The notes under the pieces are model-generated. The model did no database searches, was not told the DNA's origin, and saw nothing but the letters and a program-made list of their open reading frames with translations. Positions 1 through 64,000 of a stretch of DNA of 64,000 nt are shown here, one piece after another. Source of the DNA: Escherichia virus TH47; sequence record MT446416.1. The stretch is one strand, 5' to 3'. The position numbers were made by a program, and so were the translations under genes. Numbering within the stretch: position 1 is the stretch's first letter; each line of letters starts with the position of its first letter.

Positions 1-123
1 ACTGAACTCGTCATATTGGAACATTCCACCAAAAGGTTTAGGACTTCTAAACTCCTTTGCAATGCGATGAATGTTAGATGCAAATTCTAAAACACCATCG
101 TAATCATATTCTGTTGTAATCAT
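1..123 (-). CDS. hypothetical protein, 3' end truncated by window edge
   Basis: ATG at 121-123 (minus) overlapping stop of upstream gene (ATGA); reading frame MITTEYDYDGVLEF... runs off window start. Confidence 0.3.
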   Translation of the reverse strand, partial: MITTEYDYDGVLEFASNIHRIAKEFRSPKPFGGMFQYDEFS

Positions 124-602
124 AGACCATTTTTCTCCATGTACTCAATGATTTCATCTACGAAGTTTAAATCCATATAGAATCTATCATCTGCGTTATT
201 GAGTTCATCTTTAAGTACTGTAAAAATTGTAGAACTAAACACGATTCTCTCATTGTACAAAGTACTGTACTGGAAGAATTCTTCTTCTGATCTAACATTA
301 AATGTGTCATATTCATATTCATCATCATTAAATCTAGGATGATAGTACTTAAAACTATCAGATGTATGGAAACAATATGAGATAAAATCCCCTGATGGTG
401 CATCGTCAAGTACACGAATACCACAGAAATTCTCATCTGTAGTATGCAACAAATTGCTATTCATTGACAAATAATTTTTGTACGCATAAAGTGTGCATCG
501 TGGGAGAATTATATTCTCTTTAACTGTTACAAAGAACTTATGAAGTTTAATGATATTTTGTGCGATTTTTTGTGCATTGCTAAATGATAGGTCTTTGGAC
601 AT
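120..602 (-). CDS. FamA paralog (C-terminal E-E-x-F-F-Q-x-S module), function unknown
   Basis: 160-aa ORF; motif SEEEFFQYSTLYNE near C-terminus. Confidence 0.6.
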   Translation of the reverse strand: MSKDLSFSNAQKIAQNIIKLHKFFVTVKENIILPRCTLYAYKNYLSMNSNLLHTTDENFCGIRVLDDAPSGDFISYCFHTSDSFKYYHPRFNDDEYEYDTFNVRSEEEFFQYSTLYNERIVFSSTIFTVLKDELNNADDRFYMDLNFVDEIIEYMEKNGL

Positions 603-661
603 AGTGATATAACCCTTTACAATTAATATAAAGAGATTATATCACAAAGATTTGGAGGGTG

Positions 662-1213
662 TCAAGAGTTCTCACGAAGTTCTACCATTTCTTTCCATAC
701 TAAATGGTAATCTTCTAAGTCCAGATAGAAGTCTTCATTTAAGTGCTCATATAAGTACTTGTACATGAATAGTACACCTAAATTGTATTCAGTAGTAAGC
801 AATGATTGTTGGAAGTAGTTTTCTGCATTTAGTTCTATATCCATGAACTCGAATCTACCTAGACCTTTTAATGTACGTATCTCAACATGTGAAGTATCTG
901 TTTTACTGAAGCACATAAATCCACCTCTAAATTCGGGATCATATTCACATTCATACTGTGCACTGTTATTATAGAAATCTCTATTACCATCCTTATCTTT
1001 TGGATTAACAACAGATACGTGAAGGTAGTCATCTTTGTACATTGTACGTTCGGGCGTTTTCACGCATTTTAACTTATTTTCTTTAATGTACTTGATAATA
1101 TCAATTATATCTTGTGCAGTACTGATTGCTGCCTCAAATGTATCCAACTTAAGATGATTGTATAGAGTTCCCTCGTTCTTTATTTTATCTAACATAAAAA
1201 CCTCATAGTTCAT
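662..1213 (-). CDS. FamA paralog, function unknown
   Basis: ORF 662-1252; motif AENYFQQSLL; start moved to internal ATG 1213 to avoid 50-nt overlap (alternative start 1252). Confidence 0.5.
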   Translation of the reverse strand: MNYEVFMLDKIKNEGTLYNHLKLDTFEAAISTAQDIIDIIKYIKENKLKCVKTPERTMYKDDYLHVSVVNPKDKDGNRDFYNNSAQYECEYDPEFRGGFMCFSKTDTSHVEIRTLKGLGRFEFMDIELNAENYFQQSLLTTEYNLGVLFMYKYLYEHLNEDFYLDLEDYHLVWKEMVELRENS

Positions 1214-1541
1214 ACATCTTTGATTTGAATTGCATTGTTCCACCAACTTCACATGGATAATTTTCCATAATACGATTCAAAAGTATCTGGTACTGTTGTA
1301 GTACTTCAATTTCCAAATGTATACTACTATCCAGTACTAATGACTCCTGGAACAATTCACCTGTATCTAAACATGAAAAATCATTTATAGTTAGCATTGG
1401 CTTATCATTGGTACGCAATGTAAATGATTCCTCATTTCGGATTAATGTACAGAATTCATTATGTTTTCTGTTATAATCCATTTTAACCAATAATAACTTG
1501 GTGTGAGTTGCGTACATTATTTTTACTAATTCAGTCTTCAT
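1203..1541 (-). CDS. FamA paralog, function unknown
   Basis: 112 aa; motif TGELFQESLVLD. Confidence 0.6.
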   Translation of the reverse strand: MKTELVKIMYATHTKLLLVKMDYNRKHNEFCTLIRNEESFTLRTNDKPMLTINDFSCLDTGELFQESLVLDSSIHLEIEVLQQYQILLNRIMENYPCEVGGTMQFKSKMYEL

Positions 1542-1890
1542 AACGGAATAAAATTCTCCTGTACTGCTCCGGCTTAGTACTCAATCTCTTCACCGGATAA
1601 TTGTCGAAGATCCTTTTCATTTCTTTCTGGATTAAACAAAGAAAATCAAAATTGCAATAGTATTTTTTATCCCATACTAAACTTTCTTGAAATAACTCAT
1701 CTTCTTGCATTAGCGTAGTATCAATTGTATCTTCACGTGTATTTGAGTACGCTTCATGACATTGAAAACCATCTTCTGATAATTCTAATGTATATGCCGC
1801 CATTTCAAACATATCATCATTTGTCTTTAACGAAAGTAAACAACAAACGTATTTTTTCGTTGTGTAGTACGTAATACTAATGGTATTCAT
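1531..1890 (-). CDS. FamA paralog, function unknown
   Basis: 119 aa; motif EDELFQESLVWD. Confidence 0.6.
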   Translation of the reverse strand: MNTISITYYTTKKYVCCLLSLKTNDDMFEMAAYTLELSEDGFQCHEAYSNTREDTIDTTLMQEDELFQESLVWDKKYYCNFDFLCLIQKEMKRIFDNYPVKRLSTKPEQYRRILFRYED

Positions 1891-1895
1891 GGCAT

Positions 1896-2498
1896 TTAAA
1901 CCTCAGTATAAAGCTTACAATAGCTTTCATCGAAATCAAAAATACTTCTCAAGAACTGACAAAGGTCAGTAAAAATATTTACATTTGCTATATACACATT
2001 ATCAAATTCTGTTCTTTCGAAGAATGTATGCATAGAATTTGTAATATATCTCATTGCAGATTCACGCTGCATTGTTATATCATTTGTGAACATTGCATCT
2101 TCATCAGTACTGACCAATTCAATATCAAATGATTTCATATATGGGATGGACCTCCCTAGTGCAAAACTATCACCATATGATGCTTCTACTGCACCTTTAG
2201 AATACACCAATTGATATAAGTCCGAAATAGGGTTATAAAAAGTACGACATATTGATGAACATAATTTATTATCTATCCAAAAGAAAACCCTATTTGAGTT
2301 TCTGTCAAATGCTATACGCAATCCATCACCATCTAACGATATATCACCATCGAGATAAAAAGAGAACTGAACTAATGCTTTTTCTAAGTCCATTCTTTTG
2401 TGATAAATGATTTCTTGCATATAGATAATATCATTTACTAATTTCTTAAAATACAAATGAACCTCAGTACTACAACATTTATTTGCATTTAATAACAT
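1896..2498 (-). CDS. hypothetical protein
   Basis: 200-aa ORF in same operon-like packing; no family motif recognised. Confidence 0.5.
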   Translation of the reverse strand: MLLNANKCCSTEVHLYFKKLVNDIIYMQEIIYHKRMDLEKALVQFSFYLDGDISLDGDGLRIAFDRNSNRVFFWIDNKLCSSICRTFYNPISDLYQLVYSKGAVEASYGDSFALGRSIPYMKSFDIELVSTDEDAMFTNDITMQRESAMRYITNSMHTFFERTEFDNVYIANVNIFTDLCQFLRSIFDFDESYCKLYTEV

Positions 2499-3043
2499 AG
2501 TAGATCCTTATACATTGCATGTATTCTTACAATGTCTCTGTAATAACTCATATCTTCACGATTATCATTAAAAACAGTAACACTGAATACAGCAGTACTA
2601 ATTGAACTATCAACAATGTACTCTTTTAATTTATTATAAAGATATATGCACTTGGCAGATGTATCATCCCACATAAGACTATTTTGAAAGATGTTTTCTT
2701 CTGTGTTAGGATATAAGTACTGCTCAATCTTGTACCCCAATGAACTATCACAGTTTTTATATACAGAAATAGATGGGACATTCATATTGCACATAATACT
2801 AATAACATTATCATTGTATGTAGAAATTAAACTGGTACTGGATGCTACACTTTCATCATAATTCAGTACTGAAATTCTTGCATTATCTGTGCAGTACAGA
2901 TGTTTCATTCCACCTCTCATAGCCATAGTAAGAAATTTATCAGTGAACCATATTCCTTTTGTTTTCAGTATAGTTTCATGCATAAGATAAGTTTCAATGA
3001 AGATTTTTACACGCTCAAATGCCAAGTCAAGTTCATTGTACAT
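2489..3043 (-). CDS. FamA paralog, function unknown
   Basis: motif EENIFQNSLMWDD; internal ATG 3041-3043 preceded by AAGGA chosen as start. Confidence 0.55.
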   Translation of the reverse strand: MYNELDLAFERVKIFIETYLMHETILKTKGIWFTDKFLTMAMRGGMKHLYCTDNARISVLNYDESVASSTSLISTYNDNVISIMCNMNVPSISVYKNCDSSLGYKIEQYLYPNTEENIFQNSLMWDDTSAKCIYLYNKLKEYIVDSSISTAVFSVTVFNDNREDMSYYRDIVRIHAMYKDLLCY

Positions 3044-3224
3044 AACGGATATCCTTCTGTAAAGAATCAATATATTCTTTAACAACTTGTTCCTGATACT
3101 GTGTGCCCAAATACATCAGTACTTTTAATTCTTTGAACTCAGTACTATATGAGTCGGTTTGCATCATTTTAGAAGAATATATATTGAATAGTTTAGCAAT
3201 ATCATCTTGGTCTATTATTTTCAT
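3033..3224 (-). CDS. FamB small protein (LGTxYQE family)
   Basis: 63 aa; motif MYLGTQYQEQ. Confidence 0.55.
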   Translation of the reverse strand: MKIIDQDDIAKLFNIYSSKMMQTDSYSTEFKELKVLMYLGTQYQEQVVKEYIDSLQKDIRYVQ

Positions 3225-3420
3225 ATATTCTCTTCTGGATTAGTTCCTGTAAGTGCTGAATATAACCCTTCATTGCAACATCCTGTTTGTTAGAGCCAAC
3301 GAAGAACAATAGCTTAAAGTCATGGTAATCCATTTTTGGTTTAGTAGTGAACCATATGTCCCACACTGCACTCACAGTTCTCATGTATTCAATTCGATTA
3401 AATGTTTTTGAATACTTCAT
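3202..3420 (-). CDS. FamB-like small protein
   Basis: 72 aa; degenerate motif FFVGSNKQDV, C-terminal YIQHLQELIQ. Confidence 0.45.
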   Translation of the reverse strand: MKYSKTFNRIEYMRTVSAVWDIWFTTKPKMDYHDFKLLFFVGSNKQDVAMKGYIQHLQELIQKRIYENNRPR

Positions 3421-3934
3421 CGATGTTCATCGCCAATAAGTTAATATACAAATTACTGTTAAATGCAATCTGCAATTCCATATAGAACTGAATGATAGCA
3501 TAGTCAGGGTCAGTACACGATAGTTGAAAACACTGTTCGTCAAATGCATTGTAATTGTACTTAGGGATGTGAATTTCACGCTTCAAATCAGGTTGACCCC
3601 ACTTCATCGCATACACACCAATGTTATTGTTCTTTTTCCTTTTCTTAAATGTTAATTGTTGAATATTTCCAGCGTTGTCTAGGAAAATAGTATTATTCGA
3701 CACAGGTGCACCAATAGAAAACAATGATGTATCAATGACGTGTTTCTCACGTATCTCACACTTCTGGAATGCACCATTCCCTTGTAACAGTTTATGGAAA
3801 TCGTACTTCTCACTAATAACTGTACTAGGAACAATTAATCCAGTACTGCATTTTTTCAGTACTGGTACGATAGTGCGAATCTTTTTTGATAAATCTTGTA
3901 ATGCATCATAATCATTAATGTTAATTTTTCTCAA
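3398..3934 (-). CDS. hypothetical protein
   Basis: 178-aa ORF, tight packing with neighbours. Confidence 0.5.
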   Translation of the reverse strand: MRKININDYDALQDLSKKIRTIVPVLKKCSTGLIVPSTVISEKYDFHKLLQGNGAFQKCEIREKHVIDTSLFSIGAPVSNNTIFLDNAGNIQQLTFKKRKKNNNIGVYAMKWGQPDLKREIHIPKYNYNAFDEQCFQLSCTDPDYAIIQFYMELQIAFNSNLYINLLAMNIDEVFKNI

Positions 3935-4377
3935 AAGGATGCCTCTTCTATAGTAACGAAATCAACTAACCTATCAAGTTTTTCAGTGTCTAGATAAAAT
4001 ATATCCAGTACTGACTTCTGATATAGTACACTAAATGTACATAGATTGTCAAGTGTTCCTTCATTATAAACAGTACTTCCCTGGAAGTACCCTTCTTCTG
4101 TACTCAGAGATAAAATATCAGAAATTTTAAAAGATTCTTCATACTCATGACGCTCTATCGTAACTTCATCATATTTTCTGTTCAATGAAATATAATCATA
4201 TGCTATCTCAATAGTACTACAATTATTGCCATCCGTATCAAATAAAGAATCAATTGTAATCTTCGTGCCATTAGAAACTTCTCTTAGTTCATCATCTACA
4301 TAATCAGGATAGTCCTTTAAGAACTGAACAACGCGTAGAATATCATTTGCTTTCTTGATTGCACTTTCGTAACTCAT
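3931..4377 (-). CDS. FamA paralog, function unknown
   Basis: motif EEGYFQGSTVYNE; ATGA overlap with neighbour. Confidence 0.6.
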   Translation of the reverse strand: MSYESAIKKANDILRVVQFLKDYPDYVDDELREVSNGTKITIDSLFDTDGNNCSTIEIAYDYISLNRKYDEVTIERHEYEESFKISDILSLSTEEGYFQGSTVYNEGTLDNLCTFSVLYQKSVLDIFYLDTEKLDRLVDFVTIEEASF

Positions 4378-4817
4378 TTTTTTCTGGACTCCATATATAT
4401 CACCTGATTTAGTTCATATACATAATTTAAATCAATGAATATAGAATTATTAAAGTTCTCTTTCAGAAATGCATTAAAAACTACTAAAGCTCTTAATGCA
4501 CTATTTGGGTATATAGTACTGTACTGGAAGTAAGCATCTTCTGAATTTAAGAATAGTACGTCTTCTTCGGTGAATTCAAAATATTTACCACTTTCATCGA
4601 TTGAATAGAAAGTTCCAGGATTCCATTCGAAGTACTTGAATTCCAAATCATAATCATGGGACTCGTACTTATATTCATTACCTAATCCTAGAATATCTGT
4701 ACCAACACTTATAGTACTAATATATGCCCCTTTGTCGTCTAAGTACTTTACATTATTTTGAAAGAACTTTACTATATTAACTAATTCCTCAGCGTGCTTA
4801 AGATCACTTTCGTACAT
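4374..4817 (-). CDS. FamA paralog, function unknown
   Basis: motif EDAYFQYSTIYP. Confidence 0.6.
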   Translation of the reverse strand: MYESDLKHAEELVNIVKFFQNNVKYLDDKGAYISTISVGTDILGLGNEYKYESHDYDLEFKYFEWNPGTFYSIDESGKYFEFTEEDVLFLNSEDAYFQYSTIYPNSALRALVVFNAFLKENFNNSIFIDLNYVYELNQVIYMESRKK

Positions 4818-5131
4818 TATATTTCAATCTCTATATATTCTTGGGTAATTAAGTAATCCCAGTAGTACTTCACTTGTTTTTGTATCTCAATTAAGGCATG
4901 AAAATTAATTCTCTTATCCCATATAAGTGATTCCTGAAAAAGAAATGTTTCATGATCATCTCTGTAATCACATTCAAGGAAGTCAGGAATATAATCACAA
5001 TCGTGAAGATATTCAATCATTAAAGATTCATTACATCTTCTAACGGCAAGGTGCTGGAAATTATCATGATCGAAGAAATACATTAAACTAATTATACCTG
5101 GAATGTACTGAATACTGTATAAGAATTTCAT
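4817..5131 (-). CDS. FamA paralog, function unknown
   Basis: motif ETFLFQESLIWD. Confidence 0.6.
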   Translation of the reverse strand: MKFLYSIQYIPGIISLMYFFDHDNFQHLAVRRCNESLMIEYLHDCDYIPDFLECDYRDDHETFLFQESLIWDKRINFHALIEIQKQVKYYWDYLITQEYIEIEI

Positions 5132-5571
5132 CGTTTACCCTTATATACTTCACATACATATTCATAATCCAAATAAAATCTTGTACTATCAATACTTTTA
5201 AAGTACCACATTATAACTAAAGTATCTAGTACTTCATCATCATACAAAGTACTATTCTGAAAGTAATACTCTTCACTATCCCACGGACCTTTCAGCACTT
5301 CAAAGTTCAATTTTAAAGGTCTGCTGCGATTATAAAAACGGATTTCACCACCATAAGCATAACTGATAAATTCTGCATCTGGATTGTATTGTGAAAAATC
5401 TGCGGGACTTTTGGAATTCAACCCAAGAATAACTGTAGTTGTAGCAAAATCACTATCCTTGTAGTAGTTACCATTCTCGGCTTTGTATACTTCTTCGAAC
5501 TTCCCAGCCTTGATATCTTCAATATATACCTGTAGTTCTTTTGCTTTATCCAGAGCACTTTGTAATGACAT
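5128..5571 (-). CDS. FamA paralog, function unknown
   Basis: N-term MSLQSALDKAKE shared with next two genes; motif EEYYFQNSTLYDD. Confidence 0.6.
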   Translation of the reverse strand: MSLQSALDKAKELQVYIEDIKAGKFEEVYKAENGNYYKDSDFATTTVILGLNSKSPADFSQYNPDAEFISYAYGGEIRFYNRSRPLKLNFEVLKGPWDSEEYYFQNSTLYDDEVLDTLVIMWYFKSIDSTRFYLDYEYVCEVYKGKR

Positions 5572-6037
5572 TATCTTCCCCTACAGTATTCTCTACGTAT
5601 TCATAATCGAAATAGAAACTACCAGAGCCAATACTTTTAAAGTACCACATAATTACAATAACATCTAATGCTTCTTCATTGTACACAGTACTTTGCTGGA
5701 AGTAATATTCTTCACTATCCCACGGGCCTTCCAGTACTGAATACGGAATGATTGTGTCATCATCATCGTAATCATGGCTGTAAATTATAATATCTTCATC
5801 GCTACAATAACTAATGTACTGATTGTACATATGATATTCACAGTCATCTGTATCACCCGTATCAGTGTGCAGTACTAACGTTTCTGCACATATCTCTGAC
5901 TCATCATAATCGTCACGATCTTTTACAAAAAATTCAGTATCAGATGTTTTATACACACCTGGAACTGAACCTTCTTGTACCATAATCATGTACTCATGAA
6001 TCTTCTTTGCTTCTTTCAATGCACTTTGTAACGACAT
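5546..6037 (-). CDS. FamA paralog, function unknown
   Basis: N-term MSLQSALKEAKK; motif EEYYFQQSTVYNEE; acidic insert. Confidence 0.6.
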   Translation of the reverse strand: MSLQSALKEAKKIHEYMIMVQEGSVPGVYKTSDTEFFVKDRDDYDESEICAETLVLHTDTGDTDDCEYHMYNQYISYCSDEDIIIYSHDYDDDDTIIPYSVLEGPWDSEEYYFQQSTVYNEEALDVIVIMWYFKSIGSGSFYFDYEYVENTVGEDNVITKCSG

Positions 6038-6480
6038 TACAAATCCCCTGTACTTAAATATTCACATGCTCCCCAGTCAAGAAAGAATGGATCGAAATTC
6101 AATTCCTTAAAGTACCACAACACAACCAAGGAATCAAGCATTTCTTGGTTAAAAATAAGACTCTGTTGGAAGTAATACTCTTCAGTACCCCACGGGCCGT
6201 CAAGTACCCCGAAGTCAATAGGTGTATTTGATGTGTCGAAAGTAATCTTAGTACCTGGAATATATACAAAAAAACTAGTATATTGACTACATGAAGAGTA
6301 CTGTATAGTATTGTCTTTATCATGGCCCATAAGTAAAATATCATCAGAGTATGTCTTTATACCTGATAGATAATACTCATTACCAAATGCACTTACTTTA
6401 TCACCATAGAAACCACTTTTTATGTTATCGTGGAAGTGATGTATTTTGTGGGCCAGTTTAAGTGCACTTGCTAAACTCAT
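6037..6480 (-). CDS. FamA paralog, function unknown
   Basis: N-term MSLASALKLAHK; motif EEYYFQQSLIFNQE. Confidence 0.6.
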   Translation of the reverse strand: MSLASALKLAHKIHHFHDNIKSGFYGDKVSAFGNEYYLSGIKTYSDDILLMGHDKDNTIQYSSCSQYTSFFVYIPGTKITFDTSNTPIDFGVLDGPWGTEEYYFQQSLIFNQEMLDSLVVLWYFKELNFDPFFLDWGACEYLSTGDL

Positions 6481-6947
6481 ATATCCTCTTTAATAACTCG
6501 TAGTAGATCCAAGTCCAGATAGAAGCTAGGACAATCGGTATTATTAAAGTACCACAGAATGACAAGCTTGTCAAGCACATATTCCTCGTAGATAGTATTC
6601 TGCTGGAAGTAGAACTCTTCACTTCCCCAGTCATTATCCAGTACTGAATACGGAAGATGTTTTTCTGCTGCACCAGTTATAATGTCAGTATATTGTATTA
6701 AAATATCAGCATCACGACAGAAGCACATGTAATTATCTTCCAGATTAACATCACACCCAGTGAGTGTTGTTTCAGAAGAATCTAAGTTTTCTTCGTACAT
6801 GTGAATGTACTCACTACTGTCATCGTATATCATTCGACAATAAGCTTTACCTTCCTTGAATAGATACCCATTGAGTCGATTGAGTACTATTTCCTTTTTA
6901 CATAAATCAATTAACTTAGCAATTTCTAATGCTCTTGCAAAACTCAT
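6477..6947 (-). CDS. FamA paralog, function unknown
   Basis: N-term MSFARALEIAKL; motif EEFYFQQNTIYEE. Confidence 0.6.
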   Translation of the reverse strand: MSFARALEIAKLIDLCKKEIVLNRLNGYLFKEGKAYCRMIYDDSSEYIHMYEENLDSSETTLTGCDVNLEDNYMCFCRDADILIQYTDIITGAAEKHLPYSVLDNDWGSEEFYFQQNTIYEEYVLDKLVILWYFNNTDCPSFYLDLDLLRVIKEDI

Positions 6948-6948
6948 A

Positions 6949-7134
6949 TCAACTCCTGTGTTGTGTCTTGATATAATCTCGGTACACCATGTGAATATTA
7001 GCTATATACAATTCACTAATATCATATGTACCGAAGTACATGTCATTCCTAATGCTGTTGTTATGTCTAATATCAATTACGAATCGTCGAAGTATTGTAT
7101 TCATGAATGATTCCATTTGTTCTTTTTTATTCAT
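6949..7134 (-). CDS. hypothetical small protein
   Basis: 61-aa ORF filling gap between FamA genes. Confidence 0.35.
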   Translation of the reverse strand: MNKKEQMESFMNTILRRFVIDIRHNNSIRNDMYFGTYDISELYIANIHMVYRDYIKTQHRS

Positions 7135-7475
7135 AGCTTAAAACAATACCTATCTTTGGAATCAGTCTCTATACAGATTCTTCTATATTCTTTCATCTTC
7201 TGTTGGAGTTCAATTACTTCCTCTAGTGTACACAAGTACTTCTTGTCAAATATTAATGACTCTTGAAATATTTCAGCCTCACCCTGTACTGTTGTATAGT
7301 CTTTCATATTTTCTACAACTGTTCCTTTGGTCTGATAATCAATGAAGCTAAAGTAAGAACCATTAAATTTAATGTACTGATCCATTTTGTGTTCATAATC
7401 ACCTTTGTTAAGATTGCAATACACTTCCAGTGAAGTACTAATCTTAGGTATAAACATAGAAAAATCAAATGTCAT
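7131..7475 (-). CDS. FamA paralog, function unknown
   Basis: motif AEIFQESLIFDKKYLCTLEEV. Confidence 0.6.
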   Translation of the reverse strand: MTFDFSMFIPKISTSLEVYCNLNKGDYEHKMDQYIKFNGSYFSFIDYQTKGTVVENMKDYTTVQGEAEIFQESLIFDKKYLCTLEEVIELQQKMKEYRRICIETDSKDRYCFKL

Positions 7476-7831
7476 TCTGGAATTCCTATATTGAATTTGT
7501 ATTCTTGATTAATACTGACATTGCCTTTATTCAAAGCAGCATACTCTTTTATTTCATTTTGTATAGCAATTACTTCTTCAAATGTACACAAGTACTTCTT
7601 ATCAAATACTAATGACTCCTGGAATAGTTCAGCGGCATCCAGTACTGTATAATCCGGCATATCCTGATGCGGATACTGTAATGAATTGTAATCAATGAAT
7701 GTAAATTTACCCTGAGTGTAATGAATGTACTCATTTGCACTGTGCATTAAATCACCTTTGTTTAAATTACAAAAGTACTGAAAACTGTTCTTAAAAGAAT
7801 GTACTGATATTACAAAATCAAATTCCATCAC
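7472..7831 (-). CDS. FamA paralog, function unknown
   Basis: motif AELFQESLVFDKKYLCTFEEV. Confidence 0.6.
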   Translation of the reverse strand: MMEFDFVISVHSFKNSFQYFCNLNKGDLMHSANEYIHYTQGKFTFIDYNSLQYPHQDMPDYTVLDAAELFQESLVFDKKYLCTFEEVIAIQNEIKEYAALNKGNVSINQEYKFNIGIPE

Positions 7832-8204
7832 TCTTCCCTAGATTGAAATGATTACTAAAATTAATTTCACCAGTTTTACACCATTTATCTATACATTCCC
7901 TGTGAATGCATTTAATTCTACGCTGGATTTCAACAATCTCTTCTAATGTACAGATGTACTTCTTGTCAAATACTAATGACTCCTGAAATAGTGCAGCATC
8001 ATCCATTAAGGTATAGTCCAGCATATCGGTTGCTTTACAACTAAATCCAGTGCCAAGATCCATTAAATAAAATTGTGAATTCCAGAACTTTATAACCTTG
8101 CCCCTTGTGTAGTTTAAATCACCTTTGTACAAATTACAACACGTAATCAACTCACCCGTGTACATCCATGTCCCTATACAAAATTCTTTATATTTTATTT
8201 CCAT
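7818..8204 (-). CDS. FamA paralog, function unknown
   Basis: motif AALFQESLVFDKKYICTLEEI; start placed at internal ATG 8202-8204 (MEIKYKEF); upstream extension looks non-coding. Confidence 0.5.
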   Translation of the reverse strand: MEIKYKEFCIGTWMYTGELITCCNLYKGDLNYTRGKVIKFWNSQFYLMDLGTGFSCKATDMLDYTLMDDAALFQESLVFDKKYICTLEEIVEIQRRIKCIHRECIDKWCKTGEINFSNHFNLGKSDGI

Positions 8205-8618
8205 AATAATCTCTACTGTAATTAATAAGGTAAACTCCAATATAAGGAGCACGTTCGCGGCGGGGTATTTTTTTTTGTTTAAGGAAACATGCCCTGTACT
8301 CTGAAAACACATTTTAAAACTTTATATTAAACATATACCTTAACATGTTTTTCAGCGAAAATTTTTTTACCCCCCCCTCCTGTGGCCTGTGAAAACGAAA
8401 CGTCTCTATTTATTCAGCCTAGAAAGCTTGATTTCTTCAATCCTTTTCATCGCACAAAGCCTTAGACTCGTCTTCTCGTATATATATTCAATACTCGTTG
8501 TACTGCATTATCTGTATTATCTGTAACTGCAATCTGAACCAAATATGTATCCTTCAAAATCGAATCCATCATGTATTCAAAACCTTTCACACTATAGCAA
8601 TACACCACTTCCGGCTCT

Positions 8619-8822
8619 TCAAACGTAATCATAATTCCAATCTCCTATCCCATCTAACCTTCTAATATATCTTGCGTAAATTATTTCGAAATATCTGTGC
8701 AACGAAATTACGGATTGCTCATAATCAGCATTCCTGTACATTGTGCATGTAAGAAAATCATTTAAACCGTAATCTAAACTGCACTCCAACTTCTCCTTTG
8801 CAACATCTCTAAAATTATTCAT
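8619..8822 (-). CDS. hypothetical small protein
   Basis: 67-aa ORF after a 300-bp intergenic region. Confidence 0.35.
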   Translation of the reverse strand: MNNFRDVAKEKLECSLDYGLNDFLTCTMYRNADYEQSVISLHRYFEIIYARYIRRLDGIGDWNYDYV

Positions 8823-8975
8823 AATATGTCCTCTGTACAGCGTAGGTGTACTGTGAACTCAGCACCGTTAATATGTAATTTATATTATAAGCACGATTTC
8901 CTCGTTGACTAGCATGACTGGAATAAAGAATATTGTCCACATATGCATCGAACTGTTCTTCAAATAGCTCTTTCA

Positions 8976-9530
8976 TCAGCACCCTTTAATAACTTTCGAA
9001 ATGTAATCTTCTAATACACCAATGTTCTTTGTATTCGTTCGAACTAAAAGATAATTTAAATCCTCGAACTCCTGTGCATAATGCTTAACAGCGTACATGC
9101 ATCGTATTTCAAAATCTGTATAGACCATTTTGTACTGAAATAACATCTCTTCTGAAGCCTCTAAAAGCTCCATAGCTTGTTCTGTATTAAACTTAAAGGG
9201 ATTCTGTACTGATGAACAAAAACACCTGTGTTCGTTCGTCAGTACACCCTGTGATAGATATAATCCTGTACTACCATCTTGTGTTGATACCGAATTAAAA
9301 CCATTACTTGAAACCATTAAATCTGAACTCAATACAAATAATAATTTATCTTCCTTATGAATTAATAAATCTGACTTCAGGGATTTTATTCCTGTACTGG
9401 TTATATCACCTATACTAAGATTGTCACTGAACTTCTCAGCGTTGTTCGCAATGCTCTGGACAAGATTTTTTAATCTCTTAATGGCACTTCTGTCTTTTTC
9501 TAATGTATCTAATAAACTCATTGAACTCAT
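8976..9530 (-). CDS. FamA-like protein
   Basis: motif SEEMLFQYKMVYTD; start at internal ATG 9528-9530 (MSSMSLLD). Confidence 0.5.
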   Translation of the reverse strand: MSSMSLLDTLEKDRSAIKRLKNLVQSIANNAEKFSDNLSIGDITSTGIKSLKSDLLIHKEDKLLFVLSSDLMVSSNGFNSVSTQDGSTGLYLSQGVLTNEHRCFCSSVQNPFKFNTEQAMELLEASEEMLFQYKMVYTDFEIRCMYAVKHYAQEFEDLNYLLVRTNTKNIGVLEDYISKVIKGC

Positions 9531-9540
9531 TGTACTTTCC

Positions 9541-9885
9541 TTACATATTTGTACCGAACAAAACGGAACTTTGAATGCCATTAATCGACACTTCATGTAC
9601 ATATATATTTTGTCTGAATACCTGAAGCAATTGAACTAAACTTTGTTGCATAATAATATGCATCGCTACATTATCAAAGGCCGTTTCGTATTGGAATCGT
9701 GCAGCTTCATCTTCTATGAAATTCGGAACTTGGACTGGATTCTCAAAATTTGTCCTTGTACTGAACTGCACATCATTGTCCTGTACCTTAATACCATATG
9801 CATTATCATTGTCATCAACTACATCAAATTCAATTAAACTACCATCACTTTTTATGTTTACCACACAAACCGAAAATCTACTCAT
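9541..9885 (-). CDS. FamA-like protein
   Basis: motif DEAARFQYETAFDN. Confidence 0.5.
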   Translation of the reverse strand: MSRFSVCVVNIKSDGSLIEFDVVDDNDNAYGIKVQDNDVQFSTRTNFENPVQVPNFIEDEAARFQYETAFDNVAMHIIMQQSLVQLLQVFRQNIYVHEVSINGIQSSVLFGTNM

Positions 9886-10397
9886 AATCCTATTTCCTTT
9901 AAATCTTCCAAAAATGTTTCATAATCACTTAAGGAAAAAAAGATATCCGTATCGATGTTCGCATCTAATACATTATACAAATTCTGCATCTGTAACACAT
10001 CAGGAGCATCAATCAAAGATTGCTGAAAATAGGCAGCTTCATCTTCCAATATATCTCTGAATGTTCTCTCTCGTACTCTGTGGTGTACTGAACCGAACAA
10101 TGTATTATCCTTGAGCATTGGTAGGTATCGGATGTACATGTGTTCTCTTAGCTCAGAACTGATGGAACCCCTGAACTGTAACACGTATTCGAAGCACATA
10201 GCCACATCTTGAAGATAATTAGCACTGTAATTATTGCTGTAAACAATCTTATGACTTCTGAACTCATCATCATTCCTGAACCAATTGTCACCTACTTTTG
10301 TGTACTTATGACTAAGCAATCCACCCTCTAACGCTTTGATGATCTTCAAAATGTTGTACCCATACTCATATGATGTATTGTACTTGTGCTGATACAT
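9882..10397 (-). CDS. FamA paralog, function unknown
   Basis: motif DEAAYFQQSLIDAPD; start at internal ATG 10395-10397 preceded by GAGG; track N-terminus is Cys-rich low complexity. Confidence 0.5.
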   Translation of the reverse strand: MYQHKYNTSYEYGYNILKIIKALEGGLLSHKYTKVGDNWFRNDDEFRSHKIVYSNNYSANYLQDVAMCFEYVLQFRGSISSELREHMYIRYLPMLKDNTLFGSVHHRVRERTFRDILEDEAAYFQQSLIDAPDVLQMQNLYNVLDANIDTDIFFSLSDYETFLEDLKEIGL

Positions 10398-10413
10398 ATG
10401 TGCCTCATCTACC

Positions 10414-10608
10414 TCATTTGGTGTTAAAATATTCACTGAAATGATTATAACACAAAAGCACCACGATGTTAAGCACTCTGTTGTCAAAATCATCTTGTGA
10501 TGCAGGATGCAATGACGCATTGATGTTAAAATTCACTATATCATTGTGGAATTGGTATGTGAACAAATCAAACTTCGTATGCCTTTGTTGGATATCATAA
10601 GCGTTCAT
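10414..10608 (-). CDS. hypothetical small protein
   Basis: 64-aa ORF starting 2 nt after stop of upstream gene. Confidence 0.35.
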   Translation of the reverse strand: MNAYDIQQRHTKFDLFTYQFHNDIVNFNINASLHPASQDDFDNRVLNIVVLLCYNHFSEYFNTK

Positions 10609-10609
10609 A

Positions 10610-11218
10610 TTATATATTCAACCCTTGAATGCAGGAAATAAATTCTTTGTATACATTTTCAGGTAAAGCTCTACTACCATAAAGAACACTAAATTCAGGT
10701 AACATATTCGAAATCTCTTTCGCTAAATTTATTTCATCCCTGAACATTTGCACAGGCATGATATCCTGTACCAATGATAACTGAAAGAAAAATGATTCAA
10801 TATCTTCATGTATCTCTGAATTTAAATAAATCTCTTCTGGAAACTCTTCTGTACTGTAATAATAAAATACGTCAATTCTTTTATCATTATTATTCACAAG
10901 AGGTAAATTTCTTTCGTCTCTCTTATTAATATTTGTTTTCCATGACTCAATGTTATTCGGAACCCAAAACTCATAAGGTGTCTTCTCTCCTGAAATATTA
11001 TCCAGCTTCAATCCATAATATTCACCTTCTCCGTACTTTTGCTTCAAAACAATACCTGCACTACTAATGTTTACAATGTACGGATCAACAATCCCCTCTG
11101 CGGTAAAAGGAATATTTAACTCTGAACCTTCAGGGTACTTAGCATTGAATGCATCTAATGCTTTACTTAGCACTGGAATTGCACTTGTACTGTACTTCAT
11201 TAATTGGTCTATGTTCAT
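10610..11218 (-). CDS. FamA paralog, function unknown
   Basis: motif ESFFFQLSLVQDIM. Confidence 0.6.
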   Translation of the reverse strand: MNIDQLMKYSTSAIPVLSKALDAFNAKYPEGSELNIPFTAEGIVDPYIVNISSAGIVLKQKYGEGEYYGLKLDNISGEKTPYEFWVPNNIESWKTNINKRDERNLPLVNNNDKRIDVFYYYSTEEFPEEIYLNSEIHEDIESFFFQLSLVQDIMPVQMFRDEINLAKEISNMLPEFSVLYGSRALPENVYKEFISCIQGLNI

Positions 11219-11781
11219 TTTAATTCCCCTGTAATCATACTGATATTTGAACGATACATATCGTACACTGTACTTTCTTTCTTGTGCACAATGAAATCAT
11301 AAAGATCAACGAATGCAGAAATAATAATCTTGAATGATTTATTTGGGTACGTCCCAAAATCAACTGTACTCAATTTTGCAACGAGCATAACAACAAAGAT
11401 TTCTTCTGGACTATGCAATGTACTGTACTGAAAATATTCCTCAGCACTCATGGCACTTATTGCATTTATATCTTGTGTTTGTAATGTAATATTAAGATAT
11501 TCAAAAATAGAATAAAACTCTGATTTTGTTTGTATTTTGTATTTTGTTTGTATTTTGTATTTGTCAATTGGGGTATCTCTCATGAACCATAAACGATCTT
11601 GTTCATAAAAAGGAATGATTGAATTTGGGGAAGCCAGAAATACTTCTTCTCTATCAATATCTTTTAACTCAATTTGCATACCGGATGAATTGGCAATAAT
11701 TAATTCATGAAAAATATAATGAACCTTATGTACCATCTCTTGTACTGAATTGAAATCATCTGGTATTTTAAAATTTTCCAT
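11215..11781 (-). CDS. FamA paralog, function unknown
   Basis: motif AEEYFQYSTLHSPEE. Confidence 0.6.
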   Translation of the reverse strand: MENFKIPDDFNSVQEMVHKVHYIFHELIIANSSGMQIELKDIDREEVFLASPNSIIPFYEQDRLWFMRDTPIDKYKIQTKYKIQTKSEFYSIFEYLNITLQTQDINAISAMSAEEYFQYSTLHSPEEIFVVMLVAKLSTVDFGTYPNKSFKIIISAFVDLYDFIVHKKESTVYDMYRSNISMITGELK

Positions 11782-11856
11782 AGGTATCTCCTTAAAAAAT
11801 GATTACATATTGTACCATGCATTTGTACTCGTGTCAAACGAAAAAAAGCCCATATC

Positions 11857-12354
11857 TTACGATACAGGCATGTTTATTTGAATTTCATTGTACAAATCAT
11901 CAATATATAGACATGAAAAAGATACACTATCTTTAACTATATTGTTGTGATAAAGCATTTTAAACACAATATAGAAAAATAAATCAATATCATCATGTAC
12001 TAAATTCTGCTGGAACCACCACTCTTCTGTTAAATCTTGTGCATTAAAATCATCAGGAACTTCAATGAACGACATATCACCATCTTCTTTGTACTCAAAC
12101 CACATGTCGTCATTCGGATAACGTTCATGCTTCTCTGGGTAACAATTGGTGGGATTAAATGCTAAAATATAAAACGCCGTCGAAGAATATTCTTTATTTA
12201 GAAATGAATTATTCCACACCTGATACCTTTCACCAACATCAAACTCTGGTGCTACTGATTTTATTGCACATAATGTACTGTATATTGTTTCTATCTTGTG
12301 AACAAATTTAAAGGCAGCATCTAAACTAAACTCTAAATCATACATGTACTGCAT
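11857..12354 (-). CDS. FamA paralog, function unknown
   Basis: motif EEWWFQQNLVHDDID. Confidence 0.55.
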   Translation of the reverse strand: MQYMYDLEFSLDAAFKFVHKIETIYSTLCAIKSVAPEFDVGERYQVWNNSFLNKEYSSTAFYILAFNPTNCYPEKHERYPNDDMWFEYKEDGDMSFIEVPDDFNAQDLTEEWWFQQNLVHDDIDLFFYIVFKMLYHNNIVKDSVSFSCLYIDDLYNEIQINMPVS

Positions 12355-12674
12355 AAAATTACCTCAACTAAAGCAAGGACTGTATTGAATTCCAAATTAC
12401 TTGTAATTCCTTGAAGGTACATGTACTTTGCTACTACATATTTCTGTACTAAATTATAATTTTTAAATTTCTCAAAATTGTAATTTAGAACAAAATCTGT
12501 ACTCAAAAATAACTTATGCATCTCTAATGCACTTTGATAATATTGGTACAACTCACTGATATCAATACTGGTTAAATTATATTGTTCATATCTATGATAC
12601 GGGATGGCTTCAATTTCAATACTATAAAACCATTCTCTTAACTTATTAATATCAAATGTATTATTCAGCTTCAT
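12333..12674 (-). CDS. hypothetical protein
   Basis: 113-aa ORF, no family motif seen. Confidence 0.45.
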   Translation of the reverse strand: MKLNNTFDINKLREWFYSIEIEAIPYHRYEQYNLTSIDISELYQYYQSALEMHKLFLSTDFVLNYNFEKFKNYNLVQKYVVAKYMYLQGITSNLEFNTVLALVEVILCSTCMI

Positions 12675-13245
12675 AACTCAATACCTCCATTAAGCACTCA
12701 TAAACACCATCAATCGCATAAGCACAAAAATTGAAATTAATTTTGTGATTCTTGTGTAATGGACTATTGTGTACTGTACTAATAAGGACATTATAAAACA
12801 ACAAACGCACTGGTACAAGCATTGAACCTTGGAAAAATTCTTCCTCTGATTTATATGTATTGTACTCTATTGCTTTGTTCGTTTCTTTATCATATTTTAC
12901 CATTACTAACGGGGTATTTTTATTATACCATGCGTACTCTAAATCATTATTTCCAATAACAGCACCAGGGGAGAAATCCAAAAGACCAATAACACTACTT
13001 GCATTTGGTGTATATGGTGTATTGAATCGTTTATCAAAATGACTCGTGCACGCAATATGTGAATTAAAATCAGATGGTTTAAACCCTATGCACGCGTTAA
13101 TTATTCTTGTATATGGTTTTTTATTATGTGCTGCTTTCTGGGCATTATATAAGGCTGCAACAATACAAGCTAACTTTTGCCCCATAAGGATTGCATTAGC
13201 GTAGGTGTACTGAATATCATTGCTGGTACGGTACTTCGAGGTCAT
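12661..13245 (-). CDS. FamA paralog, function unknown
   Basis: motif EEEFFQGSMLVP. Confidence 0.55.
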   Translation of the reverse strand: MTSKYRTSNDIQYTYANAILMGQKLACIVAALYNAQKAAHNKKPYTRIINACIGFKPSDFNSHIACTSHFDKRFNTPYTPNASSVIGLLDFSPGAVIGNNDLEYAWYNKNTPLVMVKYDKETNKAIEYNTYKSEEEFFQGSMLVPVRLLFYNVLISTVHNSPLHKNHKINFNFCAYAIDGVYECLMEVLSYEAE

Positions 13246-13528
13246 AATATTTCCTTTGCCATATCATGGGCTTAAAATCAATAACAGCTTTCTGTATCTT
13301 TTTTAATAATAAGACATCATAACCACCCGTGTCAATCACTAATTGCTGTTGGAACAATTCTTCATCGGATAATGTATTGAAATCTACAAAATAATCTGTA
13401 ACTATCGAATCATTTAAATGTGCCATGTACCAACCTGAACTTCTTGAATAAATCAAATTCCACCCATCGTCATCATCTTCTAATTCAACATAAATCATAT
13501 CTGGGGTATACATCATTTTATACTTCAT
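13217..13528 (-). CDS. FamA paralog, function unknown
   Basis: motif DEELFQQQLVIDTGG. Confidence 0.6.
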   Translation of the reverse strand: MKYKMMYTPDMIYVELEDDDDGWNLIYSRSSGWYMAHLNDSIVTDYFVDFNTLSDEELFQQQLVIDTGGYDVLLLKKIQKAVIDFKPMIWQRKYYDLEVPYQQ

Positions 13529-14024
13529 AACTATATCCTTGCATCAAAATATCATAAACGTTTGAAAGGTACGGAATTTTGATATAAAATTTAAAACCCT
13601 TAATTAAAGGATTCGCGTACAATGAACTGAATAACTTTAGATAATGTATTTGACGAGGACTGTATAATAACGATTTCTGAAATAATTCAGAACTACAATC
13701 TGAACTAATATCAATTAAATCAATTCGTGCTTCTACTTCATCATTTTGTTTCAAATCATAAAAGAAATAATCGTTTGTGTTGACCCACAAATACCCTTCA
13801 CTATTTTCGTATATAACAGGAGATGCTTGTTCTGGATTGCCTTGGGCAAATGCTGCAAAACAAACTTTTGCATTACTTTCATCTTTAAACAAAAACGATA
13901 ATTTATCATATCTATCTTCTATGCGTAAATCACCTATATAAATGTACTTATACATAGAATGATTATTCTTGAGCATAAGCATTACTGTACTAATCTTGTG
14001 TGCTAATAATTCTATCTCATTCAT
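13518..14024 (-). CDS. FamA paralog, function unknown
   Basis: motif SSELFQKSLLYSP; N-term MNEIELLAHKIST and C-term LMQGYSYEV identical to 14096-14650. Confidence 0.6.
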   Translation of the reverse strand: MNEIELLAHKISTVMLMLKNNHSMYKYIYIGDLRIEDRYDKLSFLFKDESNAKVCFAAFAQGNPEQASPVIYENSEGYLWVNTNDYFFYDLKQNDEVEARIDLIDISSDCSSELFQKSLLYSPRQIHYLKLFSSLYANPLIKGFKFYIKIPYLSNVYDILMQGYSYEV

Positions 14025-14039
14025 ATATTATTACCTATT

Positions 14040-14105
14040 GATGGATGCATCATCTTCTAATTCAACATAAATCATATCTTGGGGTATACATCATTTTATA
14101 CTTCA
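14040..14105 (-). pseudogene. duplicated fragment of the 5' end of gene 13217-13528
   Basis: ~65 nt near-identical to 13480-13545 with a 1-nt indel; part of a tandem duplication. Confidence 0.35.
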
Positions 14106-14650
14106 TAACTGTATCCTTGCATTAAAAGATCATAAACTACATGGACTAAATTTAATTGAATATAAAATTTTAAACCTTTAATTAATGGATTCAAATGCAT
14201 TGTACTGAATAACATTAGATACATCATCTCATGCGGTTTTGTGATTAATGATTTTTGAAATACTTCAGCTTCATCATAAGGGTCTATGAACTGAAATTTG
14301 TCTTCATCATAATTTGTATTGGAATGCTGATATATAAAATAATCATCATTGGTATTGTACCACAAATACCCTTCGAATCCTGTACTAACATCTTTGGTCA
14401 ATGGGGATGCTGATACTGGATTTGAACTGATTAATGCACCTACATCAACAATCCCCGTTGTATCATATTCGATTTCATCATCAATGTCAATATCAATGTA
14501 TTTCCTTGCGATATCTGCGTTTATGGACAAATATAAACTACCACCTGTCCTCTGACTCAGGATTCCATCTATCTGCGATATAGGATGGTTGTTATTGAGG
14601 ATAAGCATTATTGTACTAATCTTGTGTGCTAATAATTCTATCTCATTCAT
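14096..14650 (-). CDS. FamA paralog, function unknown (recent duplicate of 13518-14024)
   Basis: motif AEVFQKSLITKP; shared N- and C-termini with 13518-14024. Confidence 0.6.
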   Translation of the reverse strand: MNEIELLAHKISTIMLILNNNHPISQIDGILSQRTGGSLYLSINADIARKYIDIDIDDEIEYDTTGIVDVGALISSNPVSASPLTKDVSTGFEGYLWYNTNDDYFIYQHSNTNYDEDKFQFIDPYDEAEVFQKSLITKPHEMMYLMLFSTMHLNPLIKGLKFYIQLNLVHVVYDLLMQGYSYEV

Positions 14651-14658
14651 AATTTACC

Positions 14659-14835
14659 TTATGGATTCGGGTGCAATAAATGATCTTGATAATTTAAATG
14701 TTCTATTGTAACTAATGAAAGATAATAATTGTAATTATCTATACCACCCTTTAAATGTATATTGTAAAACATCTTGATACTTACTAATAAAGAATCATTT
14801 AAATCATTTATTGCTTTTGTATTAACGTCTTTCAT
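14659..14835 (-). CDS. hypothetical small protein (58 aa)
   Basis: manual translation MKDVNTKAINDLNDSLLVSIKMFYNIHLKGG...; below ORF-track length cutoff. Confidence 0.3.
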   Translation of the reverse strand: MKDVNTKAINDLNDSLLVSIKMFYNIHLKGGIDNYNYYLSLVTIEHLNYQDHLLHPNP

Positions 14836-15032
14836 TAATGTTCTTCTCTTAAAAAACGCTTAATGGCACAATCTAAATAAAAATCATAATACATCATATC
14901 TCGATTCTTAACCCATACACAATAATCTGCATTAATATTTCTTAATAATATATTCATATTATAATCTTCACTCCCTAATCGTGCCATTTGATAGGATACT
15001 CCTTCCCTTGCACTACATAAGATATAATCCAT
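14835..15032 (-). CDS. hypothetical small protein
   Basis: 65-aa ORF. Confidence 0.4.
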   Translation of the reverse strand: MDYILCSAREGVSYQMARLGSEDYNMNILLRNINADYCVWVKNRDMMYYDFYLDCAIKRFLREEH

Positions 15033-15364
15033 CCGTAATGAATAGGACTATTCTTGTCTCCTTTTGGAATAAAATATAAAGATGTACTGGAATTATAACT
15101 GAATAAATCATTATTGTCAAATGTAAAATGAGATAACGTTATCTTCCTTGAACTTGGACTAATAACATTCTTAACACCGAACACTGTATCTTGATATTTC
15201 TCTGAAAATTCAAACAATGCATCTGTAATTAAATCATTGAATTCTATATATAATGGTTTAAAAGAACCATCCTTATCTTGGAACTCCTTATATAAAGAAC
15301 TTCTGGTATTCAAAAGAAATATTACTTTTTTAAGATCCTGAACTATTTCTGGATTCATATTCAT
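14975..15364 (-). CDS. hypothetical protein
   Basis: 129-aa ORF; start uncertain. Confidence 0.45.
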   Translation of the reverse strand: MNMNPEIVQDLKKVIFLLNTRSSLYKEFQDKDGSFKPLYIEFNDLITDALFEFSEKYQDTVFGVKNVISPSSRKITLSHFTFDNNDLFSYNSSTSLYFIPKGDKNSPIHYGWIISYVVQGKEYPIKWHD

Positions 15365-15623
15365 TTATCTCATTCATCTCATTCTGTAACTTATGCATCA
15401 AAATTTGTATATTAATTTTTTTTCCAAGGTGATTGAGAAATTTCTGTACCATTTCTTCTTGTACTGATGTACCAAGATAAAATAACATATTAAATTCCGA
15501 TAATCTCAGAGCAAAATCTTCCTCTCCCCCTCGTAAACAAAAATCCCTGTACTTTGATGCATACAAATAACGGTTTATTTTTTTGTACATTTGGGTCTGC
15601 ATTGTATCTCCTTTTTCAAACAC
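15330..15623 (-). CDS. FamB-like small protein
   Basis: motif FYLGTSVQEE. Confidence 0.5.
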   Translation of the reverse strand: MFEKGDTMQTQMYKKINRYLYASKYRDFCLRGGEEDFALRLSEFNMLFYLGTSVQEEMVQKFLNHLGKKINIQILMHKLQNEMNEINEYESRNSSGS

Positions 15624-15787
15624 CTTATTAGATTATCAACGTATTGGTCCTGTACTATTGTCCCTAGATAAAATGATACTTCGAACTCTGCAAATTTGAT
15701 ATTAAAAGGATCTACATATACATCTTTAATAAACTCTTTGTACTTCAACAAATATTCATTAGGTAAATTCTTATATATCGATTTCAA
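15575..15787 (-). CDS. FamB-like small protein
   Basis: motif FYLGTIVQDQ. Confidence 0.5.
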   Translation of the reverse strand: MKSIYKNLPNEYLLKYKEFIKDVYVDPFNIKFAEFEVSFYLGTIVQDQYVDNLIRCLKKEIQCRPKCTKK

Positions 15788-16082
15788 TGATCCTCCCTGA
15801 CATACCTTGTATTAGCTTATCATACATATCGAGCATAACTTTTTGTATATTAATTAATACTGGCATCGTGCAAATATCAATGTCGTATATTAAGCTGTAC
15901 TGGAATAATTCCTCTTCCTGCATTTGTACTAAATTAGGTAAAAGATAATTGTCTGCCTCTTCATCCTGGTACTTGAAATGCATAACACCATTCGTTTTGT
16001 ACAATAGAATGTCAATATCACCCAATTCATAGGAATAACCAAAAATACATATACTCGATGTTTTTGCTATATTAAATTTCAT
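15771..16082 (-). CDS. FamA paralog, function unknown
   Basis: motif EEELFQYSLIYDID. Confidence 0.6.
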   Translation of the reverse strand: MKFNIAKTSSICIFGYSYELGDIDILLYKTNGVMHFKYQDEEADNYLLPNLVQMQEEELFQYSLIYDIDICTMPVLINIQKVMLDMYDKLIQGMSGRIIEIDI

Positions 16083-16091
16083 ATTATTCTC

Positions 16092-16415
16092 TTATATGTG
16101 GAATTCACATACGTGTTGAACAAAATTCTTTGGAAGATGACAATGTGATATCATCTGCTTTTGTACTTCCTTCATATCTTCGAATGTAAATCCTAAAGAA
16201 TCATCATGTACTAACAAGTACTGAAACTCTTCTTCTTCAGAGATAGAACATAAATTCGGTACTGAAATTGTTTTTGTTTTTCTTGCACCCAATTTCCAAT
16301 GAAAAGAATTATCACATTTTCTGTACTCAAATATCTTCAACCCAGAACCCGTATTAAAATCAGCTACTACAATGTAACAAGAATTCTTACGTACAATACA
16401 ATTGAACTTACGCAT
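16092..16415 (-). CDS. FamA paralog, function unknown
   Basis: motif EEEEFQYLLVHDD; start at ATG 16413-16415 preceded by GGAGA. Confidence 0.55.
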   Translation of the reverse strand: MRKFNCIVRKNSCYIVVADFNTGSGLKIFEYRKCDNSFHWKLGARKTKTISVPNLCSISEEEEFQYLLVHDDSLGFTFEDMKEVQKQMISHCHLPKNFVQHVCEFHI

Positions 16416-16719
16416 TATCTCCACCTCTCCCCGTCTGTACAAGAGTACTGGTACGTTGTCGTTATGGTAGGGACCATGTTTGTAATGGGCATATTATTAA
16501 CAATAACGGTAACAGGCATAAGAATCGTCTCTACTCTACTCTGTCCTGTCTTTGTGCAATTCATCTTCTGCATTTCATCTGAATCCATGAAATACAATAC
16601 AAATGGTGCAATCCCAAGAACAATACACAAGACGATAAGGAAATTTAAAAAATTTAACATAATTTTTACCCTATGATTAACGTTAGTGTACTATATCAGT
16701 AATGAAAAGTACTGTCAAG

Positions 16720-17115
16720 CTAGTATTGCACTGTTCTAATGAAAGTACCTTTACTCATGGATTTAAGCTTATGAACCTCTTCCTGTATACCCTTGAGCAA
16801 CCCTAAAGGTATAGGTACATCATGTACTAAGCTGTACTGAAAGTATTCTTCTTCAGATAAAGTACTAACATCTGGAACGCCAATTTTAGTTATATAATCT
16901 TGATGTGTTGACCAATAAATTATATCTTCAGTAGAATTGTACTCCCCATATACTGAACAATATTGATGAATATCTTTCCTGTACCCTTGAGCAATAAAGA
17001 ACTTATCTACTGCATTACCAGCATTAATAGAATTCACTTCGATTGTCACAGTACTTGAGCTTGTATAACTCTTAATATTATCAGTACTCAACTGTGTGTT
17101 CTTCATAATCACCAT
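16720..17115 (-). CDS. FamA paralog, function unknown
   Basis: motif EEEYFQYSLVHDV. Confidence 0.6.
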   Translation of the reverse strand: MVIMKNTQLSTDNIKSYTSSSTVTIEVNSINAGNAVDKFFIAQGYRKDIHQYCSVYGEYNSTEDIIYWSTHQDYITKIGVPDVSTLSEEEYFQYSLVHDVPIPLGLLKGIQEEVHKLKSMSKGTFIRTVQY

Positions 17116-17425
17116 TAGGCTCCTGTTTAGATTCTTTCATTAGTACTATCATCTTATGTACTAATGGCATAGGAAACTCTAAATCCCATACTAATGATTC
17201 CTGGAAGTATTCCTCTGGTGATAAAGTACTTAAATCTTTAATATCAACGTGCTTGTATATTTTATTTTCGTAATTAACAAATGATATATATAAATCACTA
17301 ACATAAGAATCATAGGTAATTGTGAATGGCTTACCCTTGTAATCCATTACATCTCTACATAGACTACTTTTGATATATGTATGTTCAAATGATTTATATA
17401 CCTTGAGTTTTATATTAGTTTTCAT
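17081..17425 (-). CDS. FamA paralog, function unknown
   Basis: motif PEEYFQESLVWDLE. Confidence 0.6.
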   Translation of the reverse strand: MKTNIKLKVYKSFEHTYIKSSLCRDVMDYKGKPFTITYDSYVSDLYISFVNYENKIYKHVDIKDLSTLSPEEYFQESLVWDLEFPMPLVHKMIVLMKESKQEPNGDYEEHTVEY

Positions 17426-17690
17426 ATTTCTCTTTATTAGCTTGTTTGGTTTTATAGTGAATGAAATCTATTAATGTAATCAAGTACAACGTCAAATAGT
17501 ACTCTTGTTGATCTGTACCTAATGATACAAAGAACTTGTGCTCATAGATTAAAACCTGTTTCTCTTCAAATGGACATTTAATCCTCTGTATAGGCTTAAG
17601 TAAATGATAGTACTTATTAAATCTATGATACATTTCTAGTTCTGTCAGTACTTTCATATTAAACACATACTCCATTAGCAGTAGCATCAC
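17415..17690 (-). CDS. FamB small protein
   Basis: motif VSLGTDQQEY. Confidence 0.55.
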   Translation of the reverse strand: MMLLLMEYVFNMKVLTELEMYHRFNKYYHLLKPIQRIKCPFEEKQVLIYEHKFFVSLGTDQQEYYLTLYLITLIDFIHYKTKQANKEKYEN

Positions 17691-17880
17691 GTAAAGCTGT
17701 CAAATACTTCTGTACGGCTTGCTCTTGCTTATTTGTACCTAAAAGTATATACATCCATAATTCACTGTAATGTACATCTTGTGTATAAGGGTTGTTGTAA
17801 CTTTTTGATACTATAACATCAAATTCAGATGCATGAACCCTTGTGAACTTAAGAATATCTTTTTGTGTTATGATTCTCAT
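17659..17880 (-). CDS. FamB small protein
   Basis: motif ILLGTNKQEQ. Confidence 0.55.
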   Translation of the reverse strand: MRIITQKDILKFTRVHASEFDVIVSKSYNNPYTQDVHYSELWMYILLGTNKQEQAVQKYLTALRDATANGVCV

Positions 17881-18092
17881 ATCTTTTCCTGTATAAGCTT
17901 CTTAAGAATCTCAATATGTGAATTAACAGTTCTTTATTGATGTTGTGTTCCTAAGAGTGTCAGTACTATCATCTCTGAACGCAAAAGATTTTTTTCAAGT
18001 TCACTGATATCAGTTCTTGTATCAAGTACTAAAAATTCTTGACTATTTTTTCTGAATAATGCCAAGTACTCTTGGTTTGATATTACCTTCAT
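17877..18092 (-). pseudogene. FamB member interrupted by in-frame ochre codon
   Basis: frame MKVISNQEYLALF...LLGTQHQ-TAA-RTVNSHIEILKKLIQEKI; TAA at 17934-17936; ATGA overlaps at both ends preserved. Confidence 0.45.
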
Positions 18093-18319
18093 AGTTTATC
18101 CCTGATGCCATTTAAAAGTGCTCTAATATGCTCATTGACAAAACGCTCTTGGGAATCTGTGTCTAGGGTGAGAAGCATTCTTAAATCTGAACTTTTGATA
18201 TGATATTCTAAATCATTATTTGATTCTTGCATCAGTTTCTGAAAGGATGAGAAGTTTGCTGCCATTAGTTCAATGTATTCTGCTGTTCCTAGGGGTTTGT
18301 GTATGTGCTGTCTGTGCAT
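18089..18319 (-). CDS. FamB small protein
   Basis: motif LTLDTDSQER. Confidence 0.5.
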   Translation of the reverse strand: MHRQHIHKPLGTAEYIELMAANFSSFQKLMQESNNDLEYHIKSSDLRMLLTLDTDSQERFVNEHIRALLNGIRDKL

Positions 18320-18531
18320 TTTAATTGTATTACCCTTTTGAGTGTATTAATGTAATTATACACATTGGCTTCTTGATAGTTAGTTCCTAGAGTAGCTTGA
18401 ACGTAGATTTCATTTAACTTAATAATTTTATCCGTATCTGGTAGTTTTGATGTGTTAATGGCAAATAACTTCAAAAACAGTCCATTTATGATTGTTCTGT
18501 ATTCTTCTCCGGTAATGATTCGCATTTGCAT
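18289..18531 (-). CDS. FamB small protein
   Basis: motif ATLGTNYQEA. Confidence 0.55.
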   Translation of the reverse strand: MQMRIITGEEYRTIINGLFLKLFAINTSKLPDTDKIIKLNEIYVQATLGTNYQEANVYNYINTLKRVIQLKCTDSTYTNP

Positions 18532-18737
18532 GTTCTCAGTACTGATTCTTTAAGTTCATTGATGTAGCACTCTACATATTCTTCTTGTAGGTTTGTTCCG
18601 ATATGTAACAGTACTCTTAAATCTGCTCTCAGTACTTCTTTGTCATCTTCATCTATATCAGACAGTGTTATGTTTAAGAATTTACTTGAACTCTCTATAA
18701 GTAATATTACTGAATCACCTTTGCTTAAAATTTTCAT
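18486..18737 (-). CDS. FamB small protein
   Basis: motif LHIGTNLQEE. Confidence 0.55.
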   Translation of the reverse strand: MKILSKGDSVILLIESSSKFLNITLSDIDEDDKEVLRADLRVLLHIGTNLQEEYVECYINELKESVLRTCKCESLPEKNTEQS

Positions 18738-18945
18738 AATCTCTTTTTGCTTTCCTCGCCAAAAGGTACATATACGATTCTTCGTATTGTGCTTGGTAGT
18801 TTGTGTTTAAGAGTCGAAACAACTTCTGTTCTGCTAGAACGAGTTGCTTATCTTCATAACAACGATAGCGTATCAACTTTTTGTATTCGATGTTGATTAC
18901 ATCCATTACTATAAGCCTATGTTCATCATCAGTCAAGTGTTTCAT
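18715..18945 (-). CDS. FamB small protein
   Basis: motif LLNTNYQAQ. Confidence 0.5.
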   Translation of the reverse strand: MKHLTDDEHRLIVMDVINIEYKKLIRYRCYEDKQLVLAEQKLFRLLNTNYQAQYEESYMYLLARKAKRDYENFKQR

Positions 18946-19183
18946 GCTTTTTTCTTTTCCTGATGTTCTTAGTTAAAAGGTATATTAGTTTTCTATTGTA
19001 TTCTTCCTGATAGTTTGTTCCTAATAGTGCAAGAAGTTTTGCTTCAACTAGAGCTAATTGACGTTCTTCAAATGTGTGTTCCAGTATATACTTTGGGTTT
19101 GATTTTTTAGCGTAAGCACTATTAGTTTTCATTACAATCTTATGATATTCATTAACTGTTAGGATTTTTAAATTCTTGAGCAT
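18929..19183 (-). CDS. FamB small protein
   Basis: motif LLGTNYQEE. Confidence 0.55.
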   Translation of the reverse strand: MLKNLKILTVNEYHKIVMKTNSAYAKKSNPKYILEHTFEERQLALVEAKLLALLGTNYQEEYNRKLIYLLTKNIRKRKKHETLD

Positions 19184-19409
19184 GTATCTTTTCCTTTATA
19201 GAGAATTTAAGATATCGAAGCATACTTTCAATGTAATACTCTTGTCTGTCAGTTCCAAGAAAGTACATGAGTTGAATGTATAAAACTTCTGCACTCCTTT
19301 CGGCATGTGACTTGTTTGTGTCGTTTGGAAGTTGATTTGTAAGTTTTCTGGATTTAATTAATCGTTCTTTTAACTCATCGTCTGTTAAGTATATCATTTC
19401 ACTTTTCAT
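19152..19409 (-). CDS. FamB small protein
   Basis: motif FLGTDRQEY; N-term MKSEMIYLTDDE shared with next two genes. Confidence 0.55.
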   Translation of the reverse strand: MKSEMIYLTDDELKERLIKSRKLTNQLPNDTNKSHAERSAEVLYIQLMYFLGTDRQEYYIESMLRYLKFSIKEKIHAQEFKNPNS

Positions 19410-19629
19410 TTACTTTTTCCTTAATACTCATTACAAGATGTTCAATCATATTTTGAACCATAAATTCTTGTTTATCAGTTCCAAGAACGTATGGTAGCTT
19501 CTGAAACAATACATTCGCAGACATTTCATATATTGATTGATTTGGAACGAACTTAAGAGTAATGTTATTGGCTTTTAACATCTTCTCTTGAAATTCTTCA
19601 TTCGTTAAGTATATCATTTCATTTTGCAT
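19399..19629 (-). CDS. FamB small protein
   Basis: motif VLGTDKQEF; N-term MQNEMIYLTNEE. Confidence 0.55.
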   Translation of the reverse strand: MQNEMIYLTNEEFQEKMLKANNITLKFVPNQSIYEMSANVLFQKLPYVLGTDKQEFMVQNMIEHLVMSIKEKVNEK

Positions 19630-19855
19630 TTACTTTTTCCTTAATAGTAATTTTGAGATATTTAATTATACGTTCAATGTGATACTCTTGTCTATCAGTT
19701 CCCAGAAGATATGGTAGTGATTGGAATAAAACTTCTGCACTCCTTTCTGCTGGGGTTTGGTTTGTGTTGTGAGGAAGTTTATTTGTAAGTCTTTTGGATT
19801 TAGATAGTCTTTCTGATAACTCATCATGTGTTAAGTATATCATTTCCTTTTGCAT
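19619..19855 (-). CDS. FamB small protein
   Basis: motif LLGTDRQEY; N-term MQKEMIYLTHDE. Confidence 0.55.
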   Translation of the reverse strand: MQKEMIYLTHDELSERLSKSKRLTNKLPHNTNQTPAERSAEVLFQSLPYLLGTDRQEYHIERIIKYLKITIKEKVNAK

Positions 19856-20083
19856 TTACATTCTCTCATGTGCATTTTGGGTTAAAAGATCAATCCAGAT
19901 TTCCACATATCGTTGTTGGTGTTGCGTCCCTAACAGTACACCTAACTTGGCTTCGGACTCTAATATCATTCTGGTTTTGAACGGTAGACTTTGAAATCCT
20001 ATTGTAGCATCTAATTTGGTAATTGCATATTTGATTCGGATGAATCTTTCTTGTAATGTGATGTTGATCATTTCACAGTACAC
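19856..20083 (-). CDS. FamB small protein
   Basis: motif LLGTQHQQR. Confidence 0.55.
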   Translation of the reverse strand: MYCEMINITLQERFIRIKYAITKLDATIGFQSLPFKTRMILESEAKLGVLLGTQHQQRYVEIWIDLLTQNAHERM

Positions 20084-20346
20084 CTTAGTGGTTGGGTCAT
20101 TTGATAAAAGTACAGCTTACCTTTGATTTCCATTAGTAATTCATTTAATACGCGTTGGACCTCTGGTTCTTGATAGTTTGTCCCTAACAATGCACCCATC
20201 TTTAGCTCACGATACATAATCATCTTCTTACGGTGTTGAATTTCTGGGTTGTGATAGATTTCATTTCGTTTAGTTGAGATTTTAGCCATGCGTTCATGAT
20301 ATTCATCTGAATTTAAATTAATCATTTTTATTCTCCAAAGCATCAC
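20068..20346 (-). CDS. FamB small protein
   Basis: motif LLGTNYQEP. Confidence 0.55.
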   Translation of the reverse strand: MMLWRIKMINLNSDEYHERMAKISTKRNEIYHNPEIQHRKKMIMYRELKMGALLGTNYQEPEVQRVLNELLMEIKGKLYFYQMTQPLRCTVK

Positions 20347-20563
20347 ATTTATTTTCGATACAATTCATGAGTTCTCTAAGATAGTTTTTTACCTTACCTG
20401 ACTGATAGTTCGTCCCTAGGAAGTTGCACAACACGGCTTCTATGATTTTGATTTTCCTGATATCAGGCTTCAATTTTTTGTTATTGAAGATTTGAATCCT
20501 TATATCTCTGGATGCATTTAAACGTTTTTGATATTCATGGTAAGTTAAATTAATCATTTTCAT
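20318..20563 (-). CDS. FamB small protein
   Basis: motif FLGTNYQSG. Confidence 0.55.
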   Translation of the reverse strand: MKMINLTYHEYQKRLNASRDIRIQIFNNKKLKPDIRKIKIIEAVLCNFLGTNYQSGKVKNYLRELMNCIENKCDALENKND

Positions 20564-20778
20564 TTACGTTTAACCTCTCGCTGGAGGGCATCAATTAACA
20601 TCAGTACAGCATTCTCTTGATAGTTTGTTCCTAAGAATGAAAGCATCTTTATATCAGACACTAAAATCAACTTCTTTGAGCGTTCAATAATGTTACTATT
20701 ATAAACGGCGTTACGTGCTGGATAAGTTTTTGCAAGACGAACATAATATTCATCTTTACTTAAATTAATCATTTGCAT
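20560..20778 (-). CDS. FamB small protein
   Basis: motif FLGTNYQEN; ATGA overlap. Confidence 0.55.
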   Translation of the reverse strand: MQMINLSKDEYYVRLAKTYPARNAVYNSNIIERSKKLILVSDIKMLSFLGTNYQENAVLMLIDALQREVKRK

Positions 20779-20987
20779 TTACTTTTAACCTCTTTAATTA
20801 GTGCATCAACCCATAGGTCTACATACATTTGTTGATAGTTTGTCCCCAATAGTGCACCTACATAGAGTTCAGCTTTCATTGCGTGCTTTAGGTCAATAGG
20901 GATGCTCTTATCGTTTGATATCATTCTCCTTCTGCTGCCACATGTTTTCAGAAGCTTAACATATTCGTAACCTATTAATTTTCTCAT
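20769..20987 (-). CDS. FamB small protein
   Basis: motif LLGTNYQQM. Confidence 0.55.
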   Translation of the reverse strand: MRKLIGYEYVKLLKTCGSRRRMISNDKSIPIDLKHAMKAELYVGALLGTNYQQMYVDLWVDALIKEVKSKCK

Positions 20988-21199
20988 TCTTTTGATATCA
21001 CCTTGTTGCGTAAGGCACTTAACAATACGTCAGTGTAGATGTTTTGATAGTTTGTTCCTACGAATACACCCAACTTCATTTCAGCTATTATAACACATTT
21101 GTCCTCTTGTGCAATAGACTTGTCTAAAGAAATACTAACAACTTTCCTTCTTATAGCTTGTAACCTCCAATGATACTGATACTCATTTAGGGTTATCAT
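20984..21199 (-). CDS. FamB small protein
   Basis: motif FVGTNYQNI; ATGA overlap. Confidence 0.55.
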   Translation of the reverse strand: MITLNEYQYHWRLQAIRRKVVSISLDKSIAQEDKCVIIAEMKLGVFVGTNYQNIYTDVLLSALRNKVISKE

Positions 21200-21434
21200 T
21201 CTCTCGTCTCCATATCTCGGTTCTAATGTGTTGGCATTGTGCTTCGATGAACATATCTATTGATTTGGCAATTGCTTTTTTATCAGTGCCTGTCATCAGT
21301 ACAAGCATCTCGGCCTCACAGTGAAGTAAACGCATGATATCATAGGGTAATATTTCAGATACCGTGTCATAGTGTTTCTGTGCCAGTGTCTGCAATAGTT
21401 TACAATACATTTTGTGGTTCATTCTTTGTCGCAT
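21183..21434 (-). CDS. FamB-like small protein
   Basis: divergent motif MTGTDKKAI. Confidence 0.45.
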   Translation of the reverse strand: MRQRMNHKMYCKLLQTLAQKHYDTVSEILPYDIMRLLHCEAEMLVLMTGTDKKAIAKSIDMFIEAQCQHIRTEIWRRENDNPK

Positions 21435-21691
21435 TGTTTATTCCATTCTTTTTTGGCCTTGGTGGTTTTATATTGGATTTGGTTTCTTAATGCTGATAAG
21501 TATCGTTGAATGAACAGATCTTGATAGTTTGTCCCAATGAATTTCATAAGATAAACATCACCGTTGATAACATCCACTTCAGGTACACCATGTAATGCAT
21601 TGTTATTTCTAAGGGTTCTAATAAGAGAGAACAGGGCAGTTTGATACTCAACTCCTGATAAAATCTTCATATTTTGCGTGGATGTATTCAT
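21419..21691 (-). CDS. FamB small protein
   Basis: motif FIGTNYQDL. Confidence 0.55.
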   Translation of the reverse strand: MNTSTQNMKILSGVEYQTALFSLIRTLRNNNALHGVPEVDVINGDVYLMKFIGTNYQDLFIQRYLSALRNQIQYKTTKAKKEWNKQCDKE

Positions 21692-21905
21692 CTAGTTTAT
21701 CCTGTATAACATTCGTTAATTGATCGATATATTCTGTGCAAAACTTATCTTGATATTGAGTCCCCATAAAGTACAGCAACCATAGCTCATCAACTTTAGC
21801 TCGCATTTGGTTCCATGTAAGGGTGGGGTCATCGTAGACTATCCTTGCGACTGGGGTTAGTTTACGAACTATAGTTTCATATTCATCTTGTGTTAAGCGT
21901 CTCAT
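21648..21905 (-). CDS. FamB small protein
   Basis: motif FMGTQYQDK. Confidence 0.55.
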   Translation of the reverse strand: MRRLTQDEYETIVRKLTPVARIVYDDPTLTWNQMRAKVDELWLLYFMGTQYQDKFCTEYIDQLTNVIQDKLDEYIHAKYEDFIRS

Positions 21906-22126
21906 TTACCTAAATCCCTGACATGACATTTTAAGGCCGTGATGTGGTTGTCTACCATAACCTCCTGATAGTTTGTCCCTACAAATGGTATTAATGTTGA
22001 GTCTGTTAGTATAACATACTTTTCATTGGATGTTAGTGATTCATCATCGTAAACTTGAAGTCTAAAGTTCTTCCCTTGTTCTAATCGTTTAAGATATTCT
22101 TGAGTGTTTATGTCTTTCATTTGCAT
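21902..22126 (-). CDS. FamB small protein
   Basis: motif FVGTNYQEV; ATGA overlap. Confidence 0.55.
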   Translation of the reverse strand: MQMKDINTQEYLKRLEQGKNFRLQVYDDESLTSNEKYVILTDSTLIPFVGTNYQEVMVDNHITALKCHVRDLGK

Positions 22127-22335
22127 TTGTCCATAATGTATTTCTTGAGTGCAACTATGTGCTCATGGACATAACTTTCCTGATAGTTTGTCCCCAGTAC
22201 AGCCATCATGCGTACATCGGTGGTGTTTATCTTGTGTTCAAATCGTGTTAAGCCTTTTTTTTGTAAAAGGGTATCGTATTTGTTTAATGCATCAATGATA
22301 ATTCTCATCTTCTCTATATTACTTAAATGTTTCAT
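22117..22335 (-). CDS. FamB small protein
   Basis: motif VLGTNYQES. Confidence 0.55.
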   Translation of the reverse strand: MKHLSNIEKMRIIIDALNKYDTLLQKKGLTRFEHKINTTDVRMMAVLGTNYQESYVHEHIVALKKYIMDKCK

Positions 22336-22547
22336 ATTTTGTTTCTATGGTGCTCCATGAGTGTTTCTGTGTAGTTCTTCATGAATTTATCTTGAAACTG
22401 TGTCCCGATGAATTGTAAGACCCATAGTGCATATATTCGTTCTTCCTTGTCCACCAAAGATAAATGTATATTATTATAAATCCTTTGTTCTTTATCTAGG
22501 GTAGACAGTACACGAGCCTCGTATTCACCTTGTGTTATTTTAATCAT
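22332..22547 (-). CDS. FamB small protein
   Basis: motif FIGTQFQDK; ATGA overlap. Confidence 0.55.
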   Translation of the reverse strand: MIKITQGEYEARVLSTLDKEQRIYNNIHLSLVDKEERIYALWVLQFIGTQFQDKFMKNYTETLMEHHRNKI

Positions 22548-22759
22548 AGTTTGCTCTTAATGTATTTCTTGAGTGCATTTATATACACATTCAAGAAATG
22601 CTCCTGATAGTCTGTTCCCAAGAATGCACCCAATAGTATATCATTTTCCAATACCTCGGCTAAGTTTAAATCAGAAGTCTCTTCATATACTATGAGGATT
22701 TCAAGTTGTCTGGCAGCAACGCGTTCGGTATATTGATGTGAGTTTGTAATGATATTCAT
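22544..22759 (-). CDS. FamB small protein
   Basis: motif FLGTDYQEH; ATGA overlap. Confidence 0.55.
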   Translation of the reverse strand: MNIITNSHQYTERVAARQLEILIVYEETSDLNLAEVLENDILLGAFLGTDYQEHFLNVYINALKKYIKSKL

Positions 22760-22967
22760 AGTTTACTCTTAATGTGGTTCTTGAGTGCAAATAAGTATTC
22801 CCCTACATAATACTCCTGAAAGTCTGTATCCAAAAATGCACCCATGAGTAAATCCTTCTCCATTGCCCTTGATAAGTTAAGGTCTACGCTTGAAAGGTAT
22901 ATCAGTAAGATTTCAGCCTGTGCCGAATTGAAACGTATCTTATATTCTTCTGGTGTTAAAAAATCAT
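22756..22967 (-). pseudogene. FamB member with frameshift after start codon (T6 homopolymer)
   Basis: ATG-ATT-TTT-TAA at 22956-22967 (minus); remaining frame ...ITPEEYKIRFNSAQAEILLIYLSSVDLNLSRAMEKDLLMGAFLDTDFQEYYVGEYLFALKNHIKSKL is a clear FamB protein without an in-frame start. Confidence 0.45.
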
Positions 22968-23170
22968 AGTTTACTCTTTATATCTTTTATTAAATGTAAA
23001 ATCCAATCATTAACAAAACTTTCTTGGAAGTTGGTTCCCAGTCCAGCCATCATCCACCACTCCGATAGAATAAACTTTTTTTCATCCCTAGATAACTCAT
23101 CTGGTATATATATATTCTTTCTATATTCGATCATAAGATTATATAGTTGAAATTGTGTGATAATTTTCAT
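22964..23170 (-). CDS. FamB small protein
   Basis: motif GLGTNFQES. Confidence 0.55.
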   Translation of the reverse strand: MKIITQFQLYNLMIEYRKNIYIPDELSRDEKKFILSEWWMMAGLGTNFQESFVNDWILHLIKDIKSKL

Positions 23171-23364
23171 AGTTTACCCGTTATATCTTCAATTAAATAT
23201 GAAATCCAATCCTTGACATACCTTTCCTGAAAGTTAGTTCCAATGAATAGTGCCATAACCAATTCACGCTTATAGGCCATACCACGTTCATGTGACTTAT
23301 ACATTATCATAGCCATGTTATTGATAAGTCTTTCGTGATGTTCTGCTTGAGTTAAAATACGCAT
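23167..23364 (-). CDS. FamB small protein (first gene of the array)
   Basis: motif FIGTNFQER; preceded by 250-bp intergenic region. Confidence 0.55.
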   Translation of the reverse strand: MRILTQAEHHERLINNMAMIMYKSHERGMAYKRELVMALFIGTNFQERYVKDWISYLIEDITGKL

Positions 23365-23613
23365 AGGGACTCCATTAAAAATAATATCAATCCTATAATA
23401 TACGATTCGTATAAAAAGTCAATAACATTTTATTAGTAATACCCCTTTATCGAAGTCGCTAAGGTTACCCGCAGTTTAGCCCCCTACGCATTTTGCCATA
23501 GTCCAATCCCTTTTTATTCATAAAAGTCAAGGGATTACCTATGCATTTTTTTAACGCTGAAGTTTAAAAATGCCTTGACTTTTTTATGATTCAGTACTAA
23601 ATCCTTTTACGCA

Positions 23614-23823
23614 TTAATCCTTCGTTACGCTTACGATTATCTGTGTATCCCCATAGTCCTGCCATACTTCCACGCCAGCCGCCGACCTGGTTAGTCGTGC
23701 TGTCATCTGCTTAATGGTCTTAGGCTTTAGTGGAACCTGTTGCAGTACTGTACGCATGGCACTATCGACGTTATCATGTACGCCTGCAATAGTACCTAGA
23801 ACGCTGTATACTGTATAGATCAT
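23614..23823 (-). CDS. hypothetical protein
   Basis: 69 aa; AGGAG 9 nt upstream of ATG. Confidence 0.5.
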   Translation of the reverse strand: MIYTVYSVLGTIAGVHDNVDSAMRTVLQQVPLKPKTIKQMTARLTRSAAGVEVWQDYGDTQIIVSVTKD

Positions 23824-23891
23824 GTGTATGTACTCCTGATATAGTTAAGGCCGCTACAAGGCGGCCTATGATGTTTGATGATGTGTAACGC

Positions 23892-24293
23892 TTACAACCC
23901 TAAGATAGTACGTGCTTCGTTACGTTCCTTAGTTTGCTGCATGATGTAAGCTAACTGGTCCTTGCTAATGTATCCCTTGTCCATAGCTTCACGGATAGAT
24001 ACATCATAAGCACCGAACCCCGTGCGAACGATACGCACATCATTCAGGTTAGTGTTATATATACCGCCGAGATCAACGGATTCGAATACTGCATCAACTG
24101 TATATTCGTTGTTACCGTCATTGAAGTTTTCAATCTCAATATTACGGGACACGGCCCAACGTTTACAGCTACCGATAATGCGGCAATATTCCGGTTGCAT
24201 ATGACCATTACTTACAGCGTGCTCAAGGCCAGCTTTACCAAAAGTCCGGGCCAGTACTAAAACGTCAGCGTAAGAAGTGATAGTGAAAGTCAT
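23892..24293 (-). CDS. hypothetical protein
   Basis: start MTFTITSYADV at 24291-24293 after AGGAG; track N-extension MYNVLHREG is translation of the promoter/stem-loop cassette. Confidence 0.55.
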   Translation of the reverse strand: MTFTITSYADVLVLARTFGKAGLEHAVSNGHMQPEYCRIIGSCKRWAVSRNIEIENFNDGNNEYTVDAVFESVDLGGIYNTNLNDVRIVRTGFGAYDVSIREAMDKGYISKDQLAYIMQQTKERNEARTILGL

Positions 24294-24382
24294 GATGATA
24301 CTCCTTAAGTTAGGAGGGAGAACCATTTCCCCCTCTCTATGTAAAACATTATACATGAATCTAAGTACTATGCAAGTACTTT

Positions 24383-24715
24383 TTACATTTTAATACCTGG
24401 ATTCAGGTAGCGGTGAGATCCATACTCTGGGTAGGTTTCAGTCCAGTACTGTAAATCTATAGTACCTTTAGCGTTAATCTTGTCTACCAGCTTATTCATC
24501 TTAGCGTATACTACATTAGCATCGATGCGTTTAAAGCCAGTGGCTTTAGTGAAGTAGTAGTGATTTGCTTCACTATCATTAAGGATATACCGAGCACCGT
24601 TTGCCGTTTGTGCAATAATGATTGAGTATTCTACTTCCCGATCCAGTCCGTCAATGAATACAGATGAAACATTAGTACGGATGAAAGCGTTTACGATAGC
24701 GATTGAAGTACTCAT
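24383..24715 (-). CDS. hypothetical protein
   Basis: 110 aa; AGGAG RBS. Confidence 0.55.
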   Translation of the reverse strand: MSTSIAIVNAFIRTNVSSVFIDGLDREVEYSIIIAQTANGARYILNDSEANHYYFTKATGFKRIDANVVYAKMNKLVDKINAKGTIDLQYWTETYPEYGSHRYLNPGIKM

Positions 24716-24860
24716 TTTGAATCTCCTAACTTTGTGGGCCGTCGCACCATTGCCGCCCTACGAGATACATTATTGCAGTACTGCTATACTTTGTCAATAG
24801 TTTTTTATTAATAGTTTTAGTACTGGCAGTACATCCACCAGCAGATAGTTACTCACCGTT

Positions 24861-24965
24861 ATTAACTATATATTTTAGATACACCTATGCACCCGGTGGG
24901 CTAGTTTTTGTCTATGCGTATATAATAGCAAAGGGACTTACCGGAGTCAATCCCTTTTTTATTCT
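24861..24965. repeat. ~100-nt conserved intergenic element, copy 1 (TATAAT...ATGCACCCGGTGGGCTAG...hairpin+T-run)
   Basis: near-identical copies at 25966-26066, 28698-28800, 32948-33055. Confidence 0.55.
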
Positions 24966-24967
24966 TT

Positions 24968-25225
24968 TTATGAAATATCTTCGATGTAGTCGGCCCATTT
25001 CATTTTTTCAGTACTGTCAATGGCTACCGGATTATTTGGATCAAACCATTCACCATTACCGCAATACATACCCACGGCTACGGTTTTATAGCCATCCTGT
25101 GCCGTATTCCATGACATTGCACGATAGATATGGCCTTTAATTGGTGTTAGTACTGGTAACGTTTTATGGTCTTCTACGTAGGCCATAGCTTGAGGATTTA
25201 CCCGATATTGTGTGAACTGTTCCAT
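24968..25225 (-). CDS. hypothetical protein
   Basis: 85 aa. Confidence 0.5.
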   Translation of the reverse strand: MEQFTQYRVNPQAMAYVEDHKTLPVLTPIKGHIYRAMSWNTAQDGYKTVAVGMYCGNGEWFDPNNPVAIDSTEKMKWADYIEDIS

Positions 25226-25301
25226 TATGTTTCCCCTTGTAGTTAGTAAAGTTATTACATCAGTACTATCAAGCTATGTCAATAGTACTGAAATAAAACT
25301 T

Positions 25302-25526
25302 TTAGATTAGATTATTGATACCTTCGATGGTAGACTCGCTTTCTTCTTTCTCCCATTGTCGGTAGTACTTCCATGTTTCATGATATGTGGCGATTAGTTC
25401 ATCTTTTTGATCCTGGTTACATGCCAGTACTGAATCACGGTGAGCGGTGTTATAGATAGAATCGAATGATTTCTTCTCTTCTGCCAGGTTAGCTACTTCC
25501 CGCATCAGTTCATCAAAGTTAGCCAT
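25302..25526 (-). CDS. hypothetical protein
   Basis: 74 aa; AAGGAG RBS. Confidence 0.5.
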   Translation of the reverse strand: MANFDELMREVANLAEEKKSFDSIYNTAHRDSVLACNQDQKDELIATYHETWKYYRQWEKEESESTIEGINNLI

Positions 25527-25593
25527 TTTAATACTCCTTTTAGTGGGGGAGGATATCTCCCCCTATGCAAAACATTATACGCTTTATTCAGTA

Positions 25594-25857
25594 CTATGCA
25601 AGTACTTTTTTCATATAAACATTAAATTCTACACCGCCGTAACCTTCCACGATGATATGTTTTGCGTTATCACGCTTGCACATAGTGAAACCGTTGTTGA
25701 TATGTTCTGCATTTTCCAGGGCTACATCACCGATAGCGGCACATACAGCACTAATAACAGTATTCCGCAAAGTACTGGTATCATTAGCGGTCATAGTAGT
25801 TTGCAGTACTACGTTGTCATATACGTGTGCATTGATAGTGATTTCAATAGCGTTCAT
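25594..25857 (-). CDS. hypothetical protein
   Basis: start MNAIEITINAH at 25855-25857 after CCAGGAGA; track extension is cassette read-through. Confidence 0.5.
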   Translation of the reverse strand: MNAIEITINAHVYDNVVLQTTMTANDTSTLRNTVISAVCAAIGDVALENAEHINNGFTMCKRDNAKHIIVEGYGGVEFNVYMKKVLA

Positions 25858-25865
25858 GGTGTATC

Positions 25866-25928
25866 TCCTGGACTTGAGGGGAAACCATTTCCCCCTCTCG
25901 ATGTAAAACATTATACGCGAATTGCGAT
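25866..25928 (-). promoter_or_regulatory. sigma70-like promoter (TTGCAT-16-TATAAT) followed by palindromic stem-loop GGGGAAAnnnTTTCCCC and RBS
   Basis: -35 at 25922-25927, -10 at 25900-25905, stem-loop ~25868-25885 (minus-strand sense). Confidence 0.55.
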
Positions 25929-26073
25929 AGTATGCAAGTACTTTTTTAAAATAGTTTTCAGTACTGAATACTTATATAATAGATACATTTATGCACCCGG
26001 TGGGTTAGATTGTTTTCATGCATATATAATAGCAAAGGGACTGACCTGAGTCAATCCATTTTTTTAATCTTTT

Positions 26074-26658
26074 TTATCGTGTTATAGTTACGGCTTTTAC
26101 ATCACGCTTTTTATAGTACTGATTCCAGATATTGCGGGTTAAACCGTAATCAAGTACTTTAATCAAGCCGTTACGATCCTGGCCGATATTCTGTTTTCTG
26201 ATATCTCTTATAGTTAGTGTTGATAAGGTATCATCAACGTGTTGTAGTGCATCAGCAAAGCGGTGCTGGCGTTCAATGGTATTACGTTTAATATTGCACT
26301 TTAATTCGTTGCACGCGTTAACGTGCTTTACGCTGCCTTTGCTTGCAGTACTCAAACGATCCATAACAATAAACATATTATCAGGATCGCTTAAATGCAT
26401 ATGCACCTTAGCAAAGTACTGTTTCATTTGAGGGCGGTCATAATCTAAAAAATTCCATACCTTACATTCAGTTTCATTTTGTTCTACACCCGCATCACAA
26501 TTCGCGACCTTGATCACTAACCGATCATTTAAAGCGAATACTATACGGGAAGAACCCGCACCGATGATCTCAAGACCAGCTAACCGACAAGCTGAAAGGA
26601 TCTCTTTGTTGGTTTCCATTTCTGACAGTGTACGGATAAATTTAGTATAATTACGCAT
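26074..26658 (-). CDS. protein-kinase-like protein (Ser/Thr kinase fold)
   Basis: Gly-rich loop IIGAGSSRIV, VIKV lysine, catalytic-loop-like IRDIRKQN, DFG-like LDYG; start MRNYTKF at 26656-26658 after AAGGAG. Confidence 0.5.
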   Translation of the reverse strand: MRNYTKFIRTLSEMETNKEILSACRLAGLEIIGAGSSRIVFALNDRLVIKVANCDAGVEQNETECKVWNFLDYDRPQMKQYFAKVHMHLSDPDNMFIVMDRLSTASKGSVKHVNACNELKCNIKRNTIERQHRFADALQHVDDTLSTLTIRDIRKQNIGQDRNGLIKVLDYGLTRNIWNQYYKKRDVKAVTITR

Positions 26659-26705
26659 TGCATTTACTCCTTGAATTGATGAAACTATATTACAGTACTT
26701 TACTA

Positions 26706-26933
26706 TCAATGGCAACTACTTTTTTTAACATTAACGGCGTGGATCACTTCCTTAGTGTTTTTAGTACTGAATACTTTTGCCGCTCCTTGTTCGACCGTGA
26801 TGCGATAGCGACCATTAACATCAACCATATTAATAAAGTCCGGCGTGCTGAATGGTGTTGTTTTACATTTCAGTACGGTTAACAGTTCCACCAGCGATGT
26901 AGTTTATTTGATACGTTTTTCTAAAGTAATCAT
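26706..26933 (-). pseudogene. small ORF with in-frame TAA at codon 10
   Basis: ATG 26931-26933 with RBS-like context; TAA at 26904-26906 in frame; downstream frame continues ...TTSLVELLTVLKCKTTPF (track ORF 26706-26891). Confidence 0.3.
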
Positions 26934-26987
26934 TTTGTTTTCCCCCGTGTTGGTATATATACATAGTACTAAAACATTTGAGTACTG

Positions 26988-27242
26988 TCAACGTGAAATT
27001 CTTTTAATAGCAGTATTATACTGCTGGTGCTCATACAAACTAATTTTACCAGTACTCTCGATAACGATTCTATTGTTAGTGTCTACATCGATAACACGCA
27101 GTTTACCGTTGCTTAACTTCCTAGGTAATATGTTACCATTAATAAACTCATTAGCAAGCTGTACGGCCTTTGTGATGATTCTCTGAGGGGCTTTATAGTG
27201 TACCCGCAAGATATTATCTTTAGATAGTTGTACCTTAATCAT
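26988..27242 (-). CDS. hypothetical protein
   Basis: 84 aa; AGGAT RBS. Confidence 0.5.
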   Translation of the reverse strand: MIKVQLSKDNILRVHYKAPQRIITKAVQLANEFINGNILPRKLSNGKLRVIDVDTNNRIVIESTGKISLYEHQQYNTAIKRISR

Positions 27243-27304
27243 TTTAGTTTATCCTATAAAAAAAGCGGGAACTGATCCCGCCGTGTTGTTAGTACTGCTA
27301 GGTA

Positions 27305-27700
27305 TTAGATAACCTGTCGGCGTTTACTGAATACAGTAACACTGTTTCCCTTGCGGTCGTGGCGGATCTCTCGTTGGTTGCGAATCAGTACACTTGGACG
27401 CTTCAAGTTAGCCAGATGATCCGCGTGAGTCCATGCATTCGAATTTACGGAAACTTTAATATCAGAACCCGCGACGAATTCATCTTGAGCGTTAAGAATT
27501 GCCGCCAGTTCTTCAGCTTGTTTTTGTTCTGCTGCTGTCAGTACTGGCTCAGGTGAATTCACAATATCAGAGATTTCTTTGAACTGTACGGCCCAGCGTT
27601 GGCCTTTCGGTGCATCTTTGCCCATGTCTTTAAATAGCTCACCTTCCTCGCGTGCAACAATACGGGCAGCTTCACGGGTAGCGTAGAATTTAGTAATCAT
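27305..27700 (-). CDS. hypothetical protein (paralog of 39218-39481)
   Basis: shared segments ATREAARIVA...FKDMG...RWAV...HDRKGN-VTV. Confidence 0.5.
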   Translation of the reverse strand: MITKFYATREAARIVAREEGELFKDMGKDAPKGQRWAVQFKEISDIVNSPEPVLTAAEQKQAEELAAILNAQDEFVAGSDIKVSVNSNAWTHADHLANLKRPSVLIRNQREIRHDRKGNSVTVFSKRRQVI

Positions 27701-27795
27701 GGTATACATCCTATTAGTTAAGTTAGTACTACAAGCGAGAGTCTATTATAAAGTACTATCTGTGTAATGTCAAATAGTACTTTAAATGGATTCTA

Positions 27796-28119
27796 TTACA
27801 TGTCTTTCTTACGTTTTACATCGTAGTAGCGAACTGTTATTTCTTTGTTAATCTCTTTTTCGATGCGGTGAATAACTTTTTCTTTCGGGTTGAAACCTAT
27901 AACGGTTTCTTTAATGATCTCCAAACCAGTGTATTCGCCTTGCGTACCGTAACCGTATGTAAAGGTTTCGTGTCCCAGGTCTTCCCAGCGGTCGCCAATT
28001 AACGCAGACACGTAGCAAGAGTGGTAAGTATTGCCGTTCCGATCAGTCCAGCGATTAACTTTAATGTCAAAGGAGGTTACAATTTTCAGTTCTACTTTCT
28101 GGGTAAGGATCATAGCCAT
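27796..28119 (-). CDS. hypothetical protein (paralog of 34364-34708)
   Basis: shared YGYG motif and C-terminal DVKRKKD[ML]. Confidence 0.5.
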   Translation of the reverse strand: MAMILTQKVELKIVTSFDIKVNRWTDRNGNTYHSCYVSALIGDRWEDLGHETFTYGYGTQGEYTGLEIIKETVIGFNPKEKVIHRIEKEINKEITVRYYDVKRKKDM

Positions 28120-28206
28120 TTTTATTTCTCTCTTTTAGTTAGGAGGGGAACCATTCCCCTCACTTGATGTAATCTATTATACAGTACTAAGATACTTTGT
28201 CAATAC

Positions 28207-28482
28207 TTAAGTATTGTAAATGTCGTGAATAGTGATAAAGTTTTTACGACCGTAAACCTGTAAATCGGTATCAATGTAGTGTTTATCTAGTACATCCTCG
28301 ACGCTTAACGCGGTGTCGTGGATATCTTCGTAGAATTGAGGATCTACAATCTTGCTTAAGTCATCCGGTGTTAACTTATCGTTAAGCCATTGCACCGCCT
28401 GGATATCTGCTTCACGTTTCCAGTCTTGCAGGTTAGTAGTCAGTACTTGCTCGATTTCGTTAGCTGTCAGTAGAATCCGCAT
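28207..28482 (-). CDS. hypothetical protein
   Basis: 91 aa; preceded by TTGACA-16-TATAAT. Confidence 0.5.
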   Translation of the reverse strand: MRILLTANEIEQVLTTNLQDWKREADIQAVQWLNDKLTPDDLSKIVDPQFYEDIHDTALSVEDVLDKHYIDTDLQVYGRKNFITIHDIYNT

Positions 28483-28536
28483 TTTAATGTTTCCTTATCA
28501 GTGGTTGATGTAAGTATTATACTCGTTTACTTTCTA

Positions 28537-28620
28537 TTGTCAATCTTTTTATCAGGGGAGTTTTTCGTATGTCTTACTCCTGGACTACTTAACGGGGTTA
28601 CTTGTTTCGTTCCCCCGTCC
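28537..28620. repeat. ~80-nt conserved element (ATCAGGGGAGTTTTTCGTATG...CCCCGTCCTGATG), copy 1 of 2
   Basis: second copy at 38537-38622; internal inverted repeats. Confidence 0.5.
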
Positions 28621-28942
28621 TGATGTAAAACATTATACTTGATTTTAAGTACAATGCAAGTACTTTTTAAAAATAGTTTTCAGTACTAGCCACCAGCAAA
28701 TAATAGATACATTTATGCACCCTGTGGGCTGATTTGTTTCTATGCGTATATAATAGCAAAGGGACTTACCGGAGTCAATCCCTTTTTTAATTATTTTTAA
28801 ACTTGTTTTGGGTTGCGATATGTGATAGCGTTCGGGTACATTTGTTTAATGTTATTCCATGCCTGGTTAACATTATAACCACTTGAGCGAATCAGTTGGT
28901 TACTACCGACACCTTGAAACACTACTTCGAATAAGAATTCTT

Positions 28943-29116
28943 TCATGCTTTCACCTCGCGATCTGCTTTACCTTTACGCCACGCTGTTGCTAATTGTTCG
29001 CGTTGCCATAAGTCGAGTGATACGTAAAGTTTTGCATTATCACCCTTCGGATATTCGCCAGTAGTACCAATCCGATAAAACAGATCTTTCAGTACTGTCA
29101 ATTCTACCTGGATCAT
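28943..29116 (-). CDS. hypothetical small protein
   Basis: start MIQVELTVLK at 29114-29116; track N-extension is cassette. Confidence 0.45.
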   Translation of the reverse strand: MIQVELTVLKDLFYRIGTTGEYPKGDNAKLYVSLDLWQREQLATAWRKGKADREVKA

Positions 29117-29134
29117 TATACTTTCCTCTTTGTT

Positions 29135-29195
29135 AGGAGGGGAACTATTCCCCTCTCGATATAAAACATTATACACTTTATTCAGTACTGTGCAA
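29135..29195 (-). promoter_or_regulatory. sigma70-like promoter (TTGCAC-16-TATAAT) plus stem-loop AGGGGAAnnnTTCCCCT
   Basis: -35 29190-29195, -10 29168-29173, stem-loop 29135-29156. Confidence 0.55.
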
Positions 29196-29202
29196 GTACT
29201 TT

Positions 29203-29415
29203 TTAATCTTTCAGCCAATGATCCTGAATGAATTTTTCACCAAATCCCTGTTTCATGGATTCTAACAGGCGTTCACGGTGAGCGTTGGCGAATTGCTCCG
29301 TACTATGCGTTACACCTGGTTGATATCTGGATTCACCATTGGGGGCGATGTATTGCACATCCCACGGTTTAGCGTTAGTATCAGACCATTTACGAACGAT
29401 TAGTTGACCTTGCAT
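29203..29415 (-). CDS. hypothetical protein
   Basis: 70 aa; GAGGAAAG RBS. Confidence 0.5.
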   Translation of the reverse strand: MQGQLIVRKWSDTNAKPWDVQYIAPNGESRYQPGVTHSTEQFANAHRERLLESMKQGFGEKFIQDHWLKD

Positions 29416-29501
29416 TTTTCTTTCCTCTTAGTGGGGAGAATCATTTCTCCCCTTCATGTAAACTATTATACAGTACTATAATCTATTGTCCAGTACTTTT
29501 T

Positions 29502-29690
29502 TTACAGTTTATGAATCAATTCTTTATCTAAGCGATAGCGTACATTATTAATAGTAACGGCATTGTTTTTAATGCTACGCTGTACTGGTCCACCAGCAAT
29601 AACAAACGTTGCCTTATTACCCCGAACAATGATAGCACTTCCTGGATTGCTGTATTCATCTTGTACTAAAATACTTGATAAGTTTTCCAT
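29502..29690 (-). CDS. hypothetical small protein
   Basis: 62 aa. Confidence 0.45.
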   Translation of the reverse strand: MENLSSILVQDEYSNPGSAIIVRGNKATFVIAGGPVQRSIKNNAVTINNVRYRLDKELIHKL

Positions 29691-29777
29691 TTTTATTTCC
29701 TCTTAGTAGGGGAAGATGTTTCCCCTTGATGTAATACAGTATACACTATCTTTCAGTACTGTCAATACTTTTTAGTA

Positions 29778-30134
29778 TTACGATAAAATCATGATAGGAT
29801 ATTCACTATCGATCAGTACTTCGAATCCAAAACCTTCGTACCATTCTTTAAGATTAAAGGCGTTATCTTCTCCCGTATCGCATTCTAAAATGATACAATC
29901 GGAATCATCAGCGGCATCAATAAAGGCATTCATTAATTCGTTACCTTCACCATTGCCCCGACTATCAGGATCAACATAAAGAGAATCAATAAACGCTACA
30001 CGGTCATAATCAAGATCCGGTGCAATGATTCCACGTTTTTCAAACCAGTACTGCAATTGTGCTACTTTGCCCTGTACTTGATAGCCAGTGATCTCGCCAT
30101 TGTCAGTAGTACGCGTGATATGTTGTATTCCCAT
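29778..30134 (-). CDS. possible GNAT-type N-acetyltransferase
   Basis: 118 aa; segment VDPDSRGNGEGNELMNAFIDAA resembles acetyl-CoA-binding motif A; weak. Confidence 0.35.
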   Translation of the reverse strand: MGIQHITRTTDNGEITGYQVQGKVAQLQYWFEKRGIIAPDLDYDRVAFIDSLYVDPDSRGNGEGNELMNAFIDAADDSDCIILECDTGEDNAFNLKEWYEGFGFEVLIDSEYPIMILS

Positions 30135-30197
30135 GATTTCTATCCTCAGTTAAGATATAAAATATTATACACTATCTTTCAGTACTGTCAATACTTT

Positions 30198-30455
30198 TTA
30201 TCTCATAGATCTATGCCAACAATTACGCGGGGGACGTTTAAAAGTACTATCATGATCCTCCTGGCAAGTTATGCAGTACATGCACCCTACAACGGCCTGG
30301 CGTCGATTCTCAGGGATTAAATCACCGCAATCATGACAATGTGTTAGTGATTCTCTTTGTGCGTTAATTTGCTTTCTAGCGTGGTTTACGGCGGCCTGAA
30401 TCACTGCGTTAATCTCGTCTTGTTCGGCCCCGTCTTTCGCGAATCCTACTGCCAT
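30198..30455 (-). CDS. TraR/DksA-family C4 zinc-finger protein
   Basis: CHDCGDLIPENRRQAVVGCMYCITCQ closely parallels TraR CEACGNPIPEARRKIFPGVTLCVECQ. Confidence 0.75.
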   Translation of the reverse strand: MAVGFAKDGAEQDEINAVIQAAVNHARKQINAQRESLTHCHDCGDLIPENRRQAVVGCMYCITCQEDHDSTFKRPPRNCWHRSMR

Positions 30456-30783
30456 TATTTTAACCTCATTATAAAAATACTATATTACTGTAATGCTACA
30501 ATAATACTACTAGTACTAATCTTATTCAAACCACATGATACTACATATCCACCAGCATTACCACGGATAGTAACGCCTTTGTACTGTCTATATAAATTCA
30601 ACTGCGTTTATTGCCTTTGATCAAGAATTGATCAGAATTATACGCCTTATGCTAAATTGATCCAGTACTTTTTGATCATTTATTGATCAATATTATACAG
30701 TTACATTTGTGCACCCTATGGGTTGGTGACGTTCTCGTCTTGATGTAAGTATTATGCCAGTACTGGATGATATTGTCAATAGA

Positions 30784-30981
30784 TTATTTTAACTTTTTTC
30801 TGTCATTGATTAATGCTTTCAGTACTATACTAATGATTTGCAATGATTCATCAATGACTATAAAATTATTATCTTTCATTAGATGATAGTTACCATTGAT
30901 ATTATATTCTAATGAGTACTGTTTACGTTTAATTTTTGATAATGTTTCTATTTGTTTTTGTACTGATTTCATGCTAATCAT
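30784..30981 (-). CDS. hypothetical small protein
   Basis: 65-aa ORF. Confidence 0.35.
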   Translation of the reverse strand: MISMKSVQKQIETLSKIKRKQYSLEYNINGNYHLMKDNNFIVIDESLQIISIVLKALINDRKKLK

Positions 30982-31087
30982 TGTTAAACGTCCTGTAACG
31001 CATTCTAACGATATAAACGGTTTAGTACTGGCATTGTATAGGGTAAATGATTAAAGCCCACCAGCGTTAACTAGTGGGCTATAATCT

Positions 31088-31237
31088 TACATCTTGCGGA
31101 TAATCTTAACAGTATCTTTCACCGATTTACCGTCTTGCTGGCATTGCTCGATCATCGCGTATTGTTCTGCGGTCAGATCCTCGCCAGTTTTTGCCAGTAC
31201 TGCATCGATGAATGAATCCAGTGCGATCATTTTATTT
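31088..31237 (-). CDS. hypothetical small protein (49 aa)
   Basis: manual translation MIALDSFIDAVLAKTGEDLTAEQYAMIEQCQQDGKSVKDTVKIIRKM; GAGAGAAATAAA upstream. Confidence 0.4.
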
Positions 31238-31320
31238 CTCTCTTAGGTTAAGTTAACTACTGTTTATAAAACTTATTATACAGTACTATCAATCTATGTC
31301 AATAGTACTGGTAATATATT

Positions 31321-31572
31321 TTATACGGGCTGTACCGCCAGTGTATTATCTGTTATAACCTGGTACATAACTTTTACAGTACTGTATGCTTCTTTGATGC
31401 TTAGCCCTTGAACTACAGGGACTTCATCAGCACCACCAGGAAGGGTACGCGAGATAACCAGTTTATCATTTTCTGAATGTACACAGTAACGATAGGTCAT
31501 CTGGCGACGGGCTAACGCATCATTCAAGTACTGTAAGTGGCGTTCTACGTTCTCGCGAGTAATACGGGTCAT
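31321..31572 (-). CDS. hypothetical protein
   Basis: start MTRITRENVERH at 31570-31572. Confidence 0.45.
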   Translation of the reverse strand: MTRITRENVERHLQYLNDALARRQMTYRYCVHSENDKLVISRTLPGGADEVPVVQGLSIKEAYSTVKVMYQVITDNTLAVQPV

Positions 31573-31608
31573 GATTGTTTCCTTAATAGTGTGGACTTGA
31601 TAAAACTT

Positions 31609-31636
31609 ATTATACAGTACTATCAATCTTTGTCAA
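31609..31636 (-). promoter_or_regulatory. consensus sigma70 promoter TTGACA-16-TATAAT
   Basis: -35 31631-31636, -10 31609-31614 on minus strand, upstream of 31321-31572. Confidence 0.55.
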
Positions 31637-31655
31637 TAGTACTGTGATAATATTT

Positions 31656-31868
31656 TTAGTTAATGATAGTCAGTGTAAAATTGTAATCCCCTGCCTGGTA
31701 TAGTACTTTGTCGCCGAACGTACCAACACGTTTCATATTGCAATAGATACCCATAACACTTTTTACATCTTTGATATTCCGAACGCCTGTGATATCCTTG
31801 TTGAAATTTTCATGATCAGAAAATAAAACTTGTTTTGCATTTTTCAGTACAGTGCAGATATTAGCCAT
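31656..31868 (-). CDS. hypothetical protein
   Basis: 70 aa. Confidence 0.5.
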   Translation of the reverse strand: MANICTVLKNAKQVLFSDHENFNKDITGVRNIKDVKSVMGIYCNMKRVGTFGDKVLYQAGDYNFTLTIIN

Positions 31869-31962
31869 TTTGTTTTCTCTTTGTTAGTGGGGAGAATCAT
31901 TTCTCCCCTTGATGTAACTTATTATACAGTACTATAATCTATTGTCAAACTATTTTTTAATA

Positions 31963-32301
31963 TTATTCGAAATCTTCTGGACCGGACTGATAATCATCTT
32001 CACCGTATGCACTTTCTAACTTCTCGCCAGTGTGATCATCAGTTAGTGAGTCATCCTCATAGTTCACGTCTACGCCCGTGATGTAAAACTGGCTATCGTC
32101 TGGATCATTGAAATTAATTTTCTGAATGTTTACAATAACTGTATTGATTCCCAGGACACCGCCATCAGCCGTTACAAAGTACTGATAGTTTTCACAACCG
32201 CCTGAATTGAAACCGTAATTAATTTCGGCCCGACCATCATTTAAACGCAGTGCCTGGGCGATGATTTCGTTTTCAAAGTTAGATTGAGCGATTGAGATCA
32301 T
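31963..32301 (-). CDS. hypothetical acidic protein
   Basis: 112 aa, D/E-rich C-terminus. Confidence 0.5.
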   Translation of the reverse strand: MISIAQSNFENEIIAQALRLNDGRAEINYGFNSGGCENYQYFVTADGGVLGINTVIVNIQKINFNDPDDSQFYITGVDVNYEDDSLTDDHTGEKLESAYGEDDYQSGPEDFE

Positions 32302-32365
32302 TTTGTAGTTCCTTGTTTGCTTAAGATGGGACTATTATATAATAGCCCCGTTGTGTTGTCTAGTA

Positions 32366-32833
32366 CTATTTCACGTTAATTTCAAAGTACTGCTCTTTGA
32401 TGTTTTCCTGTTGGTAAATCTCGTTTAATGCTTTAAGATCTAACACCTGTTTACCTGCGGCCCGAATATACTTGTTAAGAGTCGCTAACAGCTTCTCAGG
32501 CGTGTTTGTAGTCTTACGTGTTGGGATCTTATCGTGTCCCATAGCGTAGTACTGTTTACGTGGAATAGTACTGATAACGCTGCGGTACGGTTCCATGATC
32601 AGCTTGTCTGTGTATTCGTCGCTATCCCCGAACTTCATACCGTGGATCGCAAAGGTCATCATCATGCGGTCGTTATCGCGGATATTGTGGGGGCAATCGG
32701 CAAGCTCGCGAGTCAGTGACATAGTGATCCCCACGTCGCCACCCAGCGGTAAAGGTCGGGCGATAAAGAAACCGTTAGGGAATACTTTCAGGAAGTTTTC
32801 TTGTACTGCTGCGACGAATTCGATGCTATTCAT
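32366..32833 (-). CDS. hypothetical protein
   Basis: 155 aa; AAGGAAATG context. Confidence 0.55.
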   Translation of the reverse strand: MNSIEFVAAVQENFLKVFPNGFFIARPLPLGGDVGITMSLTRELADCPHNIRDNDRMMMTFAIHGMKFGDSDEYTDKLIMEPYRSVISTIPRKQYYAMGHDKIPTRKTTNTPEKLLATLNKYIRAAGKQVLDLKALNEIYQQENIKEQYFEINVK

Positions 32834-33499
32834 AATTCATTTCCTTAATTAGTGGGGGAAGTTGTTTCCCCTCTCGATGAAAAACATTATACGCCAATTG
32901 AGATAGTTTGCAAGTACTTTTTAAAAATAGTTTTCAGTACTCAATACTTATATAATAGATACACTTATGCACCCGGTGGGCTAGTGAGCTATCTCTCAAT
33001 GAATATATAATAGCAAAATGGCTGACCGAAGTCAACCACTTTTTTCATTTATTTTTTAGCTTTTAGAATCGCCGCCTTTCGCGTCATGCCTTGCTTAATG
33101 TACTCCTTTACTTTCGCTTTACGTGCTTTCGCTTTATTTGCTTTCGTAAATGCCGAACAACTTTTATAGTTTAAACCTGTTGGATTCATTTAAATCACCA
33201 TAAAGAATAGATAGGTTACTAACAACGCCGCGATCAATGCACCGATCACCGCCGAACTGTAATAAGCAAATGATTTCATTTTTTAGCCTGGAAGTAATGT
33301 TTAATTTGTGCGGCGGTCAGTGCACAATTTCGCAGGAAGTTTTCTGTATAACTGCGGCGAGTACTGAAAGAAAATTGACCTTTGCCGTTGCCGATAGTAA
33401 CATCAAACCGAGCGTTGTATTGTTTCATTTTGATTCTCCTTGTATCAGGGAGGAACCATTTCCCCCCCCTCTATGTAAAACATTATACAGTACTGAAAA

Positions 33500-33709
33500 C
33501 TAATTGCAAGTATTATTTTCTAAAAAATGATTGTATGCTGAATCAACCACTCTTTCGATAACATACGCCAACGGCCCGTATCCAACTACATGACTACAAT
33601 AGAAAGGACTACGATTAGAATCATCGTATGCAAATACTTTTTCAGGATCTGCATCAATCACATACATATTAACCTCTAAGATGTCGATCTTATCCTGTAC
33701 AGTAAGCAT
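33500..33709 (-). CDS. hypothetical small protein
   Basis: start MLTVQDKIDIL at 33707-33709, abutting stop of 33711-33962. Confidence 0.4.
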   Translation of the reverse strand: MLTVQDKIDILEVNMYVIDADPEKVFAYDDSNRSPFYCSHVVGYGPLAYVIERVVDSAYNHFLENNTCN

Positions 33710-33710
33710 A

Positions 33711-33962
33711 TTAATTACCTTTTTCAATGTTTGATAATTCTTCCCAAAAACTTCCCGGATCAATATTATCATAATCCCCTGTAACGTCCTGTAACGCATT
33801 CTCAGGCTGTTTAACGGCTGGGGTAGCCATAGCCATTGCCTGGACTTGTTCGACGCTATAACGCTCATATAGGCGGCATTCTTCCGGTGTTAACATAGCA
33901 TCAATGCGTTTCATTGGTTTAATGATGCTTTCAACTTCATTCAGTACTTGATTAACGTTCAT
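33711..33962 (-). CDS. hypothetical protein
   Basis: 83 aa; GAGGAT RBS. Confidence 0.5.
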   Translation of the reverse strand: MNVNQVLNEVESIIKPMKRIDAMLTPEECRLYERYSVEQVQAMAMATPAVKQPENALQDVTGDYDNIDPGSFWEELSNIEKGN

Positions 33963-34013
33963 GGTATAATCCTCAATATAAGCGGCCTAAATCGACCGCT
34001 AACGATGTTTTGA

Positions 34014-34283
34014 TTAATAGGTGTATGGTTGACGCTCAAACAATGATTGCACGTTGTACGCCCCGCTAATGGGCTTCGCTGGTATGTCGATCTTATATTT
34101 CTCACGCTTAAAGATAATAAAACGGCAATTGTTCTTAACATCAAAATTGATTGAACGTTCCAGGAGTTTTCCATCGTGCACAAATACAAGATAACCGCTC
34201 GCTACTTGTTTTGTAGTACTGGTTGCAACCATTGACCGCCTAACATGCGTACCTGCATCGATTAAAGTACTGATATTTTTCAT
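34014..34283 (-). CDS. hypothetical protein
   Basis: 89 aa; GAGGATAG RBS. Confidence 0.5.
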   Translation of the reverse strand: MKNISTLIDAGTHVRRSMVATSTTKQVASGYLVFVHDGKLLERSINFDVKNNCRFIIFKREKYKIDIPAKPISGAYNVQSLFERQPYTY

Positions 34284-34363
34284 TTTACTATCCTCTTAAT
34301 TTGATTTAATTTCTTTCCCCTATGCAGACACTATATCAAAGTATCTGCATAAAGTAAAGCTAA

Positions 34364-34708
34364 TTAAAGATCTTTTTTGCGTTTAACATCAGTTACCGAA
34401 CTGTAAACAGTGATATTATTGTCACGGCAAAAACGGGAAAGATAAGAACCGCGTAAAAACTCTTTACCTTCCATATTAATAACCTTGCTAAATTCTTCCA
34501 TTGCTACAGTGTCAAAGTGATCCCCATAGCCATATTGGAACGGCACGTTTACTACTTCAATAAATTCGCCATTGATTTCAACATCTACCGTTAAAGAGAA
34601 ATAAGTATTACCATAAGACGCCTGGAACCAACGCCGGGCTGCAATATGTACAACTTCAACAGAAGACAGGTTGATGTTTTGTGCTGTGATAGTGTTGATG
34701 ATAGCCAT
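34364..34708 (-). CDS. hypothetical protein (paralog of 27796-28119)
   Basis: 114 aa; YGYG motif, C-term DVKRKKDL. Confidence 0.5.
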   Translation of the reverse strand: MAIINTITAQNINLSSVEVVHIAARRWFQASYGNTYFSLTVDVEINGEFIEVVNVPFQYGYGDHFDTVAMEEFSKVINMEGKEFLRGSYLSRFCRDNNITVYSSVTDVKRKKDL

Positions 34709-34790
34709 TTTTTGTTTCCTCTTAGTGGGGGAACCATTCCCCTTGATGTAATGTATTATACTTTATCTGATTTACTTTGCAAGTACTTTT

Positions 34791-35018
34791 TTAATTTAAT
34801 TCATCCAGGCAAAGGATACGTTCTACACCTAAATCAGTTAAACTAATAGACGGCACTTGATAGGTTTCAATGTATGCTACACTTGCCCACTGACCGAACT
34901 CATTAACGGCCCAGGTATCCATTGCAAAATGCAATTCCGCACCTGCCTTGTTGGTAATGACTGCAACTACTTGTTCGTTGCCAGTAGTACCAGATACGCG
35001 AGTAATGATAATAGCCAT
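34791..35018 (-). CDS. hypothetical small protein
   Basis: start MAIIITRVSG at 35016-35018; track extension is cassette. Confidence 0.45.
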   Translation of the reverse strand: MAIIITRVSGTTGNEQVVAVITNKAGAELHFAMDTWAVNEFGQWASVAYIETYQVPSISLTDLGVERILCLDELN

Positions 35019-35305
35019 TGTTTTGATTCCTTTTATTTGGAGGGGAAACTGTTTCCCCCCCTCTCGATGTAAAACATTATACGCTAATCTCTTTATAGTG
35101 CAAGTACTTTTTATTACTTTTTGCAAAATACTTTAAACGCTCTCAATCGCTCTATAACAACATTAACGCCACCAGCTAGGGAAATGCATCAGATATTCAG
35201 TTTAATGCGTTAGAATCGTTTCTAGGCGGTGCTGGTGGCCTGGTAAACGGTAAACACAAAAAATCCCACTGTTTAAGGTGGGCTAGTGATTCAGTACTTT
35301 AATTG

Positions 35306-35788
35306 TTATGCTTCAACTTTGCGATGAGCTTCGATCCATTCCTCGCGAGTCAATCCGCTTTCTTTGATAGCATCCAGTACTACCGAAATGCAGTTACCAC
35401 GCACCGGAATCAGATATTCTTCCCCGTTATCAAGTACTACCGCTACACGTTCTTGAATCCATTTTTTAGGCTTAGACTCCGGCTTATCTTCCCCATACTT
35501 AACCGCCAGGGCTTTTTGTGCCATCTCGGTAACTACTTCCATATCCAGCCCATCTACTACCGCCTGGATACTTTCAATTGTTGCTTGTAGTTCTGCTTCA
35601 CGGGCCGCCTTCGCTGCTTCAATCTCTGCCGCTTTATTTGCTTGTAGTTCTTTCGCAGTACTGTAAGCGATGTTAAAATTATTGCGAACCGCTTTCATGG
35701 TATCGTTATCCAGTTCAGCCAGGATCTCTGCCGCTACGTTAGTTTCATTTGCTACCAGTGCTTTGATGAATGATTTGATGTTAGCCAT
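35306..35788 (-). CDS. hypothetical protein, Ala/Glu-rich (coiled-coil-like)
   Basis: start MANIKSFIKAL after GAGGAT; followed by hairpin terminator CCCAC-N-GTGGG + T-run (~35245-35280). Confidence 0.5.
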   Translation of the reverse strand: MANIKSFIKALVANETNVAAEILAELDNDTMKAVRNNFNIAYSTAKELQANKAAEIEAAKAAREAELQATIESIQAVVDGLDMEVVTEMAQKALAVKYGEDKPESKPKKWIQERVAVVLDNGEEYLIPVRGNCISVVLDAIKESGLTREEWIEAHRKVEA

Positions 35789-35939
35789 TAGATAAATCCT
35801 CAATTAAAGTTTAGTTTACGTTCATTAGTGTATCAAAGTTTAATCGACGTGTCCAGTTTTTCGTTCGACTTACTGGCGGTCTACTTAGTGTTCCCCGTCT
35901 TGATGTAATACATTCTACGCCTTTTTGCGGTAATGTCAA

Positions 35940-36500
35940 CTATCTTTTTGAATATTTTTTAATGTATCTCATAATCGCTGGCGGTGTAGTATTATACCTT
36001 TCAGCTAGTATAATTGAGTTAGCATCATGTGAATATGGTTTATACAGTTGTATAACTTCGTTAATCTCTTTTTCAGTTAGTTTTGTCCTAACATGCCTTA
36101 TACCTTCACTCTCATACTTCACTATTTTTTTAATAGGCGTTGCGTCGTCATGTATTCCGGTATCGTGTGCGTGTATTATGTTTTCCTTTCCGGTTGACCA
36201 TTCCAAATTACTGTAATGATTATTACTTTTATTTCTATCCTTATGATTAACCTGGACTTTCTTTCTTTTTGTTTTTTGTGCCCATTCTATTTGTGCAGGT
36301 GTCGGAGGGGGTAGATAGTTGGATGCAACCAATCTTTGAACATACTCAAAATGTTTTGATTTGTCTTCTCTTACAAGCGTTAATCTATGATACCCATCAG
36401 GGCGAATTGTTGGAGAAAGAATATTACTACCATAACGCCTAACATCCCCATACTCACTAATTTCATAAAGGGGATTCTCTTTTAATTGTTTCCATTCCAT
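35940..36500 (-). CDS. HNH-family homing endonuclease
   Basis: N-terminal YEISEYGDVRR...GYHRLTL and LEW-like pattern typical of phage HNH homing endonucleases. Confidence 0.65.
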   Translation of the reverse strand: MEWKQLKENPLYEISEYGDVRRYGSNILSPTIRPDGYHRLTLVREDKSKHFEYVQRLVASNYLPPPTPAQIEWAQKTKRKKVQVNHKDRNKSNNHYSNLEWSTGKENIIHAHDTGIHDDATPIKKIVKYESEGIRHVRTKLTEKEINEVIQLYKPYSHDANSIILAERYNTTPPAIMRYIKKYSKR

Positions 36501-36581
36501 TGATTTGATCCTTTTAGTTTCTCCTTTGTATTATATCACACAAAAACAAAAAAAGCCCACTGTTTAAGGTGGGCTAGTGAT

Positions 36582-36881
36582 TTATAAACAGTTAATTACT
36601 CCTGTGTGCGTTACTTTCTCAGTATCCATTACAGTGACCGAACCGCGTTTAGTACTGGCATCATAATAAATTGTTGTGCTACCTTTCGCATCTTCTTCAT
36701 GGAACGGGCCGTTTTTAAATGCTTCTGGCTGGATCTCTAGATCCTTTAAAACAATATCGCCAGTTCTTTCTTCGGTCATTGCAACAGTGCACTGAATGAA
36801 TTTTTCACTACTTACATCTAACGACGCATTAACAGCGAAAGAGGAAACAGATAAAGCCAGGGAGATGATTGCTACTTTCAT
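36582..36881 (-). CDS. small secreted/periplasmic protein (signal peptide)
   Basis: start MKVAIISLALSVSSFAVNA; hydrophobic core + AxA-like site. Confidence 0.5.
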   Translation of the reverse strand: MKVAIISLALSVSSFAVNASLDVSSEKFIQCTVAMTEERTGDIVLKDLEIQPEAFKNGPFHEEDAKGSTTIYYDASTKRGSVTVMDTEKVTHTGVINCL

Positions 36882-37122
36882 TTGATTATCCTTAGTTACC
36901 AGGGGAACCGTTCCCCCTATGTAAAACATTATACGCGTTTAAAAACTATTATCAAGTACTTTAATATAAAAGTATTTGAAAAATAATTGTTGACAACTGC
37001 ATCCAGTACTGGCATAATACCTACATAAAGACAAAACAGTCTCCAACCCACCGGGTGCATAGATCCGTCTATTAAATGATTCAGTACTGCAAAATAAAGG
37101 GGATCAATTGATCCCCTCTGTA

Positions 37123-37344
37123 TTACTTAGTAAGGTATAAACAGAAGTCACCTTTATTTGCTACGCCGCCAGTGTAACGCGATGAATAGTTAGAAATATC
37201 TTGTACTTCTGCTATTACCAGTGTATCATCATTCATTTCGTCGCAGAAGCAAACGGCTGGATCTTTTACGCCGATATTGTCGGCATGTTCCCGCATAGAT
37301 TTAACCAGTGCTTCCAGTTGAGAAAGAGTAGTGATATTAGCCAT
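37123..37344 (-). CDS. hypothetical small protein
   Basis: start MANITTLSQLEAL at 37342-37344. Confidence 0.45.
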   Translation of the reverse strand: MANITTLSQLEALVKSMREHADNIGVKDPAVCFCDEMNDDTLVIAEVQDISNYSSRYTGGVANKGDFCLYLTK

Positions 37345-37534
37345 TGTATTTTCCTCATTACCAGGGAGAACCATTTCTCCCCTCTATGTAAACTATTATA
37401 CAGTACTGGAAACTAATTGCAAGTACTTAATGGTAAGATCCGCAACGGTTGCAGTAGTTTTATTTGTTCGATCATGATGCTTACTCCTGGTTAAAGGCGG
37501 GAACCATTCCCCGCCATTGTCACAGTACTGAATA

Positions 37535-37774
37535 TTACATTCCAACCATTGCAGCACGGATCGCAGTAGTGCTATACTTGAATCCGTCCGGCGTTGTAGT
37601 AGTACCGTTGGCTTTTAATCTGCGGTACATACATTCCGCTGCAATATCTTTCGTTTTACTTTGAGCGATGCAATTTTGAGCAATCCGGTACAATGATTCA
37701 TCGTTATTGATCCAAAGGCTTACATTCCAATGAGTTTTGTTTTTGTGTCCGTTGTAAGTTTTAGTACTAGCCAT
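37535..37774 (-). CDS. hypothetical protein (paralog of 39563-39790)
   Basis: shared NGHKN-HWNVSLWINNDESLY...AAMVGM. Confidence 0.5.
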   Translation of the reverse strand: MASTKTYNGHKNKTHWNVSLWINNDESLYRIAQNCIAQSKTKDIAAECMYRRLKANGTTTTPDGFKYSTTAIRAAMVGM

Positions 37775-37863
37775 TTTTTAATCCTCTTATATAGTGGGGA
37801 ACTATTCCCCACCTGATGTAAAGTATTATACGCTTTTAAACTTAGTTTGCAAGTACTTTTTAA

Positions 37864-38475
37864 TTAATATGCGATTGATTCTACTACGCCATCAATAACA
37901 TTGAATTGATATTCGTTACCCTCAATCAGTGCCGTAATGTTTTCAGTAGTGAATTGATCCTTATATGCATTCTCTAAATCACGGTAAAACTTGCGTGACA
38001 ATTCACGAATAGTATCAGTTAGTAGTTTCTCAAGCTCATTAACTAACGTTTCTTGTTTTGAGGTTAAATCAGTGTAAGCCGATTCAATGTACCCGCTTAC
38101 AGTGTTCTCATGCGAGTAATGGGAGTGAGATCGCTTTACACTCATCGCCAAATCATCTTCATTCAGCAGGTGACGGATTGAGCGATACTTAGTTAATGCT
38201 CTTACCTTGCGTAAAAACTTCACTGCGTCAACGTGGTCAGTACTGATTGATGCACCGTCACCCTGGGACCAAAAACCACTGAATTGTATTTCAGCGTCAT
38301 TAATGCCATATTCTGGTAGTACTGTTTCTTTATAGTATTCAATTTCACTTTCAGAAAAATAATCGTCGTTTGTGTTTTTTTCACGTTCCCGAACCAGTTC
38401 GATAGCTGACGTTTTTTGTTCTGCGTTCAATTCAGAAAAATCCATAACATAAGTAGTAGTAGTGATAGTTTTCAT
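37864..38475 (-). CDS. hypothetical protein
   Basis: 203 aa; GAGGG RBS. Confidence 0.55.
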   Translation of the reverse strand: MKTITTTTYVMDFSELNAEQKTSAIELVREREKNTNDDYFSESEIEYYKETVLPEYGINDAEIQFSGFWSQGDGASISTDHVDAVKFLRKVRALTKYRSIRHLLNEDDLAMSVKRSHSHYSHENTVSGYIESAYTDLTSKQETLVNELEKLLTDTIRELSRKFYRDLENAYKDQFTTENITALIEGNEYQFNVIDGVVESIAY

Positions 38476-38899
38476 TTTGTAACCCTCATTCAGTAGTTGA
38501 TGTAAGTATTATACGCTTTTAAAAACAATTGTCAAACTATTTTATCAGGGGAGTTTTTCGTATGCCTTACTCCTGGGCTACTCAACGGGGAGTTACTTAT
38601 TTCGTTCCCCGTCCTGATGTAATACATTATACGCCGTTAAACATAGTATGCAAGTACTTTTTAAAATAGTTTTCAGTACTGAATAGTAAAAAGGTATTGA
38701 CAGCACTATCCAGTACTGGCATAATATACCCCATGACAACAGCTAACCCACCGGGTGCACAATTGTAACTGTACTAAACTACTTTTTCTATAGATACACT
38801 CCCGCACCCCGTGGGCCAAATTGTTCGTTTCAATAGATACATTATGCCAGTACTGACAAAATAAGTCAATACTGGCAATTGTAAAGATTTGTAAACTAC

Positions 38900-39130
38900 T
38901 TATACTGCAATCGCGTCCAGGCTATAATAATAATAAGTGCCGTATTGGTGTACTTTATTACCTTTTATTTCAGTACTGAATGAATCCGAACGATTAGCAT
39001 ATGATGTTAATTTAAAGTACTTTGCTTTACTAATACGTTGCCATACACCGCAGATCCGCTGTAAGTAAGTAGTTTTATTAGTGGTAGTATCTTTTACGGT
39101 TTTAACTTCGGTCATATACATATTAGCCAT
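38900..39130 (-). CDS. hypothetical protein
   Basis: start MANMYMTEV at 39128-39130. Confidence 0.45.
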   Translation of the reverse strand: MANMYMTEVKTVKDTTTNKTTYLQRICGVWQRISKAKYFKLTSYANRSDSFSTEIKGNKVHQYGTYYYYSLDAIAV

Positions 39131-39217
39131 TTTTTTAATCCTCTTATGTAGTGGGGAAGTATTCCCCATCTGATATAAAGTATTATACGCTTTTAAACTT
39201 AGTATGCAAGTACTTTT

Positions 39218-39481
39218 TTATAGTACTGCAATCTTTTTAGTACGGTACACGGTAACGCGATTGCCCTTGCGGTCGTGCTTTATTTCTACTACTCGCCGCG
39301 ATACACTATCAGGACTTTTTAACGCCGCCAACCAGTACTGTAAAGATCTGGCTTTACTTTGCTTTACTACCGCCCAACGTTTACCACGTTCCGATTGTCC
39401 GCCCATATCTTTAAACGTCGCCCCGTCCAGACGTGCGGCGATCCGTGCTTGTTCACGCGTCACAAAGTACATAATATTCAT
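39218..39481 (-). CDS. hypothetical protein (paralog of 27305-27700)
   Basis: 87 aa. Confidence 0.5.
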   Translation of the reverse strand: MNIMYFVTREQARIAARLDGATFKDMGGQSERGKRWAVVKQSKARSLQYWLAALKSPDSVSRRVVEIKHDRKGNRVTVYRTKKIAVL

Positions 39482-39562
39482 GCTGTTACCCCATCGTTGA
39501 CGTATAAAAGAAATCTATTATAAAGTACTATCACCGTGCAATAGTACTTTAAATATATTCTA

Positions 39563-39790
39563 TTACATTCCAACCATCGCCGCACGCACGCTTGATTTGC
39601 TATAACGTGCCCCATCAGGCGTGTGAGTACCTAAAAGGCGTAACATCCGCTCAACCGCTTTATCTCGCGTGTTGGTGCTTTTAATACTTTCCAGGGCCAA
39701 TTGGTACAGTGATTCATCGTTATTGATCCAAAGGCTTACATTCCAATGGTTGTAGTTTTTATGGCCGTTGAAAGTTTTAGTAGTAGTCAT
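39563..39790 (-). CDS. hypothetical protein (paralog of 37535-37774)
   Basis: 75 aa. Confidence 0.5.
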   Translation of the reverse strand: MTTTKTFNGHKNYNHWNVSLWINNDESLYQLALESIKSTNTRDKAVERMLRLLGTHTPDGARYSKSSVRAAMVGM

Positions 39791-39883
39791 TTTTAATTCC
39801 TCTTAAGTGCAGCGGGAACCATTCCCGCTCTCGATGTAATACATTATACGCTATTTGATAGTACTGTCAAACTAATTTTTAAC

Positions 39884-40246
39884 TTATTCGTAAATTTTGC
39901 CACTGTCAGCCCATACCAGGAAACGAGGCATATTATCCCATGCATCTTGTTTTAAATTTAAACCGTGTAATACTTCTGTACTTTCCATTCCTGGTACTGG
40001 TTTACTATACACCGCGAACATTTCACCCATATACTGATAAGCCATCGTTAAATCACTGGCGATCATCTTATGGATCATCGCATCAAGCATCACGGTAGCG
40101 GCGTATTGTTCACGCTTAAGCGGCAACATTGCAATAAGTCCACGATAAGCTGAAATGTGAATTTTTACCGTTTCTGCCGGAAGATCTTTCATCTCGTCGC
40201 GGAAGTTAACCAGGTTAGCAATAATTTTATTGATTTGTGTCGCCAT
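39884..40246 (-). CDS. hypothetical protein (first gene downstream of the 2-kb control region)
   Basis: 120 aa; preceded by TTGCAT-N16-TATAAT and stem-loop. Confidence 0.55.
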   Translation of the reverse strand: MATQINKIIANLVNFRDEMKDLPAETVKIHISAYRGLIAMLPLKREQYAATVMLDAMIHKMIASDLTMAYQYMGEMFAVYSKPVPGMESTEVLHGLNLKQDAWDNMPRFLVWADSGKIYE

Positions 40247-40380
40247 CGTTTTTAATCTCTCTTAAAGTGCAGCGGGAACCATTCCCGCTCTCGATGTAAT
40301 ACATTATACGCCGTTAAACATAGTATGCAAGTACTTTCTACAAATACTTTTAAAATAGTTTTCTTTCTATATAGGGGAAC

Positions 40381-40436
40381 TATCTTTCAGTACTATCTTT
40401 CAGTACTATCATTCAGTACTATCATTCAGTACTGAA
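40381..40436. repeat. four tandem 12-13-bp repeats (TTCAGTACTATCWT)
   Basis: ctttcagtactat x2, cattcagtactat x2 read directly. Confidence 0.7.
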
Positions 40437-40596
40437 TCAATCCACTAAATCATCCCTATACCCCGTAAAACGGCCTCAGACGCATTCTAACGCATTAATA
40501 CACCTAAGCTATACATTTGCACCATTCCAATCATTCCAGGGCTTTACGGGCCGTTGAAACGCGTTAAATTATTTTCAATTATTTTGTTTTTAGGTA

Positions 40597-40624
40597 TTGA
40601 CTTGATCCTGAAAAAGCGTATAAT
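40597..40624 (+). promoter_or_regulatory. plus-strand sigma70-like promoter TTGACT-16-TATAAT
   Basis: -35 40597-40602, -10 40619-40624; no convincing ORF downstream. Confidence 0.5.
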
Positions 40625-40937
40625 TACTACATAAGCCGGACACAAGGCACTAACCCACAGGGTGCGGAATTACGCCCAAAATTCAAGATATAAAAAAAGG
40701 ATACACTCCCGCACCCTAGCAGGTCAACGCACTTTCTCAGTACTGAAATATAGTACCATAGTACTTGCCAGGATAGCAAGCAAATTAATTAAAACTTTTT
40801 TGCTTCCAGGGTATTGCTTTATTTTTTCAGTACTGTATAATAGTTTCATCAAGTCGAGAAAGACTCAAGCCCACCGGGTGCATAGTTACGCCCAAAATTC
40901 AGTACTGAAAAAATTTTTAAAATATCTGTCCAGGCCG

Positions 40938-40966
40938 TTGACATTGCCCCCAGTTTATAAGATAAT
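40938..40966 (+). promoter_or_regulatory. plus-strand sigma70-like promoter TTGACA-17-GATAAT
   Basis: -35 40938-40943, -10 40961-40966; followed by palindromic GGGGAAnnnTCCCC hairpins and iteron-like repeats. Confidence 0.5.
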
Positions 40967-41060
40967 GATTCCAGATTCAGAAAAATCTAACTCCAGATAC
41001 TGCGGGGAAACTATCCCCACGCGGTAGGGGAACTATTGGAAAAAACAAAATAAAATTTTG

Positions 41061-41175
41061 ATTTAGCCGTCTATACTTCCAGACGTGTAACCATCTAGCC
41101 GTTTAGCCGTCCAAACGTCTAGCCATCCAGCCATCCAGAAATCTAGCCGTTTAGCCGTCTAGATGGATAGCCATC
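41061..41175. repeat. iteron-like direct repeats (TAGCCGT / TAGCCAT / CCAGCCAT)
   Basis: at least 8 copies of 7-8-bp units within ~115 bp, locally GC-richer. Confidence 0.6.
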
Positions 41176-42109
41176 TTTACTTCCATACTTCTGGAGGTCT
41201 AGACATATCTACGTCCAAAATCCACCCAGGGTTACTACACCCAAAATCCGTCAGTACTATACCATAGATCTATCTTTTGAAAGGGAGTATTCAGTACTGC
41301 CATCATAGCCCTCACTATGTTACCCTAGGAGGATGAAGACTATCATGTAGTACTGAATACTGTTAGAGGGAATCCACCAGCTTGTGCTGGTGGCATAATG
41401 CTTTAGATTAAAATCAGTACTGACACCATTCTGTTAATATCAGTACTGTTATTACGATTTTCATATGAGGTTCAAAAAGATGTACCACCACAGGAGGAAC
41501 TATCTTTTCTGTACTGTCTCACGACAGGAGGTAGAGTAAATGAATTGTTCGCAGCAACTCATCTCTCTATGTAGAACATTATACAGTACTGAATCATAAT
41601 GTCAATAACTTTCTTTCACCATTCAGTACTGATATTCTTGAGAACTACCCGTCTACAAACATCATTATATCCCACAAATCATAAACGTCCCAACGTAAAT
41701 TTCAACTTTCGAAGATCCAACTTTTATTTCATAGGTACTCCAAAATTTTTAGGATCGAGATTTAGGATGGAGTACTAACCAACTTTTTGCTGGAGCCTCA
41801 AGGGGTAATTGAATTTTACCCCGAAGGGTAAAAGGGTAATTGAAATTAAGGTGAAAGTAATAATTCAGTACTAATCATTGCGTGATTACTTTTGATTACA
41901 TTTGATGTAATTTGCAAAATGGAAAAGGAGCTTGGAAACTAAAAAGTACGGTAGACTTCCTCTGCCTACTTAGTGGGATATCGACACCTTCAGTACTGAA
42001 TACTTTTGGGGCAGTACTGCTACGTTCTTGATTAAACGTGCACATTCCTGTACTCTATTACACTCTAGTACTCACTACTGATCAGTACTGATCACTACAG
42101 TGATTATAA

Positions 42110-42157
42110 ATGATTACTTAAATGTTTATATATGATTACTTATGATTACTTATGACA
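42110..42157. repeat. tandem ATGATTACTT repeats
   Basis: three to four copies read directly. Confidence 0.6.
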
Positions 42158-42312
42158 AAGAGAAGCCAAAAGCTTCTCTGTAGAGTTACGGGGTTTAGCC
42201 TGGAGAGAATCCTAGTGATCGCATTTGTCCAGGCTGAATTTTAACAATTCGCCTGTACATAAAGGTTGTTCACTAGGAGCTTCCCCAGTCTCTATGTGCT
42301 CTATATGTTGAA

Positions 42313-42522
42313 TTACTTCCTATATATAAGTATTAACATATAGTAGTACTGATTATGCTGTACATTCTCTTTAATATTATAAGGGTCTATAGCAATCTCG
42401 GTACATCTGTTAAATGCATATCTATTAAATGCCAGTACTATTAGATTGTTAACCCATGCTTGTTCGTTTTCTTTTAGTTTACTTATATAGTACTCTTTAT
42501 ACTCTTTATACTCTTTATGCAT
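42313..42522 (-). CDS. FamC small protein
   Basis: N-term MHKEYKEYKEYYISKL, C-term LILIYRK. Confidence 0.5.
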   Translation of the reverse strand: MHKEYKEYKEYYISKLKENEQAWVNNLIVLAFNRYAFNRCTEIAIDPYNIKENVQHNQYYYMLILIYRK

Positions 42523-42535
42523 AGTATTATCTCTA

Positions 42536-42718
42536 TTAATATGATAGTACTAGTGTTAGTACTGAGCACAATTGTTCTTTATAGTTCTTAGGGTATATAG
42601 AATCTTTTATGCACTCATTGAAGTGCCATAGGTATAATCTTGGGTCGCATTCTTTATATATTTTTACGGGGACGAATGTTAGTTTTCTTATATAGAAGTC
42701 TTTATGTTCTTTATTCAT
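42536..42718 (-). CDS. FamC small protein
   Basis: N-term MNKEHKDFYIRKL. Confidence 0.5.
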   Translation of the reverse strand: MNKEHKDFYIRKLTFVPVKIYKECDPRLYLWHFNECIKDSIYPKNYKEQLCSVLTLVLSY

Positions 42719-42920
42719 ATAGGAATAGTATACCTATGATGCCTGAGTACAGGTTAGTACTGTTATTATTGTCGTTTGCGTTTAAAGTCATTTGAATACA
42801 ATTATTGTAGCATAATCTGCCGAAATATGTATCAGTACTTAAAGGTGGTGTAGTTCTTAGAAACATTTGTTCTGATGTACTGAGGTGTTTGGAGTAGTAT
42901 TCTTTATGTTCTTTATTCAT
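42711..42920 (-). CDS. FamC small protein
   Basis: N-term MNKEHKEYYSKHL. Confidence 0.5.
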   Translation of the reverse strand: MNKEHKEYYSKHLSTSEQMFLRTTPPLSTDTYFGRLCYNNCIQMTLNANDNNNSTNLYSGIIGILFLYE

Positions 42921-42925
42921 ATTAG

Positions 42926-43111
42926 TTAGTGTCTGTATATAAGTAATAGTAAGAATACGTACTGCACCTGTTCATCTTTAGTATTGAGTACTGTACGTAT
43001 TGCGTCATGGAACAAGAATATAGTACTTGGGTCATTAGAATTTAAGGGGTTTACGGGGACGGCGTGTTTGTAGTTCCCTTTAACAAATTGTATATAGTAT
43101 TCTTTATACAT
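42926..43111 (-). CDS. FamC small protein
   Basis: N-term MYKEYYIQFV, C-term LLLLIYRH. Confidence 0.5.
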   Translation of the reverse strand: MYKEYYIQFVKGNYKHAVPVNPLNSNDPSTIFLFHDAIRTVLNTKDEQVQYVFLLLLIYRH

Positions 43112-43112
43112 A

Positions 43113-43292
43113 TTAGTACCTGAATATTAGGGCGAGAATGTAGTACATATAATTTTGGTTCACAGCACAGTCAGTATGGTCAATGAATTGTTGGGTCTTT
43201 TTCTTATCCTTGAAATCTATTGGGTTTAGTAGTATAAGCATTTGGGAGTTTATATCCAGATGGCTTACGTAGAATTCTTTATAGTTATTCAT
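43113..43292 (-). CDS. FamC small protein (59 aa)
   Basis: manual translation MNNYKEFYVSHLDINSQMLILLNPIDF...ILALIFRY; below track cutoff. Confidence 0.45.
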   Translation of the reverse strand: MNNYKEFYVSHLDINSQMLILLNPIDFKDKKKTQQFIDHTDCAVNQNYMYYILALIFRY

Positions 43293-43491
43293 AGAAGAAT
43301 ATTAGTCCTATTACACCTGAGTACATAATATTTTTGTTATTGTATTCTAATGCGTCTAGAGTACTACGTATACAATTATTAAAGCAATCTCTGGCGTGTT
43401 GTGTATCTAAACGTAAAGGTGATACACTCCTTAGAAACATTTGTTCTTCGTTGCTGAGGTATTTGGTGTAGAATTCTTTCTGTTCGTTCAT
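43285..43491 (-). CDS. FamC small protein
   Basis: N-term MNEQKEFYTKYL. Confidence 0.5.
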   Translation of the reverse strand: MNEQKEFYTKYLSNEEQMFLRSVSPLRLDTQHARDCFNNCIRSTLDALEYNNKNIMYSGVIGLIFFYE

Positions 43492-43501
43492 ATTGGCCTC
43501 T

Positions 43502-43690
43502 TTAGTACACGAAAGCTAGGTACAGTACATGATACAGTACTTGATTATAGTTGTAATAATTTATCACGCATTTAGTGCACGTAATGAAGTAGTCTTTTTC
43601 GTAGTTTATTTCTATACCGCGAGGTTCATCTTCTAACAGATTACCTTGAAGGTGCGGTGGTAAATCTTTTATGTAGTATTCTTTATACAT
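43502..43690 (-). CDS. FamC small protein
   Basis: start MYKEYYIKDL at 43688-43690. Confidence 0.5.
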   Translation of the reverse strand: MYKEYYIKDLPPHLQGNLLEDEPRGIEINYEKDYFITCTKCVINYYNYNQVLYHVLYLAFVY

Positions 43691-43691
43691 A

Positions 43692-43882
43692 TTAGTACCT
43701 GAATATAAGTAGGATAGTGTTATATAGTTGGTCATAACTACTACTATTTTCTATACTGCGTTCTATGCAGTTATTGAATCCCAGTACTGCCAAATCGTTA
43801 TCCAGGGGGGGACTTTATATCTGGCGTAGTATTCAAAAATGCTGGGGAGAAATTGTGTGTAGTATTCTTTGTGGTTGTTCAT
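43692..43882 (-). pseudogene. FamC member with frameshift at a C7/G7 homopolymer
   Basis: MNNHKEYYTQFLPSIFEYYARYKVPP... then second frame ...FNNCIERSIENSSSYDQLYNTILLIFRY; shift at run ~43803-43812. Confidence 0.4.
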
Positions 43883-43892
43883 ATTGTTCTCT

Positions 43893-44075
43893 TTAGTACT
43901 TATATATTAGGGCGAGGATGTAGTACAGTTTATATATTCTATCCTCGTACATTAGGGTGTACTTAGTACATTCTTGAAACATTGTTTTTGCGTCATCTTT
44001 TATGCCCAATGCAACGTTTGGTATATGGCTCTGTAGATGCATTGGAAGTTTCTCTATGTAGTATTCTTTATACAT
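43893..44075 (-). CDS. FamC small protein
   Basis: start MYKEYYIEKLPMHLQ at 44073-44075. Confidence 0.5.
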   Translation of the reverse strand: MYKEYYIEKLPMHLQSHIPNVALGIKDDAKTMFQECTKYTLMYEDRIYKLYYILALIYKY

Positions 44076-44739
44076 AGTTTGAAATATACGTAATGAGGTG
44101 ATGAATTTTCTTATCAGTACTGATAAGTTCCTGTACATGTTTTGTTAGTTTGTACGCGTTTTTATAGAGTCCTGGATTATCGATTACAGTACTGTACATG
44201 AATTCTTCTTCTGGTGTTAATTCTTTGTTTTGTAGTTCTTTTAGGAATTGCAGTACTGTAATAGTTTCTTCTGTACGTTGCTGTTGGAAGAAATGCATGT
44301 TATCGTGTACTTTTTCTGAACCAATGCAGTACATATCGCCGATTTGGAATTGTGCTGTACGGATATCATGGGTGCTATTACAATTCCCGAAGAAGTATAC
44401 ATTCCCGAAAGATAGAATTATAGTGCACGGGATATTATCCAGGTGCATATAGATATAGATAGATGCGTCCTCTAGTGCTTTTGTGCTGGTATTAGTACTC
44501 AATACTTTTAAATCAGTATTATAGATATTCATATAATGAACAGCTATATTATTTTTCTTCATGTACAATTCAAGGTTCTTTGATACGTTAACTCCATTTG
44601 TACTGGTTTTTTTACTTTTCTTTAGGTTCTTTAGTACATTAGGGTGATAAGTATATGCATTAGTAATAGATTCAGCCTGGATGGATTGCAAGTACTTAAA
44701 GTGCTGTAGGTATCGTTTACTTTGTGGATTGAGTTTCAT
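44068..44739 (-). CDS. hypothetical protein, paralog of 53657-54307, with FamA-like C-terminal segment
   Basis: 223 aa; shared KKNNIAVHYMN/CNST segments; C-terminal EEEFMYSTVIDNPG. Confidence 0.5.
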   Translation of the reverse strand: MKLNPQSKRYLQHFKYLQSIQAESITNAYTYHPNVLKNLKKSKKTSTNGVNVSKNLELYMKKNNIAVHYMNIYNTDLKVLSTNTSTKALEDASIYIYMHLDNIPCTIILSFGNVYFFGNCNSTHDIRTAQFQIGDMYCIGSEKVHDNMHFFQQQRTEETITVLQFLKELQNKELTPEEEFMYSTVIDNPGLYKNAYKLTKHVQELISTDKKIHHLITYISNYV

Positions 44740-44750
44740 ATTGGTTTCCT

Positions 44751-44930
44751 TTATATAGATGCGAGTGCGAGGATTTCCCTGTAGGGATTATCTTGTGTTA
44801 GTGCGTGATGAATGCAGCTATTGAGATTAATATTTTTAGTACTGTTAGTTGCTAGGTTGTAGTACTTCACGAAGGTGTCGTACATGAAACGGTCTTTAAT
44901 GCTTATGTGTTCTATATAGTATTCTTGCAT
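44751..44930 (-). CDS. FamC small protein
   Basis: start MQEYYIEHISIKDRF at 44928-44930. Confidence 0.45.
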   Translation of the reverse strand: MQEYYIEHISIKDRFMYDTFVKYYNLATNSTKNINLNSCIHHALTQDNPYREILALASI

Positions 44931-44994
44931 ATTATTCCTTAGATTTAGATTAGTTTTAGTACTTCTCTGTACGTGTACTTTTCGTTTTGTGCTT

Positions 44995-45117
44995 CTACTG
45001 TACATGATAGAAAGTATCGTTTTTATCTCTTTTGTTCCCGACTGTGTAGTACCTTTGGAATTGATTATAAATGTATCTATCTTTGTGCTGAAGTTTATAG
45101 ATATAGAATTCTTGCAT
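44995..45117 (-). pseudogene. truncated FamC remnant (40 codons)
   Basis: MQEFYIYKLQHKDRYIYNQFQRYYTVGNKRDKNDTFYHVQ then stop. Confidence 0.3.
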
Positions 45118-45125
45118 AGAGTACC

Positions 45126-45311
45126 TTAGATAGAGATTAGTTTTAGTACTTCAATATATGTGCGGTACTCTGCTTTAATTAAATTTGTACACACTGTAAG
45201 GGAACTTCTTTGTATAAGTTTATTGCCGCTTTTATACGCATTTCTCCACACATAGAGATGAGATCTTTCTGGCATAGATAGTTTATTTGTATAGTACTCA
45301 AATGTATTCAT
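45126..45311 (-). CDS. FamC small protein
   Basis: start MNTFEYYTNKLSMPE at 45309-45311. Confidence 0.45.
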   Translation of the reverse strand: MNTFEYYTNKLSMPERSHLYVWRNAYKSGNKLIQRSSLTVCTNLIKAEYRTYIEVLKLISI

Positions 45312-45321
45312 AGTATTCTCT

Positions 45322-45507
45322 TTACATATCAATAAGTTTCAGTACTGCTCTGTACGTGTACTTAGTTGTTAGTGTTTCTTTTATAGCAGTACAGAAGTAA
45401 TGTTGTTTGTCTCTAGTACTGACGCGTTTGTAGTACCATACATGGGAGTTGTGGCTGTACTTGTCCCTGTCGGATAGTTTTTGGTAATAGTAGCTTTTAT
45501 GATTCAT
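45322..45507 (-). CDS. FamC small protein
   Basis: N-term MNHKSYYYQKL. Confidence 0.45.
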   Translation of the reverse strand: MNHKSYYYQKLSDRDKYSHNSHVWYYKRVSTRDKQHYFCTAIKETLTTKYTYRAVLKLIDM

Positions 45508-45728
45508 TGTAATGTAATTAGCCTTATTATGTTAAAGTACTCGGTCCCTGGTACACCTTGTAGAATATTATCAACTACATTTATTTGGTGCAGGATGAGT
45601 ACATTCGGTGCGGATCTTTTAAGGTTTTTTTAAAGTACTGAATTCTTGTTTAAGGATGTTCTGCACATCTTTAGGGAGAATATCTAAGTAGTACTGATGA
45701 ATGTTCATAGTTTTCATATAGTACTCTT

Positions 45729-45914
45729 TTAGAACTTAAAGATGAGGTTCATGATAGATAAGTACTTAGTTTCAGGAAATTGATGTTCTATTGCATAACG
45801 TGTCGCCAGTCTGAAGTCAAATTTATAAAAGGGAGTATTCATATCCAGAGGTTCATTGGGGAATGAATCTCGGTATTGCTTGTGCAGCTTACTACAGTAG
45901 AATTCTTTATACAT
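45729..45914 (-). CDS. FamC small protein
   Basis: N-term MYKEFYCSKL. Confidence 0.45.
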   Translation of the reverse strand: MYKEFYCSKLHKQYRDSFPNEPLDMNTPFYKFDFRLATRYAIEHQFPETKYLSIMNLIFKF

Positions 45915-45915
45915 A

Positions 45916-46128
45916 TTAGTGCTCGATTAATAGGGTAAGGATGTAATAGTATTGCATACTTTCTACCCCTTGTAAAGCATTTCTTATTTTATTATTCCTG
46001 TACGAGTTCAAGAGTTTAGGACAATGTTTGAGGTTTATATAATTATTTTGTGTATACAGTAGGCTTTCTCGTAGACCTTTTGTTGGTAGTGCATCGATGT
46101 AGTACTGTTCAATGTTCATAGTGTTCAT
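45916..46128 (-). CDS. FamC-like small protein
   Basis: N-term MNTMNIEQYYIDAL. Confidence 0.45.
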   Translation of the reverse strand: MNTMNIEQYYIDALPTKGLRESLLYTQNNYINLKHCPKLLNSYRNNKIRNALQGVESMQYYYILTLLIEH

Positions 46129-46352
46129 AGAGCTACCAGTACTAAGATTTTTGATAATTGTTTATTGCTATCCCCGCAGATGTTGCTGTGTAAAATACTC
46201 GCGGTGAGGGTATCAAGTGCACTGTTCAGCATAAGGTTACATCCAGTACTGTTATGTGTTTTTAGCTCTATCAGCCACGAACTATCCGCGAGAAACTTCG
46301 CGTACTCTAGTTCAGTTAGAGTATTGATGTAGTACTTAAGTGTAGTTGTCAT
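46125..46352 (-). CDS. FamC-like small protein (first gene of the array)
   Basis: N-term MTTTLKYYINTL. Confidence 0.45.
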   Translation of the reverse strand: MTTTLKYYINTLTELEYAKFLADSSWLIELKTHNSTGCNLMLNSALDTLTASILHSNICGDSNKQLSKILVLVAL

Positions 46353-46455
46353 GTACAGTTCTCCTTATATTCCTTCTATAGTACACCAGTACTGAAAGGA
46401 TGTCAAGGGTTTTGTTTATGGGGTAAATATGATATAATGAATAAAGGAGGGAAAT

Positions 46456-47577
46456 ATGTTACCTTTTGTTAGAATGTTTGATTATGGAAATGAAGCACCT
46501 GATCCTAGTTCGGGATTTCGAATAATAAGTACAGGAGACGCATTACTATTAATTACTGAGAGTGGTGATTTGTGGGTGCGTGGTTATAACCGTTATGGCA
46601 AGTTAGGTATAGGTAATAACACCACTACCTATGTACTTGATTGGACGAAGGTTAGAAGTGATGTGAAGTTTGCGTGTGGTAGTGGATTGGTAACAGTTAT
46701 CTTTACTAAGGATAATCGTATATTGTACTGTGGTGACAAATGGTTTGAAACGGGTGGTGTTGGTAGTGCACAGATTTTCACATGGACAGATGTTACGCAC
46801 CAATTTGGGGTAGTAGATTTGAGTACAGTAAGGGATATGAAAATGTCTTATTACACGATTGGATTATTGACTACTAATAATCAATTATACGCTAAGGGAT
46901 TTGATAATAACCTATCATTTGGTGGGGTTACTAATAAGGCGACTGCTGTGTTTATTGCGAATAATGTACAAGAGTTGTATACGAGTTTAGTTAGTACTAT
47001 CTACGTTGATACAAGTGGTATATTACATCGTTGTGGCATGAGTGATAACGGTTCGTTGGGTAATAATGGTAGTTTAACTTCGTATCTAAGTTATTCACAG
47101 CCTGGTATGACGATTAAGGACATTGGAATGATGACTACGAACACTGGGTTATTATATACTGATTCTAGTGCACGCACGAGATATTTTATTGCTGGACAGA
47201 ACTTGAATAAACAGATGGGTAATGCGGCGTCTGCGAGTGCCATTACGAGTACTTACACAGAGCTTTCTGGTAGTGTTGATAAGTTTTCTTCTTTATGGGA
47301 GAATGATGGGATATTGATGACATTTGCTGTGGGTAAGAACACTAATCAGTTATTTTATGCTGGGACGAATACTTTTCATGCGAGTGGTGGTGAATCTTCA
47401 TATGCGGATACATATGAGTTAGTCCCGATGGTGTTTAATGACATACAGGAAGTGTTATGTGCACAGCGTTTATCGGTGGTACATGATTCTACGAAGTGGT
47501 ATTACTGTGGTGATGCTAATTCAATGTATGGTTTACCGGACGTAAGTACTTTTACTGAGTTACCGTTGCCCTTTTAA
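46456..47577 (+). CDS. RCC1-like repeat (beta-propeller) protein, FamD copy 1
   Basis: N-term MLPFVRMFDYGN; repeats GYNRYGKLGIGN etc.; AGGAGGG RBS; TATAAT 46434-46439. Confidence 0.8.
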   Translation: MLPFVRMFDYGNEAPDPSSGFRIISTGDALLLITESGDLWVRGYNRYGKLGIGNNTTTYVLDWTKVRSDVKFACGSGLVTVIFTKDNRILYCGDKWFETGGVGSAQIFTWTDVTHQFGVVDLSTVRDMKMSYYTIGLLTTNNQLYAKGFDNNLSFGGVTNKATAVFIANNVQELYTSLVSTIYVDTSGILHRCGMSDNGSLGNNGSLTSYLSYSQPGMTIKDIGMMTTNTGLLYTDSSARTRYFIAGQNLNKQMGNAASASAITSTYTELSGSVDKFSSLWENDGILMTFAVGKNTNQLFYAGTNTFHASGGESSYADTYELVPMVFNDIQEVLCAQRLSVVHDSTKWYYCGDANSMYGLPDVSTFTELPLPF

Positions 47578-47585
47578 TAATAGGT

Positions 47586-47615
47586 CAGTACTGAAATATG
47601 TACTGGTATTTTTTG
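47586..47615 (+). terminator. intrinsic terminator hairpin + T-run
   Basis: CAGTAC-N8-GTACTG followed by TTTTTTG. Confidence 0.55.
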
Positions 47616-47654
47616 TAAATACTATATAATTATTTTAATTTTGGAGATTTAATC

Positions 47655-48824
47655 ATGTTACCTTTTGTTAGAATGTTTGATTATGGGAATGTAGCACCTG
47701 CACCACCGAAATTTAAAAAAATACTCACCAATAACTACAACGTTGCAGTTTTAACAAGCAGTGGGGATTTATATGTACGTGGGAATAATCAAAACGGTCA
47801 ATTGGGTTTAGGTCACAAAGAAAAAGTTACTACATGGACGTTTAGTACTTCTGGTGTTCAAGATTTTTGGTTTGGTAGTTCAACACTAGTGGTTAAAAAA
47901 ACCGATGATGAAATATGGTACAGTGGACAGTCAACCTCTGTTGGTATGCCAGGGGCATCTGTATCGGGGTGGACTTCTGCCATGCCGACATTCAATACAT
48001 TAACATTACCAATATTAGATATGGCAGTTAGTAATCAGACTACAAGTGTATTACTATCAGACCGAACAATATGGAGTACTGGGGTAGGAAGTAATGGTCA
48101 ATTGGGTAATGGAACTGCGACGAACAACATTTCAGGTAAATTCGTCAAAAGTACTGTTTCGACAGAAGAAGAACAATTACCAGTTAAATTGTTTGCCAGT
48201 AATTTAATGCATGGATATGTTACCGAGAACGGCTGGTTATACTACACTGGGCAACCCAATGCAGTTAGCACTAATGGCAGTGCGGTATATAGTGTTTATA
48301 CTAGTGCTCCTATTAGTCTAAGGAATACCATTAATATCAAGTACTATACAAATAATGGAACTTCGATGGCGATGGCTATTGGTACAGATCCAAATGGTAA
48401 GACCGTACTTGCTAATGGTGGCCCTAGGATATTTGGTGCACAGGCTGACGGAGTAAATGGTCAACTAAGTAATATTAGGCCATTTGCTGTTCAAACCGAA
48501 TCATTGATGCCTCCTGGGGATTTGGTAAGTATTGCTCATAATACTTCATATTATAACCAAGTTATTGCTACAACAGATGGTATATATTGTTGCGGCTACA
48601 ACCAATCTACACACGCTGGTATGTTAGGCATTGGTACATCTACTAACGCATTAGTATATACCAAAGCAATCGTACCTGATGGTTTTGATTATAGTAAATC
48701 GCAAATGGCAGGTGAGTATAACCGTACTTATATAACTGATGGTAATTTTGTATATAGTACAGGGACAGATGTCACATATGGTGGCATTAATAGCTTAGAA
48801 TTTGTAATAGATTCACCATTATAA
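47655..48824 (+). CDS. RCC1-like repeat protein, FamD copy 2
   Basis: N-term MLPFVRMFDYGN; GNNQNGQLGLGH, GSNGQLGNG. Confidence 0.8.
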   Translation: MLPFVRMFDYGNVAPAPPKFKKILTNNYNVAVLTSSGDLYVRGNNQNGQLGLGHKEKVTTWTFSTSGVQDFWFGSSTLVVKKTDDEIWYSGQSTSVGMPGASVSGWTSAMPTFNTLTLPILDMAVSNQTTSVLLSDRTIWSTGVGSNGQLGNGTATNNISGKFVKSTVSTEEEQLPVKLFASNLMHGYVTENGWLYYTGQPNAVSTNGSAVYSVYTSAPISLRNTINIKYYTNNGTSMAMAIGTDPNGKTVLANGGPRIFGAQADGVNGQLSNIRPFAVQTESLMPPGDLVSIAHNTSYYNQVIATTDGIYCCGYNQSTHAGMLGIGTSTNALVYTKAIVPDGFDYSKSQMAGEYNRTYITDGNFVYSTGTDVTYGGINSLEFVIDSPL

Positions 48825-48830
48825 AAAGAA

Positions 48831-48861
48831 AAGCCAGTACTTGATACTGGCTTTTCTTTTT
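48831..48861 (+). terminator. intrinsic terminator (AGCCAGTAC-TTGA-TACTGGCT + T-run)
   Basis: hairpin read directly; same element after copies 3 and 6. Confidence 0.6.
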
Positions 48862-48868
48862 GTATTAA

Positions 48869-48884
48869 ATATAGTATAATGAAT
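48869..48884 (+). promoter_or_regulatory. -10-only promoter-like motif TATAATGAATA (T4-late-like?)
   Basis: TATAAT 48875-48880, ~17 nt upstream of ATG, RBS AAGGAGGG; no good -35. Confidence 0.4.
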
Positions 48885-48897
48885 AAAGGAGGGAATT

Positions 48898-50007
48898 ATG
48901 TTACCTTTTGTTAGAATGTTTGATTACGGGAATATTGCACCTGAAGCTCCAAAGATAAAGAAAGTACTGTGCGGTCGTGATAATTTGTACGTCCTCTATG
49001 GCGATGGCTCACTTTATGGTTGTGGGGATAATGCGTATTTTCAGTTAAACGTTAAAAATGCAGCAACAAGAAATACTTGGATATTAATTTCAGAAGGTGT
49101 TACTGATGTATGGGCTGGGGCGTACAATATTCTTTATCTCAAGGGTGAAGAATTCATAATGCATGGAGTTACCACACAATTAGGCACAGGAGATACTATG
49201 ATTCCGTTGGGTGGTTTGAATGTTACTTCTTCATTTCCACATATATCTAATATTAAAATGATATCAATTGGTGCAGATACAATGCACTACGTTGATGCTA
49301 GTGGTTCGATTGTTTATGGTAGAGGCATGAATGGTAACTATTCACTCGGTGGTGGGTATTCCACGGCTCAGAGTACTTTTGTTTCAGTTATTAATACCGG
49401 AGCTAATACAGTCCTTGATATATTGGGTACACAGAATAACACATTAATATTAACATCAAATGGTGAACTTCTCGGTTGTGGGAGTAGTGGGTATGGTTCA
49501 CTTGGCGTAAGTCCAGGACAGTATACTACACTAGTAAGCAGGTTAACCAGTGTTAAACTGTTTGGTGGTAACAGTACTGGTACTCTTGCTTATTCAGCCA
49601 GCAATATATACAACGCAGGTTGGCAGTATGTTGGTCAACTTGGTAACGGTATTACAACGAACACACTACTATATCCATTTGCATTAAACTCCACTACTAT
49701 TGATAGTAAGATACATAAAATATCAAAATCAAGTACAACTTCACGTGTTAATATGTACGCAACAACCGAAGGAAAGATATATAGTACTGGTGAATTTGGT
49801 AGAAATGGTTCTGGTGGTAGTTTGAGTAGATTCACCAATACACTAACTTTAGATAATTACAACCCAGAAAAATCAGCATTATACACATGTGCAAATTTTA
49901 GTATAGTATTTGATGGTAATAATCAAATTTATGCTTGTGGTTCTTTTTTGTATGTGCCAGGTCCTATTACCACGAACTCATGGTCTGCAATTACAATGCC
50001 GAAATGA
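48898..50007 (+). CDS. RCC1-like repeat protein, FamD copy 3
   Basis: N-term MLPFVRMFDYGN. Confidence 0.8.
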   Translation: MLPFVRMFDYGNIAPEAPKIKKVLCGRDNLYVLYGDGSLYGCGDNAYFQLNVKNAATRNTWILISEGVTDVWAGAYNILYLKGEEFIMHGVTTQLGTGDTMIPLGGLNVTSSFPHISNIKMISIGADTMHYVDASGSIVYGRGMNGNYSLGGGYSTAQSTFVSVINTGANTVLDILGTQNNTLILTSNGELLGCGSSGYGSLGVSPGQYTTLVSRLTSVKLFGGNSTGTLAYSASNIYNAGWQYVGQLGNGITTNTLLYPFALNSTTIDSKIHKISKSSTTSRVNMYATTEGKIYSTGEFGRNGSGGSLSRFTNTLTLDNYNPEKSALYTCANFSIVFDGNNQIYACGSFLYVPGPITTNSWSAITMPK

Positions 50008-50021
50008 TACTATAAAACTAT

Positions 50022-50050
50022 GCCAGTACTTGATACTGGCTTTTCTTTTT
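50022..50050 (+). terminator. intrinsic terminator (GCCAGTAC-TTGA-TACTGGC + T-run)
   Basis: read directly. Confidence 0.6.
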
Positions 50051-50085
50051 GATTAAATATAGTATAAAGAATAAAGGAGGGAATT

Positions 50086-51243
50086 ATGTTACCTTTTGCT
50101 AGAATGGTTAAGTACGGAAATAGAGTTCCAGTACCTGTTGGGATTAAGAAGATAAACTCTGTCGGTACTAGTCAGATGATATTGACGAATACAGGCGACG
50201 TGTATGCATATGGTCAAAACACCAACTGGAGATTTGGTAGTGGTAGTTCTAGTGAGATTAGTGGGGGAGTTCCACAGATGGTAATGCAGGGTGTATCGGA
50301 TATGATATGTCATCCCAGATGTACATTATTAATAATGTCTGATGGACGTTATCTTGCTGCTGGGAACTCTACAGTACTGGGAGGTAGTTCAGGATTGAAT
50401 TATGTAGATGTTAGTTCTAAGTTCGCTACATTAGGAACTATCAAGAAAATTGATTTTACCCGAAGGAACAGTACTTCGTATACAGTATATGCATTAAACA
50501 CTGATGGTGATTTATATGGTATTGGATATGGAAACCGTGGTCAATTGGGGTTAGGTAAAAATAATAGTTTAGGTGCATTTACGAAGATAAACACCAATTG
50601 CAGGAATTTTGTAAGTTGTTCTTATGAGACGATAGTGGCTCTTAAGAATGATAATACTGCGTGGTTCTGTGGAAATTATTCGTTTATTAGTGGTAATACT
50701 GATGTTACTACATTTACTAACCTTGGTGATACTGCAATACTTAATATCTACGGTAATGGTTTAAATGGTGAGTTGTTATACACAAAAAGTGATGGTTTAT
50801 ATTTCCGTGGTTTAGCGTCGAACCGATATGGTTATTCATTCAGTTTAGAACAGCGTGCAATTAATAGCAAGATTACATTGCCGTTTGCTTATGATGTAAG
50901 TACGTTTAAGATTCTCACAGATGAACAGACAACAACCGTCAGTGTGTGGATTTCCAATTCAGACGTTCATTATGGGGTTGGTGCAAATAGCAGTAACACT
51001 AACAGAATGGGATTCACCAACCCAACTATGCCAGGTGCTGGTTCAAACTTTACATTACAGGATTTCAGTTCAGTGCAGGGCACTATTGAGACTGTTGTTA
51101 GTGCAAGTTATTATACAACTCTTATAAACTCTAATGGGAAAGTATTTGGCAGTGGGCCTTTTGATGATGATTCTTTAACTTATTTTCCTGGGAATAATCC
51201 AAAACTGATGAACTACACAGAAATTAAATTGAATATAAATTAG
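50086..51243 (+). CDS. RCC1-like repeat protein, FamD copy 4
   Basis: N-term MLPFARMVKYGN; GYGNRGQLGLGK. Confidence 0.8.
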   Translation: MLPFARMVKYGNRVPVPVGIKKINSVGTSQMILTNTGDVYAYGQNTNWRFGSGSSSEISGGVPQMVMQGVSDMICHPRCTLLIMSDGRYLAAGNSTVLGGSSGLNYVDVSSKFATLGTIKKIDFTRRNSTSYTVYALNTDGDLYGIGYGNRGQLGLGKNNSLGAFTKINTNCRNFVSCSYETIVALKNDNTAWFCGNYSFISGNTDVTTFTNLGDTAILNIYGNGLNGELLYTKSDGLYFRGLASNRYGYSFSLEQRAINSKITLPFAYDVSTFKILTDEQTTTVSVWISNSDVHYGVGANSSNTNRMGFTNPTMPGAGSNFTLQDFSSVQGTIETVVSASYYTTLINSNGKVFGSGPFDDDSLTYFPGNNPKLMNYTEIKLNIN

Positions 51244-51255
51244 GAGAGAATAATT

Positions 51256-52416
51256 ATGTTACCTTTTGCTAGAATGGTTAAGTACGGAAACATTGCACCA
51301 TCCCCTGCTGCCATTAAAAAATTAGTTACCGGATATAACTGGGTTATGGTATTGGGTAGTAATGGTAAATTATATACCCGTGGTGCCAATTCAAGTGGTC
51401 AGTTGGGTTTAGGAGACAATACAGCCAGAACATCATGGACATTAACTGCATCGGATGTCATTGATGTATGGTGTGGTCAGTATGCCACAATGATTCACAA
51501 ATCAGATGGTACATATCAATACACAGGGAAACAATACAATGTGTGTATGGGTACATCATCTGTTAATGCATGGACTTCTATGCAAACTCTTATTAATCAA
51601 GTTAATTCTCAAGGAACAATTACAGAAATATCACTAGGAAATAACTTCATTTCAATACTTATGAGTAATGGGACCATTTGGTGTGGTGGTTATAACACAG
51701 GAGGACAGCTTGGCAATGCTTCTTATTCTAACAGTTTTACTACATTAGTAAAATCAATTATACCAAGTGGTGCGGTTCCGAAAAGGATTATTGCAGGTAT
51801 AAACATGTGTTCATTTATTGCCGAAAGTGGTAGATTATATTACACAGGTGAAGTTAATGGTGATACTAACAGTACTTCAACCGTGAGTTTTTATAATGTA
51901 TTCACATTGTCAGATAGATTACCAGCAACTGTTAGTACTATAGCATTTATAAGTACTGTTAATGATATGGTGCAAGGTATTGCAAGAAACAAAAGCACGT
52001 CAGTTGTTTCAGTGTACACAGGTGGTGATCAATTATATGGACAGGCTGCTACTGGTACTGATACTACAACAAAAATATTGACAACTGTTGTGGCAAATCA
52101 ACCACAAGGAAATATATTAGATATAGGATATGGGTACGGATATTACTCTAACTTTGTTATTACTGACACAGGTGTATACGTTGCTGGTAATAACTCAGCG
52201 ACTTCATACTATGGACAATTAAGTACAGGTTCAACTACTAACGTATTAACTTACACTAAGTCTATTACTCCTGATTTAAATTTCAATGATGTTAAAATCC
52301 AAAGTTGCTATGGTAAAACATATATGACAGATGGAAACAAAATATATTCAAGTGGTACTAACCTAGTATCTGGTGGTACTGCTAGTACTATATTTGTTGA
52401 AGATTCACCAATTTAA
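51256..52416 (+). CDS. RCC1-like repeat protein, FamD copy 5
   Basis: N-term MLPFARMVKYGN; GANSSGQLGLGD, GYNTGGQLGNAS; no terminator between copies 4 and 5. Confidence 0.8.
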   Translation: MLPFARMVKYGNIAPSPAAIKKLVTGYNWVMVLGSNGKLYTRGANSSGQLGLGDNTARTSWTLTASDVIDVWCGQYATMIHKSDGTYQYTGKQYNVCMGTSSVNAWTSMQTLINQVNSQGTITEISLGNNFISILMSNGTIWCGGYNTGGQLGNASYSNSFTTLVKSIIPSGAVPKRIIAGINMCSFIAESGRLYYTGEVNGDTNSTSTVSFYNVFTLSDRLPATVSTIAFISTVNDMVQGIARNKSTSVVSVYTGGDQLYGQAATGTDTTTKILTTVVANQPQGNILDIGYGYGYYSNFVITDTGVYVAGNNSATSYYGQLSTGSTTNVLTYTKSITPDLNFNDVKIQSCYGKTYMTDGNKIYSSGTNLVSGGTASTIFVEDSPI

Positions 52417-52422
52417 AATAAT

Positions 52423-52450
52423 GCCAGTACTCTGTACTGGTATTCTTATT
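52423..52450 (+). terminator. intrinsic terminator hairpin
   Basis: GCCAGTAC-TCT-GTACTGG followed by T-rich tract. Confidence 0.5.
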
Positions 52451-52486
52451 TGTATTAAATATAGTATAATGAATAAAGGAGGAATT

Positions 52487-53623
52487 ATGTTACCTTTTGC
52501 AAGAATGGTTAAGTACGGGAATATAAAAGTAAAGAGTACTATCCAAAAAGTTATCCTTGGTGGTGGTGGTCAATGTGTGGTAACATTACTCAGTGATGGT
52601 AGAGTGTATGGACGTGGTTACAACACTACACATGGGTTAGGTACTGGTACAACAACATTCGTAAGTGATTGGGTATTAATGGGCGATAATATTGTTGATA
52701 TCCATTCAAATGGTGTTCCTGGCACATTCCTTATCACCAAAGAAAATAGAATTTTGTATTCTGGTTGGGCGACACCAATCAATGGTACAACTGCACATTA
52801 TACACGTTTCACTGATTTAACATCAACTGTATTTGCTGCGGTGGATGTTAGTAATATTAAAACAATTACTGGAAATATTAATGCTACAATGGTCCTGTTG
52901 AATGATGGTTCTCTTTATGGTAGTGGTGCAAATACAGGTGTTATTGGTAATGGTAGAAATGTTGCATTATCAACACAAACATATGTAACTAATGATGTGA
53001 GAGAAGTAAAAACATATGGATCCATGACTACTATAACAAAAAATAACAATCAAATACTGGGTAGTGGTCTTTTATACCACGGCGTGAACGGTACAAATTC
53101 AATAATAAACACGTCTTCATATACATTACTGTACACATTACCGAGTTCTGATTGTTTTCAATTTGCATTTGATGAATATACATTTGGATATGTTGACCCT
53201 AGCACTAATACTTCTTATATAAGAGGTATACCAATAAATGGTTCATTGGGTAATGGTGTTACTAATAATACAGCAGTTACAACATGGGTTACTAAAGTTT
53301 GGAATACACCAATTGATAGTTCTATACCTAATAAATCACATACACTTAACCATGTCTCCTTGTTCAATGATGGAAACTTATGGACAACTGGTGCATCTAA
53401 TGTCGGTTATTCCAATGGTACAAATAGCACAACAGCTAATACTTGGACCAGTTCATCTAATTTACCATTCAACACCAATAACATCACAGACTATGCGTTG
53501 GGTAGTAATATTACTGTGGTGGTAATCGACTACAGGTCTATGTACATACTAGCTAACAACTTAATTGCTGGAACTACATCAACCACTTACAAATTTGAGC
53601 CATATAATTCTCCACCAGTTTAA
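52487..53623 (+). CDS. RCC1-like repeat protein, FamD copy 6
   Basis: start MLPFARMVKYGN at 52487 after AAGGAGG; track N-extension from 52373 rejected. Confidence 0.75.
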   Translation: MLPFARMVKYGNIKVKSTIQKVILGGGGQCVVTLLSDGRVYGRGYNTTHGLGTGTTTFVSDWVLMGDNIVDIHSNGVPGTFLITKENRILYSGWATPINGTTAHYTRFTDLTSTVFAAVDVSNIKTITGNINATMVLLNDGSLYGSGANTGVIGNGRNVALSTQTYVTNDVREVKTYGSMTTITKNNNQILGSGLLYHGVNGTNSIINTSSYTLLYTLPSSDCFQFAFDEYTFGYVDPSTNTSYIRGIPINGSLGNGVTNNTAVTTWVTKVWNTPIDSSIPNKSHTLNHVSLFNDGNLWTTGASNVGYSNGTNSTTANTWTSSSNLPFNTNNITDYALGSNITVVVIDYRSMYILANNLIAGTTSTTYKFEPYNSPPV

Positions 53624-53629
53624 TATAAT

Positions 53630-53659
53630 GCCAGTACTTGAGTACTGGCTTTTCTTTTA
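53630..53659. terminator. bidirectional hairpin terminator between convergent genes
   Basis: GCCAGTACTTGAGTACTGGC + TTTTCTTTT. Confidence 0.55.
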
Positions 53660-54307
53660 CATATTATATAATGTGAATGCAGTCACTTTACCAGTTGTTG
53701 TTAGTTCATTATAAAGATACTCCAAGATTCTCGCACACTCTAAGTATATCTCGATATCATCATGAATAAGTGAGTACTGGAATAGCTGTTCTTCAGATAA
53801 TTTGTATTGACTCCCTCTTAATGAATTGAGAATATCTTTCACATCATCAAGTACTGGGTAAAGTACGAAATCTTCATCATATTTTGAAGCAATAAATTCA
53901 AATCCACCACCATCAGTACTAGATATACCAATCAGTACTTTATCAATCAAGTTAATGTTTATATAACGGTTGTGATTTGGGTGAATTGAAATCTCAAACA
54001 TACGAGTACTGTTACAATCAACATCAATATACAAATATACATCATTGAATTTATAAGTTAAGCAACCATACTCAATGTAATCAGAGCAAATAATTGATGA
54101 ATTTTTTCTCGTCTCTGCGTAATGCATATTGATATTCTTTTTACGCATAAGTAATTCGAACTTTGCACTAAACTTACCACCAGTAAGATAATTAGTATTA
54201 GGACGTTTGTAACTGGCAACTGGCCTATGGGATGATGAAAAGTATCTTTTTGTGAATCGTTTCTGTTTAGTGAAATATTCTTGATAGAACTTATTTCTTT
54301 TATTCAT
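53657..54307 (-). CDS. hypothetical protein, paralog of 44068-44739, with FamA C-terminal module
   Basis: motif SEEQLFQYSLIHDDIEIY; start MNKRNKFYQEYF at 54305-54307 after GAGG. Confidence 0.5.
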   Translation of the reverse strand: MNKRNKFYQEYFTKQKRFTKRYFSSSHRPVASYKRPNTNYLTGGKFSAKFELLMRKKNINMHYAETRKNSSIICSDYIEYGCLTYKFNDVYLYIDVDCNSTRMFEISIHPNHNRYININLIDKVLIGISSTDGGGFEFIASKYDEDFVLYPVLDDVKDILNSLRGSQYKLSEEQLFQYSLIHDDIEIYLECARILEYLYNELTTTGKVTAFTLYNM

Positions 54308-54385
54308 GAGTGCCTCAATTAAATTGCTGTAAAATTGTACGTTATAAAATGAGTAAATAAAGTATAACACAAGGAGATTTTTATT

Positions 54386-55510
54386 ATGTTACCTTTCGTA
54401 TTGTTATTTGATTATGGGAACGAAAAACAAGAAAGTTCTTATGATGTTAGTGTATATGGAAACAATAACTACATTTTAAATAAACAAACTGGAAACCTTT
54501 TTGCATCTGGTGCTGCGGCATTTATGGGTGATAACACCGTTAAGTATTATATTACCCAAATCGAATCAAATGTTCATAGCTGTGAGATAGGCTTCCTATC
54601 ATCATGGATAATTAAGAAGGACAAAACTGTTTTCATTTTAGGAAACAAAAGTTCAATTGGTCTAACCGATTCGACCACATCATGGTTTGAAATTACAAAT
54701 TTATTTTCTGCTGTTCCTGAAATATGGGACAACCTATTTGAATGTAAAGTTCAATTGGGATATAACTGCATACGTGTTATGACACCACTAGGTTCAATCT
54801 ATGCGATTGGCACAAACACTTATGGTGCATTGGGTACTGGTACTACATCCTCATCAACTTCGTTCGTTAAAAGTGGTGCTGTGGATGCTGTACGCATGGA
54901 ATCAACTGAACGTTCAGTTTTCTATCAAAACAGTTCTGGAAAATGGTTTGGATGTGGTGATAACACATATGGTATACTAGGTCTAGGAACTACCGCCAGT
55001 CGTGTAAACTCATACACCGCACCAGTATGGACTAATGCAGAAGCTGTTAGCTTCTCTAACCGTGGTATCATATACAGCCTCAATGGTACTCTATACTCAT
55101 GTGGTGACAAAGTTAATGGTCAGCTAGGGGATGGATATACACAAAGCATAGACGCTGCCAGGAGCACACCATACACCATAGGAACCGCATTCCAAATTGG
55201 TAAGGCAATAACATCAGCTACACAAGCATCAGCCAACGTATTCATTGGTAAAGATAATAAGTTCTATGGTACTGGTAGTATTGCTGCTGGTATAAATGGT
55301 AGTGCTAGTGCTACATTAAGTAAAGTTACTGCGTTATCAGCATCACTACCACCTGACATTACATACAATGATATTATAACATTTAATACAGGGACCGTAA
55401 CTTTTATTCAAGCAAAAGGACAACTATATTATGTTGGTAGAAGAACTTACATAGATAATAGTTCAGACGTTACCACACAGTTCAGTTTAATTGGTGGCTT
55501 AGATAATTAA
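54386..55510 (+). CDS. RCC1-like repeat protein, FamD copy 7 (most divergent)
   Basis: N-term MLPFVLLFDYGN; GTNTYGALGTGT, GDNTYGILGLGT, GDKVNGQLGDGY. Confidence 0.8.
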   Translation: MLPFVLLFDYGNEKQESSYDVSVYGNNNYILNKQTGNLFASGAAAFMGDNTVKYYITQIESNVHSCEIGFLSSWIIKKDKTVFILGNKSSIGLTDSTTSWFEITNLFSAVPEIWDNLFECKVQLGYNCIRVMTPLGSIYAIGTNTYGALGTGTTSSSTSFVKSGAVDAVRMESTERSVFYQNSSGKWFGCGDNTYGILGLGTTASRVNSYTAPVWTNAEAVSFSNRGIIYSLNGTLYSCGDKVNGQLGDGYTQSIDAARSTPYTIGTAFQIGKAITSATQASANVFIGKDNKFYGTGSIAAGINGSASATLSKVTALSASLPPDITYNDIITFNTGTVTFIQAKGQLYYVGRRTYIDNSSDVTTQFSLIGGLDN

Positions 55511-55515
55511 AATTA

Positions 55516-55547
55516 ATCCAGTACTATAATAGTACTGGATTTTTTAT
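55516..55547. terminator. bidirectional hairpin terminator
   Basis: ATCCAGTACTATAATAGTACTGGAT + TTTTTT between convergent genes. Confidence 0.6.
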
Positions 55548-55918
55548 TATAACATACGTTTTTTACGAATAGTATTGTGGATATTTTTTAAGTAGTTCAC
55601 ACCTTTACACAACCCATAAAATACACCAGCACATACACCAAATACAGGTATCATACATGCAAACATCGTTATCAATTCCCACATCTCCATGCCATCTTGA
55701 TTCGGTCCAAGGTCAAAGATAACAACCGAAACCAAACCTGTGATACTTAGCATATAATATGCCATGAAGATAAAAAAAGAAACAATACCAACATCAGAGC
55801 GAACTGAATTTAGCATATTATATACTGGGGTTACACAGAAGTAATACAATAACCAAACCAAAGAGCCTAAACTAAACACAATAATAGTAATGATCGAAAA
55901 TATTTCACGATAACTCAT
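55547..55918 (-). CDS. FamE small multi-TM membrane protein
   Basis: 123 aa, several hydrophobic helices; last of seven tandem paralogs. Confidence 0.6.
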   Translation of the reverse strand: MSYREIFSIITIIVFSLGSLVWLLYYFCVTPVYNMLNSVRSDVGIVSFFIFMAYYMLSITGLVSVVIFDLGPNQDGMEMWELITMFACMIPVFGVCAGVFYGLCKGVNYLKNIHNTIRKKRML

Positions 55919-55919
55919 T

Positions 55920-56282
55920 TTAGTTCCTCTTACCTAAACGCTCATGGATTTCGGAAATCTTATTATACATCCACGCCATCAACTCAACGGATGCACAGAG
56001 AATAACCACACACAGTGTTAGTGAACATACCATAATACCAAATGTTATAAAATTCAAACTCGATGTTAATAATGCAACCAGCATTAGAATAAAACCAAAA
56101 TTGAATGCTGTACTCAACACAGTATATGCTGGACTATATCTCCTTTGTATTACATCATATATATTTGATAATGGTCGCTTATGGAAGTACTTCCCAATGC
56201 ACACGAATGCATTCAGTGAGAAGATAAATGTATACGCCATTACCATTAATTGACCAATAAAAGATAATTCAATATTATTCAT
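55920..56282 (-). CDS. FamE small membrane protein
   Basis: 120 aa, hydrophobic. Confidence 0.6.
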   Translation of the reverse strand: MNNIELSFIGQLMVMAYTFIFSLNAFVCIGKYFHKRPLSNIYDVIQRRYSPAYTVLSTAFNFGFILMLVALLTSSLNFITFGIMVCSLTLCVVILCASVELMAWMYNKISEIHERLGKRN

Positions 56283-56283
56283 G

Positions 56284-56655
56284 TTATCCTCGTTTGCGGT
56301 ATTTGATGCTTTGGTGCATTCTCTGAAAATGTGGAACTAATACATATTGTACGGTTTGCCAAATTACCATCAGATTATGGACAGCACCACCGAGTAGACC
56401 AAACATTAGACAGATAATTACCAGTACTGGATCACCATCTACCATACCCCATTTGAATATATGTAAAATCCATACAGTGATAAGTAGTAATAAACTAATC
56501 CAATACGTAGTAAAAAATCCCGCATGTAATTCATAATCATCAGCAATTTCATCGTATACGGTTTCCAAGAAGGATACACAGAAGAACTTGCCAATAATAA
56601 CAATTGTACTAATAAACAACATAGCAGTTAATATAATAAGTGCAATTTCCATCAC
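56284..56655 (-). CDS. FamE small membrane protein
   Basis: 123 aa, hydrophobic. Confidence 0.6.
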   Translation of the reverse strand: MMEIALIILTAMLFISTIVIIGKFFCVSFLETVYDEIADDYELHAGFFTTYWISLLLLITVWILHIFKWGMVDGDPVLVIICLMFGLLGGAVHNLMVIWQTVQYVLVPHFQRMHQSIKYRKRG

Positions 56656-56966
56656 ATCCCTCGTTTACGCTTTTGATTGCGTCTAAATTCGGTTAGCCCA
56701 CGAATAATCGGTGGCATCAGACTACATAAAAAAATAACAGTTGTTGGCAATAACATGAAGTCAATCATTGCTGTATTAACAGGTGGATCACATACCAAAT
56801 AATACAAACACGTAATACTAATTATGGTTGACCCAATAAAAAGAATACAAAATTCTTTTATCTGTTTTTCAACATAATCAAACATCTTCAATACAAATAA
56901 AAATCCAACCCAACACATAATAAAATAGAATGAATACAACGTGTAAATCAATGTTACGATATCCAT
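56652..56966 (-). CDS. FamE small membrane protein
   Basis: 104 aa; ATGA overlap. Confidence 0.6.
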   Translation of the reverse strand: MDIVTLIYTLYSFYFIMCWVGFLFVLKMFDYVEKQIKEFCILFIGSTIISITCLYYLVCDPPVNTAMIDFMLLPTTVIFLCSLMPPIIRGLTEFRRNQKRKRGM

Positions 56967-57304
56967 TAGTACCTCGCATCAGGAACTTTAGAACGCAATT
57001 TATGAACGGCTGGGATCAACAACAAACTTACATATGCAATAGTTGAACCCCAATAGAATACTAATATAATTGGTTCACCATTAGAACGTAAACCTCTACT
57101 AATCATTGAGTAGTGAATAATAGGCATAAACATCGCCATAAAAAACCATGCGTGTAATTTTAATTGCAGCATGTTATCAGAGATGAATACTGAAATTGGT
57201 CGTTTAAAGAACCACATCAGAAAGTAGAACCCAGCACTAACAATATAGTACATAGTACTAACTTTCATATACCACGGCATTAAGTGTAAAAAATATTCCA
57301 TCAT
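56966..57304 (-). CDS. FamE small membrane protein
   Basis: 112 aa. Confidence 0.6.
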   Translation of the reverse strand: MMEYFLHLMPWYMKVSTMYYIVSAGFYFLMWFFKRPISVFISDNMLQLKLHAWFFMAMFMPIIHYSMISRGLRSNGEPIILVFYWGSTIAYVSLLLIPAVHKLRSKVPDARY

Positions 57305-57648
57305 TCCTCCGGTATCTTGTTTCGAAGTTCAATCATAACACAACAAAGTTTAATGAACAAGTAAAAAACTACACATATCATACCTATGGTTCCATAAACG
57401 ACTGAAAAAGCTGGTAGTGCTTTTCCGGCGAGAACAGCCACAACACATGCTATAAATGTTGATGCAAACAATGATTGATTAATGAAAGAATTCATAAAAT
57501 CTTCACCATTACGCTTATAGAATTGTCGTTTAAAATACCATCCTAGAAACATAACTACCCAAAATGTTACATAACCTGTTAGAATAATCCCTGCAATTGA
57601 ATGTGCAACAGAACTACTCTTTAAAAACTCAAGATAAGATTCAAACAT
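57301..57648 (-). CDS. FamE small membrane protein
   Basis: 115 aa; ATGA overlap. Confidence 0.6.
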   Translation of the reverse strand: MFESYLEFLKSSSVAHSIAGIILTGYVTFWVVMFLGWYFKRQFYKRNGEDFMNSFINQSLFASTFIACVVAVLAGKALPAFSVVYGTIGMICVVFYLFIKLCCVMIELRNKIPEE

Positions 57649-57986
57649 TAGAAGTCCCCACGAATTTTTGCTCTACCATTAATGATGAGATTAAACAAGT
57701 ATATCAGCACCCAAATTAGTAATCCAAGGAATACAATATATTGTGATATTGAGTTCAACTGTGGATTAGCACAATAAATTAAGTGTGCGATAAGACCAAC
57801 AATTGCAAACATACCTTGGATAATAGTGAAAAGAAGTAGTGAAATGTTTCCATCAGGATACAGTTTGAAAACGATTTTCTTTTTAAAATACCATAGTACT
57901 ACAACTAGTGCATGATAAAAGAAAAAACCAAACAGATAAATCAAAGTAATACTAAGCATTGTATCTGAATTAAAAAACTCAAGCAT
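57648..57986 (-). CDS. FamE small membrane protein
   Basis: 112 aa; first of seven. Confidence 0.6.
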   Translation of the reverse strand: MLEFFNSDTMLSITLIYLFGFFFYHALVVVLWYFKKKIVFKLYPDGNISLLLFTIIQGMFAIVGLIAHLIYCANPQLNSISQYIVFLGLLIWVLIYLFNLIINGRAKIRGDF

Positions 57987-58053
57987 ATCGTATCTCCGGT
58001 GGTGAATATTAAGTTATAGTACTACACTATGGTAGTACTGTCAATACATGTAA

Positions 58054-58824
58054 TTAAATTTTCTCAAGGAACAAGTTTTCGCACTGCTCTTCCCAATCAT
58101 ACGGGTTGTTGTTGTATACTGCTGAAATCAACAGAGGCATACGCAGTGAAGGAGCACGAAGTGCATCTTCATGTTTCAGCATCCAATTCAGGATTGCTTT
58201 GCTACCATTACTATTAACACCTTTAGTTGACAGGATGTTGGTCTTGTTCATTACGTTTTCAATGTGAATCATGATATCGCTTTTAGTCTGGATCTGTAAG
58301 TCAACATACACAGAGCGAGACATAAGAGCAGCATAGTGAGCAGACATTTTGGTTTTAGCTTTAGCATTCAGTGCTAAATCTTTGTTAGTAATGAATACGA
58401 TACGACCGTTAAAATCAAAGCTGTTAGGGATACCGTTGGTAGTTAAGTACTTAGAGCTAGTCATGTAAGACACAGTACGTTTACCGCTGTCCAGTACTGC
58501 TTTGAGCAGGTTCATACCGTCTTCTGAATCAAAGATGCTGTCCATATCATCCAGTACTAATACGTTAGTGCTGTGACGATTCTTGTACAGAACTTCATAC
58601 AGAGCAAGAGTAGTCATCTTACCACTGATAGTAACTACGTTCCATTCTGCTGCGTCATGAGCTTTCTGGAGGCGTTGTGACAGGGTGTAAGTCTTACCAA
58701 CACCAGGTGCACCGCTGACAACCATACTTTTTACAGTACTGCTATCATCGAGCAAACACTCAAGAGCAACCATCATGGAGTTGAAGTTTTTCTGGATTTG
58801 AATGCTACGTGCTTCTCTGGTCAT
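58054..58824 (-). CDS. P-loop NTPase (AAA-type ATPase-like)
   Basis: Walker A VVSGAPGVGKTYT, Walker B-like VLVLDDMD. Confidence 0.65.
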   Translation of the reverse strand: MTREARSIQIQKNFNSMMVALECLLDDSSTVKSMVVSGAPGVGKTYTLSQRLQKAHDAAEWNVVTISGKMTTLALYEVLYKNRHSTNVLVLDDMDSIFDSEDGMNLLKAVLDSGKRTVSYMTSSKYLTTNGIPNSFDFNGRIVFITNKDLALNAKAKTKMSAHYAALMSRSVYVDLQIQTKSDIMIHIENVMNKTNILSTKGVNSNGSKAILNWMLKHEDALRAPSLRMPLLISAVYNNNPYDWEEQCENLFLEKI

Positions 58825-58865
58825 TTCGTTATCCTCATCAGTTGATGAAATAATTATAGCAAAAA

Positions 58866-58885
58866 GGGCTGACCGAAGTCAACCC
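58866..58885 (-). terminator. terminator-promoter cassette: UUCG-tetraloop hairpin + T-run with -35 (TTGAC) inside the stem and TGcTATAAT -10
   Basis: minus strand reads GGGTTGACTTCGGTCAGCCCTTTTTGCTATAAT; repeated at 60313-60331, 61118-61137, 61701-61719, 63286-63305, 33019-33040. Confidence 0.6.
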
Positions 58886-58895
58886 TTTTGTATTG

Positions 58896-60044
58896 TTATT
58901 TCTTGTCTAAGATTTGTACTTCACCATAAATCTGTACGATTTGCTTTTCTGGATTACCTTCGATAAGTTTTAGAAAAGATTTCAGTACTGCAACGTGGTC
59001 TTCATAGTATGCAATCCTAATGAAGTTGTAACCGTTGTTGATGGCGTACTCAGTTTTTATTGCGTCTTTTATCTTTCTTTGTTCAAAAGCACTTTTGCCG
59101 CCCCATAATTTGATTGATTGAAAATGTTGTACTCCATCATATTCCAGAAGGATTCGTTTACTTTCAATAAATCGATCAAAAGGTAATGGCTTTTTGAACT
59201 TACAATCAATGAAGCGTTTCTCTTTTATGGTATCATCTTCTAACATACCATCAATATCAACTAAATTCTTACTCTCACCTGATGAACAGGTAGGACATGA
59301 AGACTCAGATGATATATAGTTATGATATGATGGATAAAATGGGTTATTACAATCATTACACTGTAAATGTAATTTTGTTTTTGATGTTTCATAAACACCT
59401 CCCACAAATCCAATAAAGGTATTATTACAAACTGCGTTTCTTTTATCTATTTCATATTTGACTACTAGAATATTCAAACGAATCTTTTTTGCCGAGCTGT
59501 AATCACGACATTCAACACAATTATGACCATTAAGAAAATCATAAATGTTCTCACATAAACGAGTATGGTTGTTTTTACATTTGTACCAAAATTTAGATTT
59601 GAATTTTGTAGTAAATTCACCTTCAAATTTGATAAATGTAATAGATTCACGTTTACACTCTTTTTGTATTTCTTTTAATGCATCAGATTCAGATATTTTG
59701 ATAGTGTTTTGGTACTCTTTTCTTTTCTTCTTACCACATATCTGACATCCACCAGAGATAAGATAACTTTTCAGTGAACTTGTACATAAAGTGCTGCATG
59801 TTCCACATCTAAACAGAACTTTATTCTTTTCTAGTCCAAAAAATTGATTACTGTTTGATATCTGTAAGCCAAAAATAGTATCTTCTTTTTCAATGGCTTT
59901 TAGTTTAATTTCATCAATTCTAACGATAGTTTTTTTATTTTTTACAGGAACATTTTCTATTTTCATGTACTCAAATTTAGTACATAATTCTTCAATAATA
60001 TAAACTTTCTCACCATCTTCATTTAAATAGTACTTTTCAAACAT
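58896..60044 (-). CDS. zinc-ribbon repeat protein with C-terminal endonuclease-like domain (homing-endonuclease-like)
   Basis: three Cx2C...Cx2C repeats; C-terminal EYDGVQHF...IRIAY resembles PD-(D/E)xK / Vsr-like endonuclease. Confidence 0.5.
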   Translation of the reverse strand: MFEKYYLNEDGEKVYIIEELCTKFEYMKIENVPVKNKKTIVRIDEIKLKAIEKEDTIFGLQISNSNQFFGLEKNKVLFRCGTCSTLCTSSLKSYLISGGCQICGKKKRKEYQNTIKISESDALKEIQKECKRESITFIKFEGEFTTKFKSKFWYKCKNNHTRLCENIYDFLNGHNCVECRDYSSAKKIRLNILVVKYEIDKRNAVCNNTFIGFVGGVYETSKTKLHLQCNDCNNPFYPSYHNYISSESSCPTCSSGESKNLVDIDGMLEDDTIKEKRFIDCKFKKPLPFDRFIESKRILLEYDGVQHFQSIKLWGGKSAFEQRKIKDAIKTEYAINNGYNFIRIAYYEDHVAVLKSFLKLIEGNPEKQIVQIYGEVQILDKK

Positions 60045-60060
60045 TACTCAATACTCCTTT

Positions 60061-60273
60061 TCAGTACTGAACCCGTCCAGCACCATTAATCTTAGCCTGA
60101 ATCTTATCTTTTTCGACAAGACCTTCTTTGTAATCGATGGACGTATTATCGCACTGAATTACATCTAAGTCAAGTACTTCTTGTGTACTTAATGAAGTAT
60201 TGTCTGCAATTTGTTGTAAAGTAATGATATCAGTACCGAAGAATTCTGCTAAACGTATAAAAGATAATTTCAT
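60061..60273 (-). CDS. hypothetical small protein
   Basis: 70 aa; AAGAGG RBS. Confidence 0.45.
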   Translation of the reverse strand: MKLSFIRLAEFFGTDIITLQQIADNTSLSTQEVLDLDVIQCDNTSIDYKEGLVEKDKIQAKINGAGRVQY

Positions 60274-60325
60274 GTGTTACCTCTTAAGTTGATGAAATAA
60301 TTATAGCAAAAAGGGCCGACCGAAG

Positions 60326-60595
60326 TCAACCATGTTTGAAAGGATTTTTTAATGGTTTTAGTACTGTATGTATTCTGCTGTGTAGTTCTTCTTCCCACAA
60401 AACATTTACATTATAAACTAAATCATTGTAATCACTGTACTCAAATATAAAATCATACTTTTCATCAAAAGTATGAGAAATCAATTTCATTTTCATCAGT
60501 ACAATAGAACTTTTAAATTTATATGTTTCTTTTTCTTCTCCGGTTTTTGAGATTGGTATATTTTTTACAAATTCTTTGAATTCATCATCAGTCAT
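60326..60595 (-). CDS. hypothetical protein
   Basis: 89 aa. Confidence 0.4.
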   Translation of the reverse strand: MTDDEFKEFVKNIPISKTGEEKETYKFKSSIVLMKMKLISHTFDEKYDFIFEYSDYNDLVYNVNVLWEEELHSRIHTVLKPLKNPFKHG

Positions 60596-60613
60596 AGTTT
60601 AACCATATATTAT

Positions 60614-60835
60614 TTAACCAGTATTAGTCCCAATATAGTCACTCCATAAATTATATATATTGTTTTCAACACAATCATCATCGCTTAATTCTATCATTGA
60701 TGATATAAGTACTGATACGGTTTGTGTGTTCAAATCGGTATCGCGATGTTTCAACCACCATTTCAGGGTGAGGGTGAGTGTTCGTGCTGTGTTTGGATTA
60801 TTTGTAAATTTATATCTGGTGGTATCGAGAATCAT
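60614..60835 (-). CDS. hypothetical small protein
   Basis: 73 aa. Confidence 0.4.
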   Translation of the reverse strand: MILDTTRYKFTNNPNTARTLTLTLKWWLKHRDTDLNTQTVSVLISSMIELSDDDCVENNIYNLWSDYIGTNTG

Positions 60836-60883
60836 TTTAAATCTTCTTTCATTTAATTATATAAACAAAGTACTCATGTAATT

Positions 60884-61081
60884 TTAATTACTTTTGTATA
60901 TTGAATCACATTGTCTACTCAATAGTTTATAGTATGCTTTACCACGAGGAAATAGTTTACGTGTATGTTCTCCTTTTCCCCACGGTCCTAAATATGTTTT
61001 ACGCGTGTCATGATTATTAAAGTTCTTTGATACAGTTGATTTTGTACCAATAGGATCTTTCTTACTAAAATAGATAGACAT
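60884..61081 (-). CDS. hypothetical small protein
   Basis: 65 aa. Confidence 0.4.
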   Translation of the reverse strand: MSIYFSKKDPIGTKSTVSKNFNNHDTRKTYLGPWGKGEHTRKLFPRGKAYYKLLSRQCDSIYKSN

Positions 61082-61143
61082 TATAAAGTTTTCTCTTTAC
61101 TAAGTTTATGTATTAACGGACTGACCGAAGTCAACCCTTTCCT

Positions 61144-61659
61144 TTAATAATTATTCATTTCATCTTTGATTTGTTCTTCAATTTCGTCGAACATATCAGT
61201 ACTAGATTCTATATTACTACTTACGTCCTGCATATCTTTAACGTACTGTGGGCGTTCAACGTCAGTAAATTTATACCACTTAGGCTTCATCTGGAGCTTC
61301 TCAATCAAACGCTCACGAGACATTTTAATCTCTGACTCCGATGGTACGTAGTCATTACAAAACTCAGCAGGGAAGCCGCTAATGTCGTTTACTTCAGTGT
61401 TTTGAATCTTCATACCACGACGCAAACATTCATTAACAATATCAATATGACGCTTCTGTAAGTACAATAACTTGTTGTAGAAGAATGTTACATGACCTGA
61501 ACCTAACAGGTAAGTACTGTTAATTTTGAAATCACGGACTCGCTTACGTGCTTGAACATGTTTTTGTACAGCACCAAACACACGTGGGAGTTCACGATAT
61601 TCAGCCATCAGATGTTGGTCAGCAAGTTCTTTAACGTGTACTAAGTTAATGCGTGTCAT
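61144..61659 (-). CDS. denV: pyrimidine-dimer DNA glycosylase / endonuclease V
   Basis: [30 protein letters not shown]...KRVRDFKI...GHVTFFY closely matches phage T4 endonuclease V as recalled; longer C-terminal acidic tail. Confidence 0.85.
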
Positions 61660-61728
61660 GTATTCATCCTCTCGTTTCGATGAAATGATTATAGCAAAAA
61701 GGGCTGACCGAAGTCAACCTTTTTCTTA

Positions 61729-63243
61729 TTATTGTTTTACCCCGCCCCACTTTTCATAGATTGCAATAATCTTATACAAGTTTGTGATGTTAGTTGTTTC
61801 CGTGTAACCATCTTTCATTTCATTTTTGGTAAGTACACCTTTACCAAAAATCCTCTTACACTCCTGTTCTGCTGACCTACAACTTTTGGGAGTGCTGAAA
61901 TGATAATACAACATTGAAGAAACTTTATATATACATTTATTGTCTTGGTGCTTCTGGCGGCGACCATGAACCTTTTCAATTCCATATTTCAATGCAATAG
62001 GTAACTCACCATCATAGATCACATGAATGTATGCAAATTGTTGATTATGATTAGAACATTCGGGGCAACCGGAACCACCAAGGTGAGCATTTGGAGTTAT
62101 TTTGAACTCACCATGTTCGCTACATTCAACCTTAACTAATTTATGTGCATTCACATAATTCGTTTTAGGATATGTGTACTTCCCATTATGTACTTTAGAT
62201 GCCTTTTCAATAAATTCAGGTGTACTAGAACGTTCACATCCTGAACATTTAGAACAACCATTTTTTTCATGTAGATGGTGTGTTGGTTGCTGCGTGAACA
62301 CACCATGTTCTTTACAAACAATCGATACTTTAGTTTTTAAGTTTTTATATTTAACTAAAGAATAATCATATTTGTCTCCATGTATTTCATGTGCTTTTTT
62401 GATGAACGTTTCGGTAGTTAACGCCATCTTTCCACTACACTCTAAACAACCATTGCCAGCCACATGTTTACTGGCAAGTTGCTCAAAATCACCATGTTCT
62501 GGACATGTAATTATAACTTTTCCACGTCCATTTATATAGATAGTTTTATCATATGAATATTTGTCACCGTGAACTTCTTTACATTTTTTGATGAAATCCG
62601 GGGTGTCTTTATATCTATACGTACCACTACATTTAGCACATTTAAAACCACTTAGGTGGTTTGCTGGGGTTTGTTCAAAATCACCATGTTCTTTGCATGT
62701 TATTGTAACTTTGGTTTTTGAGTTGATGTACACAACTTTATCGTATGTGTACTCAAAATTATGTTTAACATTTGCCTTCATGATAAAGTGCTCATTCGTA
62801 GAAACTCTTCCCAAGTGTACAATTGAACCGTCTTTATTCATCTTAGTGCATAAATTACATCCACGTTTTTTTCTTAAATGATCACTAACTCTTTTCTCAA
62901 AATCACCATGTTCTGGACATGTTATAATTACTCTAGAAGAATTAGAAACATCATCTTGTACCTTATCATAAAGGTACACATCACCAAAAATAGCACGAGA
63001 CTGTTCGATGAATTTAGCTTTACCCTTTCGAAAGTGTAGTCCATTTTTTGTATATCTACATTTTTTGCAGCCAGATGACCGTAAATGAGTTCCAGCAATT
63101 TGTTCGAACTCACCATGTTCTGGACATGTAATAATCACTGAGGTTCTTGAATTAACATAAACCACTTTAGTATAATCGTACTTAAAATTATGCAATTTAT
63201 TCGCTTGTTTTACAAACTCTTCTTTATTCATTGCGACTGGCAT
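61729..63243 (-). CDS. multi-zinc-ribbon protein (6-7 tandem CxEHGxF...HL...GCxxC repeats), possible nuclease
   Basis: repeats ITCPEHGEFEQ...; C-terminal VIY-N9-YGI...RR loosely GIY-YIG-like (weak); start MPVAMNKEE with same upstream context as denV. Confidence 0.5.
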   Translation of the reverse strand: MPVAMNKEEFVKQANKLHNFKYDYTKVVYVNSRTSVIITCPEHGEFEQIAGTHLRSSGCKKCRYTKNGLHFRKGKAKFIEQSRAIFGDVYLYDKVQDDVSNSSRVIITCPEHGDFEKRVSDHLRKKRGCNLCTKMNKDGSIVHLGRVSTNEHFIMKANVKHNFEYTYDKVVYINSKTKVTITCKEHGDFEQTPANHLSGFKCAKCSGTYRYKDTPDFIKKCKEVHGDKYSYDKTIYINGRGKVIITCPEHGDFEQLASKHVAGNGCLECSGKMALTTETFIKKAHEIHGDKYDYSLVKYKNLKTKVSIVCKEHGVFTQQPTHHLHEKNGCSKCSGCERSSTPEFIEKASKVHNGKYTYPKTNYVNAHKLVKVECSEHGEFKITPNAHLGGSGCPECSNHNQQFAYIHVIYDGELPIALKYGIEKVHGRRQKHQDNKCIYKVSSMLYYHFSTPKSCRSAEQECKRIFGKGVLTKNEMKDGYTETTNITNLYKIIAIYEKWGGVKQ

Positions 63244-63298
63244 TGTATTCATCCTCTCGTCTTGATGAAATAATTATAGCAAAAAGGGCTGACCGAAG

Positions 63299-63712
63299 TC
63301 AACCCTTTTTTCTTTCAATCAAACATAGTCTACCAGAATGTACCATGCGATGGTGATTAGAACAAAGAATCATACACTTTCGAATTTCATCTTTGATAGA
63401 TTCTCGACTTTTACTGAACATAGAACTTGGTGTATGTTCTTTGGTATTAGGATCAAGATGGTGAAAGTCTAAACATTCTGGATACTTCATCATACAAATA
63501 CTACAACCATAAAATGATTTAACTCTGGTCATGAAATCTTTATTTTTTCTTTTGATTTCTTCAAGTTTTTTGACCTCAGTTTTTTTATTTCTGGTTTTCT
63601 TACTGGTAATATTTCTACAATCGTTGCATGTATTTCTATGTTTCCCAGTATCACTTCTTATACCAAATTCACTAATGTTTTTTTCAATATTACATGTAAT
63701 ACACTTCTTCAT
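63299..63712 (-). CDS. HNH endonuclease
   Basis: Cys pairs plus DFHHLDPNTKEH...CSNHHRMVH HNH motif. Confidence 0.65.
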   Translation of the reverse strand: MKKCITCNIEKNISEFGIRSDTGKHRNTCNDCRNITSKKTRNKKTEVKKLEEIKRKNKDFMTRVKSFYGCSICMMKYPECLDFHHLDPNTKEHTPSSMFSKSRESIKDEIRKCMILCSNHHRMVHSGRLCLIERKKG

Positions 63713-63724
63713 TGTTTAATCCAT

Positions 63725-63994
63725 TTATTCAACAATACCCAACTTCACAATCTCATACCCGTCCAGATAGCCGTAGTAACACTCAGGTGTTTCATAAGAT
63801 GAACCATCATGGATGCCCTGGCATTGACTTTTGGAATTCTCAAGCAATCGTTGCAGTACTGATACGTCATCATGAACGTAATACAAGTTAGCATATAGGT
63901 CAGTTACAATACAGTACTCCAACATGTCAAATGTATCAATCGAAATTTCAACCTTAGCAAATCGTTTCTTTTCTTTATTACACAATGCGTACAT
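63725..63994 (-). CDS. hypothetical protein
   Basis: 89-aa ORF near window end. Confidence 0.4.
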   Translation of the reverse strand: MYALCNKEKKRFAKVEISIDTFDMLEYCIVTDLYANLYYVHDDVSVLQRLLENSKSQCQGIHDGSSYETPECYYGYLDGYEIVKLGIVE

Positions 63995-64000
63995 ATTAAT

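Follow-up and report, generated by a model that had tools for sequence, protein, structure and literature searches.

A repeated stem-loop element in an Asteriusvirus-like jumbo coliphage, probably a promoter-coupled terminator of the PeSL type

Introduction

A moron of lambdoid phages is a gene which is flanked by its own promoter and terminator. In intercistronic regions of phage T4, extra-stable C(UUCG)G hairpins were reportedly found by Tuerk and colleagues in 1988; these are said not to have been described together with a -35 element or as repeated cassettes. Two further systems are relevant here. Promoter-early stem-loops (PeSLs) are elements of the T4-like phages RB49/phi1, PST/T4 and nt-1/KVP40 (Arbiol et al., 2010, PMC2839356; Comeau et al., 2014, PMC4122927). 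They have been reported to start and to terminate transcription and to give rise to mini-circles (PMC2839356, PMC4122927). In the promoter-coupled terminators of bacteria the -35 element coincides with the stem and the T-tract lies upstream of the -10 (Fletcher et al., 2026, preprint, bioRxiv 10.64898/2026.08.19.745784). Their start sites peak about 10 bp past the termination site, within 35 bp (bioRxiv 10.64898/2026.08.19.745784). With PeSLs and promoter-coupled terminators already described, the idea of one element that ends one transcript and starts the next is not new.

Here we report on a window of 64,000 nucleotides from Escherichia virus TH47 (MT446416.1), by which we mean the whole stretch of DNA that was analyzed. 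It belongs to an Asteriusvirus-like (121Q/PBECO4) jumbo coliphage and matches 121Q, PBECO4, BF17 and fEgEco12. A hairpin cassette recurs between its genes. We consider it likely, with a probability of roughly three in four, that each complete cassette, in what is an early, hyperplastic region of this phage, works as a PeSL-type intrinsic terminator coupled to a promoter. Comparison with related phages suggests that, most likely, the cassettes also mark sites at which gene modules are swapped.

Results

Anatomy of the cassettes

Allowing up to two mismatches, GGGTTGACTTCGGTCAGCCC occurs six times in the window, exclusively on the minus strand (33019-33038, 58866-58885, 60313-60332, 61118-61137, 61701-61720 and 63286-63305), versus 0.01 occurrences expected from dinucleotide shuffles. 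Five copies lie within 4.5 kb and flank four ORFans and three endonuclease genes. The surrounding genes are tandem, all co-directional and tightly packed; the cassette hairpins lie 0-12 nt past the stop codons of co-directional genes, and no additional hairpins were found between these flanking genes. A first-pass annotation had counted five full-length copies around denV. This holds for the four with hairpins at 63286, 61701, 60313 and 58866; the copy at 61118 has neither a T-run nor a -10.

The four complete cassettes share one order. An A-tract leads into a hairpin of 8 bp capped by a cUUCGg loop; next come T5 and TGC-TATAAT, and then a conserved leader, a Shine-Dalgarno sequence and ATG. 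TTGACT takes up positions 4-8 of the stem and the first base of the loop, and the -35 coincides with the stem-loop DNA. From TTGACT an 18-nt spacer leads to the extended -10 (TGC-TATAAT), as had been proposed from a first look at the sequence with a distance of 18-19 bp. TTGACT-N18-TATAAT agrees with the sigma70 consensus at 11/12 positions. The T-tract runs directly into the -10 (T5-GC-TATAAT), and TGC immediately precedes the -10 in all copies of the window. The A-tract is 4-6 nt long. The leader TATTTCATCrA, GAGGA or GAGGT and the ATG are located 47-52 nt past the hairpin, and the repeat unit from A-tract through leader and GAGGA Shine-Dalgarno to the start codon spans about 70-75 nt.

Individually, all on the minus strand, the cassettes are arranged as follows. 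C1 (63253..63311) precedes the ATG (63252) of a 507-aa ORF and has a GAGGA Shine-Dalgarno. Its A-tract (63311-63306) is followed by the hairpin (63305-63286, loop TTCG) with the -35 TTGACT at 63302-63297, by T5 (63285-63281), and by TGC and the -10 TATAAT (63278-63273); the predicted start site is A 63266. The upstream HNH ORF ends with the TGA that lies within the TTGAC of C1. C2 (61660..61726) contains the leader and Shine-Dalgarno of denV (ATG 61659), which is predicted to be driven by it; the hairpin (61720-61701) has A as first stem base, the -35 is at 61717-61712, the -10 at 61693-61688 and the predicted start at A 61681. C4 (60274..60338) carries the Shine-Dalgarno in front of the ATG (60273) of a 70-aa ORF. 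Its hairpin (60332-60313, beginning with TGG and with the 3' arm GTCGGCCC) is weak at -9.4 kcal/mol, the -35 lies at 60329-60324, the -10 at 60305-60300 and the predicted start at A 60293. Here the TGA within TTGAC is the stop codon of an 89-aa ORF upstream. C5 (58825..58891) provides the Shine-Dalgarno for the ATG (58824) of a 256-aa AAA-ATPase-like gene, the homologue of 121Q gp223; its hairpin (58885-58866), -35 (58882-58877) and -10 (58858-58853) predict a start at A 58846.

C3 (61118..61143) is a decayed half copy. Its left flank is the denV stop, and its hairpin (61137-61118, 3' arm GTCAGTCC) has an extra G.U pair and folds with -7.1 kcal/mol. It has no T-run and no -10 at the correct distance. 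At the same site 121Q, G17, JP4 and Ecwhy_1 are truncated immediately past the loop; fEgEco12 and BF17 have a complete chimeric cassette. The weak C4 hairpin and the decay of C3 without obvious harm count against the explanation we prefer.

A sixth copy of the cassette had been assigned to position 33019. The hairpin is indeed there (33038-33019, two mismatches), yet it is part of a separate composite repeat of about 190 nt (32865..33050) which is common to 24934, 26038 and 28762 and does not belong to the denV-region class. This variant has T4, a -35 at 33035-33030 and, after a 17-nt spacer, TGC-TATTAT (33012-33007). The box CCCACCGGGTGC (32980-32969) and an inverted repeat, AGTACT, come next downstream; then, 5' of an ORF at 32833, there is a second promoter (TTGCAA-N17-TATAAT).

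Gene modules between the cassettes differ among relatives

Even with the best relative, no more than 33% of the cassette region is covered. Among 10 relatives, the interval from 121Q_216 to 223 varies from 1125 to 5082 bp and contains 2-5 cassettes. Upstream of C1 is a gene for an HNH endonuclease of 137 aa (63299..63712), which is present in JP4, fEgEco12 and WPEC3 and absent or replaced in 121Q, G17, BF17, Ecwhy_1, CMSTMSU, WPEC5 and Turkey3. Between C1 and C2 the endonuclease-like 507-aa ORF (61729..63252) has six zinc-ribbon repeats (DUF723/DUF4379; phrog_681). None of the 10 relatives compared has it at this site, and its nearest homologue is 47% identical. The UV-repair gene denV (pyrimidine-dimer glycosylase, endonuclease V; 61144..61659) is a conserved module. 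Three small ORFans of 65, 73 and 89 aa lie between C3 and C4 (60326..61081), each at a different place in relatives; e.g. the 89-aa ORF is translocated upstream of denV in BF17, Ecwhy_1 and CMSTMSU. Between C4 and C5 (58896..60273) the 70-aa ORF (phrog_34150) is kept at the head of the module in seven relatives, and in relatives other endonuclease genes stand in place of a 382-aa homing-endonuclease-like ORF.

In chimeric cassettes, the denV-stop flank is attached to any of three distinct right halves. Eight of 22 distinct homology breakpoints fall into cassettes, which make up 7.7% of the interval (p = 1.5e-4). The remaining 14 are located outside, several of them at edges of homing-endonuclease genes; therefore, recombination in cassettes is not the sole source of the mosaic. 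The chimeric cassettes at module junctions among the 10 relatives support the first-pass proposal that the cassette is portable.

These breakpoints at endonuclease gene edges could also mean that the repeats arose as by-products of the mobility of homing endonucleases or serve it as tools, i.e. as duplicated targets or homology arms, and are not selected regulators. Three endonuclease-like genes crowd into the 4.5 kb, and the 507-aa ORF, unique to this phage, is bounded by direct repeats of about 75 nt which are the cassettes C1 and C2. We consider this improbable. Cassettes also precede denV, the ATPase-like gene and small ORFans, and none precedes the HNH gene. In other phages the same core is found 3' of rIIB, DNA ligase and DNA polymerase genes with no endonuclease annotated in the 400-4000 nt of flank examined. 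Finally, mobility leaves the covariation at the RNA level and the pattern of tetraloops, both described below, unexplained.

Conservation and covariation of the stem

In 60 distinct core variants, 92% of cells pair overall. The three outer stem pairs covary, with 19 double-change cells versus 3.9 in shuffles; these variants had been selected for their similarity to the core and in part share common ancestry. In the five pairs to which TTGAC contributes, changes occur on the 3' side only, via U-A/U.G, and TTGAC itself is almost invariant. The loops are of the UNCG (UUCG, UACG, UCCG) and GNRA types (GAAA, GAGA, GUAA, GCAA). In viral contigs of IMG/VR the exact core has 37 matches, and in 35 of them TAnnnT comes next with a spacing of 17-18. 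Covariation of the outer pairs, a TTGAC arm that tolerates only wobble changes, loops restricted to stable tetraloops and the frequent -10 together support a dual role as terminator and -35.

Could the element be an intrinsic terminator only, with TTGAC and TATAAT incidental in AT-rich DNA and the downstream genes expressed by read-through or from other promoters? The same hairpin does exist without a sigma70 -10 (fEgEco12 L003 11885, BF17 L005 12735). In 596 Gb of bacterial genomes the exact core has seven matches, most without a -10 thereafter, and zero matches were obtained in 5,426 E. coli genomes. In the published annotations of G17 and CBB the hairpin is given solely as a terminator. Nevertheless, this explanation is very unlikely. 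It does not account for an almost invariant TTGAC next to a covarying outer stem, nor for the -10 after the viral cores, which appeared unprompted as the search pattern did not contain it. The TGC in front of each -10 in the window argues in the same direction, and the other predicted promoters of the window, TTGAC(A)-N17-TATAAT, have the same form and orientation as the cassettes. In favor of the explanation we prefer, the annotation of fHe-Yen9-03 places -35 and -10 signals on the cassette hairpin.

An identical core of 24-35 nt, although nearly missing from bacterial genomes, is present in unrelated phage groups: in Rak2-like jumbo phages of several genera, in Vequintavirinae, in Straboviridae of Vibrio and of Aeromonas, and in a Herelleviridae phage of a Gram-positive host. 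Possibly AAAGGGTTGACTTCGGTCAGCCCTTTT, with its -10, circulates horizontally among unrelated virulent phages as a common homology patch for gene exchange; we are doubtful about this. If true, the cassette would be a regulatory element beyond any single lineage and not a lineage-specific repeat. The alternative, convergence, is favored by other stem extensions of the same design in unrelated viral contigs. In addition, TTGACTTCGGTCA follows of necessity once TTGAC is combined with a cUUCGg loop, and terminators typically have G3/C3 clamps.

The hairpin as a terminator

In the sense direction the core hairpin has -12.7 kcal/mol, and -17 to -20 once the A/U flanks are included, whereas the antisense hairpin is weaker (-7.5). 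Folding z-scores are -4 to -5 in three copies. A terminator scan picked up two of the four complete copies (61701 and 60313); the remaining two do not differ in anatomy, and their fold is more stable. ARNOLD terminators are annotated on the cassette hairpin in G17 and in the CBB supplement (Torf515/518/520). The U-run consists of five residues only and the 18-bp spacer exceeds the optimum by one, which counts against the explanation we prefer.

The main role of the hairpin might be post-transcriptional: within a polycistronic mRNA it would stabilize 3' ends or be processed by an RNase, with a real promoter and minor termination. Hairpins with a cUUCGg loop, being very stable, would stop 3' exonucleases, and the short U-run of five is succeeded by GC. 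Such a role as the main one is very unlikely, however: the stem has a GC-rich base with an immediate T-run, it is recognized by the terminator scan, and ARNOLD calls exist in three independent annotations. Moreover, where promoter and terminator overlap, the promoter itself enhances termination experimentally (bioRxiv 10.64898/2026.08.19.745784). It is highly improbable that the palindrome is a DNA operator at which a phage regulator shuts off early promoters, the hairpin being a side effect of the dyad. The dyad does lie over the -35, where repressors typically bind, and there are reports of terminator palindromes that double as transcription-factor sites (bioRxiv 10.64898/2026.08.19.745784), but the conserved T.G wobble and the wobble-only inner changes are tolerated in RNA and break DNA dyad symmetry, loops swap freely among stable RNA tetraloops, and the outer stem covaries and is not conserved in sequence.

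Discussion

Every computational test agreed with the combined terminator/promoter reading and with portability. The dual function, which the first-pass annotation had proposed, is supported by hairpin energies, position between genes, covariation and the -10 at 35 of 37 cores.

As a promoter-coupled terminator the cassette may operate as follows. A polymerase arriving from the upstream gene would transcribe GGGUUGAC-UUCG-GUCAGCCC-UUUUU. The cUUCGg hairpin and the U-run would release the transcript, and the upstream A-tract could lengthen the stem. The same DNA would serve as a sigma70 promoter in which the A-tract is an UP-like element, TTGACT of the 5' arm the -35, the 3' arm plus T-tract the 18-bp spacer and TGC-TATAAT the extended -10. 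Transcription is predicted to restart about 12 nt past the termination point, at a conserved A seven nt beyond the -10. This A is downstream of the hairpin; therefore the new transcript should be devoid of it, and would carry the conserved leader and the Shine-Dalgarno for the next gene. The unit of about 70 nt is nearly identical between copies and is, therefore, potentially also a homology patch. Recombination from copy to copy may insert, delete or move gene modules, and each module moved would keep its own terminator, promoter and ribosome-binding site.

How does the cassette compare with known systems? With the T4 hairpins it shares the C(UUCG)G tetraloop and the position between phage genes. 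Similar to morons, the units look like self-contained transcription units inserted between phage genes. Yet the promoter and terminator of a moron are separate and not a shared repeat, whereas here a fused element is common to neighboring units; also, morons differ from the host phage in GC content. The similarity to promoter-coupled terminators concerns an intrinsic terminator between tandem genes, a -35 in the stem-loop DNA, a T-tract directly 5' of the -10, and a predicted start about 12 nt past the predicted termination point, compared with the reported peak at about 10 bp. Those, however, are single unrelated chromosomal loci. Here a near-identical repeat in a phage, the coupling of which is predicted from sequence, probably acts as a recombination module.

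Like a PeSL, the cassette is a short composite repeat: a stretch rich in AT lies upstream, and a sigma70-like early promoter, a stable stem-loop, a Shine-Dalgarno and a start codon complete it. Both cluster in a hyperplastic region beside ORFans and mobile genes, both include degraded 'half' copies, and both are located at the junctions where close relatives differ by an insertion, a deletion or a replacement. The differences are as follows. The genome is that of a Rak2-like jumbo phage (Asteriusvirus) and not of a T4-like phage (Straboviridae) as originally described. Copies are few (4-5 here; 5-9 BLAST places per relative). Lastly, the stem-loop of PST is just upstream of the promoter according to its figure legend, that of nt-1 appears to be so as judged from its consensus, and that of RB49/phi1 lies between -35 and -10 or over the -10; here it covers the -35, which resides within the 5' arm of the stem.

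A repeated intergenic cassette around denV

Six sites in the window, all on the minus strand, matched GGGTTGACTTCGGTCAGCCC with at most two mismatches (33019, 58866, 60313, 61118, 61701 and 63286). Shuffled sequences gave an expectation of 0.01, which ruled out chance or low complexity as the source of the repeat. An alignment of about 70 nt was common to the copies with hairpins at 63286, 61701, 60313 and 58866. In these full copies the order of parts is A-tract, hairpin, T5, GC, TATAAT, a leader TATTTCATCrA, the Shine-Dalgarno sequence GAGGA or GAGGT, and ATG; TTGACT is followed after an 18-nt spacer by TGC-TATAAT. The four are the top four sigma70-like sites within 50-64 kb. The first-pass annotation had described all six copies as UUCG-loop terminators with the -35 element embedded in the stem, and for the four full cassettes this was correct. 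It applied in part to the 61118 copy, of which the hairpin alone is left, weakened to -7.1 kcal/mol and devoid of T-run and -10. It did not apply at 33019. That copy, with two mismatches, T4, a 17-nt spacer and TATTAT, is a member of a different composite repeat of about 190 nt with a second promoter, and three more diverged members are at 24934, 26038 and 28762. A tRNA scan found none, which excludes a tRNA as the target of the 33019 copy. The cassette around denV is a real, well-defined element.

The region 58700-63500 matched Asteriusvirus-type jumbo coliphages of 350-385 kb (121Q, PBECO4, BF17, fEgEco12, JP4, G17). Local identity was 90-98%, yet the best relative covered at most 33% of the region, and the surrounding 24 kb was likewise mosaic. 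All genes of the region are on the minus strand. Between the cassettes, in the direction of transcription, are an HNH endonuclease, a 507-aa zinc-ribbon endonuclease-like ORF (61729-63252), denV, three ORFans, a 70-aa ORF with a 382-aa homing-endonuclease-like ORF, and an AAA-ATPase-like gene. The TGA within the -35 TTGAC is the true stop codon of the HNH ORF (63299-63301, minus strand) and of an 89-aa ORF (60326-60328, minus strand). Each complete cassette carries stops in all three frames ahead of the next ATG: TTGAC supplies a TGA, TATAAT a TAA, and a third stop (TGA or TAA) is close to the Shine-Dalgarno sequence. Any ORF recombined upstream would thus be closed.

Evidence for a terminator hairpin and a promoter in the same sequence

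In the RNA hairpin a C(UUCG)G loop caps a stem of 8 bp, one of them a U.G pair. The core had a folding energy of -12.7 kcal/mol, which fell to between -17 and -20 kcal/mol with the A-tract paired to the U-run; for three copies no shuffled sequence folded equally well. With a C.A mismatch and a CGAA loop, the antisense hairpin folded more weakly (-7.5 kcal/mol), and therefore the element is strand-specific. No known RNA family was matched by Rfam at gathering thresholds in the entire window. The window and some 70 fetched loci were screened for 20-mers with up to five mismatches from the core; all were collected, giving 60 distinct sense variants. Pairing was kept in 92% of cells. The three outer stem pairs had 19 double-sided changes compared with 3.9 in shuffles. 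The five inner pairs, the 5' side of which is TTGAC, changed on the 3' side only, via U-A/U.G or G-C/G.U. Such covariation outside, with nothing but wobble changes inside, is the pattern expected if the sequence must serve both as RNA stem and as -35. The loops vary among copies in Rak2-like genomes (UUCG, UACG, UCCG, GAAA, GAGA, GUAA, GCAA), a sign of selection for RNA stability. As a TTCG-containing pattern was used to fetch many of the loci, loop frequencies are biased, and only variants found incidentally were used here.

The promoter half was examined in IMG/VR with the exact core plus TTTT, a pattern that ended short of the -10. It retrieved 37 exact-core instances in 25 stretches, and in 35 of them TAnnnT followed at a spacing of 17-18 (TATAAT, TATTAT, TATACT, TATGAT and others). 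Beyond the -10 the leaders were unrelated. Together with the covariation, this comparative evidence supports the terminator-promoter interpretation made in the first pass. Bacterial and archaeal genomes, 596 Gb in total, yielded only seven exact core matches, most without a -10. Other predicted same-strand promoters of the window also have the form TTGACA-N17-TATAAT. Independent annotations call the hairpin a terminator (G17, CBB supplement) or, in Yersinia phage fHe-Yen9-03, place -35 and -10 signals on it. We found no source which states both roles for the cassette, and a literature search on its sequence returned no relevant paper; neither the RaK2 paper nor the fEgEco12 paper deals with promoters or terminators. 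In loci of BF17 (L005, 14316-14335 and 12735), Vibrio phage D482 (L008, 4008) and fEgEco12 (L003, 11885) the hairpin is followed by TATAAATA, a T4-type late-promoter motif, or by no -10. This indicates that the terminator half is reused with other promoter types, or alone.

The best-supported reading is a fused terminator-promoter, for which we infer termination, initiation and recombination. The cUUCGg hairpin with its U-run would stop transcripts that read in from upstream. About 12 nt further on, host sigma70 polymerase would restart, with the 5' arm as -35 and the T-tract as spacer; the predicted start is an A, 7 nt beyond the TATAAT (63266, 61681, 60293 and 58846). New transcripts would start 3' of the hairpin and hence would not be terminated by it. 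Being near-identical, the copies would be able to recombine with each other.

Cassettes and the mosaic locus

Ten relatives were compared over the interval that the homologues of 121Q genes 216 and 223 delimit. It ranged from 1125 bp with two cassettes (fEgEco12) to 5082 bp with four (Turkey3); in the window it is 4962 bp with five. The left flank of the 61118 copy is the denV stop (TATTAAAGGAAAGGGTTGAC), and the half to the right of it differs by phage. It is decayed in the window and truncated directly past the loop in 121Q, G17, JP4 and Ecwhy_1. BF17 has the right half of a 60313-type cassette. In fEgEco12 the denV-stop flank is fused to a 58866-type right half, and consequently 2.2 kb are missing there. 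The 89-aa ORF with its left cassette flank is upstream of denV in BF17, Ecwhy_1 and CMSTMSU. The 507-aa ORF was present in the window only, and its flanking cassettes are homologous from the A-tract to the last base ahead of the ATG. It contains six tandem zinc-ribbon units (C-x-EHG-x-F...C-x2-C; Pfam DUF723, DUF4379, Zn_ribbon_HMPTM) ahead of a C-terminal domain that phage endonucleases also have (phrog_681). Among 50,697 phage records no homologue exceeded 60% identity (best 47%, Xanthomonas jumbo phage XaC1), and so tracing of this module led to no donor. Cassettes make up 7.7% of the interval and contained eight of 22 distinct homology breakpoints (binomial p = 1.5e-4); endonuclease gene edges accounted for others. 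Cassette recombination therefore is a major, but not the sole, source of the mosaic. The portability originally proposed is supported by the chimeric cassettes, the relocated 89-aa ORF and the breakpoint excess.

The core in other phage groups

Several distinct groups of phages had an identical core of 24-35 nt: Eneladusvirus phages infecting Yersinia, Serratia and Erwinia, whose intergenomic similarity to Asteriusvirus is only about 24%; CBB, where the core again is ahead of denV, and GAP32; RaK2-like Klebsiella phages; Vequintavirinae (CR9, CB7); Straboviridae of Aeromonas and Vibrio; and Brochothrix phage A9. Unrelated viral contigs carried the TTGAC-TTCG-GTCA centre with other stem extensions, usually followed by a -10. 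This makes convergence on an optimal "-35 plus cUUCGg" design a plausible origin of the cross-family core. GGG...GCCC is the dominant stem extension despite such alternatives. Horizontal spread is a possible but less likely origin. A host origin was rejected, as 5,426 complete E. coli genomes contained no match. In CBB (L026, 559) the core is directly upstream of denV (MTRINLV...) with a diverged leader, and in the Aeromonas T4-like phages 65.2 and AS-zj (L013, L015) it is ahead of a different UV-damage endonuclease gene. The tie to UV-repair genes may be coincidental.

Other motif systems in the window

A 12-nt box CCCA-NN-GGGTGC occurred ten times (0.77 expected), on the minus strand at 24889-24900, 25993-26004, 28717-28728, 30711-30722, 32969-32980 and 38804-38815, and on the plus strand at 37047-37058, 38747-38758, 40654-40665 and 40870-40881. 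Context was examined for nine copies, those other than 40870: each follows a sigma70-like -10 by about 25-35 nt, close to where the transcript is predicted to begin, and has a conserved ATAnnTGTAtCT after it. The boxes at 38747 and 38804 face each other from convergent promoters. Variants were present in metagenomic Rak2-like contigs (L032, L037, L048); Rfam had no match to the box. Candidate roles for it are a nut/put-like RNA box close to the promoter, a processing site and an operator.

The composite repeat of about 190 nt (24780-24975, 25884-26079, 28608-28803, 32865-33060; minus strand, intergenic) contains a diverged hairpin-embedded promoter, GGGATTGAC-TCCG-GTAAGTCCC-TTTGC-TATTAT, a CCCAnnGGGTGC box, an AGTACT...AGTACT inverted repeat, the second promoter (TTGCA-N-GTATAAT) and a leader with GAGAGGGG. 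The AGTACT palindrome is the base of a second motif system. It comprises GCCAGTACT...AGTACTGGC hairpins, some with plus-strand T-runs (50022-50040, 52420-52444, 53630-53649, 55515-55541), and many minus-strand TTGACA-N17-TATAAT promoters at 27745-41605 with spacers ending in AGTACTG or CCAGTACTGGCATAAT. Probably this is the first class of cassette to which the first-pass annotation alludes.

Implications and comparison with known systems

The cassette would be a compact natural example of one DNA sequence with three jobs, terminator, promoter and recombination module. Cassettes would define transcription units in a region of mostly unnamed ORFs and explain a mosaic locus among near-identical genomes. 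For synthetic operons, the core of about 45 nt might serve as a minimal insulating part. If cross-family sharing were due to transfer and not to convergence, it would point to a common currency for gene exchange among unrelated lytic phages.

T4-like phages carry elements of the same kind, the promoter-early stem-loop cassettes (PeSLs). Their promoter and terminator activities and the formation of mini-circles were shown experimentally (PMC2839356; PMC4122927), whereas the activities of the present cassette are predicted from sequence. Published PeSLs have their stem-loop 5' of the promoter, or else between its boxes or across them; here it is built around the -35. The nt-1/KVP40 consensus (A3-4 G3-loop-C3 T3-4; -35 TTGYVH; PMC4122927) resembles the A/G/C/T clamp of the cassette. 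The two were not equated, because TTGACT is outside TTGYVH and the PeSL stem-loop is just upstream of the promoter (PST by figure legend, nt-1 by inference). PeSLs were described in T4-like phages only, and in papers and records of Rak2-like phages the hairpins were so far annotated as terminators only, or with -35/-10 signals only. The present data extend the PeSL idea to Rak2-like jumbo phages. Exactly the same overlap of -35 and stem-loop is reported for bacterial promoter-coupled terminators in a 2026 preprint (bioRxiv 10.64898/2026.08.19.745784): the -35 is in the stem-loop DNA, the T-tract precedes the -10, transcription starts about 10 bp past the termination site, and the promoter raises termination. 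The cassette thus adds a new phage group to those known to carry this kind of element.
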